From Flavobacteriales bacterium (GTDB lineage: Bacteria; Bacteroidota; Bacteroidia; Flavobacteriales_E; Vicingaceae), in NCBI GenBank assembly GCA_026196775.1, contig JAPHUD010000031.1:4291-68290 (forward strand): 64,000 bases of DNA. Reading direction: 5' to 3'. Every line of letters begins with the position of its first letter. Position 1 is the stretch's first letter. The translations under genes and the position numbers were made by a program. A model generated the notes under the pieces. That model was given only the letters and a program-made list of their open reading frames with translations, was not told where the DNA came from and did not search any database. Of this stretch, positions 1-64,000 are shown piece after piece.

Positions 1-1749
1 TTTAATATGCCCGCCCATGGCATTAAAAGAAACATCGGTAGCCGAAAGTAAGTTGTCTTCCAATTGGATAACGCCCTTAAAATTTTGTGCTTTAAATCGC
101 CTGAACAAAAAGGTATCTATTTGTGTTGTAAAGGTAAAGGCAATGTTATCGGGCAAACTCACTTCTTGCTCCGATTGGTTGGAAGAGGAAGATTGCAATA
201 AAAAATCTTCCAACATAAATTTAGGAGAAGTAAAAGAAGCGGTTACTTCCAGTTTTTCATTTTCTACAAATAAATATGCCAGCAAATTTTTAAATACGCC
301 CGAAATATATACCGGAGAACGATTTACCGTAGTGGTTAATGAATCAATTTTTATAAGGTTGTTGTTAAATTCAAAATAAGCATTGGCATTAATTAATTGG
401 TAAGGTTTCGATTGCCACTTTAAATGCGTGTTGATTAGTTGAGCATTACCTTCAGCATTAAGCTGTTGCAATTCCGAAGCTTTAATTTTTTGTAAATTGC
501 TGATGTAACCTTTGTATTCCACGTTTAAAATAAGCTCTCCTGTGGCGGTCTCCAACGAATCTAATTTAAAAAACTCTTTCGCCATAGCAATATCAATATT
601 GGCCTCTGAAGTTAGTTGAATATAAGGATTTTGGAAGTTGGCAATTTCATAATTTCCTGATATATGCCCCGCACCGAAATCGGCATTAAAATCGTTGATG
701 TTTAGCTTGGTGGTTTGTGCGTGATTATTTGCTCCATTATTGTAAATTCCTGAAAAATTAATATTAGCAAGCTCATAACCAGATTCTTTCTCTTTTAAAT
801 TTCCTGATTTTACCTGAAAATCGGCTTCTACATGAGGGGTTTTAGTAGCCGAAAATATGCCAGAAACTTGGGCTTGATAATTAAAAACCCCTTTAGCATC
901 GTAAGCCGCCAACGATTCCTGCATTTGTGCCGGAAGTAGAGAGAAAAGTGTAGCAAAATCTACATCTGTTCCTTTGGAGCTAAGCTGTAAATCTATCGCT
1001 TCGTTTTTATCTAAAATAATGCCTTCTAATTTAAAAATAAGTTCTTCTATGCTTATTTCTCCCGACTGTATTTTGTAACTTAATTGTTGTTTGTTTACCT
1101 CAATTTTACCTTCAATAGTAATGTCTTTATCCTTTAGGAAAGCTTCATTTTTACTGTTTAGTTGGTTAATGTGTAAAGCAATGTTGGTCTCTAAATGATA
1201 GTTCTTTTCATTAAAATTTCCCGAGAAGTTCATTTTAGTTACCACTAAGCCCATGTCTTGCTGTTTGTAGTTGTTGAGGTAATTAAGATCCATATTTTTA
1301 AATTGCACATCCGACAATTCAAAAGCAATTGGTTGGTTGCTACTTTCAGGGTTGGTTTTCCAAAAATGAAAATTATCTTTTCCTTGTTGATCTATAAAAA
1401 TAAGGGTGCTGCCATTTTCTATGCTTATTTTTTTCAGTACATATTTTTTGTTGAGCAAATCGATAATATTAAACTGAAAATAAACCGACTTTACTTTTAA
1501 TAATGGTGTTTTGTGGTTGGTAGAAGCAATCTCCACCTCTTTAAACTCTACCGAAGCATAGGGAAATTTTTTAAGCACGGAAAAGTCAAGATCTTTTACA
1601 TCAATAGGTACATTTACTTGCTCGTTAATGGCTTCAACAATGTATTTTTTAATTTCTTTTTCATAAAAAGAAGACATTACAATGCTAAAAGTGGTAATTA
1701 ACACCAACAGCACTACTAATGAATATCCAATGATTTTAAGCCAACGCAT
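1..1749 (-). CDS. AsmA-family protein, N-terminal 583 codons (gene continues past the left window edge)
   Basis: Missing from the ORF track because it runs off the edge. The reverse complement from ATG 1749-1747 reads MRWLKIIGYSLVVLLVLITTFSIVMSSFYEKEIKKYIVEAINEQVNVPIDVKDLDFSVLKKFPYASVEFKEVEI... and stays open to base 1. It has one N-terminal TM anchor followed by a long repetitive beta-rich region, as in AsmA-like proteins. Confidence 0.6.
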   Translation of the reverse strand, partial: MRWLKIIGYSLVVLLVLITTFSIVMSSFYEKEIKKYIVEAINEQVNVPIDVKDLDFSVLKKFPYASVEFKEVEIASTNHKTPLLKVKSVYFQFNIIDLLNKKYVLKKISIENGSTLIFIDQQGKDNFHFWKTNPESSNQPIAFELSDVQFKNMDLNYLNNYKQQDMGLVVTKMNFSGNFNEKNYHLETNIALHINQLNSKNEAFLKDKDITIEGKIEVNKQQLSYKIQSGEISIEELIFKLEGIILDKNEAIDLQLSSKGTDVDFATLFSLLPAQMQESLAAYDAKGVFNYQAQVSGIFSATKTPHVEADFQVKSGNLKEKESGYELANINFSGIYNNGANNHAQTTKLNINDFNADFGAGHISGNYEIANFQNPYIQLTSEANIDIAMAKEFFKLDSLETATGELILNVEYKGYISNLQKIKASELQQLNAEGNAQLINTHLKWQSKPYQLINANAYFEFNNNLIKIDSLTTTVNRSPVYISGVFKNLLAYLFVENEKLEVTASFTSPKFMLEDFLLQSSSSNQSEQEVSLPDNIAFTFTTQIDTFLFRRFKAQNFKGVIQLEDNLLSATDVSFNAMGGHIK

Positions 1750-1955
1750 AAGCTATGAAACGGAAATAATGAATTTCTATTTTATTCGTGTTATGGAACT
1801 TCCAATTAATCATCTTACTTTTTGTTGAATGTATTAAAAGTTCGTTTCAAAATTAATTGTGTTTAGTACTTAAAAATTTGCTTTAATAAGTTTTAATTAA
1901 CAATGGGTTGTGAAGGTGGATAGTTTAGTTTATGAGGTAGAAAAGTATCATACCA

Positions 1956-2125
1956 TGTCATTCAGGAGGAATCCTGTTGAGTAGCGGTAAGGAAGTCCCA
2001 AATTATTTATTGAAGGAAACTTGAAAGGAAATACTCAACGCACATTAATTACGGAATAATTCTATTAAACATCAACGCTAAACTAACTTTGTCTCTTATT
2101 CTAACAATGTTCTTCCTGAATGATA
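1956..2125 (+). other. Candidate structured RNA or cis-regulatory element closed by a 16-bp long-range helix
   Basis: tgtcattcaggaggaa (1956-1971) pairs with ttcttcctgaatgata (2110-2125). The only two non-WC positions are G-U on the + strand. An inner perfect 8-bp helix joins gttgagta (1976-1983) to tactcaac (2032-2039). No ORF of 60 aa or more lies here. Confidence 0.3.
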
Positions 2126-2132
2126 AATAGGG

Positions 2133-2177
2133 AAACCTCAAACGAGTTTGCGAGTTCAACGAAGTTAAACCTCAAAC
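2133..2177 (+). repeat. Perfect 11-nt direct repeat aaacctcaaac (2133-2143 and 2167-2177) in the leader of the 2206 gene
   Basis: Read directly from the sequence. The two copies start 34 nt apart, between the structured element and the start codon. Confidence 0.5.
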
Positions 2178-2205
2178 TTTCAACACTTTTTTATACCTTT
2201 GCTTT

Positions 2206-3084
2206 ATGCAGCAATCGCAATTTATAGAAGGGATTAAAAATCCCACCATGCTGAGCCAAAACACCAATGAGCTCAAGTTTGTGGTGGATGAATTTCCTTA
2301 TTGCCAAACTGCTCATTTAATGTATGCCGGATTACTCAAAAAAAATGACGATATTTTATTTGAAGAATACCTTAAAAAAGCGGCTGTTTATTGTACCGAC
2401 AGACAACATTTGTTTTATCAATTGCATGCTGTTGTTGAGAAAAAAGTTGAAAATAAAATAGTAGAAAAACCAACGATTAAAGAAGAGAAGATTGAAGAAA
2501 AAGTGGAGTTGATTGATGAGGTTGTTGAAGAAAAAGCAACAACGAAGCAAGTTGAAGAAGAAAAATCAAAAGAACCTACAAAAATTGATGCTTTAGAGCA
2601 GCAATTAAGAGCTGCAGCAATTAATAGTTATATTTTACTGGAAACGGAAGAAGACAAACAAAAATCAAATACTCCGGAACAACCAATAACTAAAAAAGAA
2701 AAAGCTAAAAGCAATCAACCAACTTTTGATGTTGATTCACCACATTCTTTTGCTGAATGGTTATCGCATTTTAAAGGCGATACTCCAATTGCTAATGATA
2801 CTAAAACCACTACTTCTAACATCGATAAATTTGATTTAATTAATAAATTTATTCAAGAAGATCCTAAAATTCAACCTAAAAAGACCGAATTTTACTCTCC
2901 AATAAACATGGCAAGGCTAAGTGTGGTAGATAATTCTGACATGATTAGTGAGACGCTAGCCCTTATCCACGTTGATCAGGGGCATTATCAGAAAGCGATA
3001 GAAATGTATGAAAAATTAAGTTTGAAATATCCAAAAAAAAGGAGTTATTTTGCAACCCAAATTAAAAACTTAAAACAAAAATAA
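2206..3084 (+). CDS. Hypothetical protein with a Glu/Lys-rich central region and a C-terminal TPR-like helix pair
   Basis: 292-aa ORF. Its stop overlaps the secG start (TAATG at 3082-3086), which suggests translational coupling. The C-terminus ETLALIHVDQGHYQKAIEMYEKLSLKYP looks like a single TPR. Confidence 0.6.
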   Translation: MQQSQFIEGIKNPTMLSQNTNELKFVVDEFPYCQTAHLMYAGLLKKNDDILFEEYLKKAAVYCTDRQHLFYQLHAVVEKKVENKIVEKPTIKEEKIEEKVELIDEVVEEKATTKQVEEEKSKEPTKIDALEQQLRAAAINSYILLETEEDKQKSNTPEQPITKKEKAKSNQPTFDVDSPHSFAEWLSHFKGDTPIANDTKTTTSNIDKFDLINKFIQEDPKIQPKKTEFYSPINMARLSVVDNSDMISETLALIHVDQGHYQKAIEMYEKLSLKYPKKRSYFATQIKNLKQK

Positions 3085-3431
3085 TGTTTACACTTATCAC
3101 AGTATTAGTTATCATCATCTGCTTCTTGCTTTTGTTGATTGTATTAATTCAAAACCCAAAAGGTGGTTTAGATTCAGCTTTTTCTGCTAATAATCAAATT
3201 ATGGGTGTTAGAAAAACAACTAACTTTTTAGAAAAAGCAACTTGGACCTTAGGTATTGCTTTAGTAGTATTAAGTATCGCTTCATCTGCTGTTAACCCAA
3301 CAAAAACAGTTACTGATGGCGAAGCTGGTGACTCAAAAATTAAAGAATTAATTGATGAAAAAGCTGCTCCTACAATGCCAAACATGAACAATGCTCCTGT
3401 ACCAGCTCAAGAAAATCAAGAAGAAAAATAA
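3084..3431 (+). CDS. secG: Preprotein translocase subunit SecG
   Basis: 115 aa with two TM helices and the typical N-terminus ...LLLIVLIQNPKGGLDSAFS... Confidence 0.85.
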   Translation: MFTLITVLVIIICFLLLLIVLIQNPKGGLDSAFSANNQIMGVRKTTNFLEKATWTLGIALVVLSIASSAVNPTKTVTDGEAGDSKIKELIDEKAAPTMPNMNNAPVPAQENQEEK

Positions 3432-3451
3432 TACATAATTAACTTTCAATA

Positions 3452-3483
3452 AAAGCAAGGGTTTAATTATCCTTGCTTTTTTT
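3452..3483 (+). terminator. Rho-independent terminator after secG
   Basis: aaagcaagg (3452-3460), a 10-nt loop, ccttgcttt (3471-3479), then a T-run. Confidence 0.7.
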
Positions 3484-3495
3484 ATGCCTTAAAAA

Positions 3496-4404
3496 ATGTT
3501 TGAAAAATATAAATATCATTTTTGGCTGCACATAGTGGTGCTTATTTTCGGGTTAACCGGAATTTTAGGTAAATTGATTTCTGCCAACTCGTATTTATTG
3601 GTTTGGTATAGGGTTTTAATTGGTGTGGCAGCTATTGCTATTTATTTTTTAATAAGTAAACATTCTTTTAAAATCAATAAAAAAATATTGAAACAAACTT
3701 TTATGGTAGGATGTTTAATTGCCATACATTGGGTAGCTTTTTTTGAGGCGATAAAACAATCTACTGTTTCTATAGCATTGGTTTGTTTATCGAGCAGTAC
3801 TTTATTTACCGCATTGATTGAACCGCTTTATTTTAAAAGAAAAATTAAAGGGTACGAGTTGTTTTTGGGCTTGCTAATTATTGTGGGATTAGTATTGATT
3901 TTCAATTTTGAATTTAACTATTTAACAGGGATTATACTGGGTATTGTAGCAGCAGTATTTAGCTCTTGGTTTACGGTAATTAATGGTGTTTTAGTGAAAG
4001 AAACTAACTCCAAAACACTTTCTTTTTATGAATTACTAGGGGCATTAGTCATTTTATCGAGCTACTTAATTTTTATGAATTTAGGCAATATGGAGGCTTT
4101 TCTTATTCCTGTTTCAGATATCAAATGGTTATTAATTTTAGGAATAATTTGTACTGCTTTTGCTTTTATTATGTCGGTAGAAGTAATGAAAAAAATTTCT
4201 CCGTTTACGGTAGTAATTTCTATTAATTTAGAACCTATTTATTCTATTATTATAGCCGTTTTGTTGTGGCCCGAAAGTGAAATAATGTCAACAGGTTTTT
4301 ATGTAGGGATGGCTATTGTGTTATCGGCCATCTTTTTAAATGCTTTTTTTAAATTTAGAGATGACAAAAAAGCTAAAAGTGTTATTGGGAAAGTAATTGA
4401 ATAA
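3496..4404 (+). CDS. DMT/EamA-family transporter
   Basis: 302 aa with about 10 predicted TM helices arranged as two similar halves, typical of EamA-type permeases. Confidence 0.7.
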   Translation: MFEKYKYHFWLHIVVLIFGLTGILGKLISANSYLLVWYRVLIGVAAIAIYFLISKHSFKINKKILKQTFMVGCLIAIHWVAFFEAIKQSTVSIALVCLSSSTLFTALIEPLYFKRKIKGYELFLGLLIIVGLVLIFNFEFNYLTGIILGIVAAVFSSWFTVINGVLVKETNSKTLSFYELLGALVILSSYLIFMNLGNMEAFLIPVSDIKWLLILGIICTAFAFIMSVEVMKKISPFTVVISINLEPIYSIIIAVLLWPESEIMSTGFYVGMAIVLSAIFLNAFFKFRDDKKAKSVIGKVIE

Positions 4405-5134
4405 ACTCTGCTTTTTTTCTTCGGGATACCTCAAGCTTAGAACCATCACTCATTATAACATAGCCACCATCTCCTCTAACATATTTTTTTACATGGAGTA
4501 AATTAATGTAATAAGAACGATGAATTCTGTAAAATTGTTCATTAAGCAACATTTCTTCATACTCGCCAATTTGTTTTGAAGTAACAAAATGTTTGTCCTG
4601 ACCAACCACATGGACATCAGTATAACTTCCTTCAGAATGAAACCTGATAATGTCTTTTATTTTAATAAAATTCAATCCTTCTCCATCATGGATAACAATT
4701 TTTTGTTCTTGTCCGCTATCACCGGAAGATAAATTATTGAGTAGTGTTTTTAGTTTGTTATTGGTTAATTCTTGGTTTCTAATTTTTGATTTAAATCGGT
4801 TTATGGCAGCTTCTAGCTCATTTGCATCAATGGGTTTTAATAAATAATCTAACGCACTATATTTAATGGCTTTTATAGCATAATGATCATAAGCAGTAGT
4901 AAAAATCACATCAAAATTGATATTTTCTAATTTTTCTAATAAATCAAAACCATTTTCTCCTGGCATTTCAATATCTAAAAACAACAAATCGGGTTGATGT
5001 TCTTCAATAGCGGTAATAGCCTCTTTTGCATTGGCAGCTTGAGCTTTAATTTCTATATCGAAAAACTCTTTTAAGATGGTGGCCAAATGTTCTCTTCCAC
5101 CTTTCTCATCATCTACTATAATTGCTTTATACAT
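4382..5134 (-). CDS. LytTR-family two-component response regulator
   Basis: REC domain (MYKAIIVDDE..., LLFLDIEMPGENGFDLL, LDYLLKP) followed by a C-terminal LytTR DNA-binding domain (FYRIHRSYYINLLHV). Confidence 0.9.
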   Translation of the reverse strand: MYKAIIVDDEKGGREHLATILKEFFDIEIKAQAANAKEAITAIEEHQPDLLFLDIEMPGENGFDLLEKLENINFDVIFTTAYDHYAIKAIKYSALDYLLKPIDANELEAAINRFKSKIRNQELTNNKLKTLLNNLSSGDSGQEQKIVIHDGEGLNFIKIKDIIRFHSEGSYTDVHVVGQDKHFVTSKQIGEYEEMLLNEQFYRIHRSYYINLLHVKKYVRGDGGYVIMSDGSKLEVSRRKKAEFIQLLSQ

Positions 5135-5145
5135 AATACATTATT

Positions 5146-7314
5146 TTAAATTGGTACATATAGTTCTACCCGTGTTCCTGCAGGTTGGTTGTTGATTTTA
5201 AGGTCGTTTATTTTTACCGAAAGCCGATTCCCATTAAGTGAGTTTAACAGCTCTACTCGTTCTTTGGTAATATTCATCCCAAAAGAAGGAGAAGTAGTGT
5301 TTTGCTTAAGTTTAATAGCGTTTTCACGTCCAATTCCGTTGTCTTCCACCACGCATTTTAATAAATGTTCATTTTCCAGTAAAAACTGTATTCTTATTAT
5401 TCCATTTCCCTCTTTATGCGATATTCCGTGCCAAATGGCATTTTCAACGTAAGGCTGTATAAGCATTGACGGTATTTGTTCGTATTGTGTATCTATGGTT
5501 TCATCTACTAAAATCTCATATGAAAATTTGTTATTTAATCGTAACTGTTCTAACTCTAAGTATAAGGTAAGTGTTTCTATTTCATCTTTTAAAGAGATTC
5601 GCTGACGTTTAGTATTGGCTAAGGTGGCTCGCATTAGTTTAGCAAATTTACTCAGGTAAATAGAGGCATCTTTACTTTCGTTTTTAGAAATAAAATTTTG
5701 GATAGAATTAAGGGTGTTAAAAATAAAATGTGGATTCATTTGCGAACGAAGAGCTTGTAATTCTGATGCTAATGCTCTTTGTTTTTGTTCTTCAATTTGT
5801 TTGTTTTTTAATTGATTTTGCTTTTGGATTAAAAAGTAAATTAAGAACCCTATAATAATTACACCAAAAACAAGCGTTAATAAAAACCATGCTGACATGT
5901 AAAATGGAGGTTGAATGGTAAATGAAATAACTGAAGGTACGGTACTCCAAATTCCTGAATCGTTCATGGCAAAAACTTTAAAAGTATAGCTGCCGGGAGC
6001 TAACGAGGTATAATAGATAGAGGTATTTACGGTATAAATCCATTCTTTATCAAATCCTTCTAAAATGTATTTATATTGAATTCCGGATGGACTATTGCTT
6101 ATTCCGCTAATATTAAATTCAATAGCGTTGTTTTCATGACTCAATTCATAATGACTTAATGTGGTGGTGTCTTTACCGTTAATTTTCACACTGTTTATAA
6201 AAACTGATGGAGGCAAAGAATCTTGTCTAACTCTATCTGTTCTAATGGTTTTTGAATTAATTGGCTTTTCTGTTTGTTGATCAACAGGTAAATTTTTTAA
6301 AATAAACTTGCTTTGTACTTTTTCGTTTTCAATTTCTGTAGATGAAAAGATAGCGGGGGAACTATAGGTTATAGTGGAATTAACATCAATATGCTCAAAC
6401 TCATTTTCTAGTTTAAAAACACCATTCCCTGAAGTACCAAACCATAAGTTGCCTTTAGTATCTTCAGCCACAGAAATAACGGTTTGATTTCCTAAATATC
6501 GGGTAATATTGGCTTCTTTTAAACTTCCATCAGCATAAGAAATGATACCGCCACTATTTAGTGCAAACCAAATTTTGCCTTGTGAATCTTGAAAAATAAA
6601 TTCCACATTTTTTTCCACAAAAATTCTATTCAAGAAAGTAGTATTGTTAAACCTTATCACTTCGTGTTGTTTAGAGAACAAGTAGGTTTTATCTTGTAGT
6701 TGAACAACATTTGTTCTGGAGTTTCCTGCTGCTTCTGCTAACGGAATATTAAAGCTATTGGAATTTGTATTTACAAAAAGTTCGTTTTTAGAAGTGTTTT
6801 GGTTGTTTCCGGAAATTAATTTGCCGTTAAACTTTACAACAAAATAGGGATAAGGATTTAATTTTAGGTTGGAAATGGTTTCTGTTTTTAAATCAATTTG
6901 AATTAAAGCACTACCAACTATAGTACTTATATAAAAAGCAGAATCGGCAAAAATTACAGAGTTAATGATTTTGTTTTCTACTCGTTTTTGAACCAATTTA
7001 TTAAATGGAAAAGGAACGAGTTGATTGTTTTTTATTTCAAAAATTTCTCCATAAATACTCCATACATATAGGTTTTTAGGGGTTTTTATAAATTTAGAAA
7101 GGTTTTCTTCAGTAATAATTTTAGTTAAGTTGTTGTTTTTTATTTCAAAAATACCTTCGCTGCTAATAAATAGCATTTTATTTTTATGTTCAATAATATC
7201 GTTAAATTGCAAGTAAGGAGAAGCGGAAGACTTGTAATTACTAAAAGAAGGATTTTGAGCGAATAATACTTCACTAAAAATAACTAGTTGTATGATGATA
7301 ATGAATCTTAACAA
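5146..7314 (-). CDS. Sensor histidine kinase, LytS/YehU type, with a large extracytoplasmic propeller/Y_Y_Y-like sensor
   Basis: Signal peptide, then propeller-like repeats (GKIWFALNSGGIISY, GNLWFGTSGNGVF), an Ig-like Y_Y_Y-type segment, one TM (WFLLTLVFGVIIIGFLIYFLI), the His_kinase motif NPHFIFNTLNSIQNFI, and an HATPase (ENAIWHG, DNGIG). It sits 11 nt upstream of the response regulator. Confidence 0.85.
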   Translation of the reverse strand: MLRFIIIIQLVIFSEVLFAQNPSFSNYKSSASPYLQFNDIIEHKNKMLFISSEGIFEIKNNNLTKIITEENLSKFIKTPKNLYVWSIYGEIFEIKNNQLVPFPFNKLVQKRVENKIINSVIFADSAFYISTIVGSALIQIDLKTETISNLKLNPYPYFVVKFNGKLISGNNQNTSKNELFVNTNSNSFNIPLAEAAGNSRTNVVQLQDKTYLFSKQHEVIRFNNTTFLNRIFVEKNVEFIFQDSQGKIWFALNSGGIISYADGSLKEANITRYLGNQTVISVAEDTKGNLWFGTSGNGVFKLENEFEHIDVNSTITYSSPAIFSSTEIENEKVQSKFILKNLPVDQQTEKPINSKTIRTDRVRQDSLPPSVFINSVKINGKDTTTLSHYELSHENNAIEFNISGISNSPSGIQYKYILEGFDKEWIYTVNTSIYYTSLAPGSYTFKVFAMNDSGIWSTVPSVISFTIQPPFYMSAWFLLTLVFGVIIIGFLIYFLIQKQNQLKNKQIEEQKQRALASELQALRSQMNPHFIFNTLNSIQNFISKNESKDASIYLSKFAKLMRATLANTKRQRISLKDEIETLTLYLELEQLRLNNKFSYEILVDETIDTQYEQIPSMLIQPYVENAIWHGISHKEGNGIIRIQFLLENEHLLKCVVEDNGIGRENAIKLKQNTTSPSFGMNITKERVELLNSLNGNRLSVKINDLKINNQPAGTRVELYVPI

Positions 7315-7423
7315 ACCTCCAAAATTTTTGATGAAAAGTAGTCATTTTTTATTTTTAAATCAACAACCAATATGAGTTTGGTCGTTTTTAATATACAAAC
7401 GGTAGGGTTTATTACATAAGTGG

Positions 7424-8716
7424 TTATTTGTTAAATAAGAAAACCAAATCCAATACTGGTGAAGTATGTGTATAGGTAAATAACACATTTTTAGTTGAAA
7501 AATCATAGGCTGTAATAGTGTTTCCTTCAACTATATAAAGTTCGTTAGAAAAAGTATCATATTTTATTTTAGTAGCATTAATCCCGTTTAAATAAGGCAA
7601 AGTAGAGTGATTATTAGCATTAACTAGCACTAAATTTCCGTTTTGAGCAATCATAAAAACACCACCACCTAATTCTTCACATGAAGTAATTGTTCCTGGA
7701 GATAAGTTGAACAAAGTTGTTTTTGTGTTGTTTGAAGCATCATAAACAAATATTTTACCATCATTAGTAGTGTTGTCATTGGCAAAAAATAGAGCATTAT
7801 TAGGAGCATAAGCATATAAGCCAACTATATCTTCTGTTAGTTGTAACTGATGAACAAATCCTCCAGAGTTGGTCCAATAGGTTGTAATATATCTAGTATT
7901 GTTTCCTATGGCTTTTTCTTCAGAAATGAAAACATTATCATGTACTAAACCATTTTCGGGATAATAACTTGTTTGAACATTTGAAAAATAAGTAGGACTT
8001 CCATTAGAGTTGTAGGCTCTGATTTCACCGTTTCTTATACCTAGGTACAATTCTTTATCGTGAAAAAACATATTGGTATAATAAGGAATCGATGAGTTTG
8101 GAAAATCTAATCCCCAAGATTGGCTCCCTGTAGCGACATCATAAGCCAAAATTTTTGCGTTATACTCTCCAACAGTTATTAATTGTTGACCATAAGAATT
8201 GGCAGCTCCACCTAAAAAGTCTGTGGGTACAGTTTTGAATAAATTGGCACTACTCCCATTTAACTGATAAATAGAGGTTGTATTTCCTGAGTTGTCATAA
8301 AAAAAGACACCTGTTCTAGTTTTTGGGATTTCACCATAAGAAATATTAATGTATTTAGTTGCGGTATTGATTCCATCACTTGCTTTGATACTAAAATAAT
8401 ATTGTCCAGAAGGCATGTATAAATCATCGAAAAAATAAGGGTCGTTAAATGAAAAAGAATTATCGTTTGGAGAATGAGAAATAGTAGGTAAAACAGGAAT
8501 GTCGTTACTGTTTCTTAAGGAAATAGAAATACTTTTAATGGTATTGTTATCACTAACTGATCCAGTTATAAAAATAGTATCATTACCATTTATTTGCTGG
8601 TTATTATAAGGGGTAGAAATAGAAATTCTCGGCACTTCTTCGTCTGTAATTTTTTCGCATGAACTCAAAAAAATCAAGAAAGTCAACAATATTAATATGC
8701 TTATTCTATTCCTCAT
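7424..8716 (-). CDS. Lipoprotein with an N-terminal Ig-like domain and a beta-propeller-like body
   Basis: Start moved to ATG 8716 (MRNRISILILLTFLIFLSSC, lipobox). The track start at 8773 would read through the terminator hairpin at 8755-8779. The body shows repetitive propeller-like segments. Confidence 0.65.
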   Translation of the reverse strand: MRNRISILILLTFLIFLSSCEKITDEEVPRISISTPYNNQQINGNDTIFITGSVSDNNTIKSISISLRNSNDIPVLPTISHSPNDNSFSFNDPYFFDDLYMPSGQYYFSIKASDGINTATKYINISYGEIPKTRTGVFFYDNSGNTTSIYQLNGSSANLFKTVPTDFLGGAANSYGQQLITVGEYNAKILAYDVATGSQSWGLDFPNSSIPYYTNMFFHDKELYLGIRNGEIRAYNSNGSPTYFSNVQTSYYPENGLVHDNVFISEEKAIGNNTRYITTYWTNSGGFVHQLQLTEDIVGLYAYAPNNALFFANDNTTNDGKIFVYDASNNTKTTLFNLSPGTITSCEELGGGVFMIAQNGNLVLVNANNHSTLPYLNGINATKIKYDTFSNELYIVEGNTITAYDFSTKNVLFTYTHTSPVLDLVFLFNK

Positions 8717-8750
8717 AATCAGAGTAAAATTAATGCTTTTTTTAGAAACC

Positions 8751-8781
8751 AAAAAAGCAAGTGTTCTTAACACTTGCTTTT
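8751..8781 (-). terminator. Rho-independent terminator closing the exported-protein operon
   Basis: aagcaagtgtt (8755-8765), loop ctt, aacacttgctt (8769-8779). On the minus strand it is followed by a T-run (A-run 8751-8756 on the + strand). It lies 27 nt after the stop at 8806. Confidence 0.7.
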
Positions 8782-8805
8782 CAGTTTGTTGGTGGAAGTA
8801 AAAAA

Positions 8806-9450
8806 TTATTTATTACCGCCTATTCTTATCCCTATTTTTAATGCTAGTCTTAAATCCACAGGAATTTCATTTCCGATATAAGGAGTGTAATCACTTTCAT
8901 TAAATTGTTCATCAGATAAATCTTCAGCAAATGAATCACTATATTTAACATTGTTAACTATAAACTTTCCGATACCAAAGGTTGCTTCCAAAAATAAAGC
9001 TCCTTTAGATTGCCATTTGTAGCCTGCTAAAGCACCTAACCCAAAAGCTGAAGTAGAAACATCTGTTTTACCAATAATTATATTATTAGCATCATTTGGA
9101 TCTTGCACAGCATAAGCATTATCTTTTGCATTGGAACTTCTATATTTCCCATAAACACCAATATAAACTCCATCGTTACCTTTATTAGGAGTTGCATAAA
9201 ATTTATACTCAGGTACGATGTTCATTTCTGAATATTTTTCTACATCTCCATAAAGTGATTTGCCATCTGCAAACATATTGTCTGTTGCAAAATTAATGTT
9301 TACTCCTATGGAGTTGCTATTATTCATTAGGTAATCGTAGCCAATTCCATATCTAGAAAAAGCAAAACCTAAAACATCAGTGCTTATGTCATGCTGTGCT
9401 TTAAGTCCTAACCCCGAGAACAGTAAAGCTGCTAATATTAATTTTTTCAT
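8806..9450 (-). CDS. Small outer-membrane beta-barrel-like protein (operon gene 7)
   Basis: Signal peptide MKKLILAALLFSGLGLKAQ, followed by alternating hydrophobic beta-strand patterns rich in G, Y and N. Family not recognised. Confidence 0.55.
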   Translation of the reverse strand: MKKLILAALLFSGLGLKAQHDISTDVLGFAFSRYGIGYDYLMNNSNSIGVNINFATDNMFADGKSLYGDVEKYSEMNIVPEYKFYATPNKGNDGVYIGVYGKYRSSNAKDNAYAVQDPNDANNIIIGKTDVSTSAFGLGALAGYKWQSKGALFLEATFGIGKFIVNNVKYSDSFAEDLSDEQFNESDYTPYIGNEIPVDLRLALKIGIRIGGNK

Positions 9451-9478
9451 CTGTGTATAGTTTAGTTAATTATTTAAA

Positions 9479-10441
9479 TTACCAAAGAGATCTGTAGATA
9501 ACGGTATCTGGTTGACCATTTCCATAAGCTACTCCTATATCTCTAACTGCTTGAATCATTTCGCTTTTTTGTTCTTGGTCTTTTAGGATATATTTCCATT
9601 CTCTTGCATCAAGTTCTTTAACTCTAGCTTCAATTTTACTCATTAAAGCTTTTACTTGAGTAAAACATGATGTTTGAGGCTCAATAGTAGCTAAAATTGC
9701 TCCCGCTTTTTCAGCTGCTTCAATATCCTGAGCTGCATTCCAAATAGTTTGAGCTTCTTGTAGCTTTAATTTACAATCTCTTTCAATTTTCTTTAAATAA
9801 ATTGGTTCAACAGCTTTCATACTTTTCTCAAAGCATTCATCACAAGCATCTGGCACACTACTTAATAAGAAAATAGCTTCTTCAAATTGATTTTGAGCTT
9901 CTAGGTTTTTAGCTTTTTTAATAATTAAATCACAATTGTTGTTGTAATAATCAATTATTTTAGCTTTACCTTCTTTAATAAATGCTTGTACTTCTGGATG
10001 GGCAGGTTTAATCATTTTAATTCCTGCCATATATGCTTTGTTTTCATTTACACCTACTCCTTTAACTGTAATGGTTTTACTAGCAAAAGCAGTTCCTTCA
10101 AAACCATCACCAATATAAAGTGTAACATCTAACGTATAAGCATGCATAGTTGGAGGCCCTGGAAGTATATCTTTTGAAGCAACATTGATGTTGGCAGAAA
10201 TAACAAACCTAGAATTAAAAGGGCTGGCAGAAATCCCATTTTTGGTAATTACCTCCTTTAGTTTATTGATAAGCATATTTTTTGCACTACTTGGCATTCC
10301 TTCAATTTGTTCAGGAACCCAAGCGGTAAGCATTAGTCTGTTCATTTCCGAATCTGATGCTTTTGATTGAGCAAAAGTGTTGTTACTGATGAATAACATG
10401 GTTATTGACACCAATAAAAGGTTTAATTTTAATTTTTTCAT
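9479..10441 (-). CDS. Exported hypothetical protein with a Cys-rich helical-repeat C-terminal half (operon gene 6)
   Basis: Signal peptide MKKLKLNLLLVSITMLFISNNTFAQ. The C-terminal half is helical and TPR-like with six Cys (NNNCDLI, PDACDECF, RDCKL, TSCF). Confidence 0.6.
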   Translation of the reverse strand: MKKLKLNLLLVSITMLFISNNTFAQSKASDSEMNRLMLTAWVPEQIEGMPSSAKNMLINKLKEVITKNGISASPFNSRFVISANINVASKDILPGPPTMHAYTLDVTLYIGDGFEGTAFASKTITVKGVGVNENKAYMAGIKMIKPAHPEVQAFIKEGKAKIIDYYNNNCDLIIKKAKNLEAQNQFEEAIFLLSSVPDACDECFEKSMKAVEPIYLKKIERDCKLKLQEAQTIWNAAQDIEAAEKAGAILATIEPQTSCFTQVKALMSKIEARVKELDAREWKYILKDQEQKSEMIQAVRDIGVAYGNGQPDTVIYRSLW

Positions 10442-10464
10442 AGTAAATTGGTTTTATAATGTTA

Positions 10465-11409
10465 TTATTTTCCTCCTAGTATAATGGTTGCTCTACCTAA
10501 GCCTTTAACAACTACTTTGTTTGGAACACCGAGGTCAGCTAAATACTTGCTTAATTCTCTAGCAAAACCTCTTGTGTCTAAAGCTCTTCCTTTATCGTTG
10601 TATAACGGCATTCTAACCTGTTCAAAAGTCATCATGTTTTCAGTTACATCAAGCACGCTAAAACGGTTTTTAACAGTATTAGCAGCAATCCAATCCTCAA
10701 TAACATAAGATAATTCATCTCCATTAACTTCAGATTCTAAGTCAAATTCTGAATCGCTCCATTTTTGGATTTTAACAATAACTTCTCTTCCATTTTCAAA
10801 CATATCTTCAAAATGAGCTTGAAGAGAAGCGTTAAAATTATCAATATGAGCAGTTACAGCTTCTTGTAATAATACTGGAGTTTCTGCTGTGAATGATGGA
10901 GCTCCTGTACCTTGAGCACCTGCAATTTGTTTATCAGTATAAGCATCTAGCCCTTGTAGAATAAATGTCACTGATTTTTTAGGTCCAGTAGTATTTACTG
11001 TCCATGTTATTTGCATAATAATATCTGCTTTAGCAACTTGTTTAAGTTTATCCATTGGTGTTTCATCAATATCGCTTCCAGAATCTTTTGAAGTCATCAT
11101 GTTATCTTCAGCAGCGTTTGATTCTAATGTTTTTAGTACAGATTCTAAGTTTTTCAAGGGGAAGCCTCTTTCGTTCATCATGTTGTTGATAGCACTAATC
11201 ACTAAAAGTACATCGCTATCTTCTTGTAATGCTTTTTTATAATCAGGGATTTTAATTTTTGTTCCTTGATTATCAAACTCCATGAAATAACCATTTTTAA
11301 TACACCAGTTATCACTTGGTACTACCATAATGGTTGGTTTTTTTGCTTGTCCGAATGTAGTTGAAATTGTAGCTAATATAATACTACATACTAATAATAT
11401 TTTTTTCAT
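10465..11409 (-). CDS. Exported hypothetical protein, alpha/beta-looking (operon gene 5)
   Basis: Signal peptide MKKILLVCSIILATISTTFGQ. The mature N-terminus is AKKPTIMVVPSDNW... No catalytic motif recognised. Confidence 0.6.
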   Translation of the reverse strand: MKKILLVCSIILATISTTFGQAKKPTIMVVPSDNWCIKNGYFMEFDNQGTKIKIPDYKKALQEDSDVLLVISAINNMMNERGFPLKNLESVLKTLESNAAEDNMMTSKDSGSDIDETPMDKLKQVAKADIIMQITWTVNTTGPKKSVTFILQGLDAYTDKQIAGAQGTGAPSFTAETPVLLQEAVTAHIDNFNASLQAHFEDMFENGREVIVKIQKWSDSEFDLESEVNGDELSYVIEDWIAANTVKNRFSVLDVTENMMTFEQVRMPLYNDKGRALDTRGFARELSKYLADLGVPNKVVVKGLGRATIILGGK

Positions 11410-11440
11410 AATGTTATATCTTGTTTTTAAGGGTTATAGA

Positions 11441-11947
11441 TTATTTAATTATTTTATCAGCGATCATTCTTTCTTTTAGCTTAGCTCTTTGAACTCTAAT
11501 GATAACACCATAGGTTACTTGATCTGCATACTTTTTTCTGCCCTGAACTACAGAAAAATGCATATCAGAACCGTCTTCTCCTGTAATAAATTCTAAGTAT
11601 GCTCCTTGATCGGCAAAGAAGGCATTAAAATAGTCTTCATACTTTTCTTGAGCATTTACTTCAAAAATTACTGGTTTAGGGTTACAATCTTGTCTGCCAT
11701 TTGTAATACCTTTAAAAAGTACATCTCTAACACCGTTTTTCTTCGCTTGTTCAACAGCATCTTCTCTGTTTCTACCCATGCCCCAAGCTTTTACTGTTTG
11801 AGAACCATCCATTTCAACTCCCATGCACTCTGTTTCGTATTCATAATTTCCAGACATACTTCTTTGTGGGTCTCCACAAGAGTCCATAATAAATGTAAAA
11901 GCAACAATGCTTAGTACGCTTCCTAATATAAGTTTTAGTTTTTTCAT
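11441..11947 (-). CDS. Small lipoprotein, paralog of the 11979-12500 product (operon gene 4)
   Basis: Lipobox ...AFTFIMDSC. Shares the pattern Y-E-x-EC-x-G...VK-x-W...A-x-x-QAKKN-x-V...F-x-G...C with its neighbour. Confidence 0.6.
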   Translation of the reverse strand: MKKLKLILGSVLSIVAFTFIMDSCGDPQRSMSGNYEYETECMGVEMDGSQTVKAWGMGRNREDAVEQAKKNGVRDVLFKGITNGRQDCNPKPVIFEVNAQEKYEDYFNAFFADQGAYLEFITGEDGSDMHFSVVQGRKKYADQVTYGVIIRVQRAKLKERMIADKIIK

Positions 11948-11978
11948 GTTTTTATTAATTAAATTATTTAATGTTTAA

Positions 11979-12500
11979 TTAGAATCCTGAAGATAATCCT
12001 TTGATTATTCCAGCCGCTTCTAAATCTTTTCTTAAAAGATCAACCATCACAGTTACGACTACGCCAATTTTGTATTCTTTACCAACTTTCATAGTTGTTG
12101 GTGTTCCATCTCCAGAAGTAGAAACAAACTTCATATATTTACCATTGTCTTTAAAGAAGTCTTCAAAAAATTCTTCTTTTTGTTGTTCTAAAGCAGGATC
12201 ATTAGTTAGTGGTCTTTGGTTAGTACAACCTTGAGCCCCACCTGCATATCCTTGAAAAATAATTCCATGAACTGCATTTTTCTTTGCCTGATTAATAGCA
12301 ATAGTTGCTTTTTTAGAGTAAGACCAAACTTTAATTACTTTGGTTCCAGGCTTTCCAATACCAACACATTCAATTTCGTATCTCCAGTTTTCAGTATCTT
12401 TGTTTGCTTTTTTCTTTTTGTTTATTTGAGCATTTGAAGTAAATGCAAACAATAACATTATTGAAGTTAATAAACTTGCTTTTTTTATTACGTTTTTCAT
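11979..12500 (-). CDS. Small exported protein, paralog of the 11441-11947 product (operon gene 3)
   Basis: Signal peptide MKNVIKKASLLTSIMLLFAFTSNAQ. WRYEIECVGIGKPGTKVIKVWSY...INQAKKNAVHGIIFQG...GC aligns by eye with the neighbouring gene. Confidence 0.6.
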   Translation of the reverse strand: MKNVIKKASLLTSIMLLFAFTSNAQINKKKKANKDTENWRYEIECVGIGKPGTKVIKVWSYSKKATIAINQAKKNAVHGIIFQGYAGGAQGCTNQRPLTNDPALEQQKEEFFEDFFKDNGKYMKFVSTSGDGTPTTMKVGKEYKIGVVVTVMVDLLRKDLEAAGIIKGLSSGF

Positions 12501-12526
12501 AGTTTAACTAGTTTAATTTATAATTA

Positions 12527-13882
12527 TTAATTGATTTGTCTTATTAACATACCAGGATAATACCCTTTACCTCCTTTAAAGTAAGTAAATTCAATGTCAT
12601 TTTCAATCTCTATTGGATTTCCTTCTTCATCTAGTGGTTCTTCGCCTATATTATATTTATTATTCCAAATATTTTTTTTGTCCACTTTTATAATTCCTTT
12701 TCTTTTGTAAGTAACTCGCCCCTCTGCATCAAATACTTGTTCTAAAACTTCATATTTATCTCCTCCTTCTAAACCTTCTTTCAAGCCAATTTTAGCTCCT
12801 AAAGGTTCAATACTAACTAATGGCGTTTTTGTTCTAAAAGGTTCAAATTTTCTTTGGAGTTTATTATAAACAGAGTTGATAGATTTTAATGTAGCGTTTT
12901 CAATTATCATTTCTTCACTTTCGGCATTTGAACCCAAGCCTGATATTAAAGCTCTTGTTTTTTCATACCCTAATAGTTTTAATTGAAATAGATCTGAGCT
13001 ATCAAACACAGTTTTTTTAGTTGAGTCTATAGATGTAGAGTCCATCCACATATCCATATAAAAAGTAGCTTCTATAGAGTCATTCCATTGCATTTGATAA
13101 AGATAAGCTGTTGTCCATATTGAATATCCTTGTCTAGCTTTTTCATAGGCATTTTTTGCTATTTCTAACGCTGTTTCCTGTAATGCTCCAGGGAGTTTTC
13201 CGGCAGCATCTTTAGCTATATCATAAGCAATTTTTGCTGTTTCTTCATTACTTACAAATTTTGAATAATTTACAACTACAAAAGTATTATTTATTAACTC
13301 AATACCTGCATCTTTTAACATATCTAATCCTCTTTCTGTACTCAGTGCCATGTCGGCTGCCTGAGCAGAAGCATCATAGGCTCCTCTCTCTTGAATTAAC
13401 GACATATCAAAAGTACCTTCTTCACTTCTATTAAACCATTTAGCAATCATTTTGTTGGCTAATTTAGTATCTTTAAAATATTGATCTATAGCAGCACTAA
13501 AATCTTTGTCTTTAGCTTTTTTACCTTCCTTAACTTCGTTAATTTTGTCTTGATAATCTTTTATATTGAAAGACTTAGCGCCAATGGTATGGTTGTTATA
13601 CTTATCAGGGAATTCTGCGTTTTTAAAAGTGTTAAGTATTAAATCTTTTTTAGGAAGATTGTCATCTTCAATAATCATTGTATGTAAGGAACCTCTTCTA
13701 TATTTTACAATTTCTGTGTGTTTATCTGTTTTTTGGATTTTAGTTACTTCGTCTTTTTCTTTTTTCACTTCACTTTTTTCTACGTCTTCTGTTTCTGCTG
13801 TTTGTTCTTGAGCATTTAGTAAGGTTGTTTGAAGAAAAAAAAATAGTGTTAAAATTAATCCTGAAGAAATATATTTTTTCAT
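12527..13882 (-). CDS. Exported hypothetical protein, 451 aa (operon gene 2)
   Basis: Signal peptide MKKYISSGLILTLFFFLQTTLLNAQ, then an acidic/basic low-complexity linker (EQTAETEDVEKSEVKKEKDEVTK). No family recognised. Confidence 0.6.
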   Translation of the reverse strand: MKKYISSGLILTLFFFLQTTLLNAQEQTAETEDVEKSEVKKEKDEVTKIQKTDKHTEIVKYRRGSLHTMIIEDDNLPKKDLILNTFKNAEFPDKYNNHTIGAKSFNIKDYQDKINEVKEGKKAKDKDFSAAIDQYFKDTKLANKMIAKWFNRSEEGTFDMSLIQERGAYDASAQAADMALSTERGLDMLKDAGIELINNTFVVVNYSKFVSNEETAKIAYDIAKDAAGKLPGALQETALEIAKNAYEKARQGYSIWTTAYLYQMQWNDSIEATFYMDMWMDSTSIDSTKKTVFDSSDLFQLKLLGYEKTRALISGLGSNAESEEMIIENATLKSINSVYNKLQRKFEPFRTKTPLVSIEPLGAKIGLKEGLEGGDKYEVLEQVFDAEGRVTYKRKGIIKVDKKNIWNNKYNIGEEPLDEEGNPIEIENDIEFTYFKGGKGYYPGMLIRQIN

Positions 13883-13906
13883 TTATGTATTAAAATTGTA
13901 ATAAAT

Positions 13907-13942
13907 AAAAAGAGAATTAATTAGCTAATTAATTCTCTTTTT
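13907..13942 (-). terminator. Perfect 17-bp palindromic hairpin between operon genes 1 and 2 (candidate attenuator or partial terminator)
   Basis: aaaaagagaattaatta (13907-13923), gc, taattaattctcttttt (13926-13942). A and T runs flank both sides. It sits in the only long (70 nt) gap of the operon, and I see no -7 box between it and gene 2. Confidence 0.5.
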
Positions 13943-13952
13943 ATTTCTAAAG

Positions 13953-14408
13953 TTATTTAGATTCTTGATTTTTAATTTGCTCTAATTGCCCTGGAATTGC
14001 TTTTTGAGTCTCATTAAGAGCTTTATTAGCAGCATTCACAGCTTTTACAGCTTTTATTGAATCTGTTTTAGGAGTAATAGACTTTGCTTCGGTTATAACA
14101 TCTGAAGATTTTCCCAATAATTGAGCAGCTTCTTTTGACTGCGCTTCTAAATCAGATTTAACACTTCCCAAATCATCTATATTGTTTGCTGGGTCAGACA
14201 ATGTTTTAGTAACTTCTTGATTTTTGAAGTACAAATTGAAAGCAGAATTGACATAATCATCTGTTGCAGCGTGACCAACTGCATCTGGTTTTTCTAATGT
14301 TTTAGTTTCTTTTTCTTTTTTTTCTTTCTTTTCTTTTTGAGCATAAACTTCAGTTGAAACTCCCGTTAGAAATAACGCAATAAATAAAACCCTTGTAATT
14401 TTTTTCAT
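13953..14408 (-). CDS. Small exported Lys/Glu-rich helical protein (operon gene 1)
   Basis: Start moved to ATG 14408 (MKKITRVLFIALFLTGVSTEVYAQ, then KEKKEKKEKETK). The track start at 14453 would overlap the -7 box at 14443-14450. Confidence 0.55.
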   Translation of the reverse strand: MKKITRVLFIALFLTGVSTEVYAQKEKKEKKEKETKTLEKPDAVGHAATDDYVNSAFNLYFKNQEVTKTLSDPANNIDDLGSVKSDLEAQSKEAAQLLGKSSDVITEAKSITPKTDSIKAVKAVNAANKALNETQKAIPGQLEQIKNQESK

Positions 14409-14442
14409 GTTTTTGTTGTTTATAATTAATTTTTTAACGTTC

Positions 14443-14450
14443 CAAATGTA
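14443..14450 (-). promoter_or_regulatory. Bacteroidota sigma-A -7 box (TAcaTTTG) for the exported-protein operon
   Basis: The + strand caaatgta is the reverse complement of TACATTTG, matching TAnnTTTG. It lies 34 nt upstream of ATG 14408. Confidence 0.45.
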
Positions 14451-14559
14451 CAAATAAATATTAATATCCCTAATTAATAAGTCGTTATGTTATTTTAAAA
14501 ACATGAGCAGCATTGCAAAGACTATACCACTAATTTTAAGAAAAATTAAGAAACAAATT

Positions 14560-15717
14560 TTATTTTTCTAGATAATAAGCTTTTACAATATTTCTAAGAT
14601 TATAGGCAGAAGCCATTACTTCTCCATAAGCTCCAGCAGAATGAATGACCATTAAATCACCTCTTTGAGTTTCAGGTAAATCTAAAGCTTTGGCAAAGCA
14701 ATCGGACGATTCGCAAATAGGACCAACTACATCATATCGCTCTGTTTGTTTTGCCAGTGAAGTTATATTTGTTATTTTATGTGTGGCTTGGTATAAAGCA
14801 GGACGAATAAGTTCTGTCATGCCAGCATCTACAATGGCGAAATTAGTTTTGATGCCTTTTTTAACATATAACACTTTGGTAATTAATGAACCACATTGAG
14901 CAACAACCGCTCTTCCTAATTCAAAATGTAATTTCTGATTAGGTCGGAGTTGTAATAGGTCATTAAACAATTTAAAAAAGGTTTTAAAGTCAGGAATTTT
15001 ATTGATTTCCGGATTTTCATAATCTATTCCTAAACCTCCACCAACATTAACATGGTCAACAATAATATGATGGTTATAAAACCATTCCTGAATTTCATTT
15101 ACTCGCAAACACAAGCCTTTAAAAACCGACAAATCTGTTATTTGCGAACCTATGTGGAAATGTAATCCTATTAACTTAATATTGGTGAGTTGCTCTAATG
15201 ATTTTAACACACCTTCTAATTCCCATAAGTTAATTCCAAACTTATTTTCCTCTAAACCTGTAGTTATATAATGGTGTGTTTTGGCGTTTACATTTGGGTT
15301 AATTCGCAATGCAATTTGAGCAATTTTGTTTTTCTTTTTTGCCAACTCATTTATTACTTCCATTTCTGGGATGGATTCACAATTCAAGCAAAAAATATCG
15401 TTGTCTAAAGCTATATTAATTTCCTCATCAGATTTTCCTACGCCAGCAAACACAATTTTATCTGATGAGAAATTACACGCTTTAGCTTTTAGAATTTCAT
15501 TGCCACTAACACAATCAGCTCCCAGACCATAAGCATTAATTTTTGCTAAAATCTCATTATTAGCATTCGCTTTTAAGGCATAATGTACATGATAATTATA
15601 CTTTTTAGCTTCTGAAGTAAGTAACTGTAAAGTTTGTTCTAACAACGGAAGTTGGTAGTAATAAAAAGGTGTTTTTAATTCCTTAAATCTATTTATTTCT
15701 GATGGTGTGAAATTCAT
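14560..15717 (-). CDS. lysA: Diaminopimelate decarboxylase
   Basis: Orn/DAP/Arg decarboxylase fold: PLP-Lys context HYALKANAN, GGGLGI, GPICESSD. Confidence 0.9.
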   Translation of the reverse strand: MNFTPSEINRFKELKTPFYYYQLPLLEQTLQLLTSEAKKYNYHVHYALKANANNEILAKINAYGLGADCVSGNEILKAKACNFSSDKIVFAGVGKSDEEINIALDNDIFCLNCESIPEMEVINELAKKKNKIAQIALRINPNVNAKTHHYITTGLEENKFGINLWELEGVLKSLEQLTNIKLIGLHFHIGSQITDLSVFKGLCLRVNEIQEWFYNHHIIVDHVNVGGGLGIDYENPEINKIPDFKTFFKLFNDLLQLRPNQKLHFELGRAVVAQCGSLITKVLYVKKGIKTNFAIVDAGMTELIRPALYQATHKITNITSLAKQTERYDVVGPICESSDCFAKALDLPETQRGDLMVIHSAGAYGEVMASAYNLRNIVKAYYLEK

Positions 15718-17027
15718 TAGAAAAGCGTGTTGTGTAATGATTGTAATGCTTCTTTTTTATCTGTAGTGTTTACTAAAACGGATACATTATGAAAACTTCC
15801 TCCGTAAGAAATCATTCTTATAGGTATGTTTTTTAATGCTCCAAAAATTTGTAAAGCATATCCCTTGCTTTCGGCAATAAAATCTCCTACAACACAAATA
15901 ATGCTTAAGTCTTTATCAACCTCTACAGTGCCGAATTTTTTTAAATCTTGTACAATTTCATTTAAAAACTTGGTATCATCAATAGTTACCGAAACCGCTA
16001 CTTCAGAAGTGGTAATCATATCGATAGAAGTTTTGTATGTTTCAAAAATTTCAAACACTTTTCTTAAAAAACCATGGGCTAATAACATTCTGCCTGATTT
16101 AATTTTAATAGCAGTAATACCATCTTTAGCAGCAATAGCTTTTATACCTTGTTTTTGAGTTTCATTACAAATTATAGTCCCTGGAGCTTCTGGCTGCATT
16201 GTGTTTTTAAGCCTTACAGGAATGTTAGCCAATTTTGCAGGCAACACACTTGATGGGTGTAAAATTTTTGCTCCGAAATAAGCTAATTCAGCCGCCTCGT
16301 CAAAAGACAATCCTGATAAAGGTTTAGTATTTTCAACTATACGAGGATCGTTATTGTGAAAACCGTCAATATCTGTCCATATTTGAATTTCTTCGGCATT
16401 GGTGGCAGCTCCAATTAATGAAGCGGAATAATCACTTCCACCTCTTTTTAAGTTGTCAATTTCTCCGTACGTATTTCTGCAAATAAATCCTTGAGTAATA
16501 AATATAGTTGTAGAAGGCTGTGCTGCAAGTTCTTTTTGGATATGTTCTTTGATGTAAGCAGTGTTAGGCTCTCCTTCCTCATCAATCCTCATAAAATTTA
16601 GTGCAGAAATTAAGCTAGATGAGATTTTTTGTTCCTCTAAATAATAGTGAAACAAGGCAGTTGAAAGCATTTCGCCCTGAGCCAATATGGCTTTTTCTTC
16701 AAAAAGGGTGAACATATCTTGCGTAAAAGCCCTCACATAAGAAAAATGAGATTTTATTAATTCTAATCCTTTTTCTTTAAAGCTTGATGAAGCAAAAAGC
16801 TCATCTATTACGTGCTCATATTTTTTTTCTAATAAGTTAATTTGCTCATTAGCTGCTTCTATATTTTTTTGATACAGATATCCAGCAATTTCTACCAAAC
16901 TATTGGTTGTTCCTGCCATAGCAGAAAGTACCACTATTTTTCTTTCGGGAGTATTAATAAGGTTGGCTACTTCTTTCATTCTGGTAGCTGAACCTACAGA
17001 TGTTCCTCCAAATTTTAATACTAACAT
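15717..17027 (-). CDS. lysC: Aspartate kinase (monofunctional, ACT-domain C-terminus)
   Basis: MLVLKFGGTSVGS amino-acid-kinase N-terminus, and a C-terminal ACT-like region. Its stop overlaps the lysA start (TAATG). Confidence 0.88.
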   Translation of the reverse strand: MLVLKFGGTSVGSATRMKEVANLINTPERKIVVLSAMAGTTNSLVEIAGYLYQKNIEAANEQINLLEKKYEHVIDELFASSSFKEKGLELIKSHFSYVRAFTQDMFTLFEEKAILAQGEMLSTALFHYYLEEQKISSSLISALNFMRIDEEGEPNTAYIKEHIQKELAAQPSTTIFITQGFICRNTYGEIDNLKRGGSDYSASLIGAATNAEEIQIWTDIDGFHNNDPRIVENTKPLSGLSFDEAAELAYFGAKILHPSSVLPAKLANIPVRLKNTMQPEAPGTIICNETQKQGIKAIAAKDGITAIKIKSGRMLLAHGFLRKVFEIFETYKTSIDMITTSEVAVSVTIDDTKFLNEIVQDLKKFGTVEVDKDLSIICVVGDFIAESKGYALQIFGALKNIPIRMISYGGSFHNVSVLVNTTDKKEALQSLHNTLF

Positions 17028-17135
17028 ATAAAGTACTTTTATTTGGCAGCAATATTACAAAATTTAATTTGTTATATTTTTAAAAAATTGTTGAAAATTT
17101 AACTTTAATACTTCCTAACACCTAACAAATAACGC

Positions 17136-19292
17136 CTAATAATAACCTTCTTCTATCAATTCAAAATCGAGTTGTTTTTTTACTAAATCAGCACGTTTTA
17201 CTTTAATTTTTACTTCATCACCCATTCGGTATTCTTTTCCAGTTTTTCTACCTTTAGCACAATAGTTATCTTTATCAAATGAGTAATAATCGCTAGCAAT
17301 ATCTTGCATTCTTACCATTCCCTCACACATGTTTTCGATGATTTCTACATAAATTCCCCATTCGCTAACTCCAGAAATAATTCCCATAAACTCTTCTCCG
17401 ATTTTATCTTGTAAGAATTCTACCTGTTTGTATTTAATAGATTTTCTTTCTGCTTCAGAAGCTAACATTTCCATATCCGAAGAGTGTTTACATTGCTCTT
17501 CTAGTTTAGCAGGGTTTACATCTCCACCGCCATCTAAATAATGTTGTAATAAGCGGTGAGCCATTACATCAGGATATCTTCGTATAGGAGAAGTGAAATG
17601 CGAATAGTGTGAAAAATTTAATCCGTAATGTCCTACATTTTTGGTAGAATAAATTGCCTTTGCCATTGTTCTAATGGTAAGTTGCTCTATCATATTCTCC
17701 TCAGCTTTTCCTTTTACTTCTTCTAATAAATGGTTGATGGAGTTAGCAACTTCTTTTCCTCCTGTAGCCAAACTGTAGCCAAATTTTTTTACAAATTCCG
17801 ATAAGGTTTGCAATTTTTCCTGATTAGGTTCATCGTGTATTCTGTAAACAAAAGTTTTAGGCTTTTTATTTTTTTCTGAGGGTTTTCCTACAAATTCAGC
17901 TACTTTTTTATTGGCTAGTAGCATAAATTCTTCAATTAATTTATTGGCATCTTTACTTTCTTTAAAATATACACCTAATGGTTTTCCGTCTTCATCAATA
18001 TGAAACTTAACTTCTAACCTATCAAAAGCGATAGATCCAGTTTGGAAACGTTTTTTACGCAACTTTTTTGCGAGTGTATCTAAAATTAAAATTTCTTCAG
18101 CAAAATCCCCTTCACCTTTTTCAATACGTTCTTGTGCTTCTTCATAAGCAAACCTTCTGTCAGAAAAAATTACTGTTCTTCCAAACCATTCACTAAGTAC
18201 TTTAGCATCATCATCCAATTCAAAAACAGCCGAAAAACAAAGTTTAGTTTCTTGTGGGCGAAGAGAACAAACGCCATTGGAAAGCATTTCGGGCAACATA
18301 GGCACTACTCTGTCCACCAAATAAATGGAAGTAGCTCTTTTGTATGCTTCTTTATCTAAAATACTATCGGGTTGAATGTAATGTGAAACATCAGCAATGT
18401 GTACACCTATTTCCCAATTTCCATTTTCCAATTTCTGAATAGATAAAGCATCATCAAAATCTTTGGCATCTGCTGGGTCTATAGTAAAAGTAGTTACTGC
18501 CCTAAAATCTCTTCGTTTTTTAATTTCCTGAGCTGTAATTTCTACAGGTAATTTTTCAGCTTCGCGTTCTACATTTGGTGGAAATTCGTAAGGCAAACCG
18601 TACTCTGCTAAAATAGCATGCATTTCAGTATCGTTTTCACCTGGTCTTCCCAAAACATCTATTATCATCCCATAAGGATTTTTCTTATTTTCTGGCCATT
18701 CGGTAATTTTAGCTACTGCTTTATCGCCATCTTTAGCTCCTTTAAGGTTTTCATTAGCAATAAAAATATCCATAGGCATTCTAGGATCATCAATAGCTAA
18801 AAAAGCAAAGTTTTTAGATTTTTGAACTACACCAATAAATTGTGTTTTAGCTCTTTGAATAACTTCAACAATTTCTCCTTCTATTTTATTACTATTCTTT
18901 TTACTTGGATAAACATTTACCCTAACAATATCTCCATTAAGGGCATTTTTAGTATTTTTTGAATGGATATAAATATCTGTATCAGCATCTTCAATAACTA
19001 CATAGGCAGAACCACTTTGAGTCATATCTACCTTGCCTTCTACAAAATTGGATGATGCTTTTAGTTTATATGCTCCTCTTTGCGGCTCAAATAATCTTCC
19101 TTGTTCTACAAGTTCGTCTAATATAATACTGATTAGCTTTTTGTTAGAAATATCTTTTATTCCTAATGCTTTGCTAACTCTTTTATAATTAAGTGCTGTA
19201 GTCGGATTTTGGTTAAAAATGGAAATAATTTGCTGTTCTAGCGTTTGTTTAAAGTTTCCTGACTTTTCTTTTTTGTTATGTTTTGGTGTCAT
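17136..19292 (-). CDS. rnr: Ribonuclease R
   Basis: OB/cold-shock N-terminal domains, RNB catalytic core (FTIDPADAKDFDDALS, YLVDRVVPMLP), and a C-terminal S1 domain (GIISGVSEWGIYVEI). Confidence 0.92.
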   Translation of the reverse strand: MTPKHNKKEKSGNFKQTLEQQIISIFNQNPTTALNYKRVSKALGIKDISNKKLISIILDELVEQGRLFEPQRGAYKLKASSNFVEGKVDMTQSGSAYVVIEDADTDIYIHSKNTKNALNGDIVRVNVYPSKKNSNKIEGEIVEVIQRAKTQFIGVVQKSKNFAFLAIDDPRMPMDIFIANENLKGAKDGDKAVAKITEWPENKKNPYGMIIDVLGRPGENDTEMHAILAEYGLPYEFPPNVEREAEKLPVEITAQEIKKRRDFRAVTTFTIDPADAKDFDDALSIQKLENGNWEIGVHIADVSHYIQPDSILDKEAYKRATSIYLVDRVVPMLPEMLSNGVCSLRPQETKLCFSAVFELDDDAKVLSEWFGRTVIFSDRRFAYEEAQERIEKGEGDFAEEILILDTLAKKLRKKRFQTGSIAFDRLEVKFHIDEDGKPLGVYFKESKDANKLIEEFMLLANKKVAEFVGKPSEKNKKPKTFVYRIHDEPNQEKLQTLSEFVKKFGYSLATGGKEVANSINHLLEEVKGKAEENMIEQLTIRTMAKAIYSTKNVGHYGLNFSHYSHFTSPIRRYPDVMAHRLLQHYLDGGGDVNPAKLEEQCKHSSDMEMLASEAERKSIKYKQVEFLQDKIGEEFMGIISGVSEWGIYVEIIENMCEGMVRMQDIASDYYSFDKDNYCAKGRKTGKEYRMGDEVKIKVKRADLVKKQLDFELIEEGYY

Positions 19293-19472
19293 ATTACAAA
19301 GTAAATACTAAAAAAGTAATATTCCTCATTTTTTAAACTCGAATTATGTTTTAGAGTATTAATTCATAGAATGATAATTAAAATTTAACCTTGCATTATA
19401 GTAGACAAAAAAACTTAGTCTCATTTTTAATTTTTTTGTAATAATTAAATCTTTTTATTTACTTTCGTTTGT

Positions 19473-20720
19473 ATGAAATGGAAATTAAATTTTATACTGC
19501 TTGCCTTAATATCTTCGTGTACAGAAAGTGAGCAAAAATCAAACAATATTATAGATATGGAGCAATTGCAGGAAGGAAGGTGGTTGATGAATTTTCAATT
19601 AACACCTGAACAACAATTGCCTGTTTTTTTCGATTTAAAAATAAATAATGAGCAAATTGATATTGTTTTCATTAATGGTGATGAAGAAGTTCCTGTAAAG
19701 AATTTTATTTTAAAAAATAATAAATTTATTGCCGAAGATCCTCTTTTTAACTCTTGGTACGAAATAGAATTTATTGACAAAAACCATATTAAAGGTAATT
19801 GGTTTAAAGACAAAGCTGATTATAAAGTGCCTTTTACATCCATTTTTACTGATAAAAAACGTTTTCCAAATACAAATAACACTTCCAAACAAGTTGATGT
19901 TAACGGAAAATGGAAGGTTGACTTTAGTGCTGACAATCCTAATCAACATTACCCAGCTATTGGCTTGTTTGAACAAAAGGGAGATAAAATTACAGGTACA
20001 TTTATTACAGAAACAGGTGATTATCGCTTTTTAGAAGGTAATGTTTACGGAAATGAAGTATTACTTTCTTGTTTTGATGGTTCACATGCTTTTTTATTTA
20101 AAGCTATTTTAGAAAATGATTCTTTAAAAGGGCAGTTTTGGTCGGGTTTACATTGGGTAGAACCTTGGGTAGGTGTTAGAGATAATGATTACGAACTTAC
20201 TCATCCCGATTCACTTACTTTTTTAAATGAAGGTTATGATAAAATAGATTTTGCCTTTGAAAATACTGAAGGGGAAACTATAAGTATAAATGATGAAAAA
20301 TATCAAGGAAAAGTAATTTTAGTAAACATTATGGGCCCTTGGTGTCCGAATTGTAAGGATGAAACAGCTTACTTAACTAAATTATATGATAGCAAAAAAG
20401 AACAAGGCTTAGAAATTATTGCTCTTTCTTTCGACAGAACAGATGACAAAGAAGTGGCAAAAAAAAATATTGAAAAAATAAAGACTCACTTTAATGCTCA
20501 ATACGATTTTCTGTTAGCAGGTAAAGCTAGTAAAATTGAGGCTGCCAAAGCATTGCCTATGTTAAATCATATTATGTCTTATCCAACTACTATTTTTATT
20601 GACAAACAAGGTAAAGTAAGAAAAATTCGCACTGGTTTTTATGGTCCAAGTACTGGAAATTATCATCTTAGATACATTGAAGCAACCAATGATTTTATAG
20701 ATAAGTTGTTGGGGGAGTAG
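19473..20720 (+). CDS. TlpA-like thiol:disulfide oxidoreductase lipoprotein
   Basis: Lipobox LALISSC. C-terminal thioredoxin fold with the WCPNC active site. Confidence 0.8.
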   Translation: MKWKLNFILLALISSCTESEQKSNNIIDMEQLQEGRWLMNFQLTPEQQLPVFFDLKINNEQIDIVFINGDEEVPVKNFILKNNKFIAEDPLFNSWYEIEFIDKNHIKGNWFKDKADYKVPFTSIFTDKKRFPNTNNTSKQVDVNGKWKVDFSADNPNQHYPAIGLFEQKGDKITGTFITETGDYRFLEGNVYGNEVLLSCFDGSHAFLFKAILENDSLKGQFWSGLHWVEPWVGVRDNDYELTHPDSLTFLNEGYDKIDFAFENTEGETISINDEKYQGKVILVNIMGPWCPNCKDETAYLTKLYDSKKEQGLEIIALSFDRTDDKEVAKKNIEKIKTHFNAQYDFLLAGKASKIEAAKALPMLNHIMSYPTTIFIDKQGKVRKIRTGFYGPSTGNYHLRYIEATNDFIDKLLGE

Positions 20721-20781
20721 AAAAAGTACTTAGGAGTACTTAGAAGTGCCTTGAGTTATAAGTTAAGGTTGGAGCAATGTT

Positions 20782-21483
20782 TTATGAGTTCAAAACTTCC
20801 GCTTCAAAAAGTATTTCAAAATGTTTTTTTAGTTTTCCTTTAACCTCTTCCATATCTACTGCTCTACCTAGTTCTTGATATATAGAAGTAACTTGTTTGT
20901 CGTCAATTCCGCAAGGAATAATATTTCCAAAATAAGATAAATCGGGATGGACATTAAAAGCAAAACCATGCATGGTTACCCATCTGCTGCAACGAACGCC
21001 CATAGCAGAAATTTTCCTTGCTTTTCTTGGGTTGTCTGCATCTAACCAAACACCTGTATAACCTTCGTATCTTCCTGCTTCAATGCCATATTCTGCTAAG
21101 GTTCTAATAATCATTTCTTCTAAAAAACGTAGGTATTTATGAATGTCTGTGAAAAACAGGTCTAAATCTAAAATGGGATAACCCACAATTTGCCCCGGAC
21201 CATGGTAAGTAATATCTCCACCACGATTAATTTTATAGTAAGTTGCTCCTTTTTGTTTTAGCATAGCTTCCGAAAGTAGCAAATGAGCTTCATCACCACT
21301 TTTTCCTAAAGTATAAACATGTGGGTGCTCGCAAAAAATTAAATGGTTCTGAGTTGGAATGTTGGTATTATCTTTTCTATTTTGAATTTTAATATCTATG
21401 GTTCCCTTAAAAAGTTGCTCTTGAAAATCCCAAGCTTCTTTGTAATCTATTAATCCTAAATCTTTAAATAAAACTTTTTGCAT
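20782..21483 (-). CDS. lipB: Lipoyl(octanoyl) transferase
   Basis: RGGDITYHGPGQIVGYPI and the AMGVRCSRWVTMHGFAFN motifs typical of LipB. Confidence 0.9.
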   Translation of the reverse strand: MQKVLFKDLGLIDYKEAWDFQEQLFKGTIDIKIQNRKDNTNIPTQNHLIFCEHPHVYTLGKSGDEAHLLLSEAMLKQKGATYYKINRGGDITYHGPGQIVGYPILDLDLFFTDIHKYLRFLEEMIIRTLAEYGIEAGRYEGYTGVWLDADNPRKARKISAMGVRCSRWVTMHGFAFNVHPDLSYFGNIIPCGIDDKQVTSIYQELGRAVDMEEVKGKLKKHFEILFEAEVLNS

Positions 21484-21501
21484 ATTATGTTATTTGGCTT
21501 T

Positions 21502-22650
21502 TTATTGCTGAAGAGCAAAGTCTAAATAGTGATATAAATCTACTGGATGATAATTTGGTAAATTTTCTCCTCTTTTGTTTCCTAACCTAACAATTACCAG
21601 TCGTTTTTCAGGAACAGTAATAATATACTGCCCTTGAATACCTCTTGCATAAAAAACCCTCATATTTTTATGTTCGCCCGTCCATAATTGAAACCCATAA
21701 AAATCTACCATTTTACCGTTAGTATCTTTTAATCCTTGACGATAATTCATGGCTTGTTTAAGGTATTCTTCACTAATTATGGTTTGTCCATTCCATTTGC
21801 CTTTATTAATTATTAACTGACCAATACGAGCAAAATCTCTAGCATTGGAATAGAAACAACAATAGGCTTTTTCTCTACCATTTTCGCTATCTAAATTCCA
21901 AAGAGCTGCATTTTTAGCTCCTAAAGGCTTCCAGATTTTCTCACTCATGTATTCTGAAATGTTTTGACCAGTAGCTTTTTCTAAAACAAAAGAAAGGATA
22001 AGTGTATTTCCGCCCAAGTAACGCCAAGTTTTACCAGGAGTTTCCGTTACTTCATAATTTTTGTTTAATTCATATAAATCTGTTCCGTAATATGCTTTCG
22101 CCATGTGTCCGAAGGGACTTTTATAATCTTCATCAAAATTAATTCCTGAACTCATATTAAGCAGGTGTTTAATTGTAAGTTCAGGATGATTTTTATATTC
22201 TGGTAAATAATCAGAGACAGGATCGTTTATGCTTTTTATTTTTTCTTCATCTATGGCAATACCAATTAATAAAGCAATAAATGTTTTAGCAACAGAAAAA
22301 GAATTGGTTAATGAATTTTGGTCATATCCTTTCCAATATTTCTCATAAACTAACTCACTATCTTTTACTACTAAAAATGCAATGGGGTCAAATTTTTCAA
22401 TCTCTTTAAGGAGATTTTCATCAACTTTTTTGTTATAATCTTTGCTGATTAACCATGGGGTATAAGCTCCTGCTTCAACTTTTCTGTTTTCAAAAATAGG
22501 GTGTTCATTTATGCTTGGACCAGACTTTCCAACGAAATAGGTGGTGGAAACAGCCTTAAATAAATGTTGATTCCCGGTAATAACAGCTAATAAAGAAGCT
22601 AGTGCTATAAGTGCCACTAGACCGACTAAAATTCTTTTTAACCAACGCAT
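21502..22650 (-). CDS. Serine hydrolase of the beta-lactamase/transpeptidase-like superfamily
   Basis: N-terminal TM anchor. S-x-x-K motif in FSVAKTF. Overall class-C-like layout. Confidence 0.75.
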   Translation of the reverse strand: MRWLKRILVGLVALIALASLLAVITGNQHLFKAVSTTYFVGKSGPSINEHPIFENRKVEAGAYTPWLISKDYNKKVDENLLKEIEKFDPIAFLVVKDSELVYEKYWKGYDQNSLTNSFSVAKTFIALLIGIAIDEEKIKSINDPVSDYLPEYKNHPELTIKHLLNMSSGINFDEDYKSPFGHMAKAYYGTDLYELNKNYEVTETPGKTWRYLGGNTLILSFVLEKATGQNISEYMSEKIWKPLGAKNAALWNLDSENGREKAYCCFYSNARDFARIGQLIINKGKWNGQTIISEEYLKQAMNYRQGLKDTNGKMVDFYGFQLWTGEHKNMRVFYARGIQGQYIITVPEKRLVIVRLGNKRGENLPNYHPVDLYHYLDFALQQ

Positions 22651-22666
22651 AAGGTAATTTTTAATG

Positions 22667-22674
22667 CAAAACTA
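22667..22674 (-). promoter_or_regulatory. -7 box TAgtTTTG upstream of the serine hydrolase-lipB pair
   Basis: The + strand reads caaaacta, 16 nt upstream of ATG 22650. Confidence 0.35.
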
Positions 22675-22831
22675 AGGCAATTTCTTTGTATAAGACTAAA
22701 ATTAGCTGTTTTTAACAACAAAACTGTATTAACGTTGGGTTGTTAATTGTTTCATCATTAATAGTATATTGGGGGCTACATAACTACTTAATTTTAGCAG
22801 TTAATATACACCTTGTGATTTTAATACAGTT

Positions 22832-25564
22832 ATGACAAAAAAAATATTAATCTTAATTTTTGTTTTGTTATTGGGAGCCGTTGGTTTTATTGGCTATAAT
22901 TTTTATAAAAACGTTAAACAACCCATTACTAGCAATGCGATTATAGCTGTTCCGCAAAATGCAGCTCTGTTGTTAAAAGAAAAAAATTTTACCGCTTTTT
23001 ATAAAAAAATTGCTTCTACCAATATTATTTGGGAAGAACTCACCAACAATACCAACACTTTTAAATCTATTAATAAGCAAGCAACATTTTTAGATTCTGT
23101 TTTATCTATTAATGAAGTAAGTGCTGTAATGGCAGAAAAATCTATGTTAATGTCCATGCACTTATCTGGAGCCAACAGTTACGATTTTGTTTTTTATTTT
23201 TCTACTTTACCTAATATTGATGAAAATAATGTATTGACTTTGCTTAAGTCTAAACTAAATCTAAATCCTTCATCAAGAAATTATGATGGAAAAAACATTT
23301 ACAGCATCAGTAAAGATGATACTAAATTGTTTTTTGCTTTCGATAAATCTGTTTTTGCTATTAGCCACAGTTCTCTGCTTATTGAAGATGTTATTCGTCA
23401 GTTAAAAAGTGAAACATCATTATTAAATGACCAAGCTTTTAATAATATTCTTAACACAACAGGCGAAGTTCCCGATGGAAATATTTTTATTAATCACCAA
23501 AGGCTACCCAAACTATTAGCTCAACCTGTTCTTCAACAATATAAAGAAAAAGTATCTAAAGCTACTAACTATGCATCTTGGAGTGCGTTAGACATTACTT
23601 TAAAATCTAACTCTATTATGCTAAATGGTTTTACTACAGTAGATGCTCAAAGCAATCAGTTTTTATCACTTTTTGCAAATCAAACCAACACCTTGGGCGG
23701 ACCAAAAATTAATCTTACCAAAGTTATCCCTGCTAATACGGCACTTTTATATTATTACAGTTTTAGCAATTCAGAAAAGTTTTTTAAAAACAGAAAATCA
23801 TGGTTAAAACAAAACAACACTTATTTTGATTATGAAAAATATATTGACGCAATAAGTGGAGCTCATGGAATTGATGTTGAAGCAGAGTTAGTTGCTAATG
23901 TTGCTAATGAACTAGCTTTTGTAATTACAGAACCGCTTAATGAAGATTTAATGGGGAATAGTTTTGTTCTTTTTCGAGTAAATAATTTAGAAAAAGCCAA
24001 AGAAAATTTACAAGCAATTCAACAAAAAACAAATTTACAAAATACTACAGAAGATGAGCAAGATCCTCAGCAATTAAACTTTCAGTTGCATTTTAGTCAG
24101 TTATTTGGAAAACCTTTTTTAGACATTAATCAACCATATTATTTGTTTATTGATGATTATTTGGTTTTTGGAGAAACCGAAACAGGTATTAATGAGTTTT
24201 ATAAAAACTATTTGGCAGAAAAAACACTTCAAAATGATGCTAATTTTCAATCATTTAATGACCAATTATCTAGCAGTGCCTCCATATTTGTATATAACAA
24301 CATAGCCCGTTCGGTACATTGGTATAAAACATTTGTAGAGGAAGGTTATATTCCAGAAATAGATAGCAATTTAGCATTTATTAGAAAGTTTGAAGCAATT
24401 GCTTTTCAGGTTTCTCCTCAAAAAGACAAGTTGTTTTACAATAACATTTACTTTAAATATAACCCTGTTTACAAACAAGACACAAGAACTTTGTGGGAGG
24501 TTGTTTTAGATACTGTAGTAGCAACTGCTCCTCAAATAGTGCTGAACCACCAAACACAAACTAAAGAAGTAATAGTGCAAGATGAAAGCAATAAACTTTA
24601 CCTTATTAGCACTAACGGAAAAACTTTGTGGACCAAACAACTTGGTGAGCGTATTGTCGGAAAAATTCATCAAATAGATATCTATAAAAACAATAAATTA
24701 CAACTGCTATTTTCCACTAAAAGTAAAATTTACTTACTCGATAGAAACGGTAAAAATGTAAACAAATTCCCTGTTGAACTTAAAGCTGAAGCCACAACTC
24801 CTGTGAGTCCGTTAGACTACGATAAAAACAGAAATTATCGTATTTTAATTGGCTGTAGTAACAACATCGTGTATAATTATGATATTAATGGCGATTTGGT
24901 AAAAGGTTGGGAATATGACGCCTCTAAAAGCTCCCCAAGCGGCATCATTAAACATTTTATAATTGGCAACAAAGATTATATAGTTATCCCTACTAAAAAC
25001 GGAACGGTGAAAGTTGTTCAACGAAATGGTAAAGACCGTTTGCAATTAAAGTCTACTTTACCAATAGCACCCAATGAAGTATTTTTAAAAGTAGAAAATA
25101 ACTTAGCATCCTCTTATTTGATTTGTGCAGATTCTTCGGGAAATGTAGTAAAATTATTTTTTAATGATAAGTTAGAAACCTTAAAACTTACCTCAGAAAA
25201 CAATACAGATTTTTATAGTTTTAGTCCCACTAATATAAGTCCTACAGCTAATTCATGTAGCCATATTTTTACCGTAAAAAATCAAGTTGTTGTTAGCGAT
25301 AATGCTGCCAATCAGTTATTCAAAATAGAAGTTCCTGAAGCAATTACTCGTCAGCCATTAATATTTTCTTTGCCTGATAAAAGTAAAAAAGTAGGTATAG
25401 TTACCGCTTCTAATATTTATTTAATAAATGATGCTGGAACAATTGAAAGTGATTTTCCATTAAGTGGATCTACGCCATTTATGATAGAAGATATTAATAA
25501 TGACAATACACTTAACTTAGTTGTTGGCGATAATAAACTGATATTTTTGTATAATTTGAAATAA
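22832..25564 (+). CDS. Membrane-anchored hypothetical protein, 910 aa, with a C-terminal propeller/FG-GAP-like region
   Basis: N-terminal TM KKILILIFVLLLGAVGFIGYNFY. The C-terminal third has repeated beta-blade-like segments ending in IEDINNDNTLNLVVGD. Confidence 0.6.
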   Translation: MTKKILILIFVLLLGAVGFIGYNFYKNVKQPITSNAIIAVPQNAALLLKEKNFTAFYKKIASTNIIWEELTNNTNTFKSINKQATFLDSVLSINEVSAVMAEKSMLMSMHLSGANSYDFVFYFSTLPNIDENNVLTLLKSKLNLNPSSRNYDGKNIYSISKDDTKLFFAFDKSVFAISHSSLLIEDVIRQLKSETSLLNDQAFNNILNTTGEVPDGNIFINHQRLPKLLAQPVLQQYKEKVSKATNYASWSALDITLKSNSIMLNGFTTVDAQSNQFLSLFANQTNTLGGPKINLTKVIPANTALLYYYSFSNSEKFFKNRKSWLKQNNTYFDYEKYIDAISGAHGIDVEAELVANVANELAFVITEPLNEDLMGNSFVLFRVNNLEKAKENLQAIQQKTNLQNTTEDEQDPQQLNFQLHFSQLFGKPFLDINQPYYLFIDDYLVFGETETGINEFYKNYLAEKTLQNDANFQSFNDQLSSSASIFVYNNIARSVHWYKTFVEEGYIPEIDSNLAFIRKFEAIAFQVSPQKDKLFYNNIYFKYNPVYKQDTRTLWEVVLDTVVATAPQIVLNHQTQTKEVIVQDESNKLYLISTNGKTLWTKQLGERIVGKIHQIDIYKNNKLQLLFSTKSKIYLLDRNGKNVNKFPVELKAEATTPVSPLDYDKNRNYRILIGCSNNIVYNYDINGDLVKGWEYDASKSSPSGIIKHFIIGNKDYIVIPTKNGTVKVVQRNGKDRLQLKSTLPIAPNEVFLKVENNLASSYLICADSSGNVVKLFFNDKLETLKLTSENNTDFYSFSPTNISPTANSCSHIFTVKNQVVVSDNAANQLFKIEVPEAITRQPLIFSLPDKSKKVGIVTASNIYLINDAGTIESDFPLSGSTPFMIEDINNDNTLNLVVGDNKLIFLYNLK

Positions 25565-25568
25565 TCAT

Positions 25569-27539
25569 GTGCAAAAGCACACAAGTAGTAATGAGAATAA
25601 TTTAAGTATCTTTGATTCAAAACACCACCTTATCAAACAATTTCTACATATAAATTTGCGATTAAAGATTTTTTCAAATGGTTTGAGGTGCTTGGTATTT
25701 TTTCTTTTCTTTTTCAATACACTTTCTGGGTTTTCACAATTAAAAACCCAAAACAAGCTATTGGTAGGTAGGTTAGAACTTTCTGAAAAACAATATGAAA
25801 ATGCCATTCAGAAATTTAATTATGTTATTGAAAACTACCCTCCCAACTACGAACCATATTATTATAGAGGTATTGCTAAACTTGAACTTGGCGATATTTT
25901 AGGAGCAGAAACAGATTTTAGTGAAGCTATTAAATTACGCCCCCTAAAAACAGATTTATACATTATTAGAGGTTCGGCTCGTGAGCGACTAAAAAACTAT
26001 GATGGTGCTTTTGAAGATTTTAATAAAGCCCTTGAACTGAACCCTATAAATCCAGATATTTATTTAAACAGGGCATTGGTTTACAATTATTTAAATCAAT
26101 ATGACAACTCCATTGATGATTGTAATAAAGCCATTCATTATGGATCAAGAAAAGAAATAACTTATATTATTAGAGGGATGTCAAAATTAGGTAACAAACA
26201 ATACAGGGAAGCTATTGCCGATTTCGATTTTATATTAGCAAACAACAAATTTAACGCTTCTTCTTATGTGCGAAAAGCAACCGCTCACTATTATTTAGAA
26301 AATTACGATACTGCCCAAGCCAATATTCAAATTGCATTACAAATAGAACCCGAAAATACCTATGCTTATTTTCAACAAGCTATGATTTTTATAAAACAAG
26401 AACAACCTGAAGAAGCATTAAAAAGTTTATCAAAAGTAATTAGTATTTCTCCTGAATCAGCTACAGCTTATTACAACCGAGCCATCTTATATGCTGATAA
26501 AAAAGATTATAAAAATGCACTGAAAGACTATGATAAAGTTATTTTATTAAGTCCGAATAATATTTTAGCATATTACAACCGAGCCGCCATTTTAAATCAG
26601 TTAAAAAAATATAGCGAAAGTTTGGCTGATATTGAACAAGCAATAGCTCTTTACCCCGATTTTGTTGATGGCTACAAATTACGTAGTAATATTTACAGGC
26701 AAATTGGTAACCTTAAACAAGCAGAAATTGATATGGAAACAGCTCAGTTAATCAATAAAACTAAAAACAATGTTTCGGATAGTTTAAAACAAGTTGAAGA
26801 AGAATTTTTAGTCAAATTAACTGCTTTTAGTAATAACACTAACGAGAATGTTACTAAATATAGCGACCAAAATATCTCCTTATCAGCTCCTTATTATATT
26901 AGTTTATTAGCTCAAAATAAAAGCAAGCAAATTATTGATTCGTGGAATGAAAGTTATAAATCTTATACACCTTATTTTATTTTAAAAATGGATGATGAAG
27001 AGGTTTTGGACACACAACAAAAAGAAAAAAAGCTACATTTTATTAATGATAAAATAAACAAAATGCCCAACAATGCTGAGCTATACATTCAGCGAGGCGT
27101 AATTTATGCCTCTTTAAAACAAAATGAAAAAGCTATTTTAGATTTTAACAAATCCTTACATCTTGATAAAAATTACTACTTAGCTTATTTTGCTCGAGCC
27201 AACTTGTTTCATCAAATGCTTAACGAAACAGAAAATGCCAACATTAATATTGATATGATAATTAAAGATTACAATAAGGCGATTGAGTTAAACCCTGAAT
27301 TTAAATATGCTGCTTTTAACCGAGCAATTTTATATTTTCAATTATCAAAATACATTAATGCTATTGAAGATTTTAGTACGGCCATTGAGTTAGATAACAG
27401 TTTTTCTGAAGCTTATTTAAATCGTGGATTAATCTTACTTATCCTAAACAACCACGAACAAGCTTGTAAAGACCTCAGTAGAGCAGGAGAGTTAGGTTTA
27501 GGGAGTGTTTATTTATTAATTAATAGGTATTGTAATTAG
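25569..27539 (+). CDS. Tetratricopeptide-repeat protein (many TPR units)
   Basis: Repeated A-x-x-D-F/Y-x-x-A-I-x-L-x-P-x-x-x-x-A-Y-x-N-R units. A hydrophobic segment LRCLVFFLFFFNTLSGFSQ suggests export. An in-frame TTG at 25656 is an alternative start. Confidence 0.75.
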   Translation: MQKHTSSNENNLSIFDSKHHLIKQFLHINLRLKIFSNGLRCLVFFLFFFNTLSGFSQLKTQNKLLVGRLELSEKQYENAIQKFNYVIENYPPNYEPYYYRGIAKLELGDILGAETDFSEAIKLRPLKTDLYIIRGSARERLKNYDGAFEDFNKALELNPINPDIYLNRALVYNYLNQYDNSIDDCNKAIHYGSRKEITYIIRGMSKLGNKQYREAIADFDFILANNKFNASSYVRKATAHYYLENYDTAQANIQIALQIEPENTYAYFQQAMIFIKQEQPEEALKSLSKVISISPESATAYYNRAILYADKKDYKNALKDYDKVILLSPNNILAYYNRAAILNQLKKYSESLADIEQAIALYPDFVDGYKLRSNIYRQIGNLKQAEIDMETAQLINKTKNNVSDSLKQVEEEFLVKLTAFSNNTNENVTKYSDQNISLSAPYYISLLAQNKSKQIIDSWNESYKSYTPYFILKMDDEEVLDTQQKEKKLHFINDKINKMPNNAELYIQRGVIYASLKQNEKAILDFNKSLHLDKNYYLAYFARANLFHQMLNETENANINIDMIIKDYNKAIELNPEFKYAAFNRAILYFQLSKYINAIEDFSTAIELDNSFSEAYLNRGLILLILNNHEQACKDLSRAGELGLGSVYLLINRYCN

Positions 27540-27578
27540 CTTATTGGGTTTACTGCACCAAACACGAAGCCTCAAACT

Positions 27579-28292
27579 TTACTCTTTCTTTTGTTCTATT
27601 TTATTTTTGTTACTGCCTTTTAGTGGAACTGCCTCTTCTCTGAAAAGAATATCAATAGCATCTGTTAAGTCTTTTTTCATTTCAGAAAATACTGTTCCAT
27701 CAAAATAACCTCTTACCCTGCCTTGTTTGTCCACCAAAATAAGCAGTTGAGAATGTAAAAAACCACCCTCTGCAATAGAATCTTTGGCAACATTTACAAA
27801 AAACCCGTTAAAAGCAATGTCGTAAATTTCATCTTTATCACCAGTTACAAAATCCCAATTATCAGTGTTGGCATGTACTTTTTTAGCATACTCTTTAAGT
27901 ACAGGCACAGAATCTGCTTCAGGGTTTACAGTTATTGATAAAAACCTCAGCTCTTTTCTGTCGGAAAACTTGTCTTGTACATACCTCATATTGGTTGTCA
28001 TTTTAGGACAAATGGTGGGACAAGTAACAAAAAAGAAATCAGCTACATACACATTGCCCAACATATCATCTCGAGTAACTTTTTTACCATCCTGATTGAT
28101 AAACTCAAAATAAGGAATTTGATGATAGGTGGTATCAAAGCTTCCATCGGGATTTTCTACAGCAGTTTTATTACCATAAACTGGTAGTCTTGTAAAGTTA
28201 TGCTCTCCTGTATAAAGCAATAAATAAAATAAAGATGGTAATACTAAAATTGCTATTAAAATACCGAATTTTTTAAATTGAGATGAAGCCAT
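27579..28292 (-). CDS. SCO1/SenC-family copper chaperone / thiol-disulfide protein
   Basis: N-terminal TM. CxxxC in FFFVTCPTICP. Thioredoxin-like fold. Confidence 0.85.
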   Translation of the reverse strand: MASSQFKKFGILIAILVLPSLFYLLLYTGEHNFTRLPVYGNKTAVENPDGSFDTTYHQIPYFEFINQDGKKVTRDDMLGNVYVADFFFVTCPTICPKMTTNMRYVQDKFSDRKELRFLSITVNPEADSVPVLKEYAKKVHANTDNWDFVTGDKDEIYDIAFNGFFVNVAKDSIAEGGFLHSQLLILVDKQGRVRGYFDGTVFSEMKKDLTDAIDILFREEAVPLKGSNKNKIEQKKE

Positions 28293-28317
28293 TGTATGTT
28301 ACAAATTAAAGAGTCAA

Positions 28318-28325
28318 CAAAATTA
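28318..28325 (-). promoter_or_regulatory. -7 box TAatTTTG for the SCO gene
   Basis: The + strand reads caaaatta, 25 nt upstream of ATG 28292. Confidence 0.35.
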
Positions 28326-28351
28326 CACAGAAAAGACGTTAAAACTTTACT

Positions 28352-28359
28352 TATCTTTG
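28352..28359 (+). promoter_or_regulatory. -7 box TAtcTTTG for the AI-2E transporter gene
   Basis: tatctttg lies 31 nt upstream of ATG 28391, divergent from the SCO promoter. Confidence 0.4.
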
Positions 28360-28390
28360 AGCAAATAAGAACCTAGCATTTAAATTTAAT

Positions 28391-29515
28391 ATGAATATCT
28401 CCTTTCAAAAGTTATTTTTTGCCCTTGCAACAAGTTGTTTGTTATTTGTTGTGCTAATTTTTGCAAAATCTATTCTTATTCCCTTAGCTTTTGCTTTATT
28501 TTTATCTTTTATTTTATTTCCGCTTGCCAAACGGTTTGAACGATGGGGAATGAACGATTTAATTGCTGCCTTTTTATCTATTTTTATCGTATTTTTAGTA
28601 TTAAGTGGAGGTATTTATATCTTTTCAGCACAACTTATAGGTTTATCTAAAGAGCTTACAGATTTTCAGGAAAAAGTATTAGATGTAATTGCTAACGTAA
28701 CAGTTTACATTAATAATAACATCAATTTTGTTGAAGACTTAAACAAAGACCAACTACTGGCAGAAAACAGAGGTTGGCTTCAAAAAACTGTGGGAACATT
28801 AGCTCAACAAACATTTAATAGCACTGCTAATTTTATAACCGGCTTATTTGCCACCATCATTTTTACTTTTTTAATTTTAATTTACCGAAAAGGCTTAACC
28901 AAAGGCTTTGTAGCTTTTGCAGCAAAAGAGAACCGCAACCGTGTGTTTAAGATGTTAAAATCTGTTCAGCAAGTTGGTCAGCAATATTTATTTGGAATGA
29001 TTTTACTAATTATTATTATTGGTTTAGCCAACAGTTTTGGATTAATGATCATTGGCGTTGACCATCCGTTTTTGTTTGGATTTTTTGCAGCCACACTTTC
29101 TATCATTCCTTACATAGGAACTGCATTTGGTGCCATAATTCCAATTTTATACACCATGATGGCGTATAGTTCTTTTTTTATGGGAGCACAAGTTGCTATA
29201 CTTTTTTGGGCAGTTCAATTGGTTACCGATAACTTTTTAAGTCCTAAAATTGTTGGTGGAAGTTTAAAAGTTAATGCCTTAACTACTATTTTAAGTTTAA
29301 TTATTGGTGCTACTATTTGGGGAGTTGCAGGTATGGTGTTATTCTTACCATTTGCCGCTATGCTTAAAGTAGTTTGTCAAGAGTTTGATACACTAAAACC
29401 AATTGCCTTATTAATAGGAACTCAAGACAAAGAAGAAGAAAACAAAGAGCCTTTTATAAGTAAATGGAAGAGGAAAATTAGTGTGTGGAAAAAGAAACTT
29501 TCTAAGTCAAAATAA
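28391..29515 (+). CDS. AI-2E (PerM/UPF0118) family transporter
   Basis: 374 aa with about 8 TM helices and the characteristic C-terminal half (...IPYIGTAFGAIIP..., FLSPKIVG). Confidence 0.85.
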   Translation: MNISFQKLFFALATSCLLFVVLIFAKSILIPLAFALFLSFILFPLAKRFERWGMNDLIAAFLSIFIVFLVLSGGIYIFSAQLIGLSKELTDFQEKVLDVIANVTVYINNNINFVEDLNKDQLLAENRGWLQKTVGTLAQQTFNSTANFITGLFATIIFTFLILIYRKGLTKGFVAFAAKENRNRVFKMLKSVQQVGQQYLFGMILLIIIIGLANSFGLMIIGVDHPFLFGFFAATLSIIPYIGTAFGAIIPILYTMMAYSSFFMGAQVAILFWAVQLVTDNFLSPKIVGGSLKVNALTTILSLIIGATIWGVAGMVLFLPFAAMLKVVCQEFDTLKPIALLIGTQDKEEENKEPFISKWKRKISVWKKKLSKSK

Positions 29516-29518
29516 AAA

Positions 29519-29546
29519 TTCCAACAAGCTTTTTAGCTTGTTGGAA
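29519..29546. terminator. Hairpin between convergent genes (12-bp perfect stem)
   Basis: ttccaacaagct (29519-29530), loop tttt, agcttgttggaa (29535-29546). The A-run upstream gives a U-run for the minus-strand transcript. Confidence 0.65.
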
Positions 29547-29572
29547 TCAAAAAGTAAATGTAAAATTTTATT

Positions 29573-32386
29573 TTAAAACAAGTAACTCAAGCTTACTCCG
29601 TAAGTTCTTCCTAATTGGTAAGAATTGAATGTATATTCTACATCTTTATAAACCTGTGTTTGTTTTACAATAGGATTTAATAAGTTAGAGGCCGAAAGTC
29701 TTAGTTTAAAATGATCCCCTAAAGTTTTGGTTAAGTTAATATTTAACTGATGTACTGGTTGAGCTTTTACATTAGGCGTTGCATCTACTACCACTAAGGT
29801 AATTTTTTCTCCAGCAACATTGTAGTTTAAGTTTACAGATAACCCTAATGAATCACTGTTATATCCAATAAAAGCATTAATAATGTAAGGCGATTGACCG
29901 TACATTTCTCTTGTACTTGCAGCACTTGGATCTTGAGCTCTTATTAACTCTAATTGTTGTTTATCAATATCTACTTTTGAACTAATTAATGAAAAGTTTC
30001 CTCCTATGCTAAATTGTTGTTTATCGTTTGATATAAAGTTCAATTGTTTTTTTACTTCCACCTCAGCTCCGTAAAGTTTGCCATTATTTACATTTCTCCA
30101 TGTTAACTCATCATTTTGAGCTTGTGTGTTAAATACAAATTCAATAGGATTAGTAAAATTTTTATAAAATACTCCAAAGGAAACCAATTCTCCTAAATTT
30201 GGAAATAATTCAAATCTTAAATCAAAATTATCCACCAATGTTCTGTCTAATTCTGGATTACCAATAATAATCCAGTTAGCAGCAAAATCGTAAGATGCAA
30301 AGCCGGAAATTTCTCTAAAAGTAGGTCTTGCCAATGTTCTAGAATAAGCCGCTCTTAAGTTTGTTTTAGAAGAAAGAGCATAAGAGGTATTAATGGCAGG
30401 TAAAATGTCCACACTTTCCAACAGACCTGCTTGTTGTGTTTCATCAGCACTTACACTTGTAATATAAGTAGTTTCTAATCTTGCACCACCAATAACTCTT
30501 AGTTTTTTAGTAGCCCAAACATCTCCCATTAAATATCCAGCAGTAATAATTTGTTCCCCTACATAGTTATTTCTTTTTTCAGAAGCATCTTCCATATAAA
30601 TATACTGAGAAACAGGATTTCCAGGTGATGGCAAAATCATGTTTTCATCTGCTAAATAATCAGCAACACTTCCCGTAAACATGTTAGCCCCTTGTTTTCT
30701 ATAATTATATCTAAACTCACTTAATGTTCTATCTTGATATAAATAAGCTCCACCAAATTTAATTTTTGATGACTTACCATCTTTTTCAACCATAGTAAAC
30801 TCTAAGTTCATTTTGGCATCAAAAGTAGATTGATCTAAATATCTGTAAAAACGAGCAGGGGCTGGGTAAGCCGAAGTGTTTATACTGTAAGTAGTATCAT
30901 TATCTGTACTAATCGTATAGTCATTAGAAAAATAACGTTGGTCTGGCGTATATTGAGATGATGTAGAGTAAGCTGTTAGCCAATCAATCTTAAGTTTCTT
31001 CAAACTTTCAACATAATGATCTCCTTTTAATTGATAACTGGTTAACTGTCTTTCTTGGTATGACAAACTTCTTGTTTGGTAATGTAAGCCTTGATCTTCT
31101 TTCGGGAAAATACCTTCTTGGAAAGTAGTTTCTTTAGTGCCACTTTGGTTACGAACATACGTTAAACTCAGTTTGTTGTTTTTTCCTATTTTATAAGAAA
31201 GGTTTCCTAACGCTCCCATCAATACTTCTTCTTGAGATTTAATATCGTTTAATTCTTGTTGTGTAATTAATTCTTCCACCTCATCAACACTCCCTGTTAA
31301 GCTGTATCTTCCTGAAAATGCATTTTGTTGTTTGTGTACAAACTCTTTTGAGTAAGAAAGTCCAGCAACAAAACCAAGTGTATTTCCAAAAACTGTTTTT
31401 TGATTTCCTACAGATAAGGAATAACGTTGGTTGATTGATGATGGTGACTCCACACCTTCCATTTCTTTACTGAAAGATTTAGTAACGGTTTCCAACTGAG
31501 CATTAATTACAAACAAAGGAGGAACACCACCGTTCAATATCGGATCAGGAATATCTCTACCTCCATCATCTTTACCAAATAATTCAGAGGAAGCTCCCCC
31601 ATGAGACAAAAATTGGTCGTTAAAACTAGAGAAGGTATTATAGCTAACCCCCGCAGAAAATTGTAAAGTAAATTTTTCAGGAAAATCTTTCGTTTCAATG
31701 TTTAACAATCCACCAGTAAAACTTCCCGGTAAATCAGGAGAGAATGATTTTACTACCGTCATGTTTTCAATCATGTTGGTAGGAAATAAATCTAATTCCA
31801 CCGCATTTTTATTAGGGTCTAATCCGGGAATTTCTGCTCCGTTAAGGGTTGTTTTGCTGTATCTATCACTCAACCCTCTTACATAAACATACTTACCACC
31901 TTCAATGGTTACACCAGTAACTCTTTTTGCAGCACTTGCCACATCATTATCGCCTCTTTTGGTAATTTCTTGAGCAGTAATCCCTTCCATCACTGTTGCT
32001 GACTTTTGTTTCACTTTTAGCATATAGTTTTCTGAGCTTCTTACTGCTTTTGCTTCCACAACAAAGTCAGATAAGGCCACAGAAGAGTTTTGTAAAGAGA
32101 AATTATGCATTACTACCTGGTTATCAACTACATTAATTTCTATAGAATCAGAGTTAAAAGAAATATAAGAACAGATAATAGTTTGTTTTCCTGTAGGAGC
32201 ATTTTTTATAAAGTAATTTCCTTCAAAATCAACAACAGAACCTATAGAAGTTCCTTTAACAAAAACAGTTGCACCAATAAGTTCTTCTGCAGACTCTGAG
32301 CTAACTACTTTTCCTTTAATAATTCCTTGTGAAAAAGCTGCTGTTGTTATTAATATTAAACTAAAAGTGGATACTAATTTCTTCAT
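29573..32386 (-). CDS. TonB-dependent receptor with an N-terminal CarboxypepD_reg-like domain
   Basis: Signal peptide, GIIKGKVVSSESAEELIGATVFVKGT, plug region, and a long barrel ending in ...GVSLSYLF. No SusD-like gene is adjacent. Confidence 0.85.
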   Translation of the reverse strand: MKKLVSTFSLILITTAAFSQGIIKGKVVSSESAEELIGATVFVKGTSIGSVVDFEGNYFIKNAPTGKQTIICSYISFNSDSIEINVVDNQVVMHNFSLQNSSVALSDFVVEAKAVRSSENYMLKVKQKSATVMEGITAQEITKRGDNDVASAAKRVTGVTIEGGKYVYVRGLSDRYSKTTLNGAEIPGLDPNKNAVELDLFPTNMIENMTVVKSFSPDLPGSFTGGLLNIETKDFPEKFTLQFSAGVSYNTFSSFNDQFLSHGGASSELFGKDDGGRDIPDPILNGGVPPLFVINAQLETVTKSFSKEMEGVESPSSINQRYSLSVGNQKTVFGNTLGFVAGLSYSKEFVHKQQNAFSGRYSLTGSVDEVEELITQQELNDIKSQEEVLMGALGNLSYKIGKNNKLSLTYVRNQSGTKETTFQEGIFPKEDQGLHYQTRSLSYQERQLTSYQLKGDHYVESLKKLKIDWLTAYSTSSQYTPDQRYFSNDYTISTDNDTTYSINTSAYPAPARFYRYLDQSTFDAKMNLEFTMVEKDGKSSKIKFGGAYLYQDRTLSEFRYNYRKQGANMFTGSVADYLADENMILPSPGNPVSQYIYMEDASEKRNNYVGEQIITAGYLMGDVWATKKLRVIGGARLETTYITSVSADETQQAGLLESVDILPAINTSYALSSKTNLRAAYSRTLARPTFREISGFASYDFAANWIIIGNPELDRTLVDNFDLRFELFPNLGELVSFGVFYKNFTNPIEFVFNTQAQNDELTWRNVNNGKLYGAEVEVKKQLNFISNDKQQFSIGGNFSLISSKVDIDKQQLELIRAQDPSAASTREMYGQSPYIINAFIGYNSDSLGLSVNLNYNVAGEKITLVVVDATPNVKAQPVHQLNINLTKTLGDHFKLRLSASNLLNPIVKQTQVYKDVEYTFNSYQLGRTYGVSLSYLF

Positions 32387-32709
32387 TTTTTATCATTATT
32401 ATTTGATAGTGCAAAGGAATTAGAACACTTTAAATGAGACGTTAATCGAATGTTACGATAGTGTTATTTTCTAATGATTTTTACTGTTGTTTTGTGTAAA
32501 AATGTCAATTTAAAATGATTTGATTCATTATTAGAAAAACACTAAAACCATTAAAAACAAGGGATGTATAATTTTTTTTGAATATTAATTAATTGTTAAG
32601 GCAGTTTATGTTTTTATTTGCCTTTATATAATGGGAGCTATTTTTTGATTAAAAGTGTGAAAAAATTGTACAGCTCATCATTTTTTATATCTATGCGGCT
32701 AAAGATTAG

Positions 32710-32717
32710 TATGTTTG
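32710..32717 (+). promoter_or_regulatory. -7 box TAtgTTTG for the WD40-caspase gene
   Basis: tatgtttg lies 29 nt upstream of ATG 32747. This supports the downstream start. Confidence 0.4.
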
Positions 32718-32746
32718 TATATAAAAATAGCTTCATTCTACTTTCC

Positions 32747-35062
32747 ATGAAAAAATTAATTGTCCTTTGTATTTTATGTACGCTTTTGCCTCAAGCTTTT
32801 TTGGCTCAAATCACATTAAACGAAAGCAAAGTAATAGAAAGCAATGGCTACATTATGGAGGCTCAGTATTCGCCTTTTCAAACCTACTTTGCCTACACTT
32901 CCGATAAAAACAAAGTATTTCTTTTTGATCAATTCCATAATTTACTTTACTCGCATGTTGGCGATACGCTTTACGATAGGTCTTCATGCAAAATAGCTTT
33001 CTCTCCCAACGAAAAATATTTGCTTATTGGTAGGTTTAATTCCATTGGCGACATTGCTGTTTATAATCTTATTTCTCAGAAAGTAGAACAGTTAATTACT
33101 GCCCACAGCGATAGGATTGTAACCATCAACTTTAATCATCAAGGCAATCGTTTTGTTTCTACCAGCATAGATAATTCGGCTAAAATATTTGAATTAAAAG
33201 ATGATAAATGGATAGAAATTCAAGAGATAAAAGGCGAAAAAAGAGTTTACGATGCTGTTTTTTCCTATAAAGATGAATTTTTAATGCTATGTGGCGAAGC
33301 AGCCAACATAAGCGTGTATCAACAAGATAATGAAGCTTACAAACTCTTGCAAACACTTCCTACTACACATTGGGGATTGAATTATTTAGATGTTCATCCT
33401 TACGAAAACACATTTATTGCTGGCACTTCTGACAAAATTTGGGAGTATCAACTCACGGGTAAAAACTTTACTTTGCAAGATTCCTTAATAGTAAAAATTG
33501 GCAGAATAAAAGATGTTAAATATTCCCCCGATGGAAAAAGTATAGCCGTAGCAAATGGTTCCATCATCGAAATGTATTTAAAACAAAAAAACAGTTGGAC
33601 AGAAGGTAAAAAATTTCCTAGACACAATGCGTATATCTTATCGTTAAACTACAGTTTAGATGGTAAAAAGTTAGTAAGTTGCGGAGAAGATAAAACAGCC
33701 ATTATTTGGGATGTTAAAGGCATTAGCGGTTCTAAGTTTTCTAAAATAGTGGCTTATTTGGGCAATAGCTTAACCTTTTCGCAAAAAAGCATACTTACAG
33801 AAGATTTTTCTAGAGAAATAATAAAAAGCTTGGATAAAAATTTAGCTGCACCCAAAGATGAGTTTGAGACCAGCAAAGAGTATTGGGAAAGATTGCTAAA
33901 AGCCCGCTCGGTTATTTTAGCAAAAATTCAGGAAAAACAAGAAGCTACTTTTGGTTTTTCAAAAGCATCAGCTGACTCACAAGCAAAATTAAAATTGAAG
34001 TTAAAAAAATACGATGCAGATAAAGAAATTTATCACATAGAATTTTGCAATACCGAAGCTACTGTTGCTATTCCCAGAGCAGAAGCCAAAGAACTGAAAA
34101 CTAATGCTAACAAGGCATTAATTGCTGTAAATAAAATCCAAAAGAAGGATGATATACATTTTGAATACAGTAATTTTAGGGTAATACACCCAAGCATAAA
34201 AAAAACTTACGAGGTTAGTTCATCGGAAAACCCATTCAATTTTGAACACCTAAAAAAACAAAAAGCTGCTGAAGGTACAACATCATCTATTATATTGCCT
34301 GCCGACCAAACTGCACAAAAAGACACTATAAAAAAGCAAACTAATTATGCTCTTTTAATTGCTATTGGAGAGTATGATGCTTTTGATAATTTAGTAAATC
34401 CTACTATTGATGTGGGAGAAATAGCCAAAGATTTATCGCAGGATTATGGTTATGTGGTAGAAGTGCTAAGCAATCCCAAGCTGGACGATATCCTTAAAAA
34501 ACTGAAAACCTACGCCATGATTCCTTATGGAGAAAACGACCAGTTGTTTATCTTTTTTGCCGGACATGGATATTACGATGATGTTTTTAAAGAAGGTTAT
34601 TTAATCGCCAAAGATTCTAAAGCAGATGATATTGCTCACACTTCATTTTTATCACACAGCAATTTACGAACAGTAGTAAATAATATTCCTTGCGAACATA
34701 TTTTTTTAAGCTTAGATGCTTGTTTTGGGGGAACTTTCGATCCGATAATTGCTTCTGCAAGTCGCTCTACAGGCATGTATAAAGATGTAGAAAAAGAAGA
34801 CTTTATCCAACGCAAAATGAAGTATAAAACCCGATTGTACTTAAGCTCTGGAGGAAAAGAATATGTGCCTGATGGTCGTCCGGGACAACACTCGCCTTTT
34901 ACCCGTAAATTTTTGGAAGCTTTGAGAAGTTACGGTGGTGAAGACGGTATTTTAACCGTAAACGAAATTCTATCTTACATAGAAAAAGTTGTTCCTCAAC
35001 CCCGATTTGGAGAGTTTGGCAACAACGAACCCGGCAGTGACTTTTTGTTTATTAAGAAGTAG
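32747..35062 (+). CDS. Exported WD40-repeat protein fused to a caspase-like (peptidase C14) domain
   Basis: Start moved to ATG 32747 (MKKLIVLCILCTLLPQAFLAQ). WD40-like blades (e.g. SCGEDKTAIIWDV). The C-terminal domain from 34343 has the dyad contexts FIFFAGHG (His 34565-34567) and LSLDACFGG (Cys 34721-34723). Confidence 0.8.
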   Translation: MKKLIVLCILCTLLPQAFLAQITLNESKVIESNGYIMEAQYSPFQTYFAYTSDKNKVFLFDQFHNLLYSHVGDTLYDRSSCKIAFSPNEKYLLIGRFNSIGDIAVYNLISQKVEQLITAHSDRIVTINFNHQGNRFVSTSIDNSAKIFELKDDKWIEIQEIKGEKRVYDAVFSYKDEFLMLCGEAANISVYQQDNEAYKLLQTLPTTHWGLNYLDVHPYENTFIAGTSDKIWEYQLTGKNFTLQDSLIVKIGRIKDVKYSPDGKSIAVANGSIIEMYLKQKNSWTEGKKFPRHNAYILSLNYSLDGKKLVSCGEDKTAIIWDVKGISGSKFSKIVAYLGNSLTFSQKSILTEDFSREIIKSLDKNLAAPKDEFETSKEYWERLLKARSVILAKIQEKQEATFGFSKASADSQAKLKLKLKKYDADKEIYHIEFCNTEATVAIPRAEAKELKTNANKALIAVNKIQKKDDIHFEYSNFRVIHPSIKKTYEVSSSENPFNFEHLKKQKAAEGTTSSIILPADQTAQKDTIKKQTNYALLIAIGEYDAFDNLVNPTIDVGEIAKDLSQDYGYVVEVLSNPKLDDILKKLKTYAMIPYGENDQLFIFFAGHGYYDDVFKEGYLIAKDSKADDIAHTSFLSHSNLRTVVNNIPCEHIFLSLDACFGGTFDPIIASASRSTGMYKDVEKEDFIQRKMKYKTRLYLSSGGKEYVPDGRPGQHSPFTRKFLEALRSYGGEDGILTVNEILSYIEKVVPQPRFGEFGNNEPGSDFLFIKK

Positions 35063-35078
35063 CTTGTTTAAAATTAGA

Positions 35079-35113
35079 ACACAGATGAAACGGATTATAC
35101 GGATTTACACAGA
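35079..35113. repeat. Nested direct-repeat element acacaga-tgaa-acggatt-at-acggatt-t-acacaga
   Basis: acacaga at 35079-35085 and 35107-35113; acggatt at 35090-35096 and 35099-35105. It is more G+C-rich than its surroundings and lies between convergent genes. Confidence 0.5.
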
Positions 35114-35131
35114 AAAAATCTTGTTAACCCA

Positions 35132-35854
35132 TCAACCCTTATCAGCTATAAAATAATACTCTGTATTATCGTTAAATAACTTACAAAATTGTTCATTGGT
35201 TAAAGGAGCTTTTTGTGTTATCCAATTGCTTAAGGTAAACACTTTTAAACCTATCTCGTTCGTTAAAAAAGAATGAATATCTTTTGCTTTAGTGTTATAA
35301 TATTCCGTTGCTCCGAGCCCACATTCAAACAATATGGTAGGTTGATTTTTAAGAAGTAACTCCTTACCTCCTTGCATTACATCAAACTCACCGCCTTCTA
35401 CATCAATTTTAATAAAATGGATAGGAAGATCTGTTGGAATAACATCATCTAAGCGTTTTACTTCTACATCAATTTTTTCAATATCAGGATTCTCAATAGC
35501 GTATTTTCTTTTGTTTAACCCACTATATGCCGGAGCATTTTTCACATAATGAAAAGTAGTTGTTCCGTTTTCGGTAGATAAGGCATAAGGATATATAAAA
35601 GCATTTTCAGCATATTTTTCATTCAACACTTTATAAAAATCTGGGATAGGTTCAAAAGCAAAATGTTTTCCTTTTGGAGCGTGTTTTATTAATTCAGACA
35701 ATATTTCACCTTTGTGGCAACCAATATCAATCGTATTTGAATTGGGCAAAATTACTTTTTTGATGATTTTTTTGGTCAGGCGGTCGTAATGCAAGTTTTT
35801 GGTAACATCCAAATGAAAAAAATTGAGCAATCTGCGTATTACATCTTTGACCAT
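35132..35854 (-). CDS. FkbM-family methyltransferase
   Basis: SAM-binding IDIGCHKGE and the family-typical IKIDVEGGEFDVMQG. Confidence 0.8.
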   Translation of the reverse strand: MVKDVIRRLLNFFHLDVTKNLHYDRLTKKIIKKVILPNSNTIDIGCHKGEILSELIKHAPKGKHFAFEPIPDFYKVLNEKYAENAFIYPYALSTENGTTTFHYVKNAPAYSGLNKRKYAIENPDIEKIDVEVKRLDDVIPTDLPIHFIKIDVEGGEFDVMQGGKELLLKNQPTILFECGLGATEYYNTKAKDIHSFLTNEIGLKVFTLSNWITQKAPLTNEQFCKLFNDNTEYYFIADKG

Positions 35855-35885
35855 GAAAAGCGTAAAAATTTATTCAAAAAACGGA

Positions 35886-35893
35886 CAAAGATA
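35886..35893 (-). promoter_or_regulatory. -7 box TAtcTTTG for the FkbM methyltransferase gene
   Basis: The + strand reads caaagata, 31 nt upstream of ATG 35854. Confidence 0.4.
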
Positions 35894-35923
35894 AACTAAA
35901 TTGCATAAACAAATAGCTCTTTT

Positions 35924-36685
35924 TCAACGATTGCTTGCTTTGGTGTTAATTTGCACTAACAACACTTTAATTTTAGGGTGGTTAGCTATTTCCATTCTAT
36001 GCCAATGTTCTTTAATTGTTGATGAAAATTTAGTTTCATTTTCTGTTAACCACAATAATTTTTCTTGCTCAGGAAAGTGTTGCTGCATAATTTCATAATC
36101 ATGGTAAGAAGAAGAAATATAAGACAACTCAGGAAAAATATTAGCTTTTATTTGAATGATGTTTTTATTTAAATTTTCTTCGCTTAATTGGTATAACCCT
36201 GGCCAATGCAAATAATAGCTAGTTTGGAAACCACTTTTTGCAAATAGTTTCAACAACTCAGGTTGTGTTGCTTCTACAATAAATTGTTTTTTTGAAATGT
36301 TTAGTTCAGTACATAAAAAGGCTAATCTTTCTAATGCTTGTGAAGCATTCTCTGGAGATAAATTTTTGAAATCGAGCCAAAAGTTTAGGTCACTTTCCGT
36401 ATTTGATTTTAAATAGTCTAACAAATTTAAACCTATAGATTCTGCTGGAGGATGGTTAACATCAAAAACGTAAAGTGCTGAATTAAAAATTACATCTAAT
36501 TCTACTCCCGAAAATGTGGAGTTAACTTCTTGTAGTTTTTCAATACTATTTACTCTGTGCACCCAAATTTTATCAGCATGTAATTGCTTTAAAAGAAAAT
36601 CGGAAGTAACCCCCTGATAAGCAATTACTAATAGCGTTGCTAACACCACGCAAAAAATCAATGTTTTTTTAATAGAAAATTGCAT
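35924..36685 (-). CDS. Hypothetical membrane-anchored protein, possibly a PLC/GDPD-like phosphodiesterase
   Basis: N-terminal TM. HRVNSIEKL...GVELDVIF...FDVNH resembles the H-R-x-N / E-x-D / H pattern of the GDPD superfamily. The function is tentative; the ORF itself is solid. Its ATG directly abuts the upstream stop (TAAATG). Confidence 0.5.
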   Translation of the reverse strand: MQFSIKKTLIFCVVLATLLVIAYQGVTSDFLLKQLHADKIWVHRVNSIEKLQEVNSTFSGVELDVIFNSALYVFDVNHPPAESIGLNLLDYLKSNTESDLNFWLDFKNLSPENASQALERLAFLCTELNISKKQFIVEATQPELLKLFAKSGFQTSYYLHWPGLYQLSEENLNKNIIQIKANIFPELSYISSSYHDYEIMQQHFPEQEKLLWLTENETKFSSTIKEHWHRMEIANHPKIKVLLVQINTKASNR

Positions 36686-38383
36686 TTATTCAGTAGGTTT
36701 TATTTCAACATCAAAATCAATGTGCTGTTTTACAATTCTTTGTTTGGACTGAAAGTTCGGACTGAAAATACTGTTCTGACTTTGCATTCCTTCAAACGTA
36801 ATGCTTAAAATATCAGCCACACTATAAATAAAATCGTCTATCATATATTTTCTATCTGCAAAGCTTCTGTATTTTTCCAATTCGGACTTTTGATTGCTCC
36901 AAAATACAAAAGGAATTTCAAACATAGGATAACTACCTATGGCTTCACTATGTCCATTAAAATCAACAGTTTGATAAACATCTTCACCATGGTCGGACAA
37001 ATAAATCATTTGTTGTTTTTCATTTGGGGTAGCGTTCGCTTTTAACAACGAAATTATCTCACTAATTACAAAATCATTATATAAAACAGCATTATCATAT
37101 TGATTAATAGCATCAAAAGCTTGTTGTGTTCCAAATGGAGTTGAAGGAGTATCTTTAAACTGATTAAAATTTTCTGGATAACGATTTTTATATTGTGTAT
37201 GTGTTCCTAAAAGATGAACAAAAAGTACTTTTTTAGTATCTTTTGTCTTTAAGCTTTTTGCTACAATTGGTAGCACTCGCTCATCTAATGAACGCAATTC
37301 TTGTTCTCCACCTAAATTCGTAAAATAGGAATAGTCTGCTGCTTTTGCCACAATAGAAACCATAGTTTCATTTATCCCAACCGGAATTTGATTAGATATC
37401 CAATAGGTTTTGTAACCTGCTGTTTTTACTAATTGAATCAAACTGCCATATTCTTTGGCTTCAGGGTTGGCAGTAGTTGCAAAGGTAAGTACTTTTTCTA
37501 ATGAGGGAATAGTGTGCGTATGCGGACTGATAACATCGTTGAAAACTAACAATTCGTTTCTCAGTTTTGCCAGATTTGGTGTGGTATTTCTATAATAACC
37601 GTAAATTCCTAAATGATGCTTAGTAGTGGATTCACCAATAACAATAATAATTGTTTCTTTTAAATCATCTTCTTTTTTTACAACTGTTTTTAATTGCTTA
37701 CTTTTTTTTGATGCAGCAAAGAAATTTTTATATTTTTCAACTTCAATTTTATACCTTTCATATCCATTCAAAATTTGAAAAATAGCATGATATTTATGGT
37801 GATTAGCATTAAAATAAAGACTTGTTCCTATAACAAATAAAACTAAACCCAAAGCTATTTTTTTCCATACAGCATTTTGTGTTCTTACCCAAAGAGATTC
37901 TATAAATAAAACCAACTTACGGAAGTCATTAAAAACAGCTTTAAATGAACTTTTTAGTGTATATTGCTGAATCGCCTTATTAACTCCAATTAATATAAAA
38001 ACAGACGGTATTAACAATATTAGTAACCAAATAAAAATTTCTGTATTGAAATATTCTTTTAAATATTCGGAAGTTTCAGAAGAATTTGTTTCTATTAATA
38101 TAAAAGCAGTAGAAGGTGTAATTCGTTCCTTATAAATAGAAACATAAGCGACTTCAAAAAAAGTAATTACTAATGTGCTAAGATATATAAAACGCACATA
38201 AATAGAGCTTATTTTTTTATTGGAAATGAAATAAGCAACAAAATACAAAAGCAGGTGCAAAAAAATGATTCTTTCAGGTATAAAGGATTTTCCTGTTTTT
38301 TCTGAAACAACATAAGACAATACAAAAATTGGATATAGTAAAAATAAGTAGCTGTATTTAATTAAATGTCGATGGAAAGGCAT
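36686..38383 (-). CDS. Phosphoethanolamine transferase (sulfatase/alkaline-phosphatase superfamily, EptA-like)
   Basis: N-terminal multi-TM domain. The catalytic domain has IVIGESTTKHHLGIYGY, LLGTHTQY and YLSDHGE. Confidence 0.75.
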   Translation of the reverse strand: MPFHRHLIKYSYLFLLYPIFVLSYVVSEKTGKSFIPERIIFLHLLLYFVAYFISNKKISSIYVRFIYLSTLVITFFEVAYVSIYKERITPSTAFILIETNSSETSEYLKEYFNTEIFIWLLILLIPSVFILIGVNKAIQQYTLKSSFKAVFNDFRKLVLFIESLWVRTQNAVWKKIALGLVLFVIGTSLYFNANHHKYHAIFQILNGYERYKIEVEKYKNFFAASKKSKQLKTVVKKEDDLKETIIIVIGESTTKHHLGIYGYYRNTTPNLAKLRNELLVFNDVISPHTHTIPSLEKVLTFATTANPEAKEYGSLIQLVKTAGYKTYWISNQIPVGINETMVSIVAKAADYSYFTNLGGEQELRSLDERVLPIVAKSLKTKDTKKVLFVHLLGTHTQYKNRYPENFNQFKDTPSTPFGTQQAFDAINQYDNAVLYNDFVISEIISLLKANATPNEKQQMIYLSDHGEDVYQTVDFNGHSEAIGSYPMFEIPFVFWSNQKSELEKYRSFADRKYMIDDFIYSVADILSITFEGMQSQNSIFSPNFQSKQRIVKQHIDFDVEIKPTE

Positions 38384-38399
38384 TTATTACAATAATAAG

Positions 38400-39908
38400 T
38401 TAATTGCTAATAATTAATTTATGTGCTTCAATAAGCTTGTTTTTACTATAAAATTGCACACTATAAATTCCTGATGAAAATTTTTCAAAATTAATTTGCA
38501 ATAATTCTTTATTTAAGACATTTGCTTCGTAAACAGTTTGTCCATAAATAGTTGTAATTAATATTTTTTCTGCTTCAATGTTAGATATATCAAAGTTGGC
38601 AAAAGAAGTAGAGGGATTGGGGAAAATAAGCACCTTTTTTTCAGAATCAGGTTTCCAAGAGGTTAAGTCATCTATTTTTAAAGGCATAAAATCATTTATA
38701 GTATCTAAAGTAAATTGATGATTAGTAACAACAGTATCAATTTCAATAAGCATTACATCTTCAAGACCATTCCCATAACTTTTTGTAAACCCTGCAATTT
38801 TTAAGGCTTCATTAGGTTCTAACAAAATACTTTTACTTTCTTCCTCTTTAGTACCTCCAAAAGTAGAAGAACTACCACCCCAAAAACCTCCCGGTGTAAT
38901 TAAAAACACCAAGGCATCTTTTCCACCATTTCCGGCAGCGGCTGTATGTCCGGTATTAAAAAAGTTGCCATTAGCCAATTCCACCAAGTCATAAATAACT
39001 TCTTCACCAATATTTCCAAAATAATTTCCCCAAATAGCATTACCGCTACTGTCGGTTCTAATCATGTAAAAGTCTTTATCGTTATTTGGGGTAAAACTAG
39101 TGGTTACTCCTCCTAAAACATAATTTCCATTAGCTGTTTCTATAACTGTATTGGCTTCTTCATAACCTGAAGGACCAAAAGCAATATCCCAAATTAAACT
39201 GCCTGTAGCAGTCAGTTTTATCATATACATTTGAACAGAGTCTGTTAAGGTAGTTGTCATTCCTACCACTACAATACTACTATCAGTCGTTTCCATAATG
39301 CTGTTTCCCCTGTCAACTAATGTTCCTCCAATAGTTTTAGTCCAAAGAGTATCCCCTAAGCTATTTGTTTTAACAATATACACATCCGATTCTCCATTGG
39401 TATTATTGTAGGTCTCTCCACAAAAAGCAAAGCCACTGTCAGCAGTTTGAACAACATCATAAACTAAATCCCAGTCATTTCCTCCGTAGATGTTGTGCCA
39501 TTGAGTTACTCCTAAACTATCGGTTTTTATTAATCGGGCATTATAATCGCCATTTACCCCAAAACTATTAGTAGTTGAGGCTATAATAAACCCTTTATCA
39601 AAAGTTTCCTTAACCGCATACCCCCAGTCGTTGTTATTACCACCCATTGCCCAACTCCAAACAACATTAATTTGAGAGTCAAGTTTTAGCAAATAAACAT
39701 CTGTATTTCCTGAAGTATTACTGGTAGTAGAACCAACTAGCACATAACCTCCATCAACAGTAGCAATTATTTCTTCTGCTTTATCTATTCCTGCACCGCC
39801 AATAGCATATAAATGAGCAAGCGTATCTTTTTGAGATAATCCGACCAAGGGTAGAAGTAAAAATAATATGTTGATTAGTTTGTACATTTTTATAATTAAC
39901 CTAAACAA
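38400..39908 (-). CDS. T9SS cargo protein with repetitive propeller-like units and a type-A C-terminal sorting domain
   Basis: Signal peptide (an alternative start at MYKLINILFLLLPLVGLSQ is possible). Repeated D-G-G-Y...G-x-T...D-x-Y-L-I-K units. CTD: IFPNPSTSFANFDI...YSVQFYSKNKLIEAHKLIISN. Confidence 0.75.
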   Translation of the reverse strand: MFRLIIKMYKLINILFLLLPLVGLSQKDTLAHLYAIGGAGIDKAEEIIATVDGGYVLVGSTTSNTSGNTDVYLLKLDSQINVVWSWAMGGNNNDWGYAVKETFDKGFIIASTTNSFGVNGDYNARLIKTDSLGVTQWHNIYGGNDWDLVYDVVQTADSGFAFCGETYNNTNGESDVYIVKTNSLGDTLWTKTIGGTLVDRGNSIMETTDSSIVVVGMTTTLTDSVQMYMIKLTATGSLIWDIAFGPSGYEEANTVIETANGNYVLGGVTTSFTPNNDKDFYMIRTDSSGNAIWGNYFGNIGEEVIYDLVELANGNFFNTGHTAAAGNGGKDALVFLITPGGFWGGSSSTFGGTKEEESKSILLEPNEALKIAGFTKSYGNGLEDVMLIEIDTVVTNHQFTLDTINDFMPLKIDDLTSWKPDSEKKVLIFPNPSTSFANFDISNIEAEKILITTIYGQTVYEANVLNKELLQINFEKFSSGIYSVQFYSKNKLIEAHKLIISN

Positions 39909-39914
39909 AGATAC

Positions 39915-41186
39915 TTAAAAAAGTGCTTTAATCCCTAAAAAGCCACTATTGGCAAATGTTGATTTTGGGACAACATAAGCGTTTAAATTATTGGTTCCTA
40001 CACACAATTGAATTTTATTTTTAATATTTACAGCAGTAGAAAGTCCAATATTTAGTTTCCCGTAACCCCCATAAGAAAGATGTAATTGACTTAAAAAATT
40101 GGAAGAAAAATAATAAGTGGTATTGGTATAAATATAAGGAAAATAATTGGCTAACAATCGGTTAAAAACTCCAAACTCTGCTTTCCATTTTTGATTAAAT
40201 GTTTTAGTATAACTTATATTAACAGTTGTCGGTAAAGCAATTCCATAACTGTCTTGTTTTTTAGAGGTGTAAATATTATCTAACAACGAATCTTGAGAAA
40301 TGCTGTTGGTAATAGAATCATTGATATCAAAAATAGAGTTGACTTCCATTCCATCATAATGAAAGGTTTTATCTGCTTTATATTCTAATGCTTTTTTAGA
40401 CATTCTGATAAAGCCAATATCATTAATCTCCACATGGAATTTATCTCCATTTTTTAGTGCAAAATCTTTATAAATCTGTGTAGCAATACCATACCCATTA
40501 AATGCTGAAAGATTATTTTTTGAAGTATCTGTTTGATTAAACGCATAATTTACAGTTAAGTCAATATATTTTCCATCTTCTTCCGTAAATAAACTTCCTG
40601 TTGGAATAGTTAATGCAATATGTTCTTGAGCTTTTATAATGCCTACATTGAAGCCTTCTAATAAAACTACTCCATGTTTTTTGGTAATGGCATTGATGCC
40701 AAAATAAATTTTTTGATAAGCAAAATAATTCATATTGGTTCCTGAAAGAATTGCTTCTTCACCTGCAAATTGTTTGTTCCCATCAAAAGCAAGCTTAAAT
40801 AAATCTTCAGTAAAAACTACATCAATATGTTCGACATGACTAACCCCAACGGTTAATGCCATGTTGGTTTTTTTAAAAAGAGTATCAACAGGAATAGTAG
40901 CATTTACATTAAAAGTTAAATCTCCTCCCAGCCTATTGTTATCTGAATTGAGTTTATTATAAGCATTGTTTTTCATGCTTCTGTCTATTTTTCCTCCGTA
41001 AATAAACTTATTCATAAAATCATTATTCATTACCGATGATCCATAAATAAAACCTGCTTCAGTACTAAAAGAAAGGCGTTGTATAGAGTCTTGAAAATAG
41101 TGAGTATTATATTGAGCTTGAGAGCTCTCAAAAAACAATATTGTGGTTATTATTAATATTAAAAACCGCATCATATTATTTAGCAT
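39915..41186 (-). CDS. Outer-membrane beta-barrel-like hypothetical protein
   Basis: Signal peptide ...FFESSQAQ, beta-strand-rich sequence, and a C-terminal ...GFLGIKALF. The start overlaps the upstream stop by 11 nt; if Met5 is used instead, it lies 1 nt downstream of that stop. Confidence 0.55.
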   Translation of the reverse strand: MLNNMMRFLILIITTILFFESSQAQYNTHYFQDSIQRLSFSTEAGFIYGSSVMNNDFMNKFIYGGKIDRSMKNNAYNKLNSDNNRLGGDLTFNVNATIPVDTLFKKTNMALTVGVSHVEHIDVVFTEDLFKLAFDGNKQFAGEEAILSGTNMNYFAYQKIYFGINAITKKHGVVLLEGFNVGIIKAQEHIALTIPTGSLFTEEDGKYIDLTVNYAFNQTDTSKNNLSAFNGYGIATQIYKDFALKNGDKFHVEINDIGFIRMSKKALEYKADKTFHYDGMEVNSIFDINDSITNSISQDSLLDNIYTSKKQDSYGIALPTTVNISYTKTFNQKWKAEFGVFNRLLANYFPYIYTNTTYYFSSNFLSQLHLSYGGYGKLNIGLSTAVNIKNKIQLCVGTNNLNAYVVPKSTFANSGFLGIKALF

Positions 41187-42777
41187 TTACAGTATATGAA
41201 AAATCTCCAACTACTTTTAAATCCAACTCGTAATCCTCATAAATTTTAATAAACTGTGGTTGACCTAACGTAGTAAAACTTACATTGATTAAAATGTTTT
41301 TTGTATTGTATAAATGAGTAATATCTTGCTCGGAAAGCTGAAAAACTACTTTAGAAGATTTTTTAGTTGTAGCTCTTAGATTACTATTTAAAGGAGCTGC
41401 CAATATATTTCCTGATGGGTTTATGGCAACTAACTGATTGTTGGAAGCGTCTAATAAACTTAGTGAAATAGTTGCATCAAAAGGAAAGCCGTTTTCTGCA
41501 TAAAGAATTAAATCTCCATCTATAATATTTCCTTTATTTTCATCACTTAAATTAATTTCGGTAGTATCGGTTAAGGTAAGTTGATTAGCAATTAAAGACA
41601 AAGGAAATTCTACATTTAAGTTTGTTTTTAATGGATGTTTTTTGAAAACAAAATCATTGTTACCGGAGATATTACCAAGGGGATTGATGTGTAAAGAAAT
41701 ATCATAAACCAATTCGTTGGGAAAAAGTTCTATCATTTGATCGATGTTAGAGTTCGCGGTGGTAATAGCAGTTGTATGTGTAGTATAATTTACTTCCGGA
41801 ACACTAAAGGTTCGTTGGGCTCTATTAATGTTCATAGCATTTCCAATAATAGTATGATTTAAAGCACTATTGGTAGATGTATTAGTATTTACAGCTTCTA
41901 ACTGATTAATGGTTAATCGGGCATCTACGCCAATACCATTTTCAAAAGTTAAGTTTACATTCACTTGATCTAAATCTAAGGTTCCTCCGCTTATTCTATT
42001 AAATACATCAAAAGTCGTGCTTTCTGGTCCAAAACGAAATTGTTGATTCCCAAAATATCCTCTTACAAAAGCAGGAACAACATCAACCAATTTATTGGTA
42101 ATGGCTATTTCTTGTCCGGCACTTACTAATACAGACTGAGCGGCATTGGTGTCAACTACAGCAACAGCTCTTGTAACAAAGGTATTTACTTTATTATTAT
42201 TTATACCTGTAAGATTTAGTTCATAATCGCTAATATCGATTCGAGTAGTAAAATACCCAGGCTGAGAACCATTTCCGGCAGGAATTAATTCTGTAAGTAC
42301 TAAAGTGTCTCCATTTTTTGTAGCTGTTGGTATAGTATAAGTTACAATAATTTGCTCTTGAATTTCACTCCAAATTTCTAATTCTATAAAACCAGATTCT
42401 ATAAGTGCATAATTCAATTGAACATTATTGGTTACATTAAGCGTAACTTCTCTATCAACACTATAAAAAGCATCTCCAGGCGCAGCTAGTACAGACAGAG
42501 ACATAGGAAAAACTTCATTAATAGTAGTATCCGGAATTCTAAATAAAGAATCCATATCCACATCAAAAATAGATGTTTCATATACTACTTTTAAAGAAGT
42601 GTCAGGATTGGTTTGCAGTACCGAATCCGGAAGTAAATCACCTATGTTTAAAGAGGTTTTAACTAAAGGAGCTAATAAGTCTACATCCCATTCAGGTTGT
42701 TCAAAATCTTTTCTGCATGAAAACAACACCAAAACAAGTGTTAAAAAGAGTACTATTTTCTTGCTGATTTTTTGCAT
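41176..42777 (-). CDS. Hypothetical lipoprotein, 533 aa
   Basis: Lipobox LVLFSCRKD. Beta-rich, with no motif I recognise. Confidence 0.6.
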   Translation of the reverse strand: MQKISKKIVLFLTLVLVLFSCRKDFEQPEWDVDLLAPLVKTSLNIGDLLPDSVLQTNPDTSLKVVYETSIFDVDMDSLFRIPDTTINEVFPMSLSVLAAPGDAFYSVDREVTLNVTNNVQLNYALIESGFIELEIWSEIQEQIIVTYTIPTATKNGDTLVLTELIPAGNGSQPGYFTTRIDISDYELNLTGINNNKVNTFVTRAVAVVDTNAAQSVLVSAGQEIAITNKLVDVVPAFVRGYFGNQQFRFGPESTTFDVFNRISGGTLDLDQVNVNLTFENGIGVDARLTINQLEAVNTNTSTNSALNHTIIGNAMNINRAQRTFSVPEVNYTTHTTAITTANSNIDQMIELFPNELVYDISLHINPLGNISGNNDFVFKKHPLKTNLNVEFPLSLIANQLTLTDTTEINLSDENKGNIIDGDLILYAENGFPFDATISLSLLDASNNQLVAINPSGNILAAPLNSNLRATTKKSSKVVFQLSEQDITHLYNTKNILINVSFTTLGQPQFIKIYEDYELDLKVVGDFSYTVNAK

Positions 42778-42796
42778 ACGTAAATTTAAAAATTGC

Positions 42797-45355
42797 TTAC
42801 TGCTTTATAAACCTACCAACAATTGTATTATTGTTTTTATCGGTAATCTTATAAATAAAGTGTCCTGAAGGTAAATTGTCGACTTCAACCGTAGTGATAG
42901 ATGTATTAATATTTTTAGTAGTAACTATAGCTCCAAAGATATTGTAGATTTCTAATGTTCCTTCTAATAAGTTAGTTTCAAAATGAATGATATTATTTGT
43001 TGGGTTTGGGTAAGCATTTACAACAATATTTGTTTTTTGATTTAATGTTGTAATACTATTTATAATTATATTATTGCAAGCACTAGTATCACTACAGCCA
43101 TTTTTGGATATAATAACAGCATAATTTCCTGAAAAAGAAGGGGCATAAAAACTATTTGTTTCACCAGTTATTAAAGTACTATCTTCACAATTTAACCATT
43201 GGTAAGTAGCGCCTATTTGATTTGAAAATAGAGTGTCATTTTGTATAATAACAGATGTATCTAACACTATAATAGTTAAATTAATAGTCATAGCACTATC
43301 GCAACCAGTACCAATTGATGGGACAGTATCTAAGTAAGTTCCTGTTTGATAGTACATTTTTCCAGCGATGTAAATAGTGTCACCTTCGCAACCAATGTGA
43401 TTAATAGTTGTATCAACAGGTTGAATGATAGTAAGGTTTGTTGTTACTATACTGTCTGTATTGTTTATGTTTGTTAGGGTATCAACATAAGTGCCTGTTG
43501 CTCCATAAGTACTGGTTCCTACAGTTACGCTATCTCCTAAACATGCAGAAAGTGATTGAGTAGTGCCAACACCTAAGAAAGCAAATGTATAAATAGAGCT
43601 ATTGCTCACTGTATTATTCGATTGTGCATTTCCTGCATTATTAACTGTACAAGTTCCATTAATAGTTGAAGGGACATCATTCCATACAGTACCATCCCAC
43701 TTAGCAAGAGATAAAATACTGCAATTGGTAATTCCACTATATGCTGCATCTTCCCAGTGAAGTGTAAGTTGTACATTATCAGTAGTATTAAACTTATTTA
43801 ATTCCCAATATTCCGTATTGCTTACGTTTGATATAGGTGCATTAACAGGAGTAAGCGAACTATAAGGTGCATCAAAATATTCAGCAACAAACTCACTGTT
43901 TATATTTGTAGGAGCTGAAATAGCCATTCTTCTCCATAATGTATTTTTACCTATTGGATAAACAAAAGCATCATTTCCAACTTTTTTAAACGGACCATCA
44001 ACAAAGCTAGAATCATTCCCTAACGTTGAGGTAGCATTATCTATTAATGTAATTAAATTGGTTGATGAGCTAATAAGTTTTCCGCTAGTAAGTGTTAAGC
44101 TATTGTTCACTTGAATGTTTTGATTTAACGTAATTCCTGTTGAGGCATGATTTATAACCAAATCATAAAAAGTAGTTGATGATGGCCCTGAAATTTGTTG
44201 TGCTGTAGTTCCATTAAGGTTTACTGTATTGCTATTATGAATATAAGCACCATTATTAGTTATATCTCCTTTAATGCTAATACTTGTAGGAGCAACATGG
44301 TTCAGTGTAACGGCATTGTTTATCGCTATGCTATGAAAATCGTAAACACCCGTGCCTTGTAAAGTGGTATTTCCATTAATCGTTATGGTAGAAAAATAGC
44401 CGTAAAAAACCCCTGTATTATTCCAAGTAGTAGGAGTATTTATTGAAAATGTACAAGCTCCAACCTGAGTAATCGTATCTGTTACTTGTATAGTTTCGAT
44501 TAAACTTCCATTAAATTGCACATTGGCAATTCCACTAATGATTAAATACATGTTTACTGTACTTCCAGCCATATTAATAATATCTCCATTTATTGTAGTA
44601 TTACCTGATAACAACCGCATTTTCGGACTTCCACTTCCTGGTGCAGCACCAAACCAAAATACATCACCTGTGGTTAAGGTTCCACCATCCATAAAAAAAG
44701 TAGGGGTATAATTACCCACTTCATTTTCAAGGCTAATTTCATTTCCTACGGTTACATCTCCATTTATTAAGAAAAACAAACTCGATTGGTTAGCATTTCC
44801 ATCTGTAATAGCAAGTGTTTCGGTAATGTTTATGGTGCCACCAGTAACATTACATTGAGCTCCTAACTCAACAATAAAACGTTGTCCTACATTTATATTA
44901 CCACCGCTAATGCTAACTGTAGTGTTATCTCCAGCAATAAATCGTTGGTCAACATTTAATGTTCCACCAGAAATTGTTGCTACAGCACTTAAATCAATTA
45001 TTAACCTACCGCTATTTCCCGGACCAACATTTACTACCCCCGACTGAATAGTCATCATCGAATTTACATCTAAAATTTCAATATCTGCAGTTGTGGTTAA
45101 ATTAGCTTGAACTGTAAGTTGTCCGCCATTTTGTATGGTAATGTCATTTGGAGTAAATACAGAATTTACCGCAATAATTGGCGTTGCAGCATTTCCAGTA
45201 TAATTTGTTGGGTCAATTACAATACTTGCTCCATTAAGTGGCCAATTAGACCAGTTAGCAGAATTGTTCCAATCAGCATCAACATTCCCTGTCCAGTTTT
45301 GAGCAAAAAGAGCAGTAGAACATAATAAAATTAAGGTTGTTGTAAAAAGTTTCAT
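42797..45355 (-). CDS. Large T9SS cargo protein (parallel-beta-helix-like N-terminal region, Cys-containing repeats, type-A CTD)
   Basis: Signal peptide. Gly/Asn/Thr-rich repeats with G-G-T-L/I-N-V motifs. GCDS...LTII repeats. CTD: AYPNPTNNIIHFET...GHFIYKITDKNNNTIVGRFIKQ. Confidence 0.75.
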   Translation of the reverse strand: MKLFTTTLILLCSTALFAQNWTGNVDADWNNSANWSNWPLNGASIVIDPTNYTGNAATPIIAVNSVFTPNDITIQNGGQLTVQANLTTTADIEILDVNSMMTIQSGVVNVGPGNSGRLIIDLSAVATISGGTLNVDQRFIAGDNTTVSISGGNINVGQRFIVELGAQCNVTGGTINITETLAITDGNANQSSLFFLINGDVTVGNEISLENEVGNYTPTFFMDGGTLTTGDVFWFGAAPGSGSPKMRLLSGNTTINGDIINMAGSTVNMYLIISGIANVQFNGSLIETIQVTDTITQVGACTFSINTPTTWNNTGVFYGYFSTITINGNTTLQGTGVYDFHSIAINNAVTLNHVAPTSISIKGDITNNGAYIHNSNTVNLNGTTAQQISGPSSTTFYDLVINHASTGITLNQNIQVNNSLTLTSGKLISSSTNLITLIDNATSTLGNDSSFVDGPFKKVGNDAFVYPIGKNTLWRRMAISAPTNINSEFVAEYFDAPYSSLTPVNAPISNVSNTEYWELNKFNTTDNVQLTLHWEDAAYSGITNCSILSLAKWDGTVWNDVPSTINGTCTVNNAGNAQSNNTVSNSSIYTFAFLGVGTTQSLSACLGDSVTVGTSTYGATGTYVDTLTNINNTDSIVTTNLTIIQPVDTTINHIGCEGDTIYIAGKMYYQTGTYLDTVPSIGTGCDSAMTINLTIIVLDTSVIIQNDTLFSNQIGATYQWLNCEDSTLITGETNSFYAPSFSGNYAVIISKNGCSDTSACNNIIINSITTLNQKTNIVVNAYPNPTNNIIHFETNLLEGTLEIYNIFGAIVTTKNINTSITTVEVDNLPSGHFIYKITDKNNNTIVGRFIKQ

Positions 45356-45401
45356 TGTAATTAGTAATGGTTTTAATGTAGCGAAGTTACTATATTTTTA
45401 G

Positions 45402-46166
45402 TTAGCTGTTTTTGTTCAAATAAAAACTATTAGCTTGAGCCAGTGATGTAACCACTAAATCATTTATACAAAGATGTGGGGGAAGGGTAGCTGCAAAATA
45501 AATCAATGATGCGATATCTTCTGCCGTCATAGGCTGATAACCTTTGTAAATATTTTTGGCTTTTTCTTTATCTCCATGGAAACGAACCTCTGAAAATTCT
45601 GTTTCGGCAGCTCCCGGACAAATTTGTGTTACTTTAATTCCATGCTGCAATAAATCTATCCGCATGCTTTTTGATATAGCATCAACAGCATGTTTGGTAG
45701 CACAATAAACATTACCGTTTAAATAAACTTCTTTCCCCGCTGTTGAACCAATATTAATGATATGACCAGATTTATTAGCTATCATTATTGGCATAATGGC
45801 TTTAGAAAGATATAACAACCCCTTTACATTGGTATCTATCATTTTCTCCCAATCATCAATCTCACCATCTTGAATTAGTCCTAAACCACTTGCCAATCCT
45901 GCATTATTTACTAAATAATCAATTTTTTTCCAAGGTTCATCTAAAGATAATATGGCTGTTTCCACTGCTTTTTGGTCTCTAATATCAAAGCAAAGTGGTA
46001 ACACCTCAACCCTACATTGCTCAGATAAATCTTTGGCAATTTTTAAAAGCCTGTCTTCTCTTCTACCAGTAATAATTAAATTGTAATTGTTTTTTGCAAA
46101 AATTTCGGCCGTAGCTTTGCCAAAACCACTTGTTGCTCCAGATATTAGTACTATTTTTTTTGTCAT
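45402..46166 (-). CDS. Short-chain dehydrogenase/reductase (YdfG-like, NADP-dependent)
   Basis: GATSGFG cofactor motif, NNAG, and catalytic YCATKHA. Confidence 0.88.
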   Translation of the reverse strand: MTKKIVLISGATSGFGKATAEIFAKNNYNLIITGRREDRLLKIAKDLSEQCRVEVLPLCFDIRDQKAVETAILSLDEPWKKIDYLVNNAGLASGLGLIQDGEIDDWEKMIDTNVKGLLYLSKAIMPIMIANKSGHIINIGSTAGKEVYLNGNVYCATKHAVDAISKSMRIDLLQHGIKVTQICPGAAETEFSEVRFHGDKEKAKNIYKGYQPMTAEDIASLIYFAATLPPHLCINDLVVTSLAQANSFYLNKNS

Positions 46167-46188
46167 AAAATTATCAAATTGAAAGTAG

Positions 46189-46196
46189 CAAAGGTA
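46189..46196 (-). promoter_or_regulatory. -7 box TAccTTTG for the SDR gene
   Basis: The + strand reads caaaggta, 22 nt upstream of ATG 46166. Confidence 0.35.
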
Positions 46197-46319
46197 ATAA
46201 TAGTTTAGTTTGTTATTAATTGCTGATTATTTGTTATTGATTACCAGCTTTTTAATTAAGAGATTGTTTTTTAATCTTAGAATTAAATTTTTATTATTTG
46301 TAGTCTAACAAAATAATGT

Positions 46320-46327
46320 TAGTTTTG
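46320..46327 (+). promoter_or_regulatory. -7 box TAgtTTTG about 220 nt upstream of the PAS-SpoIIE gene and 15 nt upstream of a 38-codon sORF
   Basis: tagttttg read directly from the sequence. I see no other TAnnTTTG match between here and 46547. Confidence 0.35.
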
Positions 46328-46342
46328 CCACCTGAAATTCTT

Positions 46343-46459
46343 ATGAAGACACAATTAAATATCGCTAACTTTTCTATTTTTTCTCCAATTTATTGGGGGC
46401 GAATGTGTCATTATATGCCTATTATTTCAATTTTCCATCCTTGGACAATTAATAGGTAA
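46343..46459 (+). CDS. Candidate small ORF (38 aa), MKTQLNIANFSIFSPIYWGRMCHYMPIISIFHPWTINR
   Basis: ATG 46343 to TAA 46457-46459. Below the ORF-track size cut-off. It lies directly behind a -7 box in an otherwise unexplained 380-nt spacer. There is no homology evidence. Confidence 0.2.
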   Translation: MKTQLNIANFSIFSPIYWGRMCHYMPIISIFHPWTINR

Positions 46460-46546
46460 TACCACATTGCTTTAGAGCAAAAACAACAATCAATTTTTAT
46501 TTTTTTATTTACAAGGTCAAGTTTTCGACCAAAAATCATATTCGTT

Positions 46547-47707
46547 ATGTCGTTAATAACAGACACTATATTAGAACAACTTAATAGTTTAATAGTTGTA
46601 GTAAATCAATCAGGAAGCGTGGAATATGTTAGTCCATCAGCAAAAAGAATTTTAGGCTTTGAACCCGAGCAATTATTAGGAGAAGGCTGGTGGAATTTAA
46701 CCCGTGATGATACTGAAGAAAGATTAAGTATTAAATCGCTAGCACTAAAACAGCTTCAACAAGAATCTTTAACAGAAATGGTTCCTTATGAGCGATTACT
46801 AAAAACCGCAACAGGTCGAGATTGCTGGGTATTATGGAATATTTCTAAAAGTATTGATAATAAATTGGTTGGAATAGGACACAACATTACAGACAGAAAA
46901 AAAGCAGAACAAGAATTGCTTGAAAAAAATGTTGAGTTGCTGCAACACAATAAAGATATGTTGGATAGTATTCAATATGCTAGTAAAATTCAAGAAGCCA
47001 TTTTGCCTGATGTACAGAAAATTAAAAACACTTTTCAGGATGCTTTTGTTTTATACCAACCAAAAGATGTGGTTAGTGGGGATTATTATTTTTTCTATCA
47101 GAAAGAAAACAAAGCTTTTGTTGTGGCGGTAGATTGTACCGGACACGGAGTTCCTGGGGCATTAATGAGTTTTATTGCCAACGGAATTTTAAAAGAGGTA
47201 ATTATTAAAAAAGGATTGGAAGATCCTGCTGAAATTTTATATGCTTTAGATGAAGAGCTGTTTTTGGCTTTAAATAAAAACTCACAAAATGCTGTAACAA
47301 ACGATGGAATGGACATTTCTATAGGCGTTTATGATTTTGCAGAACAAACCTTTTCATACTCAGGAGCTTTTCGTCCGTTATTATTAGTAAGAGAAGGAAG
47401 TATAATTGAGTTGGAAGCAAATCGCTACCCAATAGGCTTTTATGCTGATGTTGAAAAAAAGTTTGTTACTCAAACCATATTCATGCAGCAAAATGATGTT
47501 TTTTATTATTTTACAGATGGTTATTGTGATCAGTTTGGAGGCGAGCGAAAGAAAAAATTTAACCGAAAGCAATTTAAAGAACTGTTGTTGGCTGCACAAA
47601 CAATGGAAATGGAAGAACAAGAAGCTTATTTACAATATGTATTGCTCAACTGGAGACAAGAAGAACCTCAAGTGGACGATATTTTAGTAATAGGAATTAA
47701 GGTTTAG
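46547..47707 (+). CDS. PAS-domain SpoIIE/PP2C-family protein phosphatase
   Basis: N-terminal PAS (VVVNQSGSVEYVSPSAKRILGFEPEQLLGEGWW). C-terminal SpoIIE domain (SGDYYFF, VAVDCTGHGVPGALMS, TDGYCDQFGG, DDILVIGI). Confidence 0.85.
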   Translation: MSLITDTILEQLNSLIVVVNQSGSVEYVSPSAKRILGFEPEQLLGEGWWNLTRDDTEERLSIKSLALKQLQQESLTEMVPYERLLKTATGRDCWVLWNISKSIDNKLVGIGHNITDRKKAEQELLEKNVELLQHNKDMLDSIQYASKIQEAILPDVQKIKNTFQDAFVLYQPKDVVSGDYYFFYQKENKAFVVAVDCTGHGVPGALMSFIANGILKEVIIKKGLEDPAEILYALDEELFLALNKNSQNAVTNDGMDISIGVYDFAEQTFSYSGAFRPLLLVREGSIIELEANRYPIGFYADVEKKFVTQTIFMQQNDVFYYFTDGYCDQFGGERKKKFNRKQFKELLLAAQTMEMEEQEAYLQYVLLNWRQEEPQVDDILVIGIKV

Positions 47708-47751
47708 AACATAATCGTTATGCATAACAAAAAATGAGTTAATTTTACCGC

Positions 47752-48489
47752 ATGAACAAAGAGGAACATTTAATTTTCGGAATCCATCCTGTTATTGAAG
47801 CAATTATTTCAGGAAAAGAAATAGACAAGCTTTATATTCAACAAGATATAAAAGGATCAGGAATAACAGAGTTGCGTAAAGCTATTAAACAACACAATGT
47901 TCCTTTTTCTCATGTGCCTATTTTTAAACTAAATAAGCACGTAAAAGGTAATCATCAAGGCGTAATTGCTTTTATTTCGCCTATTCCATTTTGTGATATA
48001 GAACAATTAGTACCTACTTTTTTTGAGAATGGAAAAACACCTTTAATTTTAATTCTTGATAGAATAACTGATGTAAGAAATTTAGGAGCTATTGCCAGAA
48101 CGGCACATTGTGTTGGCGTTGATGCTATTGTAATTCCTAAAAGAGAATCGGCACAAATTAATGCTGATGCCATGAAAACCTCAGCTGGAGCTTTAAACTA
48201 CATTCCTGTTTGTAAGGTAGATAACCTAACAGATACGGTTTTGTTTTTACAAGCAAGCGGATTACAAGTAGTAGCATGTACCGAAAAAACTAATGACACC
48301 ATTTATAACGTTGATTTTACAGGACCATCCGCAATCATAATGGGTAATGAAGAAACCGGAATTGCCAACCAATTGCTAAAAGCTGCTGATGCTAAAGCTA
48401 AGATACCAATGGTGAATGAAATAGCTTCGTTAAATGTTTCTGTGGCTGCTGCGGTAATTATGTACGAAGCATTAAAGCAGAGGATTTAA
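47752..48489 (+). CDS. rlmB: 23S rRNA (guanosine-2'-O)-methyltransferase RlmB (SpoU/TrmH family)
   Basis: LILDRITDVRNLGAIARTA, IIMGNEETGI, SLNVSVAAAVIMYE. Confidence 0.85.
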   Translation: MNKEEHLIFGIHPVIEAIISGKEIDKLYIQQDIKGSGITELRKAIKQHNVPFSHVPIFKLNKHVKGNHQGVIAFISPIPFCDIEQLVPTFFENGKTPLILILDRITDVRNLGAIARTAHCVGVDAIVIPKRESAQINADAMKTSAGALNYIPVCKVDNLTDTVLFLQASGLQVVACTEKTNDTIYNVDFTGPSAIIMGNEETGIANQLLKAADAKAKIPMVNEIASLNVSVAAAVIMYEALKQRI

Positions 48490-49775
48490 AGCACTTCTTT
48501 TTCTGCATAATAATAAATAAACACGCCATTTTTCAGCATGTAATCTTTGTTATTTATAGTAATAATGTCGTTTTCTTGCAGTAAATGTAAATTGTTAATT
48601 TCTTCATGCTCAACATGAACAGAACCTTTGGTAATTCTTGTTAAATCTAAATATTGAGTATTGACAAAATTTTTAGCTCCACACAGAAATACTTGCACCG
48701 GAACAGTTATTTTATCAATAAACTCATAATCCCTCATTTTTTCATAATTATCTGCAATAAGTACTATGCTTTTAGCTTCAGGGAAATATTTTAATCCCAA
48801 CAACATTGCTTCTACATCATTTTCTTTCGTTTCTCCTCCTCCACTACCACCAGCAGTACATTTATTAAGGGCTTTATTAATTTCTTCACTTTGCAAACTT
48901 TTAGCAACATAAATTCCTCCTGTTTCTAAAGGCAGTTTTTTATCAGAACTTTTTGCATCGCCATCATTAAAAAACAAACAGCCTTTTGCATTTACATTAG
49001 CGGCTTGCTCTTTCAACCAAATTATTACCTGACTGTAAAATGGCATCATGCTCCCTGTTGCATCGGTTACAATAATAAAATCTTGTGCATTAGCTATCCG
49101 CTTAAAAGCATTTAATACCGTAGAATCTTTTTGTAAACTAGCTAAATACGGGTTTGGAGGAGCTGGTGGATATAAATCTATTTCTATTTTTTTACCCCAA
49201 ATGGTATCGTAAACATAACCATTATCCCATCGGGTTTCTATATAAAATGGTTTTGGGGTTGTATCATTTTCTAACGAATCTTTTTTAGAAAAATTAGTTA
49301 GTAGGGTATTGATGTAGTCACTTTCCTCAATAATAAAATCTGGAGTAACATCAGGACGAAAAGTAACCACAAAACCATGAAACATTCTATTACATTCTTC
49401 TCTAGAGTTGCCTTCGGTTTGACTAATAAGCTCGTACTCCCATACTGGAAATTCAAACACTTCGGGGACTAATTTTTTAAGTTCCAACAAACGTTTTTTG
49501 TTCAGCTCAATTTGGTTAAATTTTTCCGATGTTCTATATTGCGTATAAATCAATTGAATTTTAATAACAACTCTTTCTTGAAGCTGTTTCTTTTGCTCTT
49601 TGTTTAAAATAATTTCTTTGGCAAAAGGCATTTCAATAAGGATTTGATCTTTATGAATAGTACTTCTGTTAAATGTATTGATGTTGGTAACATTACTTTT
49701 AGCATAGTGATTTACATCAAACCCAACAACAGATTGGAAGCTAATTAATAAGGTGAAAAGATAAAAAAATCGCAT
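48486..49775 (-). CDS. Exported hypothetical protein with a C-terminal vWA-like domain
   Basis: Start moved to ATG 49775 (MRFFYLFTLLISFQSVVG). A MIDAS-like DATGSM sits in FIIVTDATGSMMPF, with later ...VLIADN... Confidence 0.55.
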   Translation of the reverse strand: MRFFYLFTLLISFQSVVGFDVNHYAKSNVTNINTFNRSTIHKDQILIEMPFAKEIILNKEQKKQLQERVVIKIQLIYTQYRTSEKFNQIELNKKRLLELKKLVPEVFEFPVWEYELISQTEGNSREECNRMFHGFVVTFRPDVTPDFIIEESDYINTLLTNFSKKDSLENDTTPKPFYIETRWDNGYVYDTIWGKKIEIDLYPPAPPNPYLASLQKDSTVLNAFKRIANAQDFIIVTDATGSMMPFYSQVIIWLKEQAANVNAKGCLFFNDGDAKSSDKKLPLETGGIYVAKSLQSEEINKALNKCTAGGSGGGETKENDVEAMLLGLKYFPEAKSIVLIADNYEKMRDYEFIDKITVPVQVFLCGAKNFVNTQYLDLTRITKGSVHVEHEEINNLHLLQENDIITINNKDYMLKNGVFIYYYAEKEVL

Positions 49776-49792
49776 ATAGTAACAGATATGAT

Positions 49793-49809
49793 TACTTTTG
49801 TCAAAAGTA
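49793..49809. promoter_or_regulatory. 17-bp perfect palindrome formed by two back-to-back -7 boxes (TACTTTTG-T-CAAAAGTA)
   Basis: tacttttg (49793-49800) faces rsmA (start 49843). caaaagta (49802-49809) is TACTTTTG on the minus strand and faces the vWA-like gene (start 49775). Confidence 0.45.
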
Positions 49810-49842
49810 CACAATCAGGTTAACCCTAAAAATTAAAAATTA

Positions 49843-50616
49843 TTGCAACCCGTTAGAGCCAAAAAACACTTAGGACAACATTTTCTCAAAGATTTATCTA
49901 TTGCTGAAGATATTGTAAACAGTCTTATTCAGACAGATAAATACGATACCGTTTTAGAAATTGGTCCGGGAATGGGCGTGTTAACACAATTTTTAATTCA
50001 ACAAAAAAACTATACTACTTTTCCTATAGACGTAGATAGAGAGTCTATTGCTTTTTTAGTAGAAAAGTTTCCTGTACTTAAAGGCAACATTATTTATGGC
50101 GATTTTTTAAAAATAGATTTAAATGAAATTGTAAACAATAAACCTTTTGCGGTAATTGGCAATTTCCCTTACAATATCTCCACACAAATTTTATTTAAAG
50201 TGTACGAATATCGCCACCAAGTACCTGAGTTAGTTGGTATGTTTCAGAAAGAGGTAGCCGAAAGAGTTGCCGCCAAGCCCGGCAATAAAACCTATGGTAT
50301 TACCAGTGTTTTACTTCAAGCCTATTACGATATTGAATATTTATTTACGGTGGATGAACATGTTTTTGATCCGCCACCAAAAGTAAAATCTGCCGTAATT
50401 CGATTAACAAGAAACAATACTGAAAAACTGGATTGCGATGAAGTTTTTTTCAAAGTAGTGGTAAAAACAGCTTTTAACCAACGCAGAAAAACCATGCGAA
50501 ATTCAGTAAAAGTTTTTTTGAACGAAGAAACCAAAAAACACCCTATTTTAGACAAACGCCCCGAACAACTTTCTGTGGAAGAGTTTGTAATGCTTACTAA
50601 TTTGTTGAAGGGGTAA
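49843..50616 (+). CDS. rsmA: 16S rRNA (adenine1518/1519-N6)-dimethyltransferase
   Basis: KKHLGQHFL, EIGPGMGVLT, GNFPYNIST. The apparent start codon is TTG. Confidence 0.9.
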   Translation: MQPVRAKKHLGQHFLKDLSIAEDIVNSLIQTDKYDTVLEIGPGMGVLTQFLIQQKNYTTFPIDVDRESIAFLVEKFPVLKGNIIYGDFLKIDLNEIVNNKPFAVIGNFPYNISTQILFKVYEYRHQVPELVGMFQKEVAERVAAKPGNKTYGITSVLLQAYYDIEYLFTVDEHVFDPPPKVKSAVIRLTRNNTEKLDCDEVFFKVVVKTAFNQRRKTMRNSVKVFLNEETKKHPILDKRPEQLSVEEFVMLTNLLKG

Positions 50617-50707
50617 CTCACTATTGTTCAGGAGCATTTTCTTTTCTTATTTTTTGATAACTTCTTTTTTTAATTTAGTTTTAGCATTTATTAATTAGCT
50701 AGCTAAA

Positions 50708-52936
50708 ATGAAACGTTTAATATATCTCTTTTTACTATTATTACCTACCTACTGTTTATCAAGCGTTAATTTAGATTCATTATATCAAGAAGTATTAAAT
50801 TCAAAAAACGATATTGAAAAAATAAATAGCTCTGTCGAATATATTCGTTTTTGTTATACAAAAGATGAAAAAAACTTTAAACTAGTTTATGAGCGTTTAA
50901 ACAAATTGCTTAAAAATGAAAAGTCATCAGACTATAAACATGAAACTACCCTTAAATTAGCTCGTTACTTATCTAGGATTGGCGCTTTTAAAGAAGCTAA
51001 ACAGCTATTAAAATTATCGTTGTCTCAACAAAATAATGAGTTTAATAACAATTGGAAATCAATTTATTTTTTTAGACTCTCAAAAATTTATTTTGAAGAA
51101 GGGGAAAGAAAAATGGTAATTAACTATATTGATAGCTCTCTAAAGTATTTAAACAAGGAAGATTCGCTTTTAAGAATTTCCTATATTATGGAAAAAGGCA
51201 GGGCTTTTTATGATTTAGGTGATTATGCAAAAGCAATGGAGTTGTATGTTATTGCTCAAAAACAATTTGAATCTTACAATATTAGAGATATAAATTACGG
51301 AATGCTAATGCACTTTATTGGTTCTGTTTTTAAAAGACAAAATAATGATGCTAGAGCTTTTGATTATTATGAAGAAATGCTTGAAGTTGCAATTGAAATT
51401 CATGATAAACACCTAGAAGCAGAAGCATATAGCTTATTAGCAGATTTATATGCCTATGCTGGAGACTACGAAAAAGAGGAAGAATATCTTTACAAAGCAT
51501 TAAATATTGTTATTGATTTAAATGATGAATTGGCAGAAGCTCATATTTTATTAGCCATTGTTCATGGAAATATTTATGACCATAAATATAAAGAAGCATT
51601 AATTAAGTTAGATCGAATTCAAGATATAGTTAAGAAATATAATATTACCGAGTATGATATTACCATTAATAGGTATTTAGGTAAAATATACTCTAGAATG
51701 GGTAAATATGAAAAAGCAATGAAGTTTTTTGAGTTAGCAATTCTTGCTGCAAATAAAAGAGAAGAAAAAAAGATGCTTAATTTATCAGACATATACCGCA
51801 ATATAGCAGTTTCTTCTTATAAAAATAAAAGCTTTAAAAATGCTTATGAGTACTTAGATTTGCATTTAATTTATAAAGATTCTTTATTAAATGAAGAAAA
51901 CCAACAAATCATTCATAAACTCGAACAACAATATGAAAACCAAAAGAAAGAAAGTGAAATAATTGCTTTAAATAAAGATAAACAGATACAAGAAAAAGAA
52001 TTATCTAAACAAAATGTAATGATAAAAGCTTTTTTAGTAGGCTTATTACTAACCCTATTATTAGCAAGTACAATTTTTTATAGCTTAACACAAAATAAAA
52101 AAAAGAATAAAATAATTTCTTCAAAAGTGATTGAGTTAGCTGAAAAAAACAAAGAAATAACAGACAGTATTCAATATGCTAAAAGAATACAAAATGCGAT
52201 ATTACCTCCCAATAAAGTAGTAAAAGAATATTTACAAGAAAGCTTTATTTTATATAAACCAAAAGATATTGTAGCAGGTGACTTTTATTGGATGGAACAA
52301 AAAAATGAGGAAGTCCTTTTTGCAGCAGCGGATTGTACCGGACATGGAGTTCCAGGGGCTATGGTGTCAGTTGTTTGTAACAACGGATTAAATAGAAGTG
52401 TTAGGGAGTATGGTTTAACAGACCCTGGGGAAATATTAAATAAAACACGAGAAATAGTCATCTCAGAGTTTGAAAAAAGTGAAGAAGATGTAAAAGATGG
52501 AATGGATATAGCACTCTGTTGTTTAAAGTATAAAATTGAAAATGAAAATTTGGAAAACTCTAAAACAGTGGCCTTATTACATTATGCTGGAGCTAATAAT
52601 CCACTATGGATAATAAGAAAAAACAGTAAAACTTTAGAAGAAATTAAAGCCAACAAGCAACCAATAGGGAAATTTGATAATCCTGAGCCATATACAACCC
52701 ATAAAATAATACTAGAAAAAGGGGACACTATATATGTATTTTCAGATGGGTATGTAGATCAGTTTGGTGGAGAAAAAGGAAAGAAGTACAAAGCAAGCAA
52801 CTTTAAAAGCTTACTAATTTCTATTCAAGCTAAGGACATGAATGAACAAAAAGAGATAATAAACAAAACTTTTGAAACTTGGAAAGGTAATCTTGAACAA
52901 TTGGATGACGTTTGTGTAATTGGAGTTCGTATATAA
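50708..52936 (+). CDS. TPR-sensor, single-TM SpoIIE/PP2C-family protein phosphatase
   Basis: Signal peptide, extracytoplasmic TPR-like repeats, coiled coil, TM (AFLVGLLLTLLLASTIFYSL), then a SpoIIE domain (AGDFYWM, AAADCTGHGVPGAMVS, SDGYVDQFGG, DDVCVIGV). Confidence 0.85.
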   Translation: MKRLIYLFLLLLPTYCLSSVNLDSLYQEVLNSKNDIEKINSSVEYIRFCYTKDEKNFKLVYERLNKLLKNEKSSDYKHETTLKLARYLSRIGAFKEAKQLLKLSLSQQNNEFNNNWKSIYFFRLSKIYFEEGERKMVINYIDSSLKYLNKEDSLLRISYIMEKGRAFYDLGDYAKAMELYVIAQKQFESYNIRDINYGMLMHFIGSVFKRQNNDARAFDYYEEMLEVAIEIHDKHLEAEAYSLLADLYAYAGDYEKEEEYLYKALNIVIDLNDELAEAHILLAIVHGNIYDHKYKEALIKLDRIQDIVKKYNITEYDITINRYLGKIYSRMGKYEKAMKFFELAILAANKREEKKMLNLSDIYRNIAVSSYKNKSFKNAYEYLDLHLIYKDSLLNEENQQIIHKLEQQYENQKKESEIIALNKDKQIQEKELSKQNVMIKAFLVGLLLTLLLASTIFYSLTQNKKKNKIISSKVIELAEKNKEITDSIQYAKRIQNAILPPNKVVKEYLQESFILYKPKDIVAGDFYWMEQKNEEVLFAAADCTGHGVPGAMVSVVCNNGLNRSVREYGLTDPGEILNKTREIVISEFEKSEEDVKDGMDIALCCLKYKIENENLENSKTVALLHYAGANNPLWIIRKNSKTLEEIKANKQPIGKFDNPEPYTTHKIILEKGDTIYVFSDGYVDQFGGEKGKKYKASNFKSLLISIQAKDMNEQKEIINKTFETWKGNLEQLDDVCVIGVRI

Positions 52937-52980
52937 CGAATGACCTAGAAATTATTTATATTTTAATAGAATTAAATGTA

Positions 52981-53010
52981 AAAAAGAGACTTGTCCAAGT
53001 CTCTTTTTTA
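52981..53010. terminator. Bidirectional terminator hairpin between convergent genes
   Basis: aaaaagagacttg / caagtctcttttt arms, with an A-run before and a T-run after. Confidence 0.65.
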
Positions 53011-53027
53011 CTAAATATATTGATTAT

Positions 53028-54896
53028 TTACTGTTTAATAAGCTTATAAACAGCATTATTATTTCCGCTGTTAATTTTTAAGAAGTAAACTCCTTTACTT
53101 TCATTGCTTAGGTCTATAATTACATTATTTGTTACAATATTAGTTTGAGTAGTAATAACTTTCCCTTCAATAGATGTTACAGTATAATTAGTTTTCTGAT
53201 TTAACCCATCATTAAAATTAATTGTAATTAAACCATTTGTTGGATTAGGGAAGATAGAAACATTAAAGTTTGTTTTTTCTTCATCAACTCCAACAACAAC
53301 AATATTTTCGCAAGCAGATGTGTCAATACAATTTCCCACTGTTATTTCTACAGCATAGTTTCCGGTAACTGTTGCTGTAAAGTTCTGAGAAGTTTCTCCA
53401 GTTATTACAGCATTCCCATTGTCACAATCTAACCATCTATAGCTAGCACCACTTTGGTTTGCTGTTAAGGTAGGGGTGTTGTTAGTTACGGAATTATCGA
53501 CATTTATGATAGTTAAATTAAGCGTAACTATAGAGTCGCATCCATTAATATTTCCTCCAACTAAAGTATGAGTAGCTGTATTGTTACTTGATGAATAAGT
53601 TACATTATCTATCCATGTATAACTATTACAGGCACTAACAACATCAGTTCCATTAGAGCTATTATTAATAGTTAAATTAAGCGTAACTATAGAGTCGCAT
53701 CCATTAATATTTCCTCCAACTAAGGTATGTGTAGCGGTATTGTTACTTGATGTATAGGTTACGTTATCTATCCACGTATAACTATTACAGGCACTAACAA
53801 TGTCAGTTCCATTAGAACTATTATTTATAGTTAAGTTTAATGTAACTACAGAGTCACAACCATTAACATTTGCCCCTGTTAAGGTATGTGTAGCTGTATT
53901 ATTACTTGATGTATAAGTTACATTATTGATCCAAGTATAACTATCACAAGCACTAATAATGTCAGTTCCAGTATTATTACTATTTATAGTTAAGTTTAAT
54001 GTTACTATAGAATCACATCCATTAACACTTCCTCCAACTAAAGTGTGTGTAGCGGTGTTATTATTTGAACTGTAGGTATTACCGTCAATCCATAGCAATG
54101 AACCACATTCAATACGAGTATCAATAGAATTAATAGTTCCATTATTTTGATTAACTTGATTAATAACAGCACCCGAACTTACCCAATTAGAAGTTGTTCC
54201 TCCAAGCATAAAATTATTTAATGTTCCATTATGATTAGTAGTGAAATCTAACAAAGAAGTAACAGCTGAATTATTACCTCCTGCTACTCCTTGGTTGAAA
54301 TTATAATAAGCTACCAAATTAGGTTGAGCTTGAGTAAACTCTGAATTCATAGAACTATTAATATCACAAACAGAACGTTTTACATCCCAAATTCTTAATT
54401 CATCTAATTCTCCATTAAAATATTGAGCTCCATTAGTTCTACTTCCAATAGTCATCATATTATCAGTACCTGTAGATGAAGAACCTCCTGGTGCAGTTGT
54501 TTGAAGCATTCCATTAAAATACACTTCTGTTTGTTGTGTTGTACCATTCCATGTACAAGCTACATGTGTCCATTGGTTTAGTGGTAAACTCGCATTAGTT
54601 GCGACACCTACCGTATTGTTGATGTAAAAATAAATTTGATTTGAACCACCAGTAGAAACTGAAATAAAGTTAGAAGCATTTAACTGAGCAAAAACTACTC
54701 TAGAAAAAACACTAGCCTGAGGTTTTATCCATGTTTCAATTGTAATACTGTTGGCATTAATATTTGAGAAAACTGTAGGAAGAGGTGCAGAAACATAATC
54801 ATTAACACCGTCAAAATGCAATGAGTTTCCAGGGTTTTGAGCATTAGAAAAAGTTATTCCGATAAAAAAAGCAGCAATAAATAATAGAGATTTCAT
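53028..54896 (-). CDS. T9SS cargo protein: LamG/ConA-like domain, four 53-aa Cys-containing repeats, type-A CTD
   Basis: LamG-type motifs (LHFDGVNDYVSAP, WTHVACTWNG, FNGELDELRIWD). Four copies of GTD-x-x-SAC-x-SYTWI-x-NVTY-x-SSNNTATHTL-x-G-x-N-x-NGCDS-x-VTLNLTI. CTD: IFPNPTNGLITINF...GVYFLKINSGNNNAVYKLIKQ. Confidence 0.8.
   Translation of the reverse strand: MKSLLFIAAFFIGITFSNAQNPGNSLHFDGVNDYVSAPLPTVFSNINANSITIETWIKPQASVFSRVVFAQLNASNFISVSTGGSNQIYFYINNTVGVATNASLPLNQWTHVACTWNGTTQQTEVYFNGMLQTTAPGGSSSTGTDNMMTIGSRTNGAQYFNGELDELRIWDVKRSVCDINSSMNSEFTQAQPNLVAYYNFNQGVAGGNNSAVTSLLDFTTNHNGTLNNFMLGGTTSNWVSSGAVINQVNQNNGTINSIDTRIECGSLLWIDGNTYSSNNNTATHTLVGGSVNGCDSIVTLNLTINSNNTGTDIISACDSYTWINNVTYTSSNNTATHTLTGANVNGCDSVVTLNLTINNSSNGTDIVSACNSYTWIDNVTYTSSNNTATHTLVGGNINGCDSIVTLNLTINNSSNGTDVVSACNSYTWIDNVTYSSSNNTATHTLVGGNINGCDSIVTLNLTIINVDNSVTNNTPTLTANQSGASYRWLDCDNGNAVITGETSQNFTATVTGNYAVEITVGNCIDTSACENIVVVGVDEEKTNFNVSIFPNPTNGLITINFNDGLNQKTNYTVTSIEGKVITTQTNIVTNNVIIDLSNESKGVYFLKINSGNNNAVYKLIKQ
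53511..54146 (-). repeat. Four in-frame tandem copies of a 159-bp unit inside the 53028-54896 gene
   Basis: The unit start agttaa(a/g)tt recurs at 53511, 53670, 53829 and 53988. Copies 1 and 2 differ at only about a dozen positions by eye, and copy 4 is the most diverged. Confidence 0.85.
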
Positions 54897-54921
54897 GAGT
54901 TTTAATTTTTTTAGTTAGCGG

Positions 54922-54929
54922 CAAAAGTA
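54922..54929 (-). promoter_or_regulatory. -7 box TActTTTG for the LamG/T9SS gene
   Basis: The + strand reads caaaagta, 25 nt upstream of ATG 54896. Confidence 0.4.
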
Positions 54930-54986
54930 TATTAATTTAACTATTAAAAAAACTTTTCTTTTCTATGTTAAATCTCGTTTTAATAA

Positions 54987-55619
54987 TTATCCCAATACTT
55001 CGCAAACAATACTAACAACAGCAACACTTACATACTCTATTCCTATAGCAATTACGATAAAACCTATTATTCTTGATATGGCATTTATTCCCGAAGCCCC
55101 CATAAATTTGACAATTAAAAAAGAACTTCTTAAAATAAGATAAGTAGCTAATCCTACCGCAAAAACGGCAGCAATAATGGCTGTTATATTTAATATACTT
55201 TCGTGTAGTTCTCTGTAAGAAATTAATAAAGAAATAGACCCCGGACCTGCCAACATAGGAATAGCTAACGGAGTAAGAGAAAATCGTTCTCTCTTATCTA
55301 AATCCTTTTGAACTCGTTTGTTTTTTAACCCTTTATGTTTTACAAAACTACCCGTGAGTAAAGCAAAACCAGAAGAAGTTATAATTAAACCACCTGCAAT
55401 TCGGAGCGAGTTTAAGCTAATATTAAAAAACTTTAAAATGTAATTTCCTACAAAGAATGCTATGAGTAAAATAACCACTACGTTAATTGATGTTAGCAAC
55501 GAAGTTCTGGCTCTTTCAGCTAACGATTCATCTTGTGTTAAGCCAACAAATACGGGTACTGTTCCTAAAGGATTGATTACTGAAAACAATGCAGCAAAAG
55601 CGAATAAAAATATTTCCAT
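54987..55619 (-). CDS. MarC-family (UPF0056) integral membrane protein
   Basis: 210 aa with 6 TM helices and the N-terminal NPLGTVPVF family motif. Confidence 0.85.
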   Translation of the reverse strand: MEIFLFAFAALFSVINPLGTVPVFVGLTQDESLAERARTSLLTSINVVVILLIAFFVGNYILKFFNISLNSLRIAGGLIITSSGFALLTGSFVKHKGLKNKRVQKDLDKRERFSLTPLAIPMLAGPGSISLLISYRELHESILNITAIIAAVFAVGLATYLILRSSFLIVKFMGASGINAISRIIGFIVIAIGIEYVSVAVVSIVCEVLG

Positions 55620-55722
55620 GTTTTTTCTGCAAAGCTACTTTACAAGATATCTATAGTAAATTATGTCTACTTTATTACAATGTTAATTTTATTGCTTAAA
55701 CAGAGTAGATAAAATCCTTTTT

Positions 55723-55750
55723 TTGTACTCAATTAAATTGATTACCTTTG
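55723..55750 (+). promoter_or_regulatory. Bacteroidota promoter (-33 TTG, 17-nt spacer, -7 TAccTTTG) for the DEAD-box helicase gene
   Basis: ttg at 55723-55725 and tacctttg at 55743-55750. ATG is at 55775. Confidence 0.45.
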
Positions 55751-55774
55751 GTAATTAATTATTTATAACACTAC

Positions 55775-56989
55775 ATGACATTTTCCGATTTTAATTTTGA
55801 AGACTCCGTTAGCCAAGCTCTTGATGCTATGGGCTTTGATAAACCAACCCCTATTCAACAACAAGCCATCCCTGCTATTATGGAAAATAAAGACATGATT
55901 GCTTGTGCCCAAACAGGAACAGGAAAAACAGCCGCTTTTGTTTTGCCAATATTAAATAGTATAGCCAAAAATGGCTCTTCAGGAAAGGTTTCCACTTTAG
56001 TAATTGTACCTACAAGAGAGCTGGCAATGCAAATTGACCAACAAATAGAAGGTTTTAGTTACTTTACCAACGCTACTTCTATCGCCATTTATGGTGGTGG
56101 AGATGGGAAAACCTTTGATGCTGAAAAAAAAGCCCTTACCACTGGTGCTGATATTGTTATTTGCACTCCAGGGAGAATTATCTCTCACCTCAACATGGGT
56201 TATTTTGATACTTCGGGCATTAAACATTTTATTTTGGATGAAGCAGACAGAATGTTAGATATGGGTTTTAATGAAGACATTACAGGTATTGCTAAAAAAT
56301 TACCTCCAAATCGTCAGAATTTACTTTTTTCGGCTACCATGCCACCTAAAATCAGACAATTGTCTAATCAATTATTAAAAAACCCAGTAACAATAAGTAT
56401 TGCCATTGCCAAACCTAACGAAGGCATTATGCAAGTGGCTTATTTAGTTCATAATCACCAAAAAATAAATCTAATAAAACATTTGTTGAGTGGTAAAATG
56501 AATGAGCATATTATCATTTTTTCATCTCGTAAAACTTCAGTCAAGGAAATTACCAAAACCCTTACAAAAGAAAATTTACCTGCAAAAGCTATTCATTCTG
56601 ACTTAACACAACAAGAAAGAGAACAAGTGTTACTTGATTTTAAAAACAAAAAAGTACATATTTTAGTTGCCACAGATATCCTCTCTAGAGGTATTGATAT
56701 TAAAGGAATTGACATTGTACTGAATTACGACATCCCTTCGGATGCAGAAGATTATGTACACAGAATTGGACGAACCGCTAGAGGTGACAATGGAACAGGT
56801 TTGGCCATTACCTTTATTAATGCTGATGATGTTTACAATTTCTCCAAAATTGAAAAATTAATTGATAAAGAAGTAAAAAAACTACCGCTACCAGAAGGTT
56901 TTGAAGCCGGACCAGGATATAAGATAACAGCTAAAAAACCATTTCATCATAAAAAGAATAATAACTTTAGAAAAAAACAAAAATCGTAA
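55775..56989 (+). CDS. DEAD-box ATP-dependent RNA helicase with a short basic C-terminal tail
   Basis: Q motif GFDKPTPIQ, AQTGTGKT, LDEADRM, SAT, HRIGRTAR, and the tail KKPFHHKKNNNFRKKQKS. Confidence 0.92.
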   Translation: MTFSDFNFEDSVSQALDAMGFDKPTPIQQQAIPAIMENKDMIACAQTGTGKTAAFVLPILNSIAKNGSSGKVSTLVIVPTRELAMQIDQQIEGFSYFTNATSIAIYGGGDGKTFDAEKKALTTGADIVICTPGRIISHLNMGYFDTSGIKHFILDEADRMLDMGFNEDITGIAKKLPPNRQNLLFSATMPPKIRQLSNQLLKNPVTISIAIAKPNEGIMQVAYLVHNHQKINLIKHLLSGKMNEHIIIFSSRKTSVKEITKTLTKENLPAKAIHSDLTQQEREQVLLDFKNKKVHILVATDILSRGIDIKGIDIVLNYDIPSDAEDYVHRIGRTARGDNGTGLAITFINADDVYNFSKIEKLIDKEVKKLPLPEGFEAGPGYKITAKKPFHHKKNNNFRKKQKS

Positions 56990-57014
56990 TTTCGATTAAT
57001 AAAAATCTGAATTT

Positions 57015-58175
57015 ATGCCCGAATATCCAGGACTAATAAAATCAAAATTGCCAAAGGTTGGTACTACTATTTTTACTGTAATGAGCAGATTAGCTCAAGA
57101 GCATAATGCTATCAATTTATCACAAGGGTTTCCCGATTTTGGTAGTGATGAAGCTTTACATGATTTAGTAAGAACAGCCATGAAAAACGGACATAACCAA
57201 TATGCTCCTATGGCTGGATTAATGTTGTTGAGAGAACAAATAGCAACTAAAACAGAAGAACTTTATGGGGCTATTTATCATCCCGATACAGAAATTACAG
57301 TGACGGCTGGAGCGACACAAGCCATTTACACAGCTATTACTGCTGTTGTTCATGAAGATGATGAAGTAATTATTTTTACTCCCGCTTATGATTGTTATGA
57401 ACCAGCTATAGAACTCAATGGAGGAAAATCGGTAATTGTTCAAATGCATGCTCCCGATTATAAAATAGATTGGACACATGTTAGGAAATTAATCAATCCT
57501 AAAACAAAAATGATTATTATAAATACACCTCATAACCCAACAGCAACAGTATTTTCTAAAGATGATTTTTTAGCTTTAGAAAAACTTATTGCTAATACTG
57601 ATATTATAGTATTAAGTGATGAAGTATATGAACATATTATTTTTGATGAACACAAACATTATAGTGCATCAATGTTTCCAAAGTTAGCAGAGCGTTCATT
57701 TATCGTTTCTTCATTTGGAAAAACTTTTCATAATACCGGTTGGAAAATGGGTTACTGTATTGCTCCCGAAACATTAATGAGCGAATTTAGAAAAGTACAT
57801 CAATATGTTGTTTTCTCGGTAAATACTCCGGCTCAATTTGCCTTAGCAGAATACCTTAAAAATGAAAGTAATTATTTATCCTTAAGTGCTTTTTATCAAC
57901 AAAAAAGAGATTTTTTCACCTCTGTAATACGAAATTCTAAATTTGAGATTATTCCTTCAAAAGGCACTTATTTTCAGTTGTTAAGCTATAAAAACATTTC
58001 GGATGAAAAAGATACTGATTTTGCAGTAAGACTTACTATAGAGCACAAGTTAGCAGCAATTCCTGTTTCTGTTTTTTACAATCAACACATAGACGAAAAA
58101 ATCTTACGCTTCTGCTTTGCCAAAAACGAGAATACACTTGAAAAAGCTGCTGAAATAATTAACAAAATTGTTTAA
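57015..58175 (+). CDS. Class I/II PLP-dependent aminotransferase (methionine aminotransferase YbdL-like)
   Basis: NLSQGFPDF, NTPHNPT, and the PLP lysine in SSFGKTF. Confidence 0.85.
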   Translation: MPEYPGLIKSKLPKVGTTIFTVMSRLAQEHNAINLSQGFPDFGSDEALHDLVRTAMKNGHNQYAPMAGLMLLREQIATKTEELYGAIYHPDTEITVTAGATQAIYTAITAVVHEDDEVIIFTPAYDCYEPAIELNGGKSVIVQMHAPDYKIDWTHVRKLINPKTKMIIINTPHNPTATVFSKDDFLALEKLIANTDIIVLSDEVYEHIIFDEHKHYSASMFPKLAERSFIVSSFGKTFHNTGWKMGYCIAPETLMSEFRKVHQYVVFSVNTPAQFALAEYLKNESNYLSLSAFYQQKRDFFTSVIRNSKFEIIPSKGTYFQLLSYKNISDEKDTDFAVRLTIEHKLAAIPVSVFYNQHIDEKILRFCFAKNENTLEKAAEIINKIV

Positions 58176-58242
58176 AACTCTTAAATACAAACATTTTATA
58201 ACTACCTTATAATTATTACCTTTCGGGTTTTAAAATTCCAAA

Positions 58243-61200
58243 ATGAAGGTAGTTTTTAAAATAGTTTTATTTGTCATTTTTTACCTTGGAGCAATAACTA
58301 ATACCAGATCTGCTATTGTCATTCCAACAGACACTACTAAAAGTAATCAGCAAATTTATTATTTCATTTCTAACCGAGATGCTGATGATGGAACTTTTAC
58401 CATGTATAAAGCTCGTACAAATCAAAGCGGCATTTCATCAACAATTATTAAAGGAAATTTTGAGGTAAAGGGTTATCCTCACATGAGAAAAGCAGAAATT
58501 TCTGTTTATAATATCTCAACTGATGAGTTAGTTGGTGTTTATAAAACCAATCCTAAAACAGGGAATTATTTGGTAATTCTTATTCCAAATGTAAAATACG
58601 AATTTGTAATCAATACTTATGGCTATGCTCCAATAAAAAAAACTGTTGAAATTCCTGCCTATGCCAGCACCAATATTGTTGATGATGTTTCTAAACAAAA
58701 AATCACCTTAGAAATAGATGAAGAACCTATAAAACACACTTTAAACACTTGGATAATAGAAGAAAAAGAACCTACCCTGTTTTTACTTACTGTTTATGAT
58801 GAAAATCTTGATAAAAAAGAACGCATAGAACTTTATGAGTCTGCTGTTTTTGACGCGGAGGAACTAGGCAGAAGAGAAATTAAAGAACTTCAGTTTGAAA
58901 ACATTGATGAAGCCTTAAAAAAACAAGCTGAGTTAGAAAATAAAAAACCCGAATTGGCTGAAAAAGCTTTTCAAAAGAAAGATTATAAAACAGCCGAGCA
59001 ACTTTATCGTGAGTTATTAGCTTATGATTTAAACGATGCTTTAATCAATTATAAAATGGGGGTTAGTACTTTTCATTTGGAACATAATAAACTTAAAGCA
59101 CTTCCTTTTCTTCAGCGAGCATTAAATGGTAATAACATTCCATACGATGTTCATTATTATTTAGGGATAATTTATCATTCTTGGGCAGATTTTGCCAGAG
59201 CAGAAATTGAATTTATAAAGTTTAAAGAAAAAGCTACTCCTAAAGAACTTCAAACATTTAATATAGATAGATTATTGGAGTTTTGTAATAATGGAAAAAT
59301 TATAGTACAAGAGCAGTATGATATGGAAATCATTTCCAAAACAACTGCCAACATTTCCAAACTAAATAAAGTTTTTCCTGAAGAAATTAATAAAGACAAT
59401 TTACTGGAAAAAACAACTTTTTTCATTTCGCCTATTGACGAAAAAAAGAAAGAACAACTTTGGATGTTTAAAACTGTTCAAAATGAAATGATACAAACAA
59501 GTTATGGCTTAACAGAAAGCAATGGTAAAGACTTATTTGTAAACTTTTTAATTGGTGGAGATAAATGGAGTGTCCCAAAGACTTTAAGTGACCATATAAA
59601 TACGCAATACAACGAAGGTTACGCTTATGTAACTCCTGATGGCAAAACACTTTATTTTGCTTCTGAAGGGCATAATAGTATGGGCGGGTTTGATATTTTT
59701 AAATCCATTAGAAATGAAATTTCCGAACCTTGGGGAAAACCTGTTAATATGGGTTATCCTATCAATTCTCCTTACGATGATTTTATGTTTGTTCCCGCTC
59801 AAAATGGAGAACACGCTTATTTTATATCCAACAGAAGAAATGTTACTGAAAATTATGAGTTGTATAAAATAAAAATGCCCAAACCTCCTTTAACCCTTAC
59901 TATTATTAAAGGTCATTTTATGACTCAAGATTCTATCCCCGATTTTGAAGCCACAATTACCGTTTACAACACAAACAACCAAGAAATAGCGGGCATTTAT
60001 AATACCAATAGTAACAACGGAAATTACCTAATGGCTTTAATTCCAGGAGTAAAATATGAATTTAACATTACTACCAACTTTGATTATAGAGAACATACTG
60101 CTTTTGTAACCATTCCTTTTCAAAACGAGTCTTTCCCGCTAAGGCAAAATATCCGCTTAAAAAAAGAAGGTCGTTTTGAAATACTGAATGTAGATAACTT
60201 TTTCACTCAACAAGAAGCTGAAAATGCACCCGTTTATCAATTGACTAAAAAAGATTTTGATGTTCCAGAAAACAATCAGAACAAACAACAAAACATAACA
60301 GAAAACAAAATAAAAGTGCTTTCAACAGAACAAAAGCAATTATTAAAAGATGCACAACAATTTTATACCAACAAACAATATTTAAAAGCTGCTCAGGCTT
60401 TTGAGAAAGTTGCACCATTAATCGATTTATCAGAAAAACAAGCTTACATGTACGGAAAAAGTCTTTTTTATATCTCTAAAGAGTATGAGAAAATTTTAGG
60501 CTTTTTAGAACATGCTGCAACAAGCAAAGAAATTCCTTACGATGTATTTTATATGTTAGGAAAAACCAACCACTTAGCCTACCGATTTGAAAGAGCTGTT
60601 GTTGCCTATGAAAAATATAAATCTTTAGCTTCGGAAAATGAGTTAGCAGAAAGAGATATTGACAATGAAATTGTATTGAGCAAATTTGGAAAAAACATAG
60701 TAAATAACCCTAAACCGGTTGAAGTGCTTGAAAAGAAAAGTGTAAAAACGGATAATTTTCACACCATTTATGGCTCAGTTAAAACCAACGCAAAATTGTT
60801 GGTAGCTCCAGATGATATGCTTTCGGACATTGATAAAAAAGAAAGTTTTAAACCCATTATGTACCTCAACGAAAACAAAACCATGATTTACTATGCAAGT
60901 TATGGCAATAATAAAGACCATGGAAAAGACATTTATTTAATGAAAAAATTACCCAACAACACGTGGACGACACCTATAAATATTGGAGAAACCATTAATA
61001 CTTCAGGCGATGAAGACTACCCGTTTTTAAGTGAAGATGGCAGAACAATATATTTTAGCTCTACAGCTCATGGAAGTATGGGAGGCTACGATGTGTTTAA
61101 AAGTTCTTGGGATGATAAAACAAATTCTTGGTCAACACCCGTAAATTTGGGAGCACCAATAAATTCGCCATTTGACGATTTATTTTATGTGGAAGAATAG
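58243..61200 (+). CDS. Exported protein built from two tandem modules (CarboxypepD_reg-like + TPR + PD40/TolB-like blades), with no OmpA-like C-terminus
   Basis: Signal peptide. IIKGNFEVKG...NPKTGNYLVILIPNVKYEF parallels IIKGHFMTQD...NSNNGNYLMALIPGVKYEF. VTPDGKTLYFASEGHNSMGGFDIFKS parallels LSEDGRTIYFSSTAHGSMGGYDVFKS. Confidence 0.7.
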   Translation: MKVVFKIVLFVIFYLGAITNTRSAIVIPTDTTKSNQQIYYFISNRDADDGTFTMYKARTNQSGISSTIIKGNFEVKGYPHMRKAEISVYNISTDELVGVYKTNPKTGNYLVILIPNVKYEFVINTYGYAPIKKTVEIPAYASTNIVDDVSKQKITLEIDEEPIKHTLNTWIIEEKEPTLFLLTVYDENLDKKERIELYESAVFDAEELGRREIKELQFENIDEALKKQAELENKKPELAEKAFQKKDYKTAEQLYRELLAYDLNDALINYKMGVSTFHLEHNKLKALPFLQRALNGNNIPYDVHYYLGIIYHSWADFARAEIEFIKFKEKATPKELQTFNIDRLLEFCNNGKIIVQEQYDMEIISKTTANISKLNKVFPEEINKDNLLEKTTFFISPIDEKKKEQLWMFKTVQNEMIQTSYGLTESNGKDLFVNFLIGGDKWSVPKTLSDHINTQYNEGYAYVTPDGKTLYFASEGHNSMGGFDIFKSIRNEISEPWGKPVNMGYPINSPYDDFMFVPAQNGEHAYFISNRRNVTENYELYKIKMPKPPLTLTIIKGHFMTQDSIPDFEATITVYNTNNQEIAGIYNTNSNNGNYLMALIPGVKYEFNITTNFDYREHTAFVTIPFQNESFPLRQNIRLKKEGRFEILNVDNFFTQQEAENAPVYQLTKKDFDVPENNQNKQQNITENKIKVLSTEQKQLLKDAQQFYTNKQYLKAAQAFEKVAPLIDLSEKQAYMYGKSLFYISKEYEKILGFLEHAATSKEIPYDVFYMLGKTNHLAYRFERAVVAYEKYKSLASENELAERDIDNEIVLSKFGKNIVNNPKPVEVLEKKSVKTDNFHTIYGSVKTNAKLLVAPDDMLSDIDKKESFKPIMYLNENKTMIYYASYGNNKDHGKDIYLMKKLPNNTWTTPINIGETINTSGDEDYPFLSEDGRTIYFSSTAHGSMGGYDVFKSSWDDKTNSWSTPVNLGAPINSPFDDLFYVEE

Positions 61201-61210
61201 CCCACCCCAA

Positions 61211-61227
61211 CCCTCCCGAAGGGAGGG
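61211..61227 (+). terminator. GC-only hairpin ccctccc-gaa-gggaggg after the 985-aa gene
   Basis: A perfect 7-bp G/C stem in an AT-rich spacer, preceded by cccaccccaa. Only a weak T-run follows (agtaagtttt). Confidence 0.5.
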
Positions 61228-61256
61228 AGTAAGTTTTAGTCTTAAAAGTAAATAAT

Positions 61257-62057
61257 ATGAATCTTAAAATATCCATTATACAAACAGAATTACACTGGGA
61301 AAACGCAGCTAGCAACTTAGCCATGTTTACCCAAAAAATAGCTGAAGCTAAAAAGCAGGATACTGATATCGTTGTGCTTCCAGAAATGTTTACTACTGGA
61401 TTCACCATGCATTCGGAAAAATTTGCCGAAAAAATGGATGGAGAAACCATATTATGGATGCAAAATCAAGCAAAAGAACACCAAATTGCACTAACTGGTA
61501 GTTTGATTATTCAAGAAAATGACAAGTATTATAATCGCTTATTATGGGTTTTTCCTGATAGAGAAATTAAATATTACGACAAACGCCATTTATTCCGAAT
61601 GGCTGGAGAAAACAATTATTTTTCTCCTGGAAAAGAAAGATTAATTGTTGAATTTAAAGATTGGAAAATTTGTCCTTTGGTTTGCTACGATTTAAGATTT
61701 CCTTCGTGGAGTAGAAACATTAATTTCAACAAAAAAACAAATGAGCCTGTATTCGATTGTTTAATTTATGTCGCTAATTGGCCGCAACCTAGGGTTTCAC
61801 ATTGGGAAAAATTATTAGAAGCTCGTGCTATAGAAAATCAGTGTTATGTTGTTGGTGTAAATAGAATTGGTGAAGATGGTAATAACATTCCTTATTCGGG
61901 AAGTTCGGCAGTTATTGATCCAAAAGGAGAAAAACTGAGCACCACCCAAGCACATCAAGAAAACATTGAAACAATTACTTTAAGTTTTGAAGAAATGAAA
62001 CATTATCGTGAAAAATTTCCAGCTATTCAAGATGCTGATAGTATATCATTTAATTAA
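61257..62057 (+). CDS. Carbon-nitrogen hydrolase (nitrilase superfamily, omega-amidase YafV-like)
   Basis: Glu-Lys-Cys triad contexts VVLPEMF, YDKRHLF and ICPLVCYDLRFP. Confidence 0.88.
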   Translation: MNLKISIIQTELHWENAASNLAMFTQKIAEAKKQDTDIVVLPEMFTTGFTMHSEKFAEKMDGETILWMQNQAKEHQIALTGSLIIQENDKYYNRLLWVFPDREIKYYDKRHLFRMAGENNYFSPGKERLIVEFKDWKICPLVCYDLRFPSWSRNINFNKKTNEPVFDCLIYVANWPQPRVSHWEKLLEARAIENQCYVVGVNRIGEDGNNIPYSGSSAVIDPKGEKLSTTQAHQENIETITLSFEEMKHYREKFPAIQDADSISFN

Positions 62058-62084
62058 TTTTAATATTTTTGCATAAAACTGCTT

Positions 62085-62348
62085 ATGTTTCCAAAAAATA
62101 ATAAACCGTCTGAAGAAAAAAGTGCTCTTAGCGGTATTGTTAGCATAAACGATTTAAAAGAAATGGAGTTTAACGAAAAAGAGTTAACTCCTCAGCAATA
62201 TTTGGCATTAAAAAACTACGATAGGTATAGAGTTCGTCAGTTAAATGCTCAAAAAACAGAAAAAGATTTTCATAAAACTTATCTACAACTTCAAGCTATG
62301 GCCAACCTAACGCCTTTTGAAGATTTTTTGAAAGAAGAGTACTTTTAA
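62085..62348 (+). CDS. Small hypothetical protein (87 aa)
   Basis: ORF with plausible composition and no recognised motif. Its stop overlaps the ppk1 stop (TTAA). Confidence 0.4.
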   Translation: MFPKNNKPSEEKSALSGIVSINDLKEMEFNEKELTPQQYLALKNYDRYRVRQLNAQKTEKDFHKTYLQLQAMANLTPFEDFLKEEYF

Positions 62349-64000
62349 CCCTCTGCTTTATTTTTCAGATATTCATAATAATCAAATTGGGCTCTAATTC
62401 TTTTTTTGGCAGTAGATTTCTTGTATGGATTACTTTGTGTTTTATTTAGTTTTCGGGCTTTTATAGAATCTTGAAGCTGAAGTGAAAGTAGTTTTTTAAT
62501 CTCCATAGCCAATCGTTTGTCATAAATAGGAAAACCAACCTCTACTCGGTAAGTAAGGTTACGTTTCATCCAATCAGCGGAAGCTAAAAATAATTTTTCA
62601 TCACCTCCATTACAAAACCAATAAACTCTTCCATGCTCTAAATAACGGTCGATAATACTTATTACCGTTATGTTTTTACTCATATCCTTAACCCCTGGAA
62701 TTAAACAACAAATACCACGAACAATAATATTAATTTTTACTCCTGCATTGCTAGCTTCATATAATTTATCTATCATTTGCCTGTCTTCCAAACTATTCAT
62801 TTTCAGAATCATTTGTGCTTTTAAGCCTTTTTTTGCATTACTGATTTCATTGTCAATCATCTTATTAAATTGCTCTCGCATATTAAAAGGAGCAACTAAC
62901 AAATGTTTAAACCTTATTGTTTCTTTTTGTCTGTTTATCAAAAAGTGAAAGACCTTGCTTAATTCGTTGGTGAGCTGAGGGTTTTTGGTAAGCAAGGCAT
63001 GGTCGCAATAAATTCTAGAAGTATCTTCATTAAAATTTCCCGTTCCAAAATAAGCATATTTTGCCTTTTTGTTTCCCTCTTTTCGGGTAATTAAAAATAT
63101 TTTTGAATGTACTTTTAGTTCTTCAAAACTATAATGAACATCTACTCCGGCTTCCTTCATTTTGTCTGCCCAATGTAAATTTAATTCTTCATCAAACCGA
63201 GCTTTTACTTCACTAAAAACCATTACTTTTTTACCCTTTTCGGCAGCTTTTATAAGTGCTTGACAAACTTTAGAGTGTTTGGCTACTCGATAAAGTGTAA
63301 TGCTAATTTCTTCTACATTTTCGTCCTCAGCTGCTTCTTCCAGAAAATCGGTGATGTAGCGATAATTTTGATACGGAAAATGAAGAATAAAGTCTTTCTT
63401 AGAAATAGCATCAAAATAAGATTCACTTTTTTCTAATTCAGGATGTTGTAACACATCAAAAACAGGATAAAACAAATTGGCTTTGTTAGGCATGGGAAAT
63501 GCAAAAAAATCATTGAAATTGTGGTATCTACCACCAGGTATTAACTCCCCTTTTTGTAACCCTATGTTTTTTCTTAGTATTTTTTGAAGCTCTTTTGGCA
63601 TGCGTTCGTCATATAAAAACCTAGACGGTGCTCCCACTTTTCTTTTATATAAACTTGCTGATATTTTTTCTTGAATAGTTTCGGCTATTTCTTCTTCTAA
63701 ATAAAGCTCAGCATCACGAGTTAAATTAATTTCATAACACTTTACCCAATCATAATCCGGAAAATGCTGAGGTAAAAACAAACGCATTACATCAGAAAGC
63801 TGAATAATAATTTCTTTATTTTCATCATTAGACAGTTTAATAAAACGTTGAGTCTTTCTAATAGGCACATTAACAATGAAATAATTGTGTTCTAAGGTTT
63901 TTTTATTAATTACATCAATTGCTAAATACAAGCCTTTATTTTTAACAAAAACAGAAGTGTTTTCACTAACTTCTTTAATTTTTAATAAGGGCAGAATGTC
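62345..64000 (-). CDS. ppk1: Polyphosphate kinase 1, C-terminal ~550 codons (gene continues past the right window edge)
   Basis: PLD-like HKD regions (VHSKIFLI, LEHGRVYWF). The track start at 63931 is an internal TTG, and the frame stays open upstream (DILPLLKIKEVSENTSVFVKNKG) to base 64000. Confidence 0.9.
   Translation of the reverse strand, partial: DILPLLKIKEVSENTSVFVKNKGLYLAIDVINKKTLEHNYFIVNVPIRKTQRFIKLSNDENKEIIIQLSDVMRLFLPQHFPDYDWVKCYEINLTRDAELYLEEEIAETIQEKISASLYKRKVGAPSRFLYDERMPKELQKILRKNIGLQKGELIPGGRYHNFNDFFAFPMPNKANLFYPVFDVLQHPELEKSESYFDAISKKDFILHFPYQNYRYITDFLEEAAEDENVEEISITLYRVAKHSKVCQALIKAAEKGKKVMVFSEVKARFDEELNLHWADKMKEAGVDVHYSFEELKVHSKIFLITRKEGNKKAKYAYFGTGNFNEDTSRIYCDHALLTKNPQLTNELSKVFHFLINRQKETIRFKHLLVAPFNMREQFNKMIDNEISNAKKGLKAQMILKMNSLEDRQMIDKLYEASNAGVKINIIVRGICCLIPGVKDMSKNITVISIIDRYLEHGRVYWFCNGGDEKLFLASADWMKRNLTYRVEVGFPIYDKRLAMEIKKLLSLQLQDSIKARKLNKTQSNPYKKSTAKKRIRAQFDYYEYLKNKAEG

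Follow-up and report, generated by a model that had tools for sequence, protein, structure and literature searches.

A conserved cluster of exported Bacteroidota proteins is a candidate for an uncharacterized periplasmic assembly

The locus described here raises the question of whether a run of adjacent genes for exported proteins constitutes an undescribed envelope system and, if so, what its products might build. Within the window (the whole 64,000-nucleotide stretch of Flavobacteriales DNA that was analysed), seven co-directional open reading frames occupy the minus strand from 8806 to 14408. These are G1 (13953-14408; 151 aa from MKKITRV, Lys/Glu-rich and probably helical), G2 (12527-13882; 451 aa), G3 (11979-12500; 173 aa), G4 (11441-11947; 168 aa), G5 (10465-11409; 314 aa), G6 (9479-10441; 320 aa) and G7 (8806-9450; 214 aa; outer-membrane beta-barrel type). 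The gaps between them, in order from G1 to G7, are 70, 26, 31, 31, 23 and 28 nt, which agrees with the original prediction of spacings of 23-31 nt and a single one of 70 nt. Each product begins with a basic and then a hydrophobic stretch, after which come a small residue and Gln; the signals end in VYAQ, LNAQ, SNAQ, TFGQ, TFAQ and LKAQ, and G4 has a lipobox-like ...MDSC instead. Both the coordinates and the export signals were confirmed, and signal-peptide-like N-termini recur in 71-100% of orthologues in every family. We predict from these signals that the core products defined below are exported via Sec into the periplasm.

A Bacteroidota-type -7 motif, TAcaTTTG, can be read directly at 14443-14450 on the minus strand, about 35 nt upstream of the ATG of G1, where a box had been placed; it is a candidate promoter. 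Of 69 related loci, 23 have an exact TAnnTTTG no more than 150 nt upstream of the gene that opens the cluster, compared with 8.8 expected from shuffles. At the other end, as anticipated, the block is closed by a 14-bp hairpin with a T-run that resembles an intrinsic terminator (8752-8782, minus strand; -18.2 kcal/mol, z -3.9), and of 78 related loci, 67 (raw count) have a hairpin of -9 kcal/mol or lower no more than 120 nt past the final gene of the cluster. The hairpin foreseen in the 70-nt gap between G1 and G2 is also there: a perfect 20-bp stem followed by a U-rich tract (13903-13946, minus strand; -19.2 kcal/mol, z -7.3), which may act as an attenuator or terminator. Of the 10 loci that carry G1, 8 have a hairpin with a T-run at the equivalent position, and its stem differs in sequence between them. 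Because this terminator-like structure is kept in position between G1 and G2, a single seven-gene transcript is doubtful.

The conserved unit is smaller than the block. It comprises four or five genes (G2, G3, an optional G4, G5 and G6), whose order and strand are identical in all 80 related loci while the flanks vary, with median gaps between core genes of 16-28 nt. These loci cover at least four orders: Flavobacteriales, Bacteroidales (from the human gut as well), Chitinophagales and Cytophagales. G2 was counted in the loci that reach far enough upstream, and it was found in every one. G2, G3, G5 and G6 are core genes; G4 is semi-core and is missing from most Flavobacteriaceae loci. G1 and G7 are accessory genes confined to the Vicingaceae-like clade: G1 orthologues occur in 10 of the 80 loci, all Vicingaceae-like, and G7 in about 15, again Vicingaceae-like only, as well as in Vicingus serpentipes. 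Human-gut contigs carry the same core with different accessory genes, including, in gut Bacteroidales, a gene for a small beta-barrel (192 aa) unrelated to G7. In most loci the cluster contains no gene for an outer-membrane protein. Synteny of the core throughout the 80 loci shows that the block is not a chance run of reading frames. The proposed seven-gene system therefore stands in that its gene order is kept well beyond close relatives, across several orders, but it must be narrowed to G2-G6, since G1 and G7 are lineage-specific. A search of plasmid records gave no match to the cluster, and the only 'phage' record was an unverified faecal contig of 9 kb with no recognised phage-like gene. 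An anti-phage defence or phage-derived module was rejected on this lack of a plasmid match and of any significant match in PADLOC or PHROGs.

To what families do these proteins belong? The products of G1-G7 were searched against Pfam, NCBIfam, PADLOC and PHROGs, and profiles were compared with PDB sequences. G5 is DUF6175 (PF19672; E 4e-126; score 420 bits, cut-off 23; all 293 profile positions covered) and G7 is DUF3575 (PF12099; E 5e-9; score 36.3 bits, cut-off 21.1); both are uncharacterized Pfam families. G2, G3/G4 and G6 gave no genuine family match in Pfam or PDB sequences, and G1 gave none in Pfam or NCBIfam and no PDB relative. Thus, the view that no family can be recognised holds for G2, G3/G4 and G6 but not for G5 and G7, and none of the seven was placed in an already characterized family. 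No sequence relative with a solved structure was found for the cluster proteins, and profile-profile comparison of the four families revealed no relation to one another. As predicted, the four databases yielded no catalytic, T9SS-CTD, TonB, pilin or SusD signature in G1-G7. A gliding or T9SS component (Gld, Spr, Por) was rejected because G1-G7 had no corresponding NCBIfam or Pfam match and no Por_Secre_tail CTD. As a separate observation, other proteins encoded in the window do carry a Por_Secre_tail CTD. A literature search found no paper mentioning the cluster family or DUF6175, and the function of the conserved cluster appears to have been studied by nobody. Together with the reach of the gene order, this makes the cluster, as first suggested, a sound candidate for an uncharacterized system, the mechanism of which we infer below.

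At the level of fold, precedents exist for G2 and G5. The AlphaFold2 model of G2 (pLDDT 74, pTM 0.72) has a Lys/Glu linker at about residues 26-60 that is predicted to be disordered over some 35 residues (residues 1-60 have a pLDDT below 50), followed by alpha/beta domains and a C-terminal beta-barrel. Foldseek matched this model to FlgT (3w1e, E 2e-5; 8z5n_0, E 5e-5; 430 alignment columns), with a TM-score of only 0.18-0.24 and an rmsd of 14 A despite a probability of 1.0 for both. FlgT has a three-domain fold of two TolB-N-like domains and a beta-barrel, and FlgT-C is described as resembling the N-terminal barrel of F1-ATPase/FliI; G2 also gave weak local Foldseek matches to F1-ATPase/FliI chains. 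The modelled resemblance of G2 to FlgT, a flagellar H-ring protein, is a fold-level lead only. By sequence, FlgT was rejected for G2: the FlgT Pfam families do not match because no Pfam family does at E values up to 1, a chance PaaB match aside, and the G2-family profile did not find 3w1e or 8z5n among PDB sequences. The G2 family has 1273 representatives at 50% clustering, and other members carry LysM, PEGA, DUF2846 or META domains or UVR-motif repeats at their N-termini. The LysM, PEGA, DUF2846 and META fusions would fit an envelope or peptidoglycan-contacting role. A lipobox-like Cys is present in 2 of 74 G2 orthologues, so G2 is not a lipoprotein.

G5 is the most conserved core gene. Its product shows 62-72% identity across orders, which suggests many constrained contacts; mean column identity is 81%, and the residues Q21-A-K-K-P-T26 past the signal-peptide region are invariant. 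The G5 model (pLDDT 75) consists of two alpha/beta domains of the TolB-N/CsgG/PelC/GNA1162 type, and Foldseek matched it to GNA1162 (4hrv, E 2e-4), then to CsgG, FlgT, XCC0632 and PelC. In the PDB entries that were matched, CsgG, PelC and FlgT form oligomers or rings. In the model, G5 resembles GNA1162, CsgG, PelC and FlgT, again as a fold-level lead only. The global TM-scores are low, at 0.18-0.30 for the query and at most 0.6 for small targets, which places the fold similarities at the level of domains. The G5 signal is of the Sec type-I kind, with a lipobox in 1 of 80 orthologues.

G3 and G4 are paralogues, as had been noticed, with 28% identity in alignment. Cys46 and Cys92 of G3 covary, being jointly lost in loci L062, L066, L070 and L080, and nearly all of 83 G3 orthologues end in SGF or AGF. 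G4 is without the SGF tail; a lipobox-like Cys is present in 15 of 30 of its orthologues, and here G4 is predicted to be a lipoprotein (...MDSC). An LPP20/FlgP-like small lipoprotein was rejected for both, as a per-member Pfam scan of 34 G3/G4 sequences found no LPP20 and their profile found nothing in the PDB. The N-terminal half of G6 looks alpha/beta and the C-terminal half helical, judged from its sequence; the Cys-rich character claimed for the helical half was upheld, with C170, C203, C223 and C259 invariant. The final G6 residue is W, Y or F among the orthologues listed. Since the G3 Cys pair covaries and the four G6 Cys are invariant, disulfides in an oxidizing compartment seem probable.

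Based on these results, we propose that the core forms a hetero-oligomeric periplasmic scaffold or ring close to the outer membrane. We give this reading somewhat less than an even chance. It builds on observations (export signals, synteny, family membership or absence, fold resemblance), from which we infer the assembly, its ring shape, its outer-membrane location and any downstream role, such as envelope stabilization or a collar. The four core proteins, G2, G3 (often with G4), G5 and G6, would join one scaffold, probably a ring, beneath the outer membrane. Its body may be formed by the FlgT-like G2 and by G5 with its two TolB-N/CsgG/PelC-like domains, and the variable G2 N-terminus, here the Lys/Glu linker, may reach towards peptidoglycan or other partners. 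By analogy with FlgP in the Vibrio FlgT ring, G3 may dock by its C-terminal ...SGF tail. The LPHT ring of Vibrio contains 26 FlgT paired with 26 FlgP; the C-terminal tail of FlgP, ending at Phe143, sits in a groove of FlgT (preprint 10.64898/2025.12.04.692373). In some lineages the lipid anchor of G4 could fix the assembly to the outer membrane, and a small beta-barrel may do likewise (G7 here, the unrelated protein of about 190 aa in gut Bacteroidales). Because G2, G3, G5 and G6 are not lipoproteins and G4 has a lipobox in half of its orthologues, attachment to the outer membrane is insecure in many lineages. The moderate confidence of the models (pLDDT 74-75) also counts against the scaffold, as do the low global TM-scores, the lack of sequence-level relationships to FlgT, CsgG, PelC, LPP20 or FlgP and among the four families, and the absence of outer-membrane protein genes from most of the clusters.

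It is possible, but rather improbable, that the proteins instead form an outer-membrane conduit for the secretion or assembly of some polymer or protein, like curli CsgG/E/F or Pel PelC/PelB, for which G1 might be the Vicingaceae substrate. The CsgG- and PelC-like folds of G5, the recruitment of small beta-barrel genes in two lineages and the attenuator-like hairpin after G1, as behind some major-subunit genes, are all consistent with this. However, no substrate-like gene is conserved, given how few loci have G1, and no glycosyltransferase, polymerase or amyloid-repeat gene occupies any conserved position. The G5 model has no CsgG-type lipid anchor or obvious transmembrane hairpins, outer-membrane protein genes are absent from most loci, and the two barrel proteins (214 and 192 aa) are unrelated and seemingly too small for a polymer channel. 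Curli secretion proper was rejected (no CsgG Pfam match, a type-I signal on G5, no curli-like neighbours), as was Pel export (no pel-type neighbours such as PelB or a glycosyltransferase in any locus); the likeness to each is one of fold alone.

We consider it just as improbable that the cluster encodes periplasmic proteins that regulate cell-wall enzymes or serve them as adaptors, either LpoB-like or of the TolB/Pal type that links the outer membrane to peptidoglycan, and not a ring. In LpoB, a globular TolB-N-like domain is borne on a long disordered linker; G2 has a disordered linker and, like G5, TolB-N-like folds; LysM domains in some G2-family members point the same way. Yet LpoB-type activators are single lipoproteins, whereas here the genes come as a fixed four- or five-member set and G2 is not lipidated. 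Moreover, no PBP, hydrolase or Tol neighbour is conserved, and NCBIfam gives no LpoA, LpoB or TolB match. An accessory to lipid or LPS trafficking, comparable to PqiC/XCC0632 (DUF330) or LptE-type capping lipoproteins, is decidedly unlikely: G5 does match XCC0632/DUF330 in Foldseek (E 4e-3, prob 0.99), but more weakly than GNA1162 and CsgG and within the same broad fold class, and the cluster has no conserved MCE, ABC-transporter or Lpt neighbours. That the genes are functionally unrelated and merely adjacent is least probable of all and already disfavoured, for although no homology links the families and interaction of their products is our conjecture, order and strand persist across orders with short gaps and changing flanks.

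Returning to the scaffold, a more specific version would have the core build a new periplasmic ring in non-flagellated Bacteroidota, a counterpart of the H-ring (FlgT/FlgP) serving as a collar or bushing or as outer-membrane support. We hold this unlikely, a little more so than the conduit or the cell-wall adaptors. Bacteroidota are not known to have flagella, and no flagellar genes (L/P-ring, MotX/MotY association) were found in the annotated portions of the window or in the sequence flanking loci L081-L088. If true, the collar could surround another machine of the envelope, such as the rotary gliding/T9SS apparatus; alternatively, the ring could be a phylum-specific outer-membrane support structure.

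How does the cluster compare with known systems? G5 is a full-length member of DUF6175, a family without a described function, and G7 scores above the gathering threshold of DUF3575, a Bacteroidota outer-membrane beta-barrel family. No sequence link of the cluster proteins to FlgT, CsgG, PelC, LPP20 or FlgP was found. CsgG and PelC assemble into rings of 9 to 12 subunits that lie in the outer membrane or beneath it. With these two, GNA1162/DUF799 and XCC0632/DUF330, all exported envelope proteins, the G5 domains share a TolB-N-like fold, but members of that set are mostly lipoproteins, whereas G5 lacks a lipobox, has two such domains per chain and shows no sequence similarity to them. The Vibrio flagellar H-ring (FlgT, FlgP/FlgO; 3w1e, 8z5n) differs in that FlgT has no sequence similarity to G2 and a global TM-score of about 0.2, FlgP is a lipoprotein and G3 is not, and G5 and G6 have no H-ring counterpart. 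What the cluster and the H-ring seem to have in common is a multi-domain fold of modelled G2 that resembles FlgT, with a Foldseek probability of 1.0; a small partner, G3, encoded beside G2 and ending in a conserved Phe like the FlgT-binding tail of FlgP; and proteins that are periplasmic and, presumably in the case of the cluster, close to the outer membrane.

The seven minus-strand ORFs were found exactly where the original prediction had placed them. In transcription order they are G1 (13953-14408, 151 aa), G2 (12527-13882, 451 aa), G3 (11979-12500, 173 aa), G4 (11441-11947, 168 aa), G5 (10465-11409, 314 aa), G6 (9479-10441, 320 aa) and G7 (8806-9450, 214 aa), with intergenic spacings from G1 to G7 of 70, 26, 31, 31, 23 and 28 nt. 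The N-terminus of every product but that of G4 is a basic, hydrophobic signal sequence that closes with a small residue followed by Gln, the usual type-I cleavage context in Bacteroidota; G4 has a lipobox-like ...MDSC instead. Orthologues of all families retain signal-peptide-like N-termini. Because our crude signal-peptide heuristic flagged 26 of the 44 ORFs in the window, and is too permissive for an estimate of chance, we have used synteny as the main argument. By reading of their translations, the upstream neighbours of the block are lysA-like and aspartokinase-like genes, whose housekeeping roles are unrelated to it. Directly downstream of G7 (4382-8713, minus strand) are a lipoprotein (7424-8713) with matches to a Big_7 domain and a BamB-like beta-propeller, a Y_Y_Y/Reg_prop histidine kinase and a LytTR response regulator. 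These constitute an unrelated two-component module, and as the lipoprotein and the LytTR pair are common only to the closest relatives (loci L001-L003), we left them out of the cluster.

Elsewhere in the window, a second run of exported proteins (36686-45355, minus strand) holds a sulfatase, two Por_Secre_tail (T9SS sorting domain) proteins, a DUF5723 protein and a 533-aa lipoprotein-like ORF without a family. The CTD-bearing Por_Secre_tail proteins imply that this organism has a type IX secretion system. An 814-aa ORF (32618-35062, plus strand) combines a signal-peptide-like N-terminus, WD40 beta-propeller repeats and a C-terminal caspase (Peptidase_C14) domain.

The claim that none of the seven products belongs to a recognisable family holds for five of them. 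It fails for G5, which is a full-length DUF6175 protein (Pfam PF19672, E 4e-126), and for G7, which is a DUF3575 outer-membrane barrel (Pfam PF12099, 36 bits versus a cut-off of 21); both are members of named but uncharacterised DUFs. Pfam scans of all seven proteins gave these two families only, and NCBIfam, PADLOC and PHROGs scans of the same set gave nothing useful. Single-sequence and profile searches found no significant PDB sequence relatives of G1, G2, G3/G4, G5, G6 or G7, hhalign found no relation among the four core families, and no consistent Pfam match came from scanning the G3/G4 and G6 alignments member by member. HTH_CodY matches in the per-member scans were limited to a short C-terminal motif and were rejected, as were the eL14 matches to the G2 profile, which were compositional and located in its Lys-rich linker. 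A full-text search, with most subscription-journal papers outside its reach, returned nothing on DUF6175/PF19672, nor on proteins of Bacteroidota that resemble FlgT or CsgG, and literature searches for DUF3575, GNA1162 and a Flavobacterium periplasmic operon gave nothing relevant.

In a 90%-clustered protein collection, homologues of G5 number more than 7,600, the best 120 of which are 66-95% identical. When one genome per GTDB species was scanned with two G5 peptide motifs as query, a homologue was present in at least 565 species-level genomes, human-gut Bacteroidales among them. Across Bacteroidota orders G5 is 62-72% identical, which is unusually strong conservation for an uncharacterised exported protein. 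Synteny was checked in the 80 best loci and four gut contigs. The 80 loci (G5 identity 62-98%) represent Vicingaceae and numerous genera of Flavobacteriaceae, together with MAGs of Bacteroidales, Chitinophagales and Cytophagales and one further MAG that carries the label Chlorobiota. Throughout the block, a Vicingaceae MAG (L001, OZ260100.1) matches the window at 94-99% identity, so the window's source is closely related to it. By tblastn and iterated HMM searches, the order and strand of G2-G3-(G4)-G5-G6 are unchanged in every locus with enough sequence, and the median gaps between these core genes are 16-28 nt. Most Flavobacteriaceae lack G4, a paralogue of G3. Among the 80 loci, G1 (10 loci) and G7 (about 15) are confined to Vicingaceae-like genomes. 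All seven genes recur in Vicingus serpentipes, where other genes surround them; the genes flanking the cluster are otherwise lineage-specific, and no further conserved neighbour emerged when one was sought. Downstream Vut_1, RmuC and TonB-dependent receptors were rejected as parts of the module, being lineage-specific only. In one Flavobacteriales MAG (L073, 5614-7500), G2 and G3 are split into several short ORFs and G5 and G6 are intact, which may reflect decay into pseudogenes, or else frameshift and assembly errors.

A variant from the gut has the order WG-repeat protein, G2, G3, small barrel-like protein, G4, G5, G6, with a G5 that is 49% identical. It is carried by MT836698.1, a 9-kb record from a phage collection, and by three gut MAG contigs. 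Its barrel-like protein (189-192 aa, C-terminus ...YEF) has no homology to G7 and was rejected as a G7 homologue. Given the synteny, the lineage-limited G1 and G7, and this gut variant, the conserved unit is therefore a four- or five-gene core whose accessories differ between lineages; on two occasions it has acquired a small barrel of outer-membrane type. MT836698.1 is titled 'UNVERIFIED: Bacteriophage sp.', with human faeces as its source, and also encodes a 448-aa ORF that is by appearance a putative AAA-type ATPase. No phage-like genes were recognised among its ORFs, two of which were scanned, and it looks like a misfiled Bacteroidales contig. G5 was found on no plasmid, and a mobile-element origin of the cluster was rejected after plasmid and phage-collection searches.

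The sequence TAcaTTTG is present at 14443-14450. An exact TAnnTTTG occurs in the 150 nt that precede the first cluster gene in 23 of 69 loci versus 8.8 expected, 27-57 nt from the start codon in most of the 23. The block ends at a hairpin with a T-run (8752-8782, -18.2 kcal/mol, z -3.9); a stable hairpin follows the last cluster gene in 67 of 78 loci, a raw count without shuffle control. Between G1 and G2 is a hairpin with a perfect 20-bp stem (-19.2 kcal/mol, z -7.3). The position of this hairpin and T-run 3' of G1 (13903-13946) is kept in eight of 10 loci with differing stem sequences, equivalents being found in the gaps of L001, L002, L006, L007, L011, L016, L027 and L050. A constant position with a changing stem suggests that attenuation between G1 and G2 is under selection. 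Thus, G1 is probably either transcribed on its own or over-expressed as the first cistron, with partial read-through into the genes behind it, and the predicted single seven-gene transcript is putative and unproven.

The core proteins have several conserved features. The two cysteines of G3 are lost together in four lineages, a disulfide signature, and G6 has four invariant cysteines; both sets are in keeping with residence in the periplasm. In nearly all orthologues the last three residues of G3 are SGF or AGF, and the C-terminal residue of G6 is W, Y or F in the orthologues listed. G4 has no SGF-type tail and carries a lipobox in half of its orthologues. In G5, QAKKPT is invariant right behind the signal-peptide region. 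In G2, a variable, disordered Lys/Glu-rich stretch precedes an invariant Y-R-R-x-S-L-H motif (consensus KYRRSSLHT). The G2 family comprises 1273 representatives at 50% clustering, many of them lengthened at the N-terminus by segments that reach about 1,000 residues and include LysM, PEGA, DUF2846, META/DUF4377, UVR-motif repeats and MORN. A second, longer G2 paralogue adjoins the cluster in some genomes. Extensions and paralogues were sampled in P0254-P0329 and in five loci (L015 3744-5420, L060 5195-6781, L072 1097-2725, L078 3889-5490 and L035 10996-13890).

The model of G5 (pLDDT 75) has two alpha/beta domains. Its Foldseek matches in the PDB are GNA1162 (E 2e-4), CsgG, FlgT, XCC0632/DUF330, PelC and HpaA. 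This is the TolB-N-like class of folds, found in envelope proteins close to the outer membrane, several of which form rings. The model of G2 (pLDDT 74, pTM 0.72) matches FlgT over 430 columns with low global TM-scores (3w1e, E 2e-5; 8z5n_0, E 5e-5; prob 1.0). G2 also has weak local matches to F1-ATPase and FliI chains. As background, FlgT-C has been described as similar to the N-terminal barrel of F1-ATPase/FliI. Because the global TM-scores of the G2 and G5 matches are low (0.18-0.30), the modelled resemblance is at the level of domain and architecture, and no sequence-level relation to the matched families was found. G2 as a FlgT, and G5 as a CsgG or PelC, fail on both sequence and context. 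Thus, FlgT, CsgG and PelC are working analogies, not memberships.

A hetero-oligomeric periplasmic assembly is the reading we favour: the set of genes is fixed, the products bear export signals and disulfide signatures, and the modelled folds resemble those of ring-forming proteins. Tentatively, and with somewhat less than an even chance, the core may be an interacting, outer-membrane-proximal scaffold or ring. We propose that the core proteins would assemble as a hetero-oligomer in the periplasm near the outer membrane, and that anchoring may occur via the G4 lipid, recruited barrels (G7) or the aromatic C-terminus of G6. The variable N-terminus of G2, which has LysM in some members, may contact peptidoglycan. 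The block would then be an envelope assembly made from TolB-N/FlgT-type parts, a mechanism that we infer from moderate-confidence models.

An export conduit like CsgG/PelC, both of which are among the G5 matches, seems unlikely, as the core has no conserved substrate, synthase or pore gene. We are equally doubtful of a cell-wall adaptor like LpoB/Tol, since the set is multi-gene and comes without a conserved enzyme partner. Transporter genes are absent nearby, which makes a lipid-transport cap like PqiC/LptE improbable. Least probable of all is that the neighbours are functionally unrelated, a reading contradicted by the synteny.

If the core is indeed an outer-membrane-proximal ring or scaffold, a phylum-wide envelope structure would be added for Bacteroidota, one with a possible bearing on secretion, gliding or the stability of the outer membrane in bacteria that matter to medicine and the environment. 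A FlgT-like architecture would then also have a use beyond flagella. Tractable carriers of the cluster, such as Flavobacterium species, two of which (L060 and L078) are among the matches, allow the prediction to be tested directly. Conserved 'hypothetical' envelope operons are not rare; in favour of this one are its very strong phylum-wide conservation and a clean testable hypothesis.

In the LPHT ring of Vibrio, 26 FlgT are paired with 26 FlgP, and the C-terminal tail of FlgP, to Phe143, sits in a groove of FlgT (10.64898/2025.12.04.692373). G2 together with G3 and its ...SGF tail is an attractive parallel to this FlgT/FlgP pair, as an analogy rather than a tested homology.
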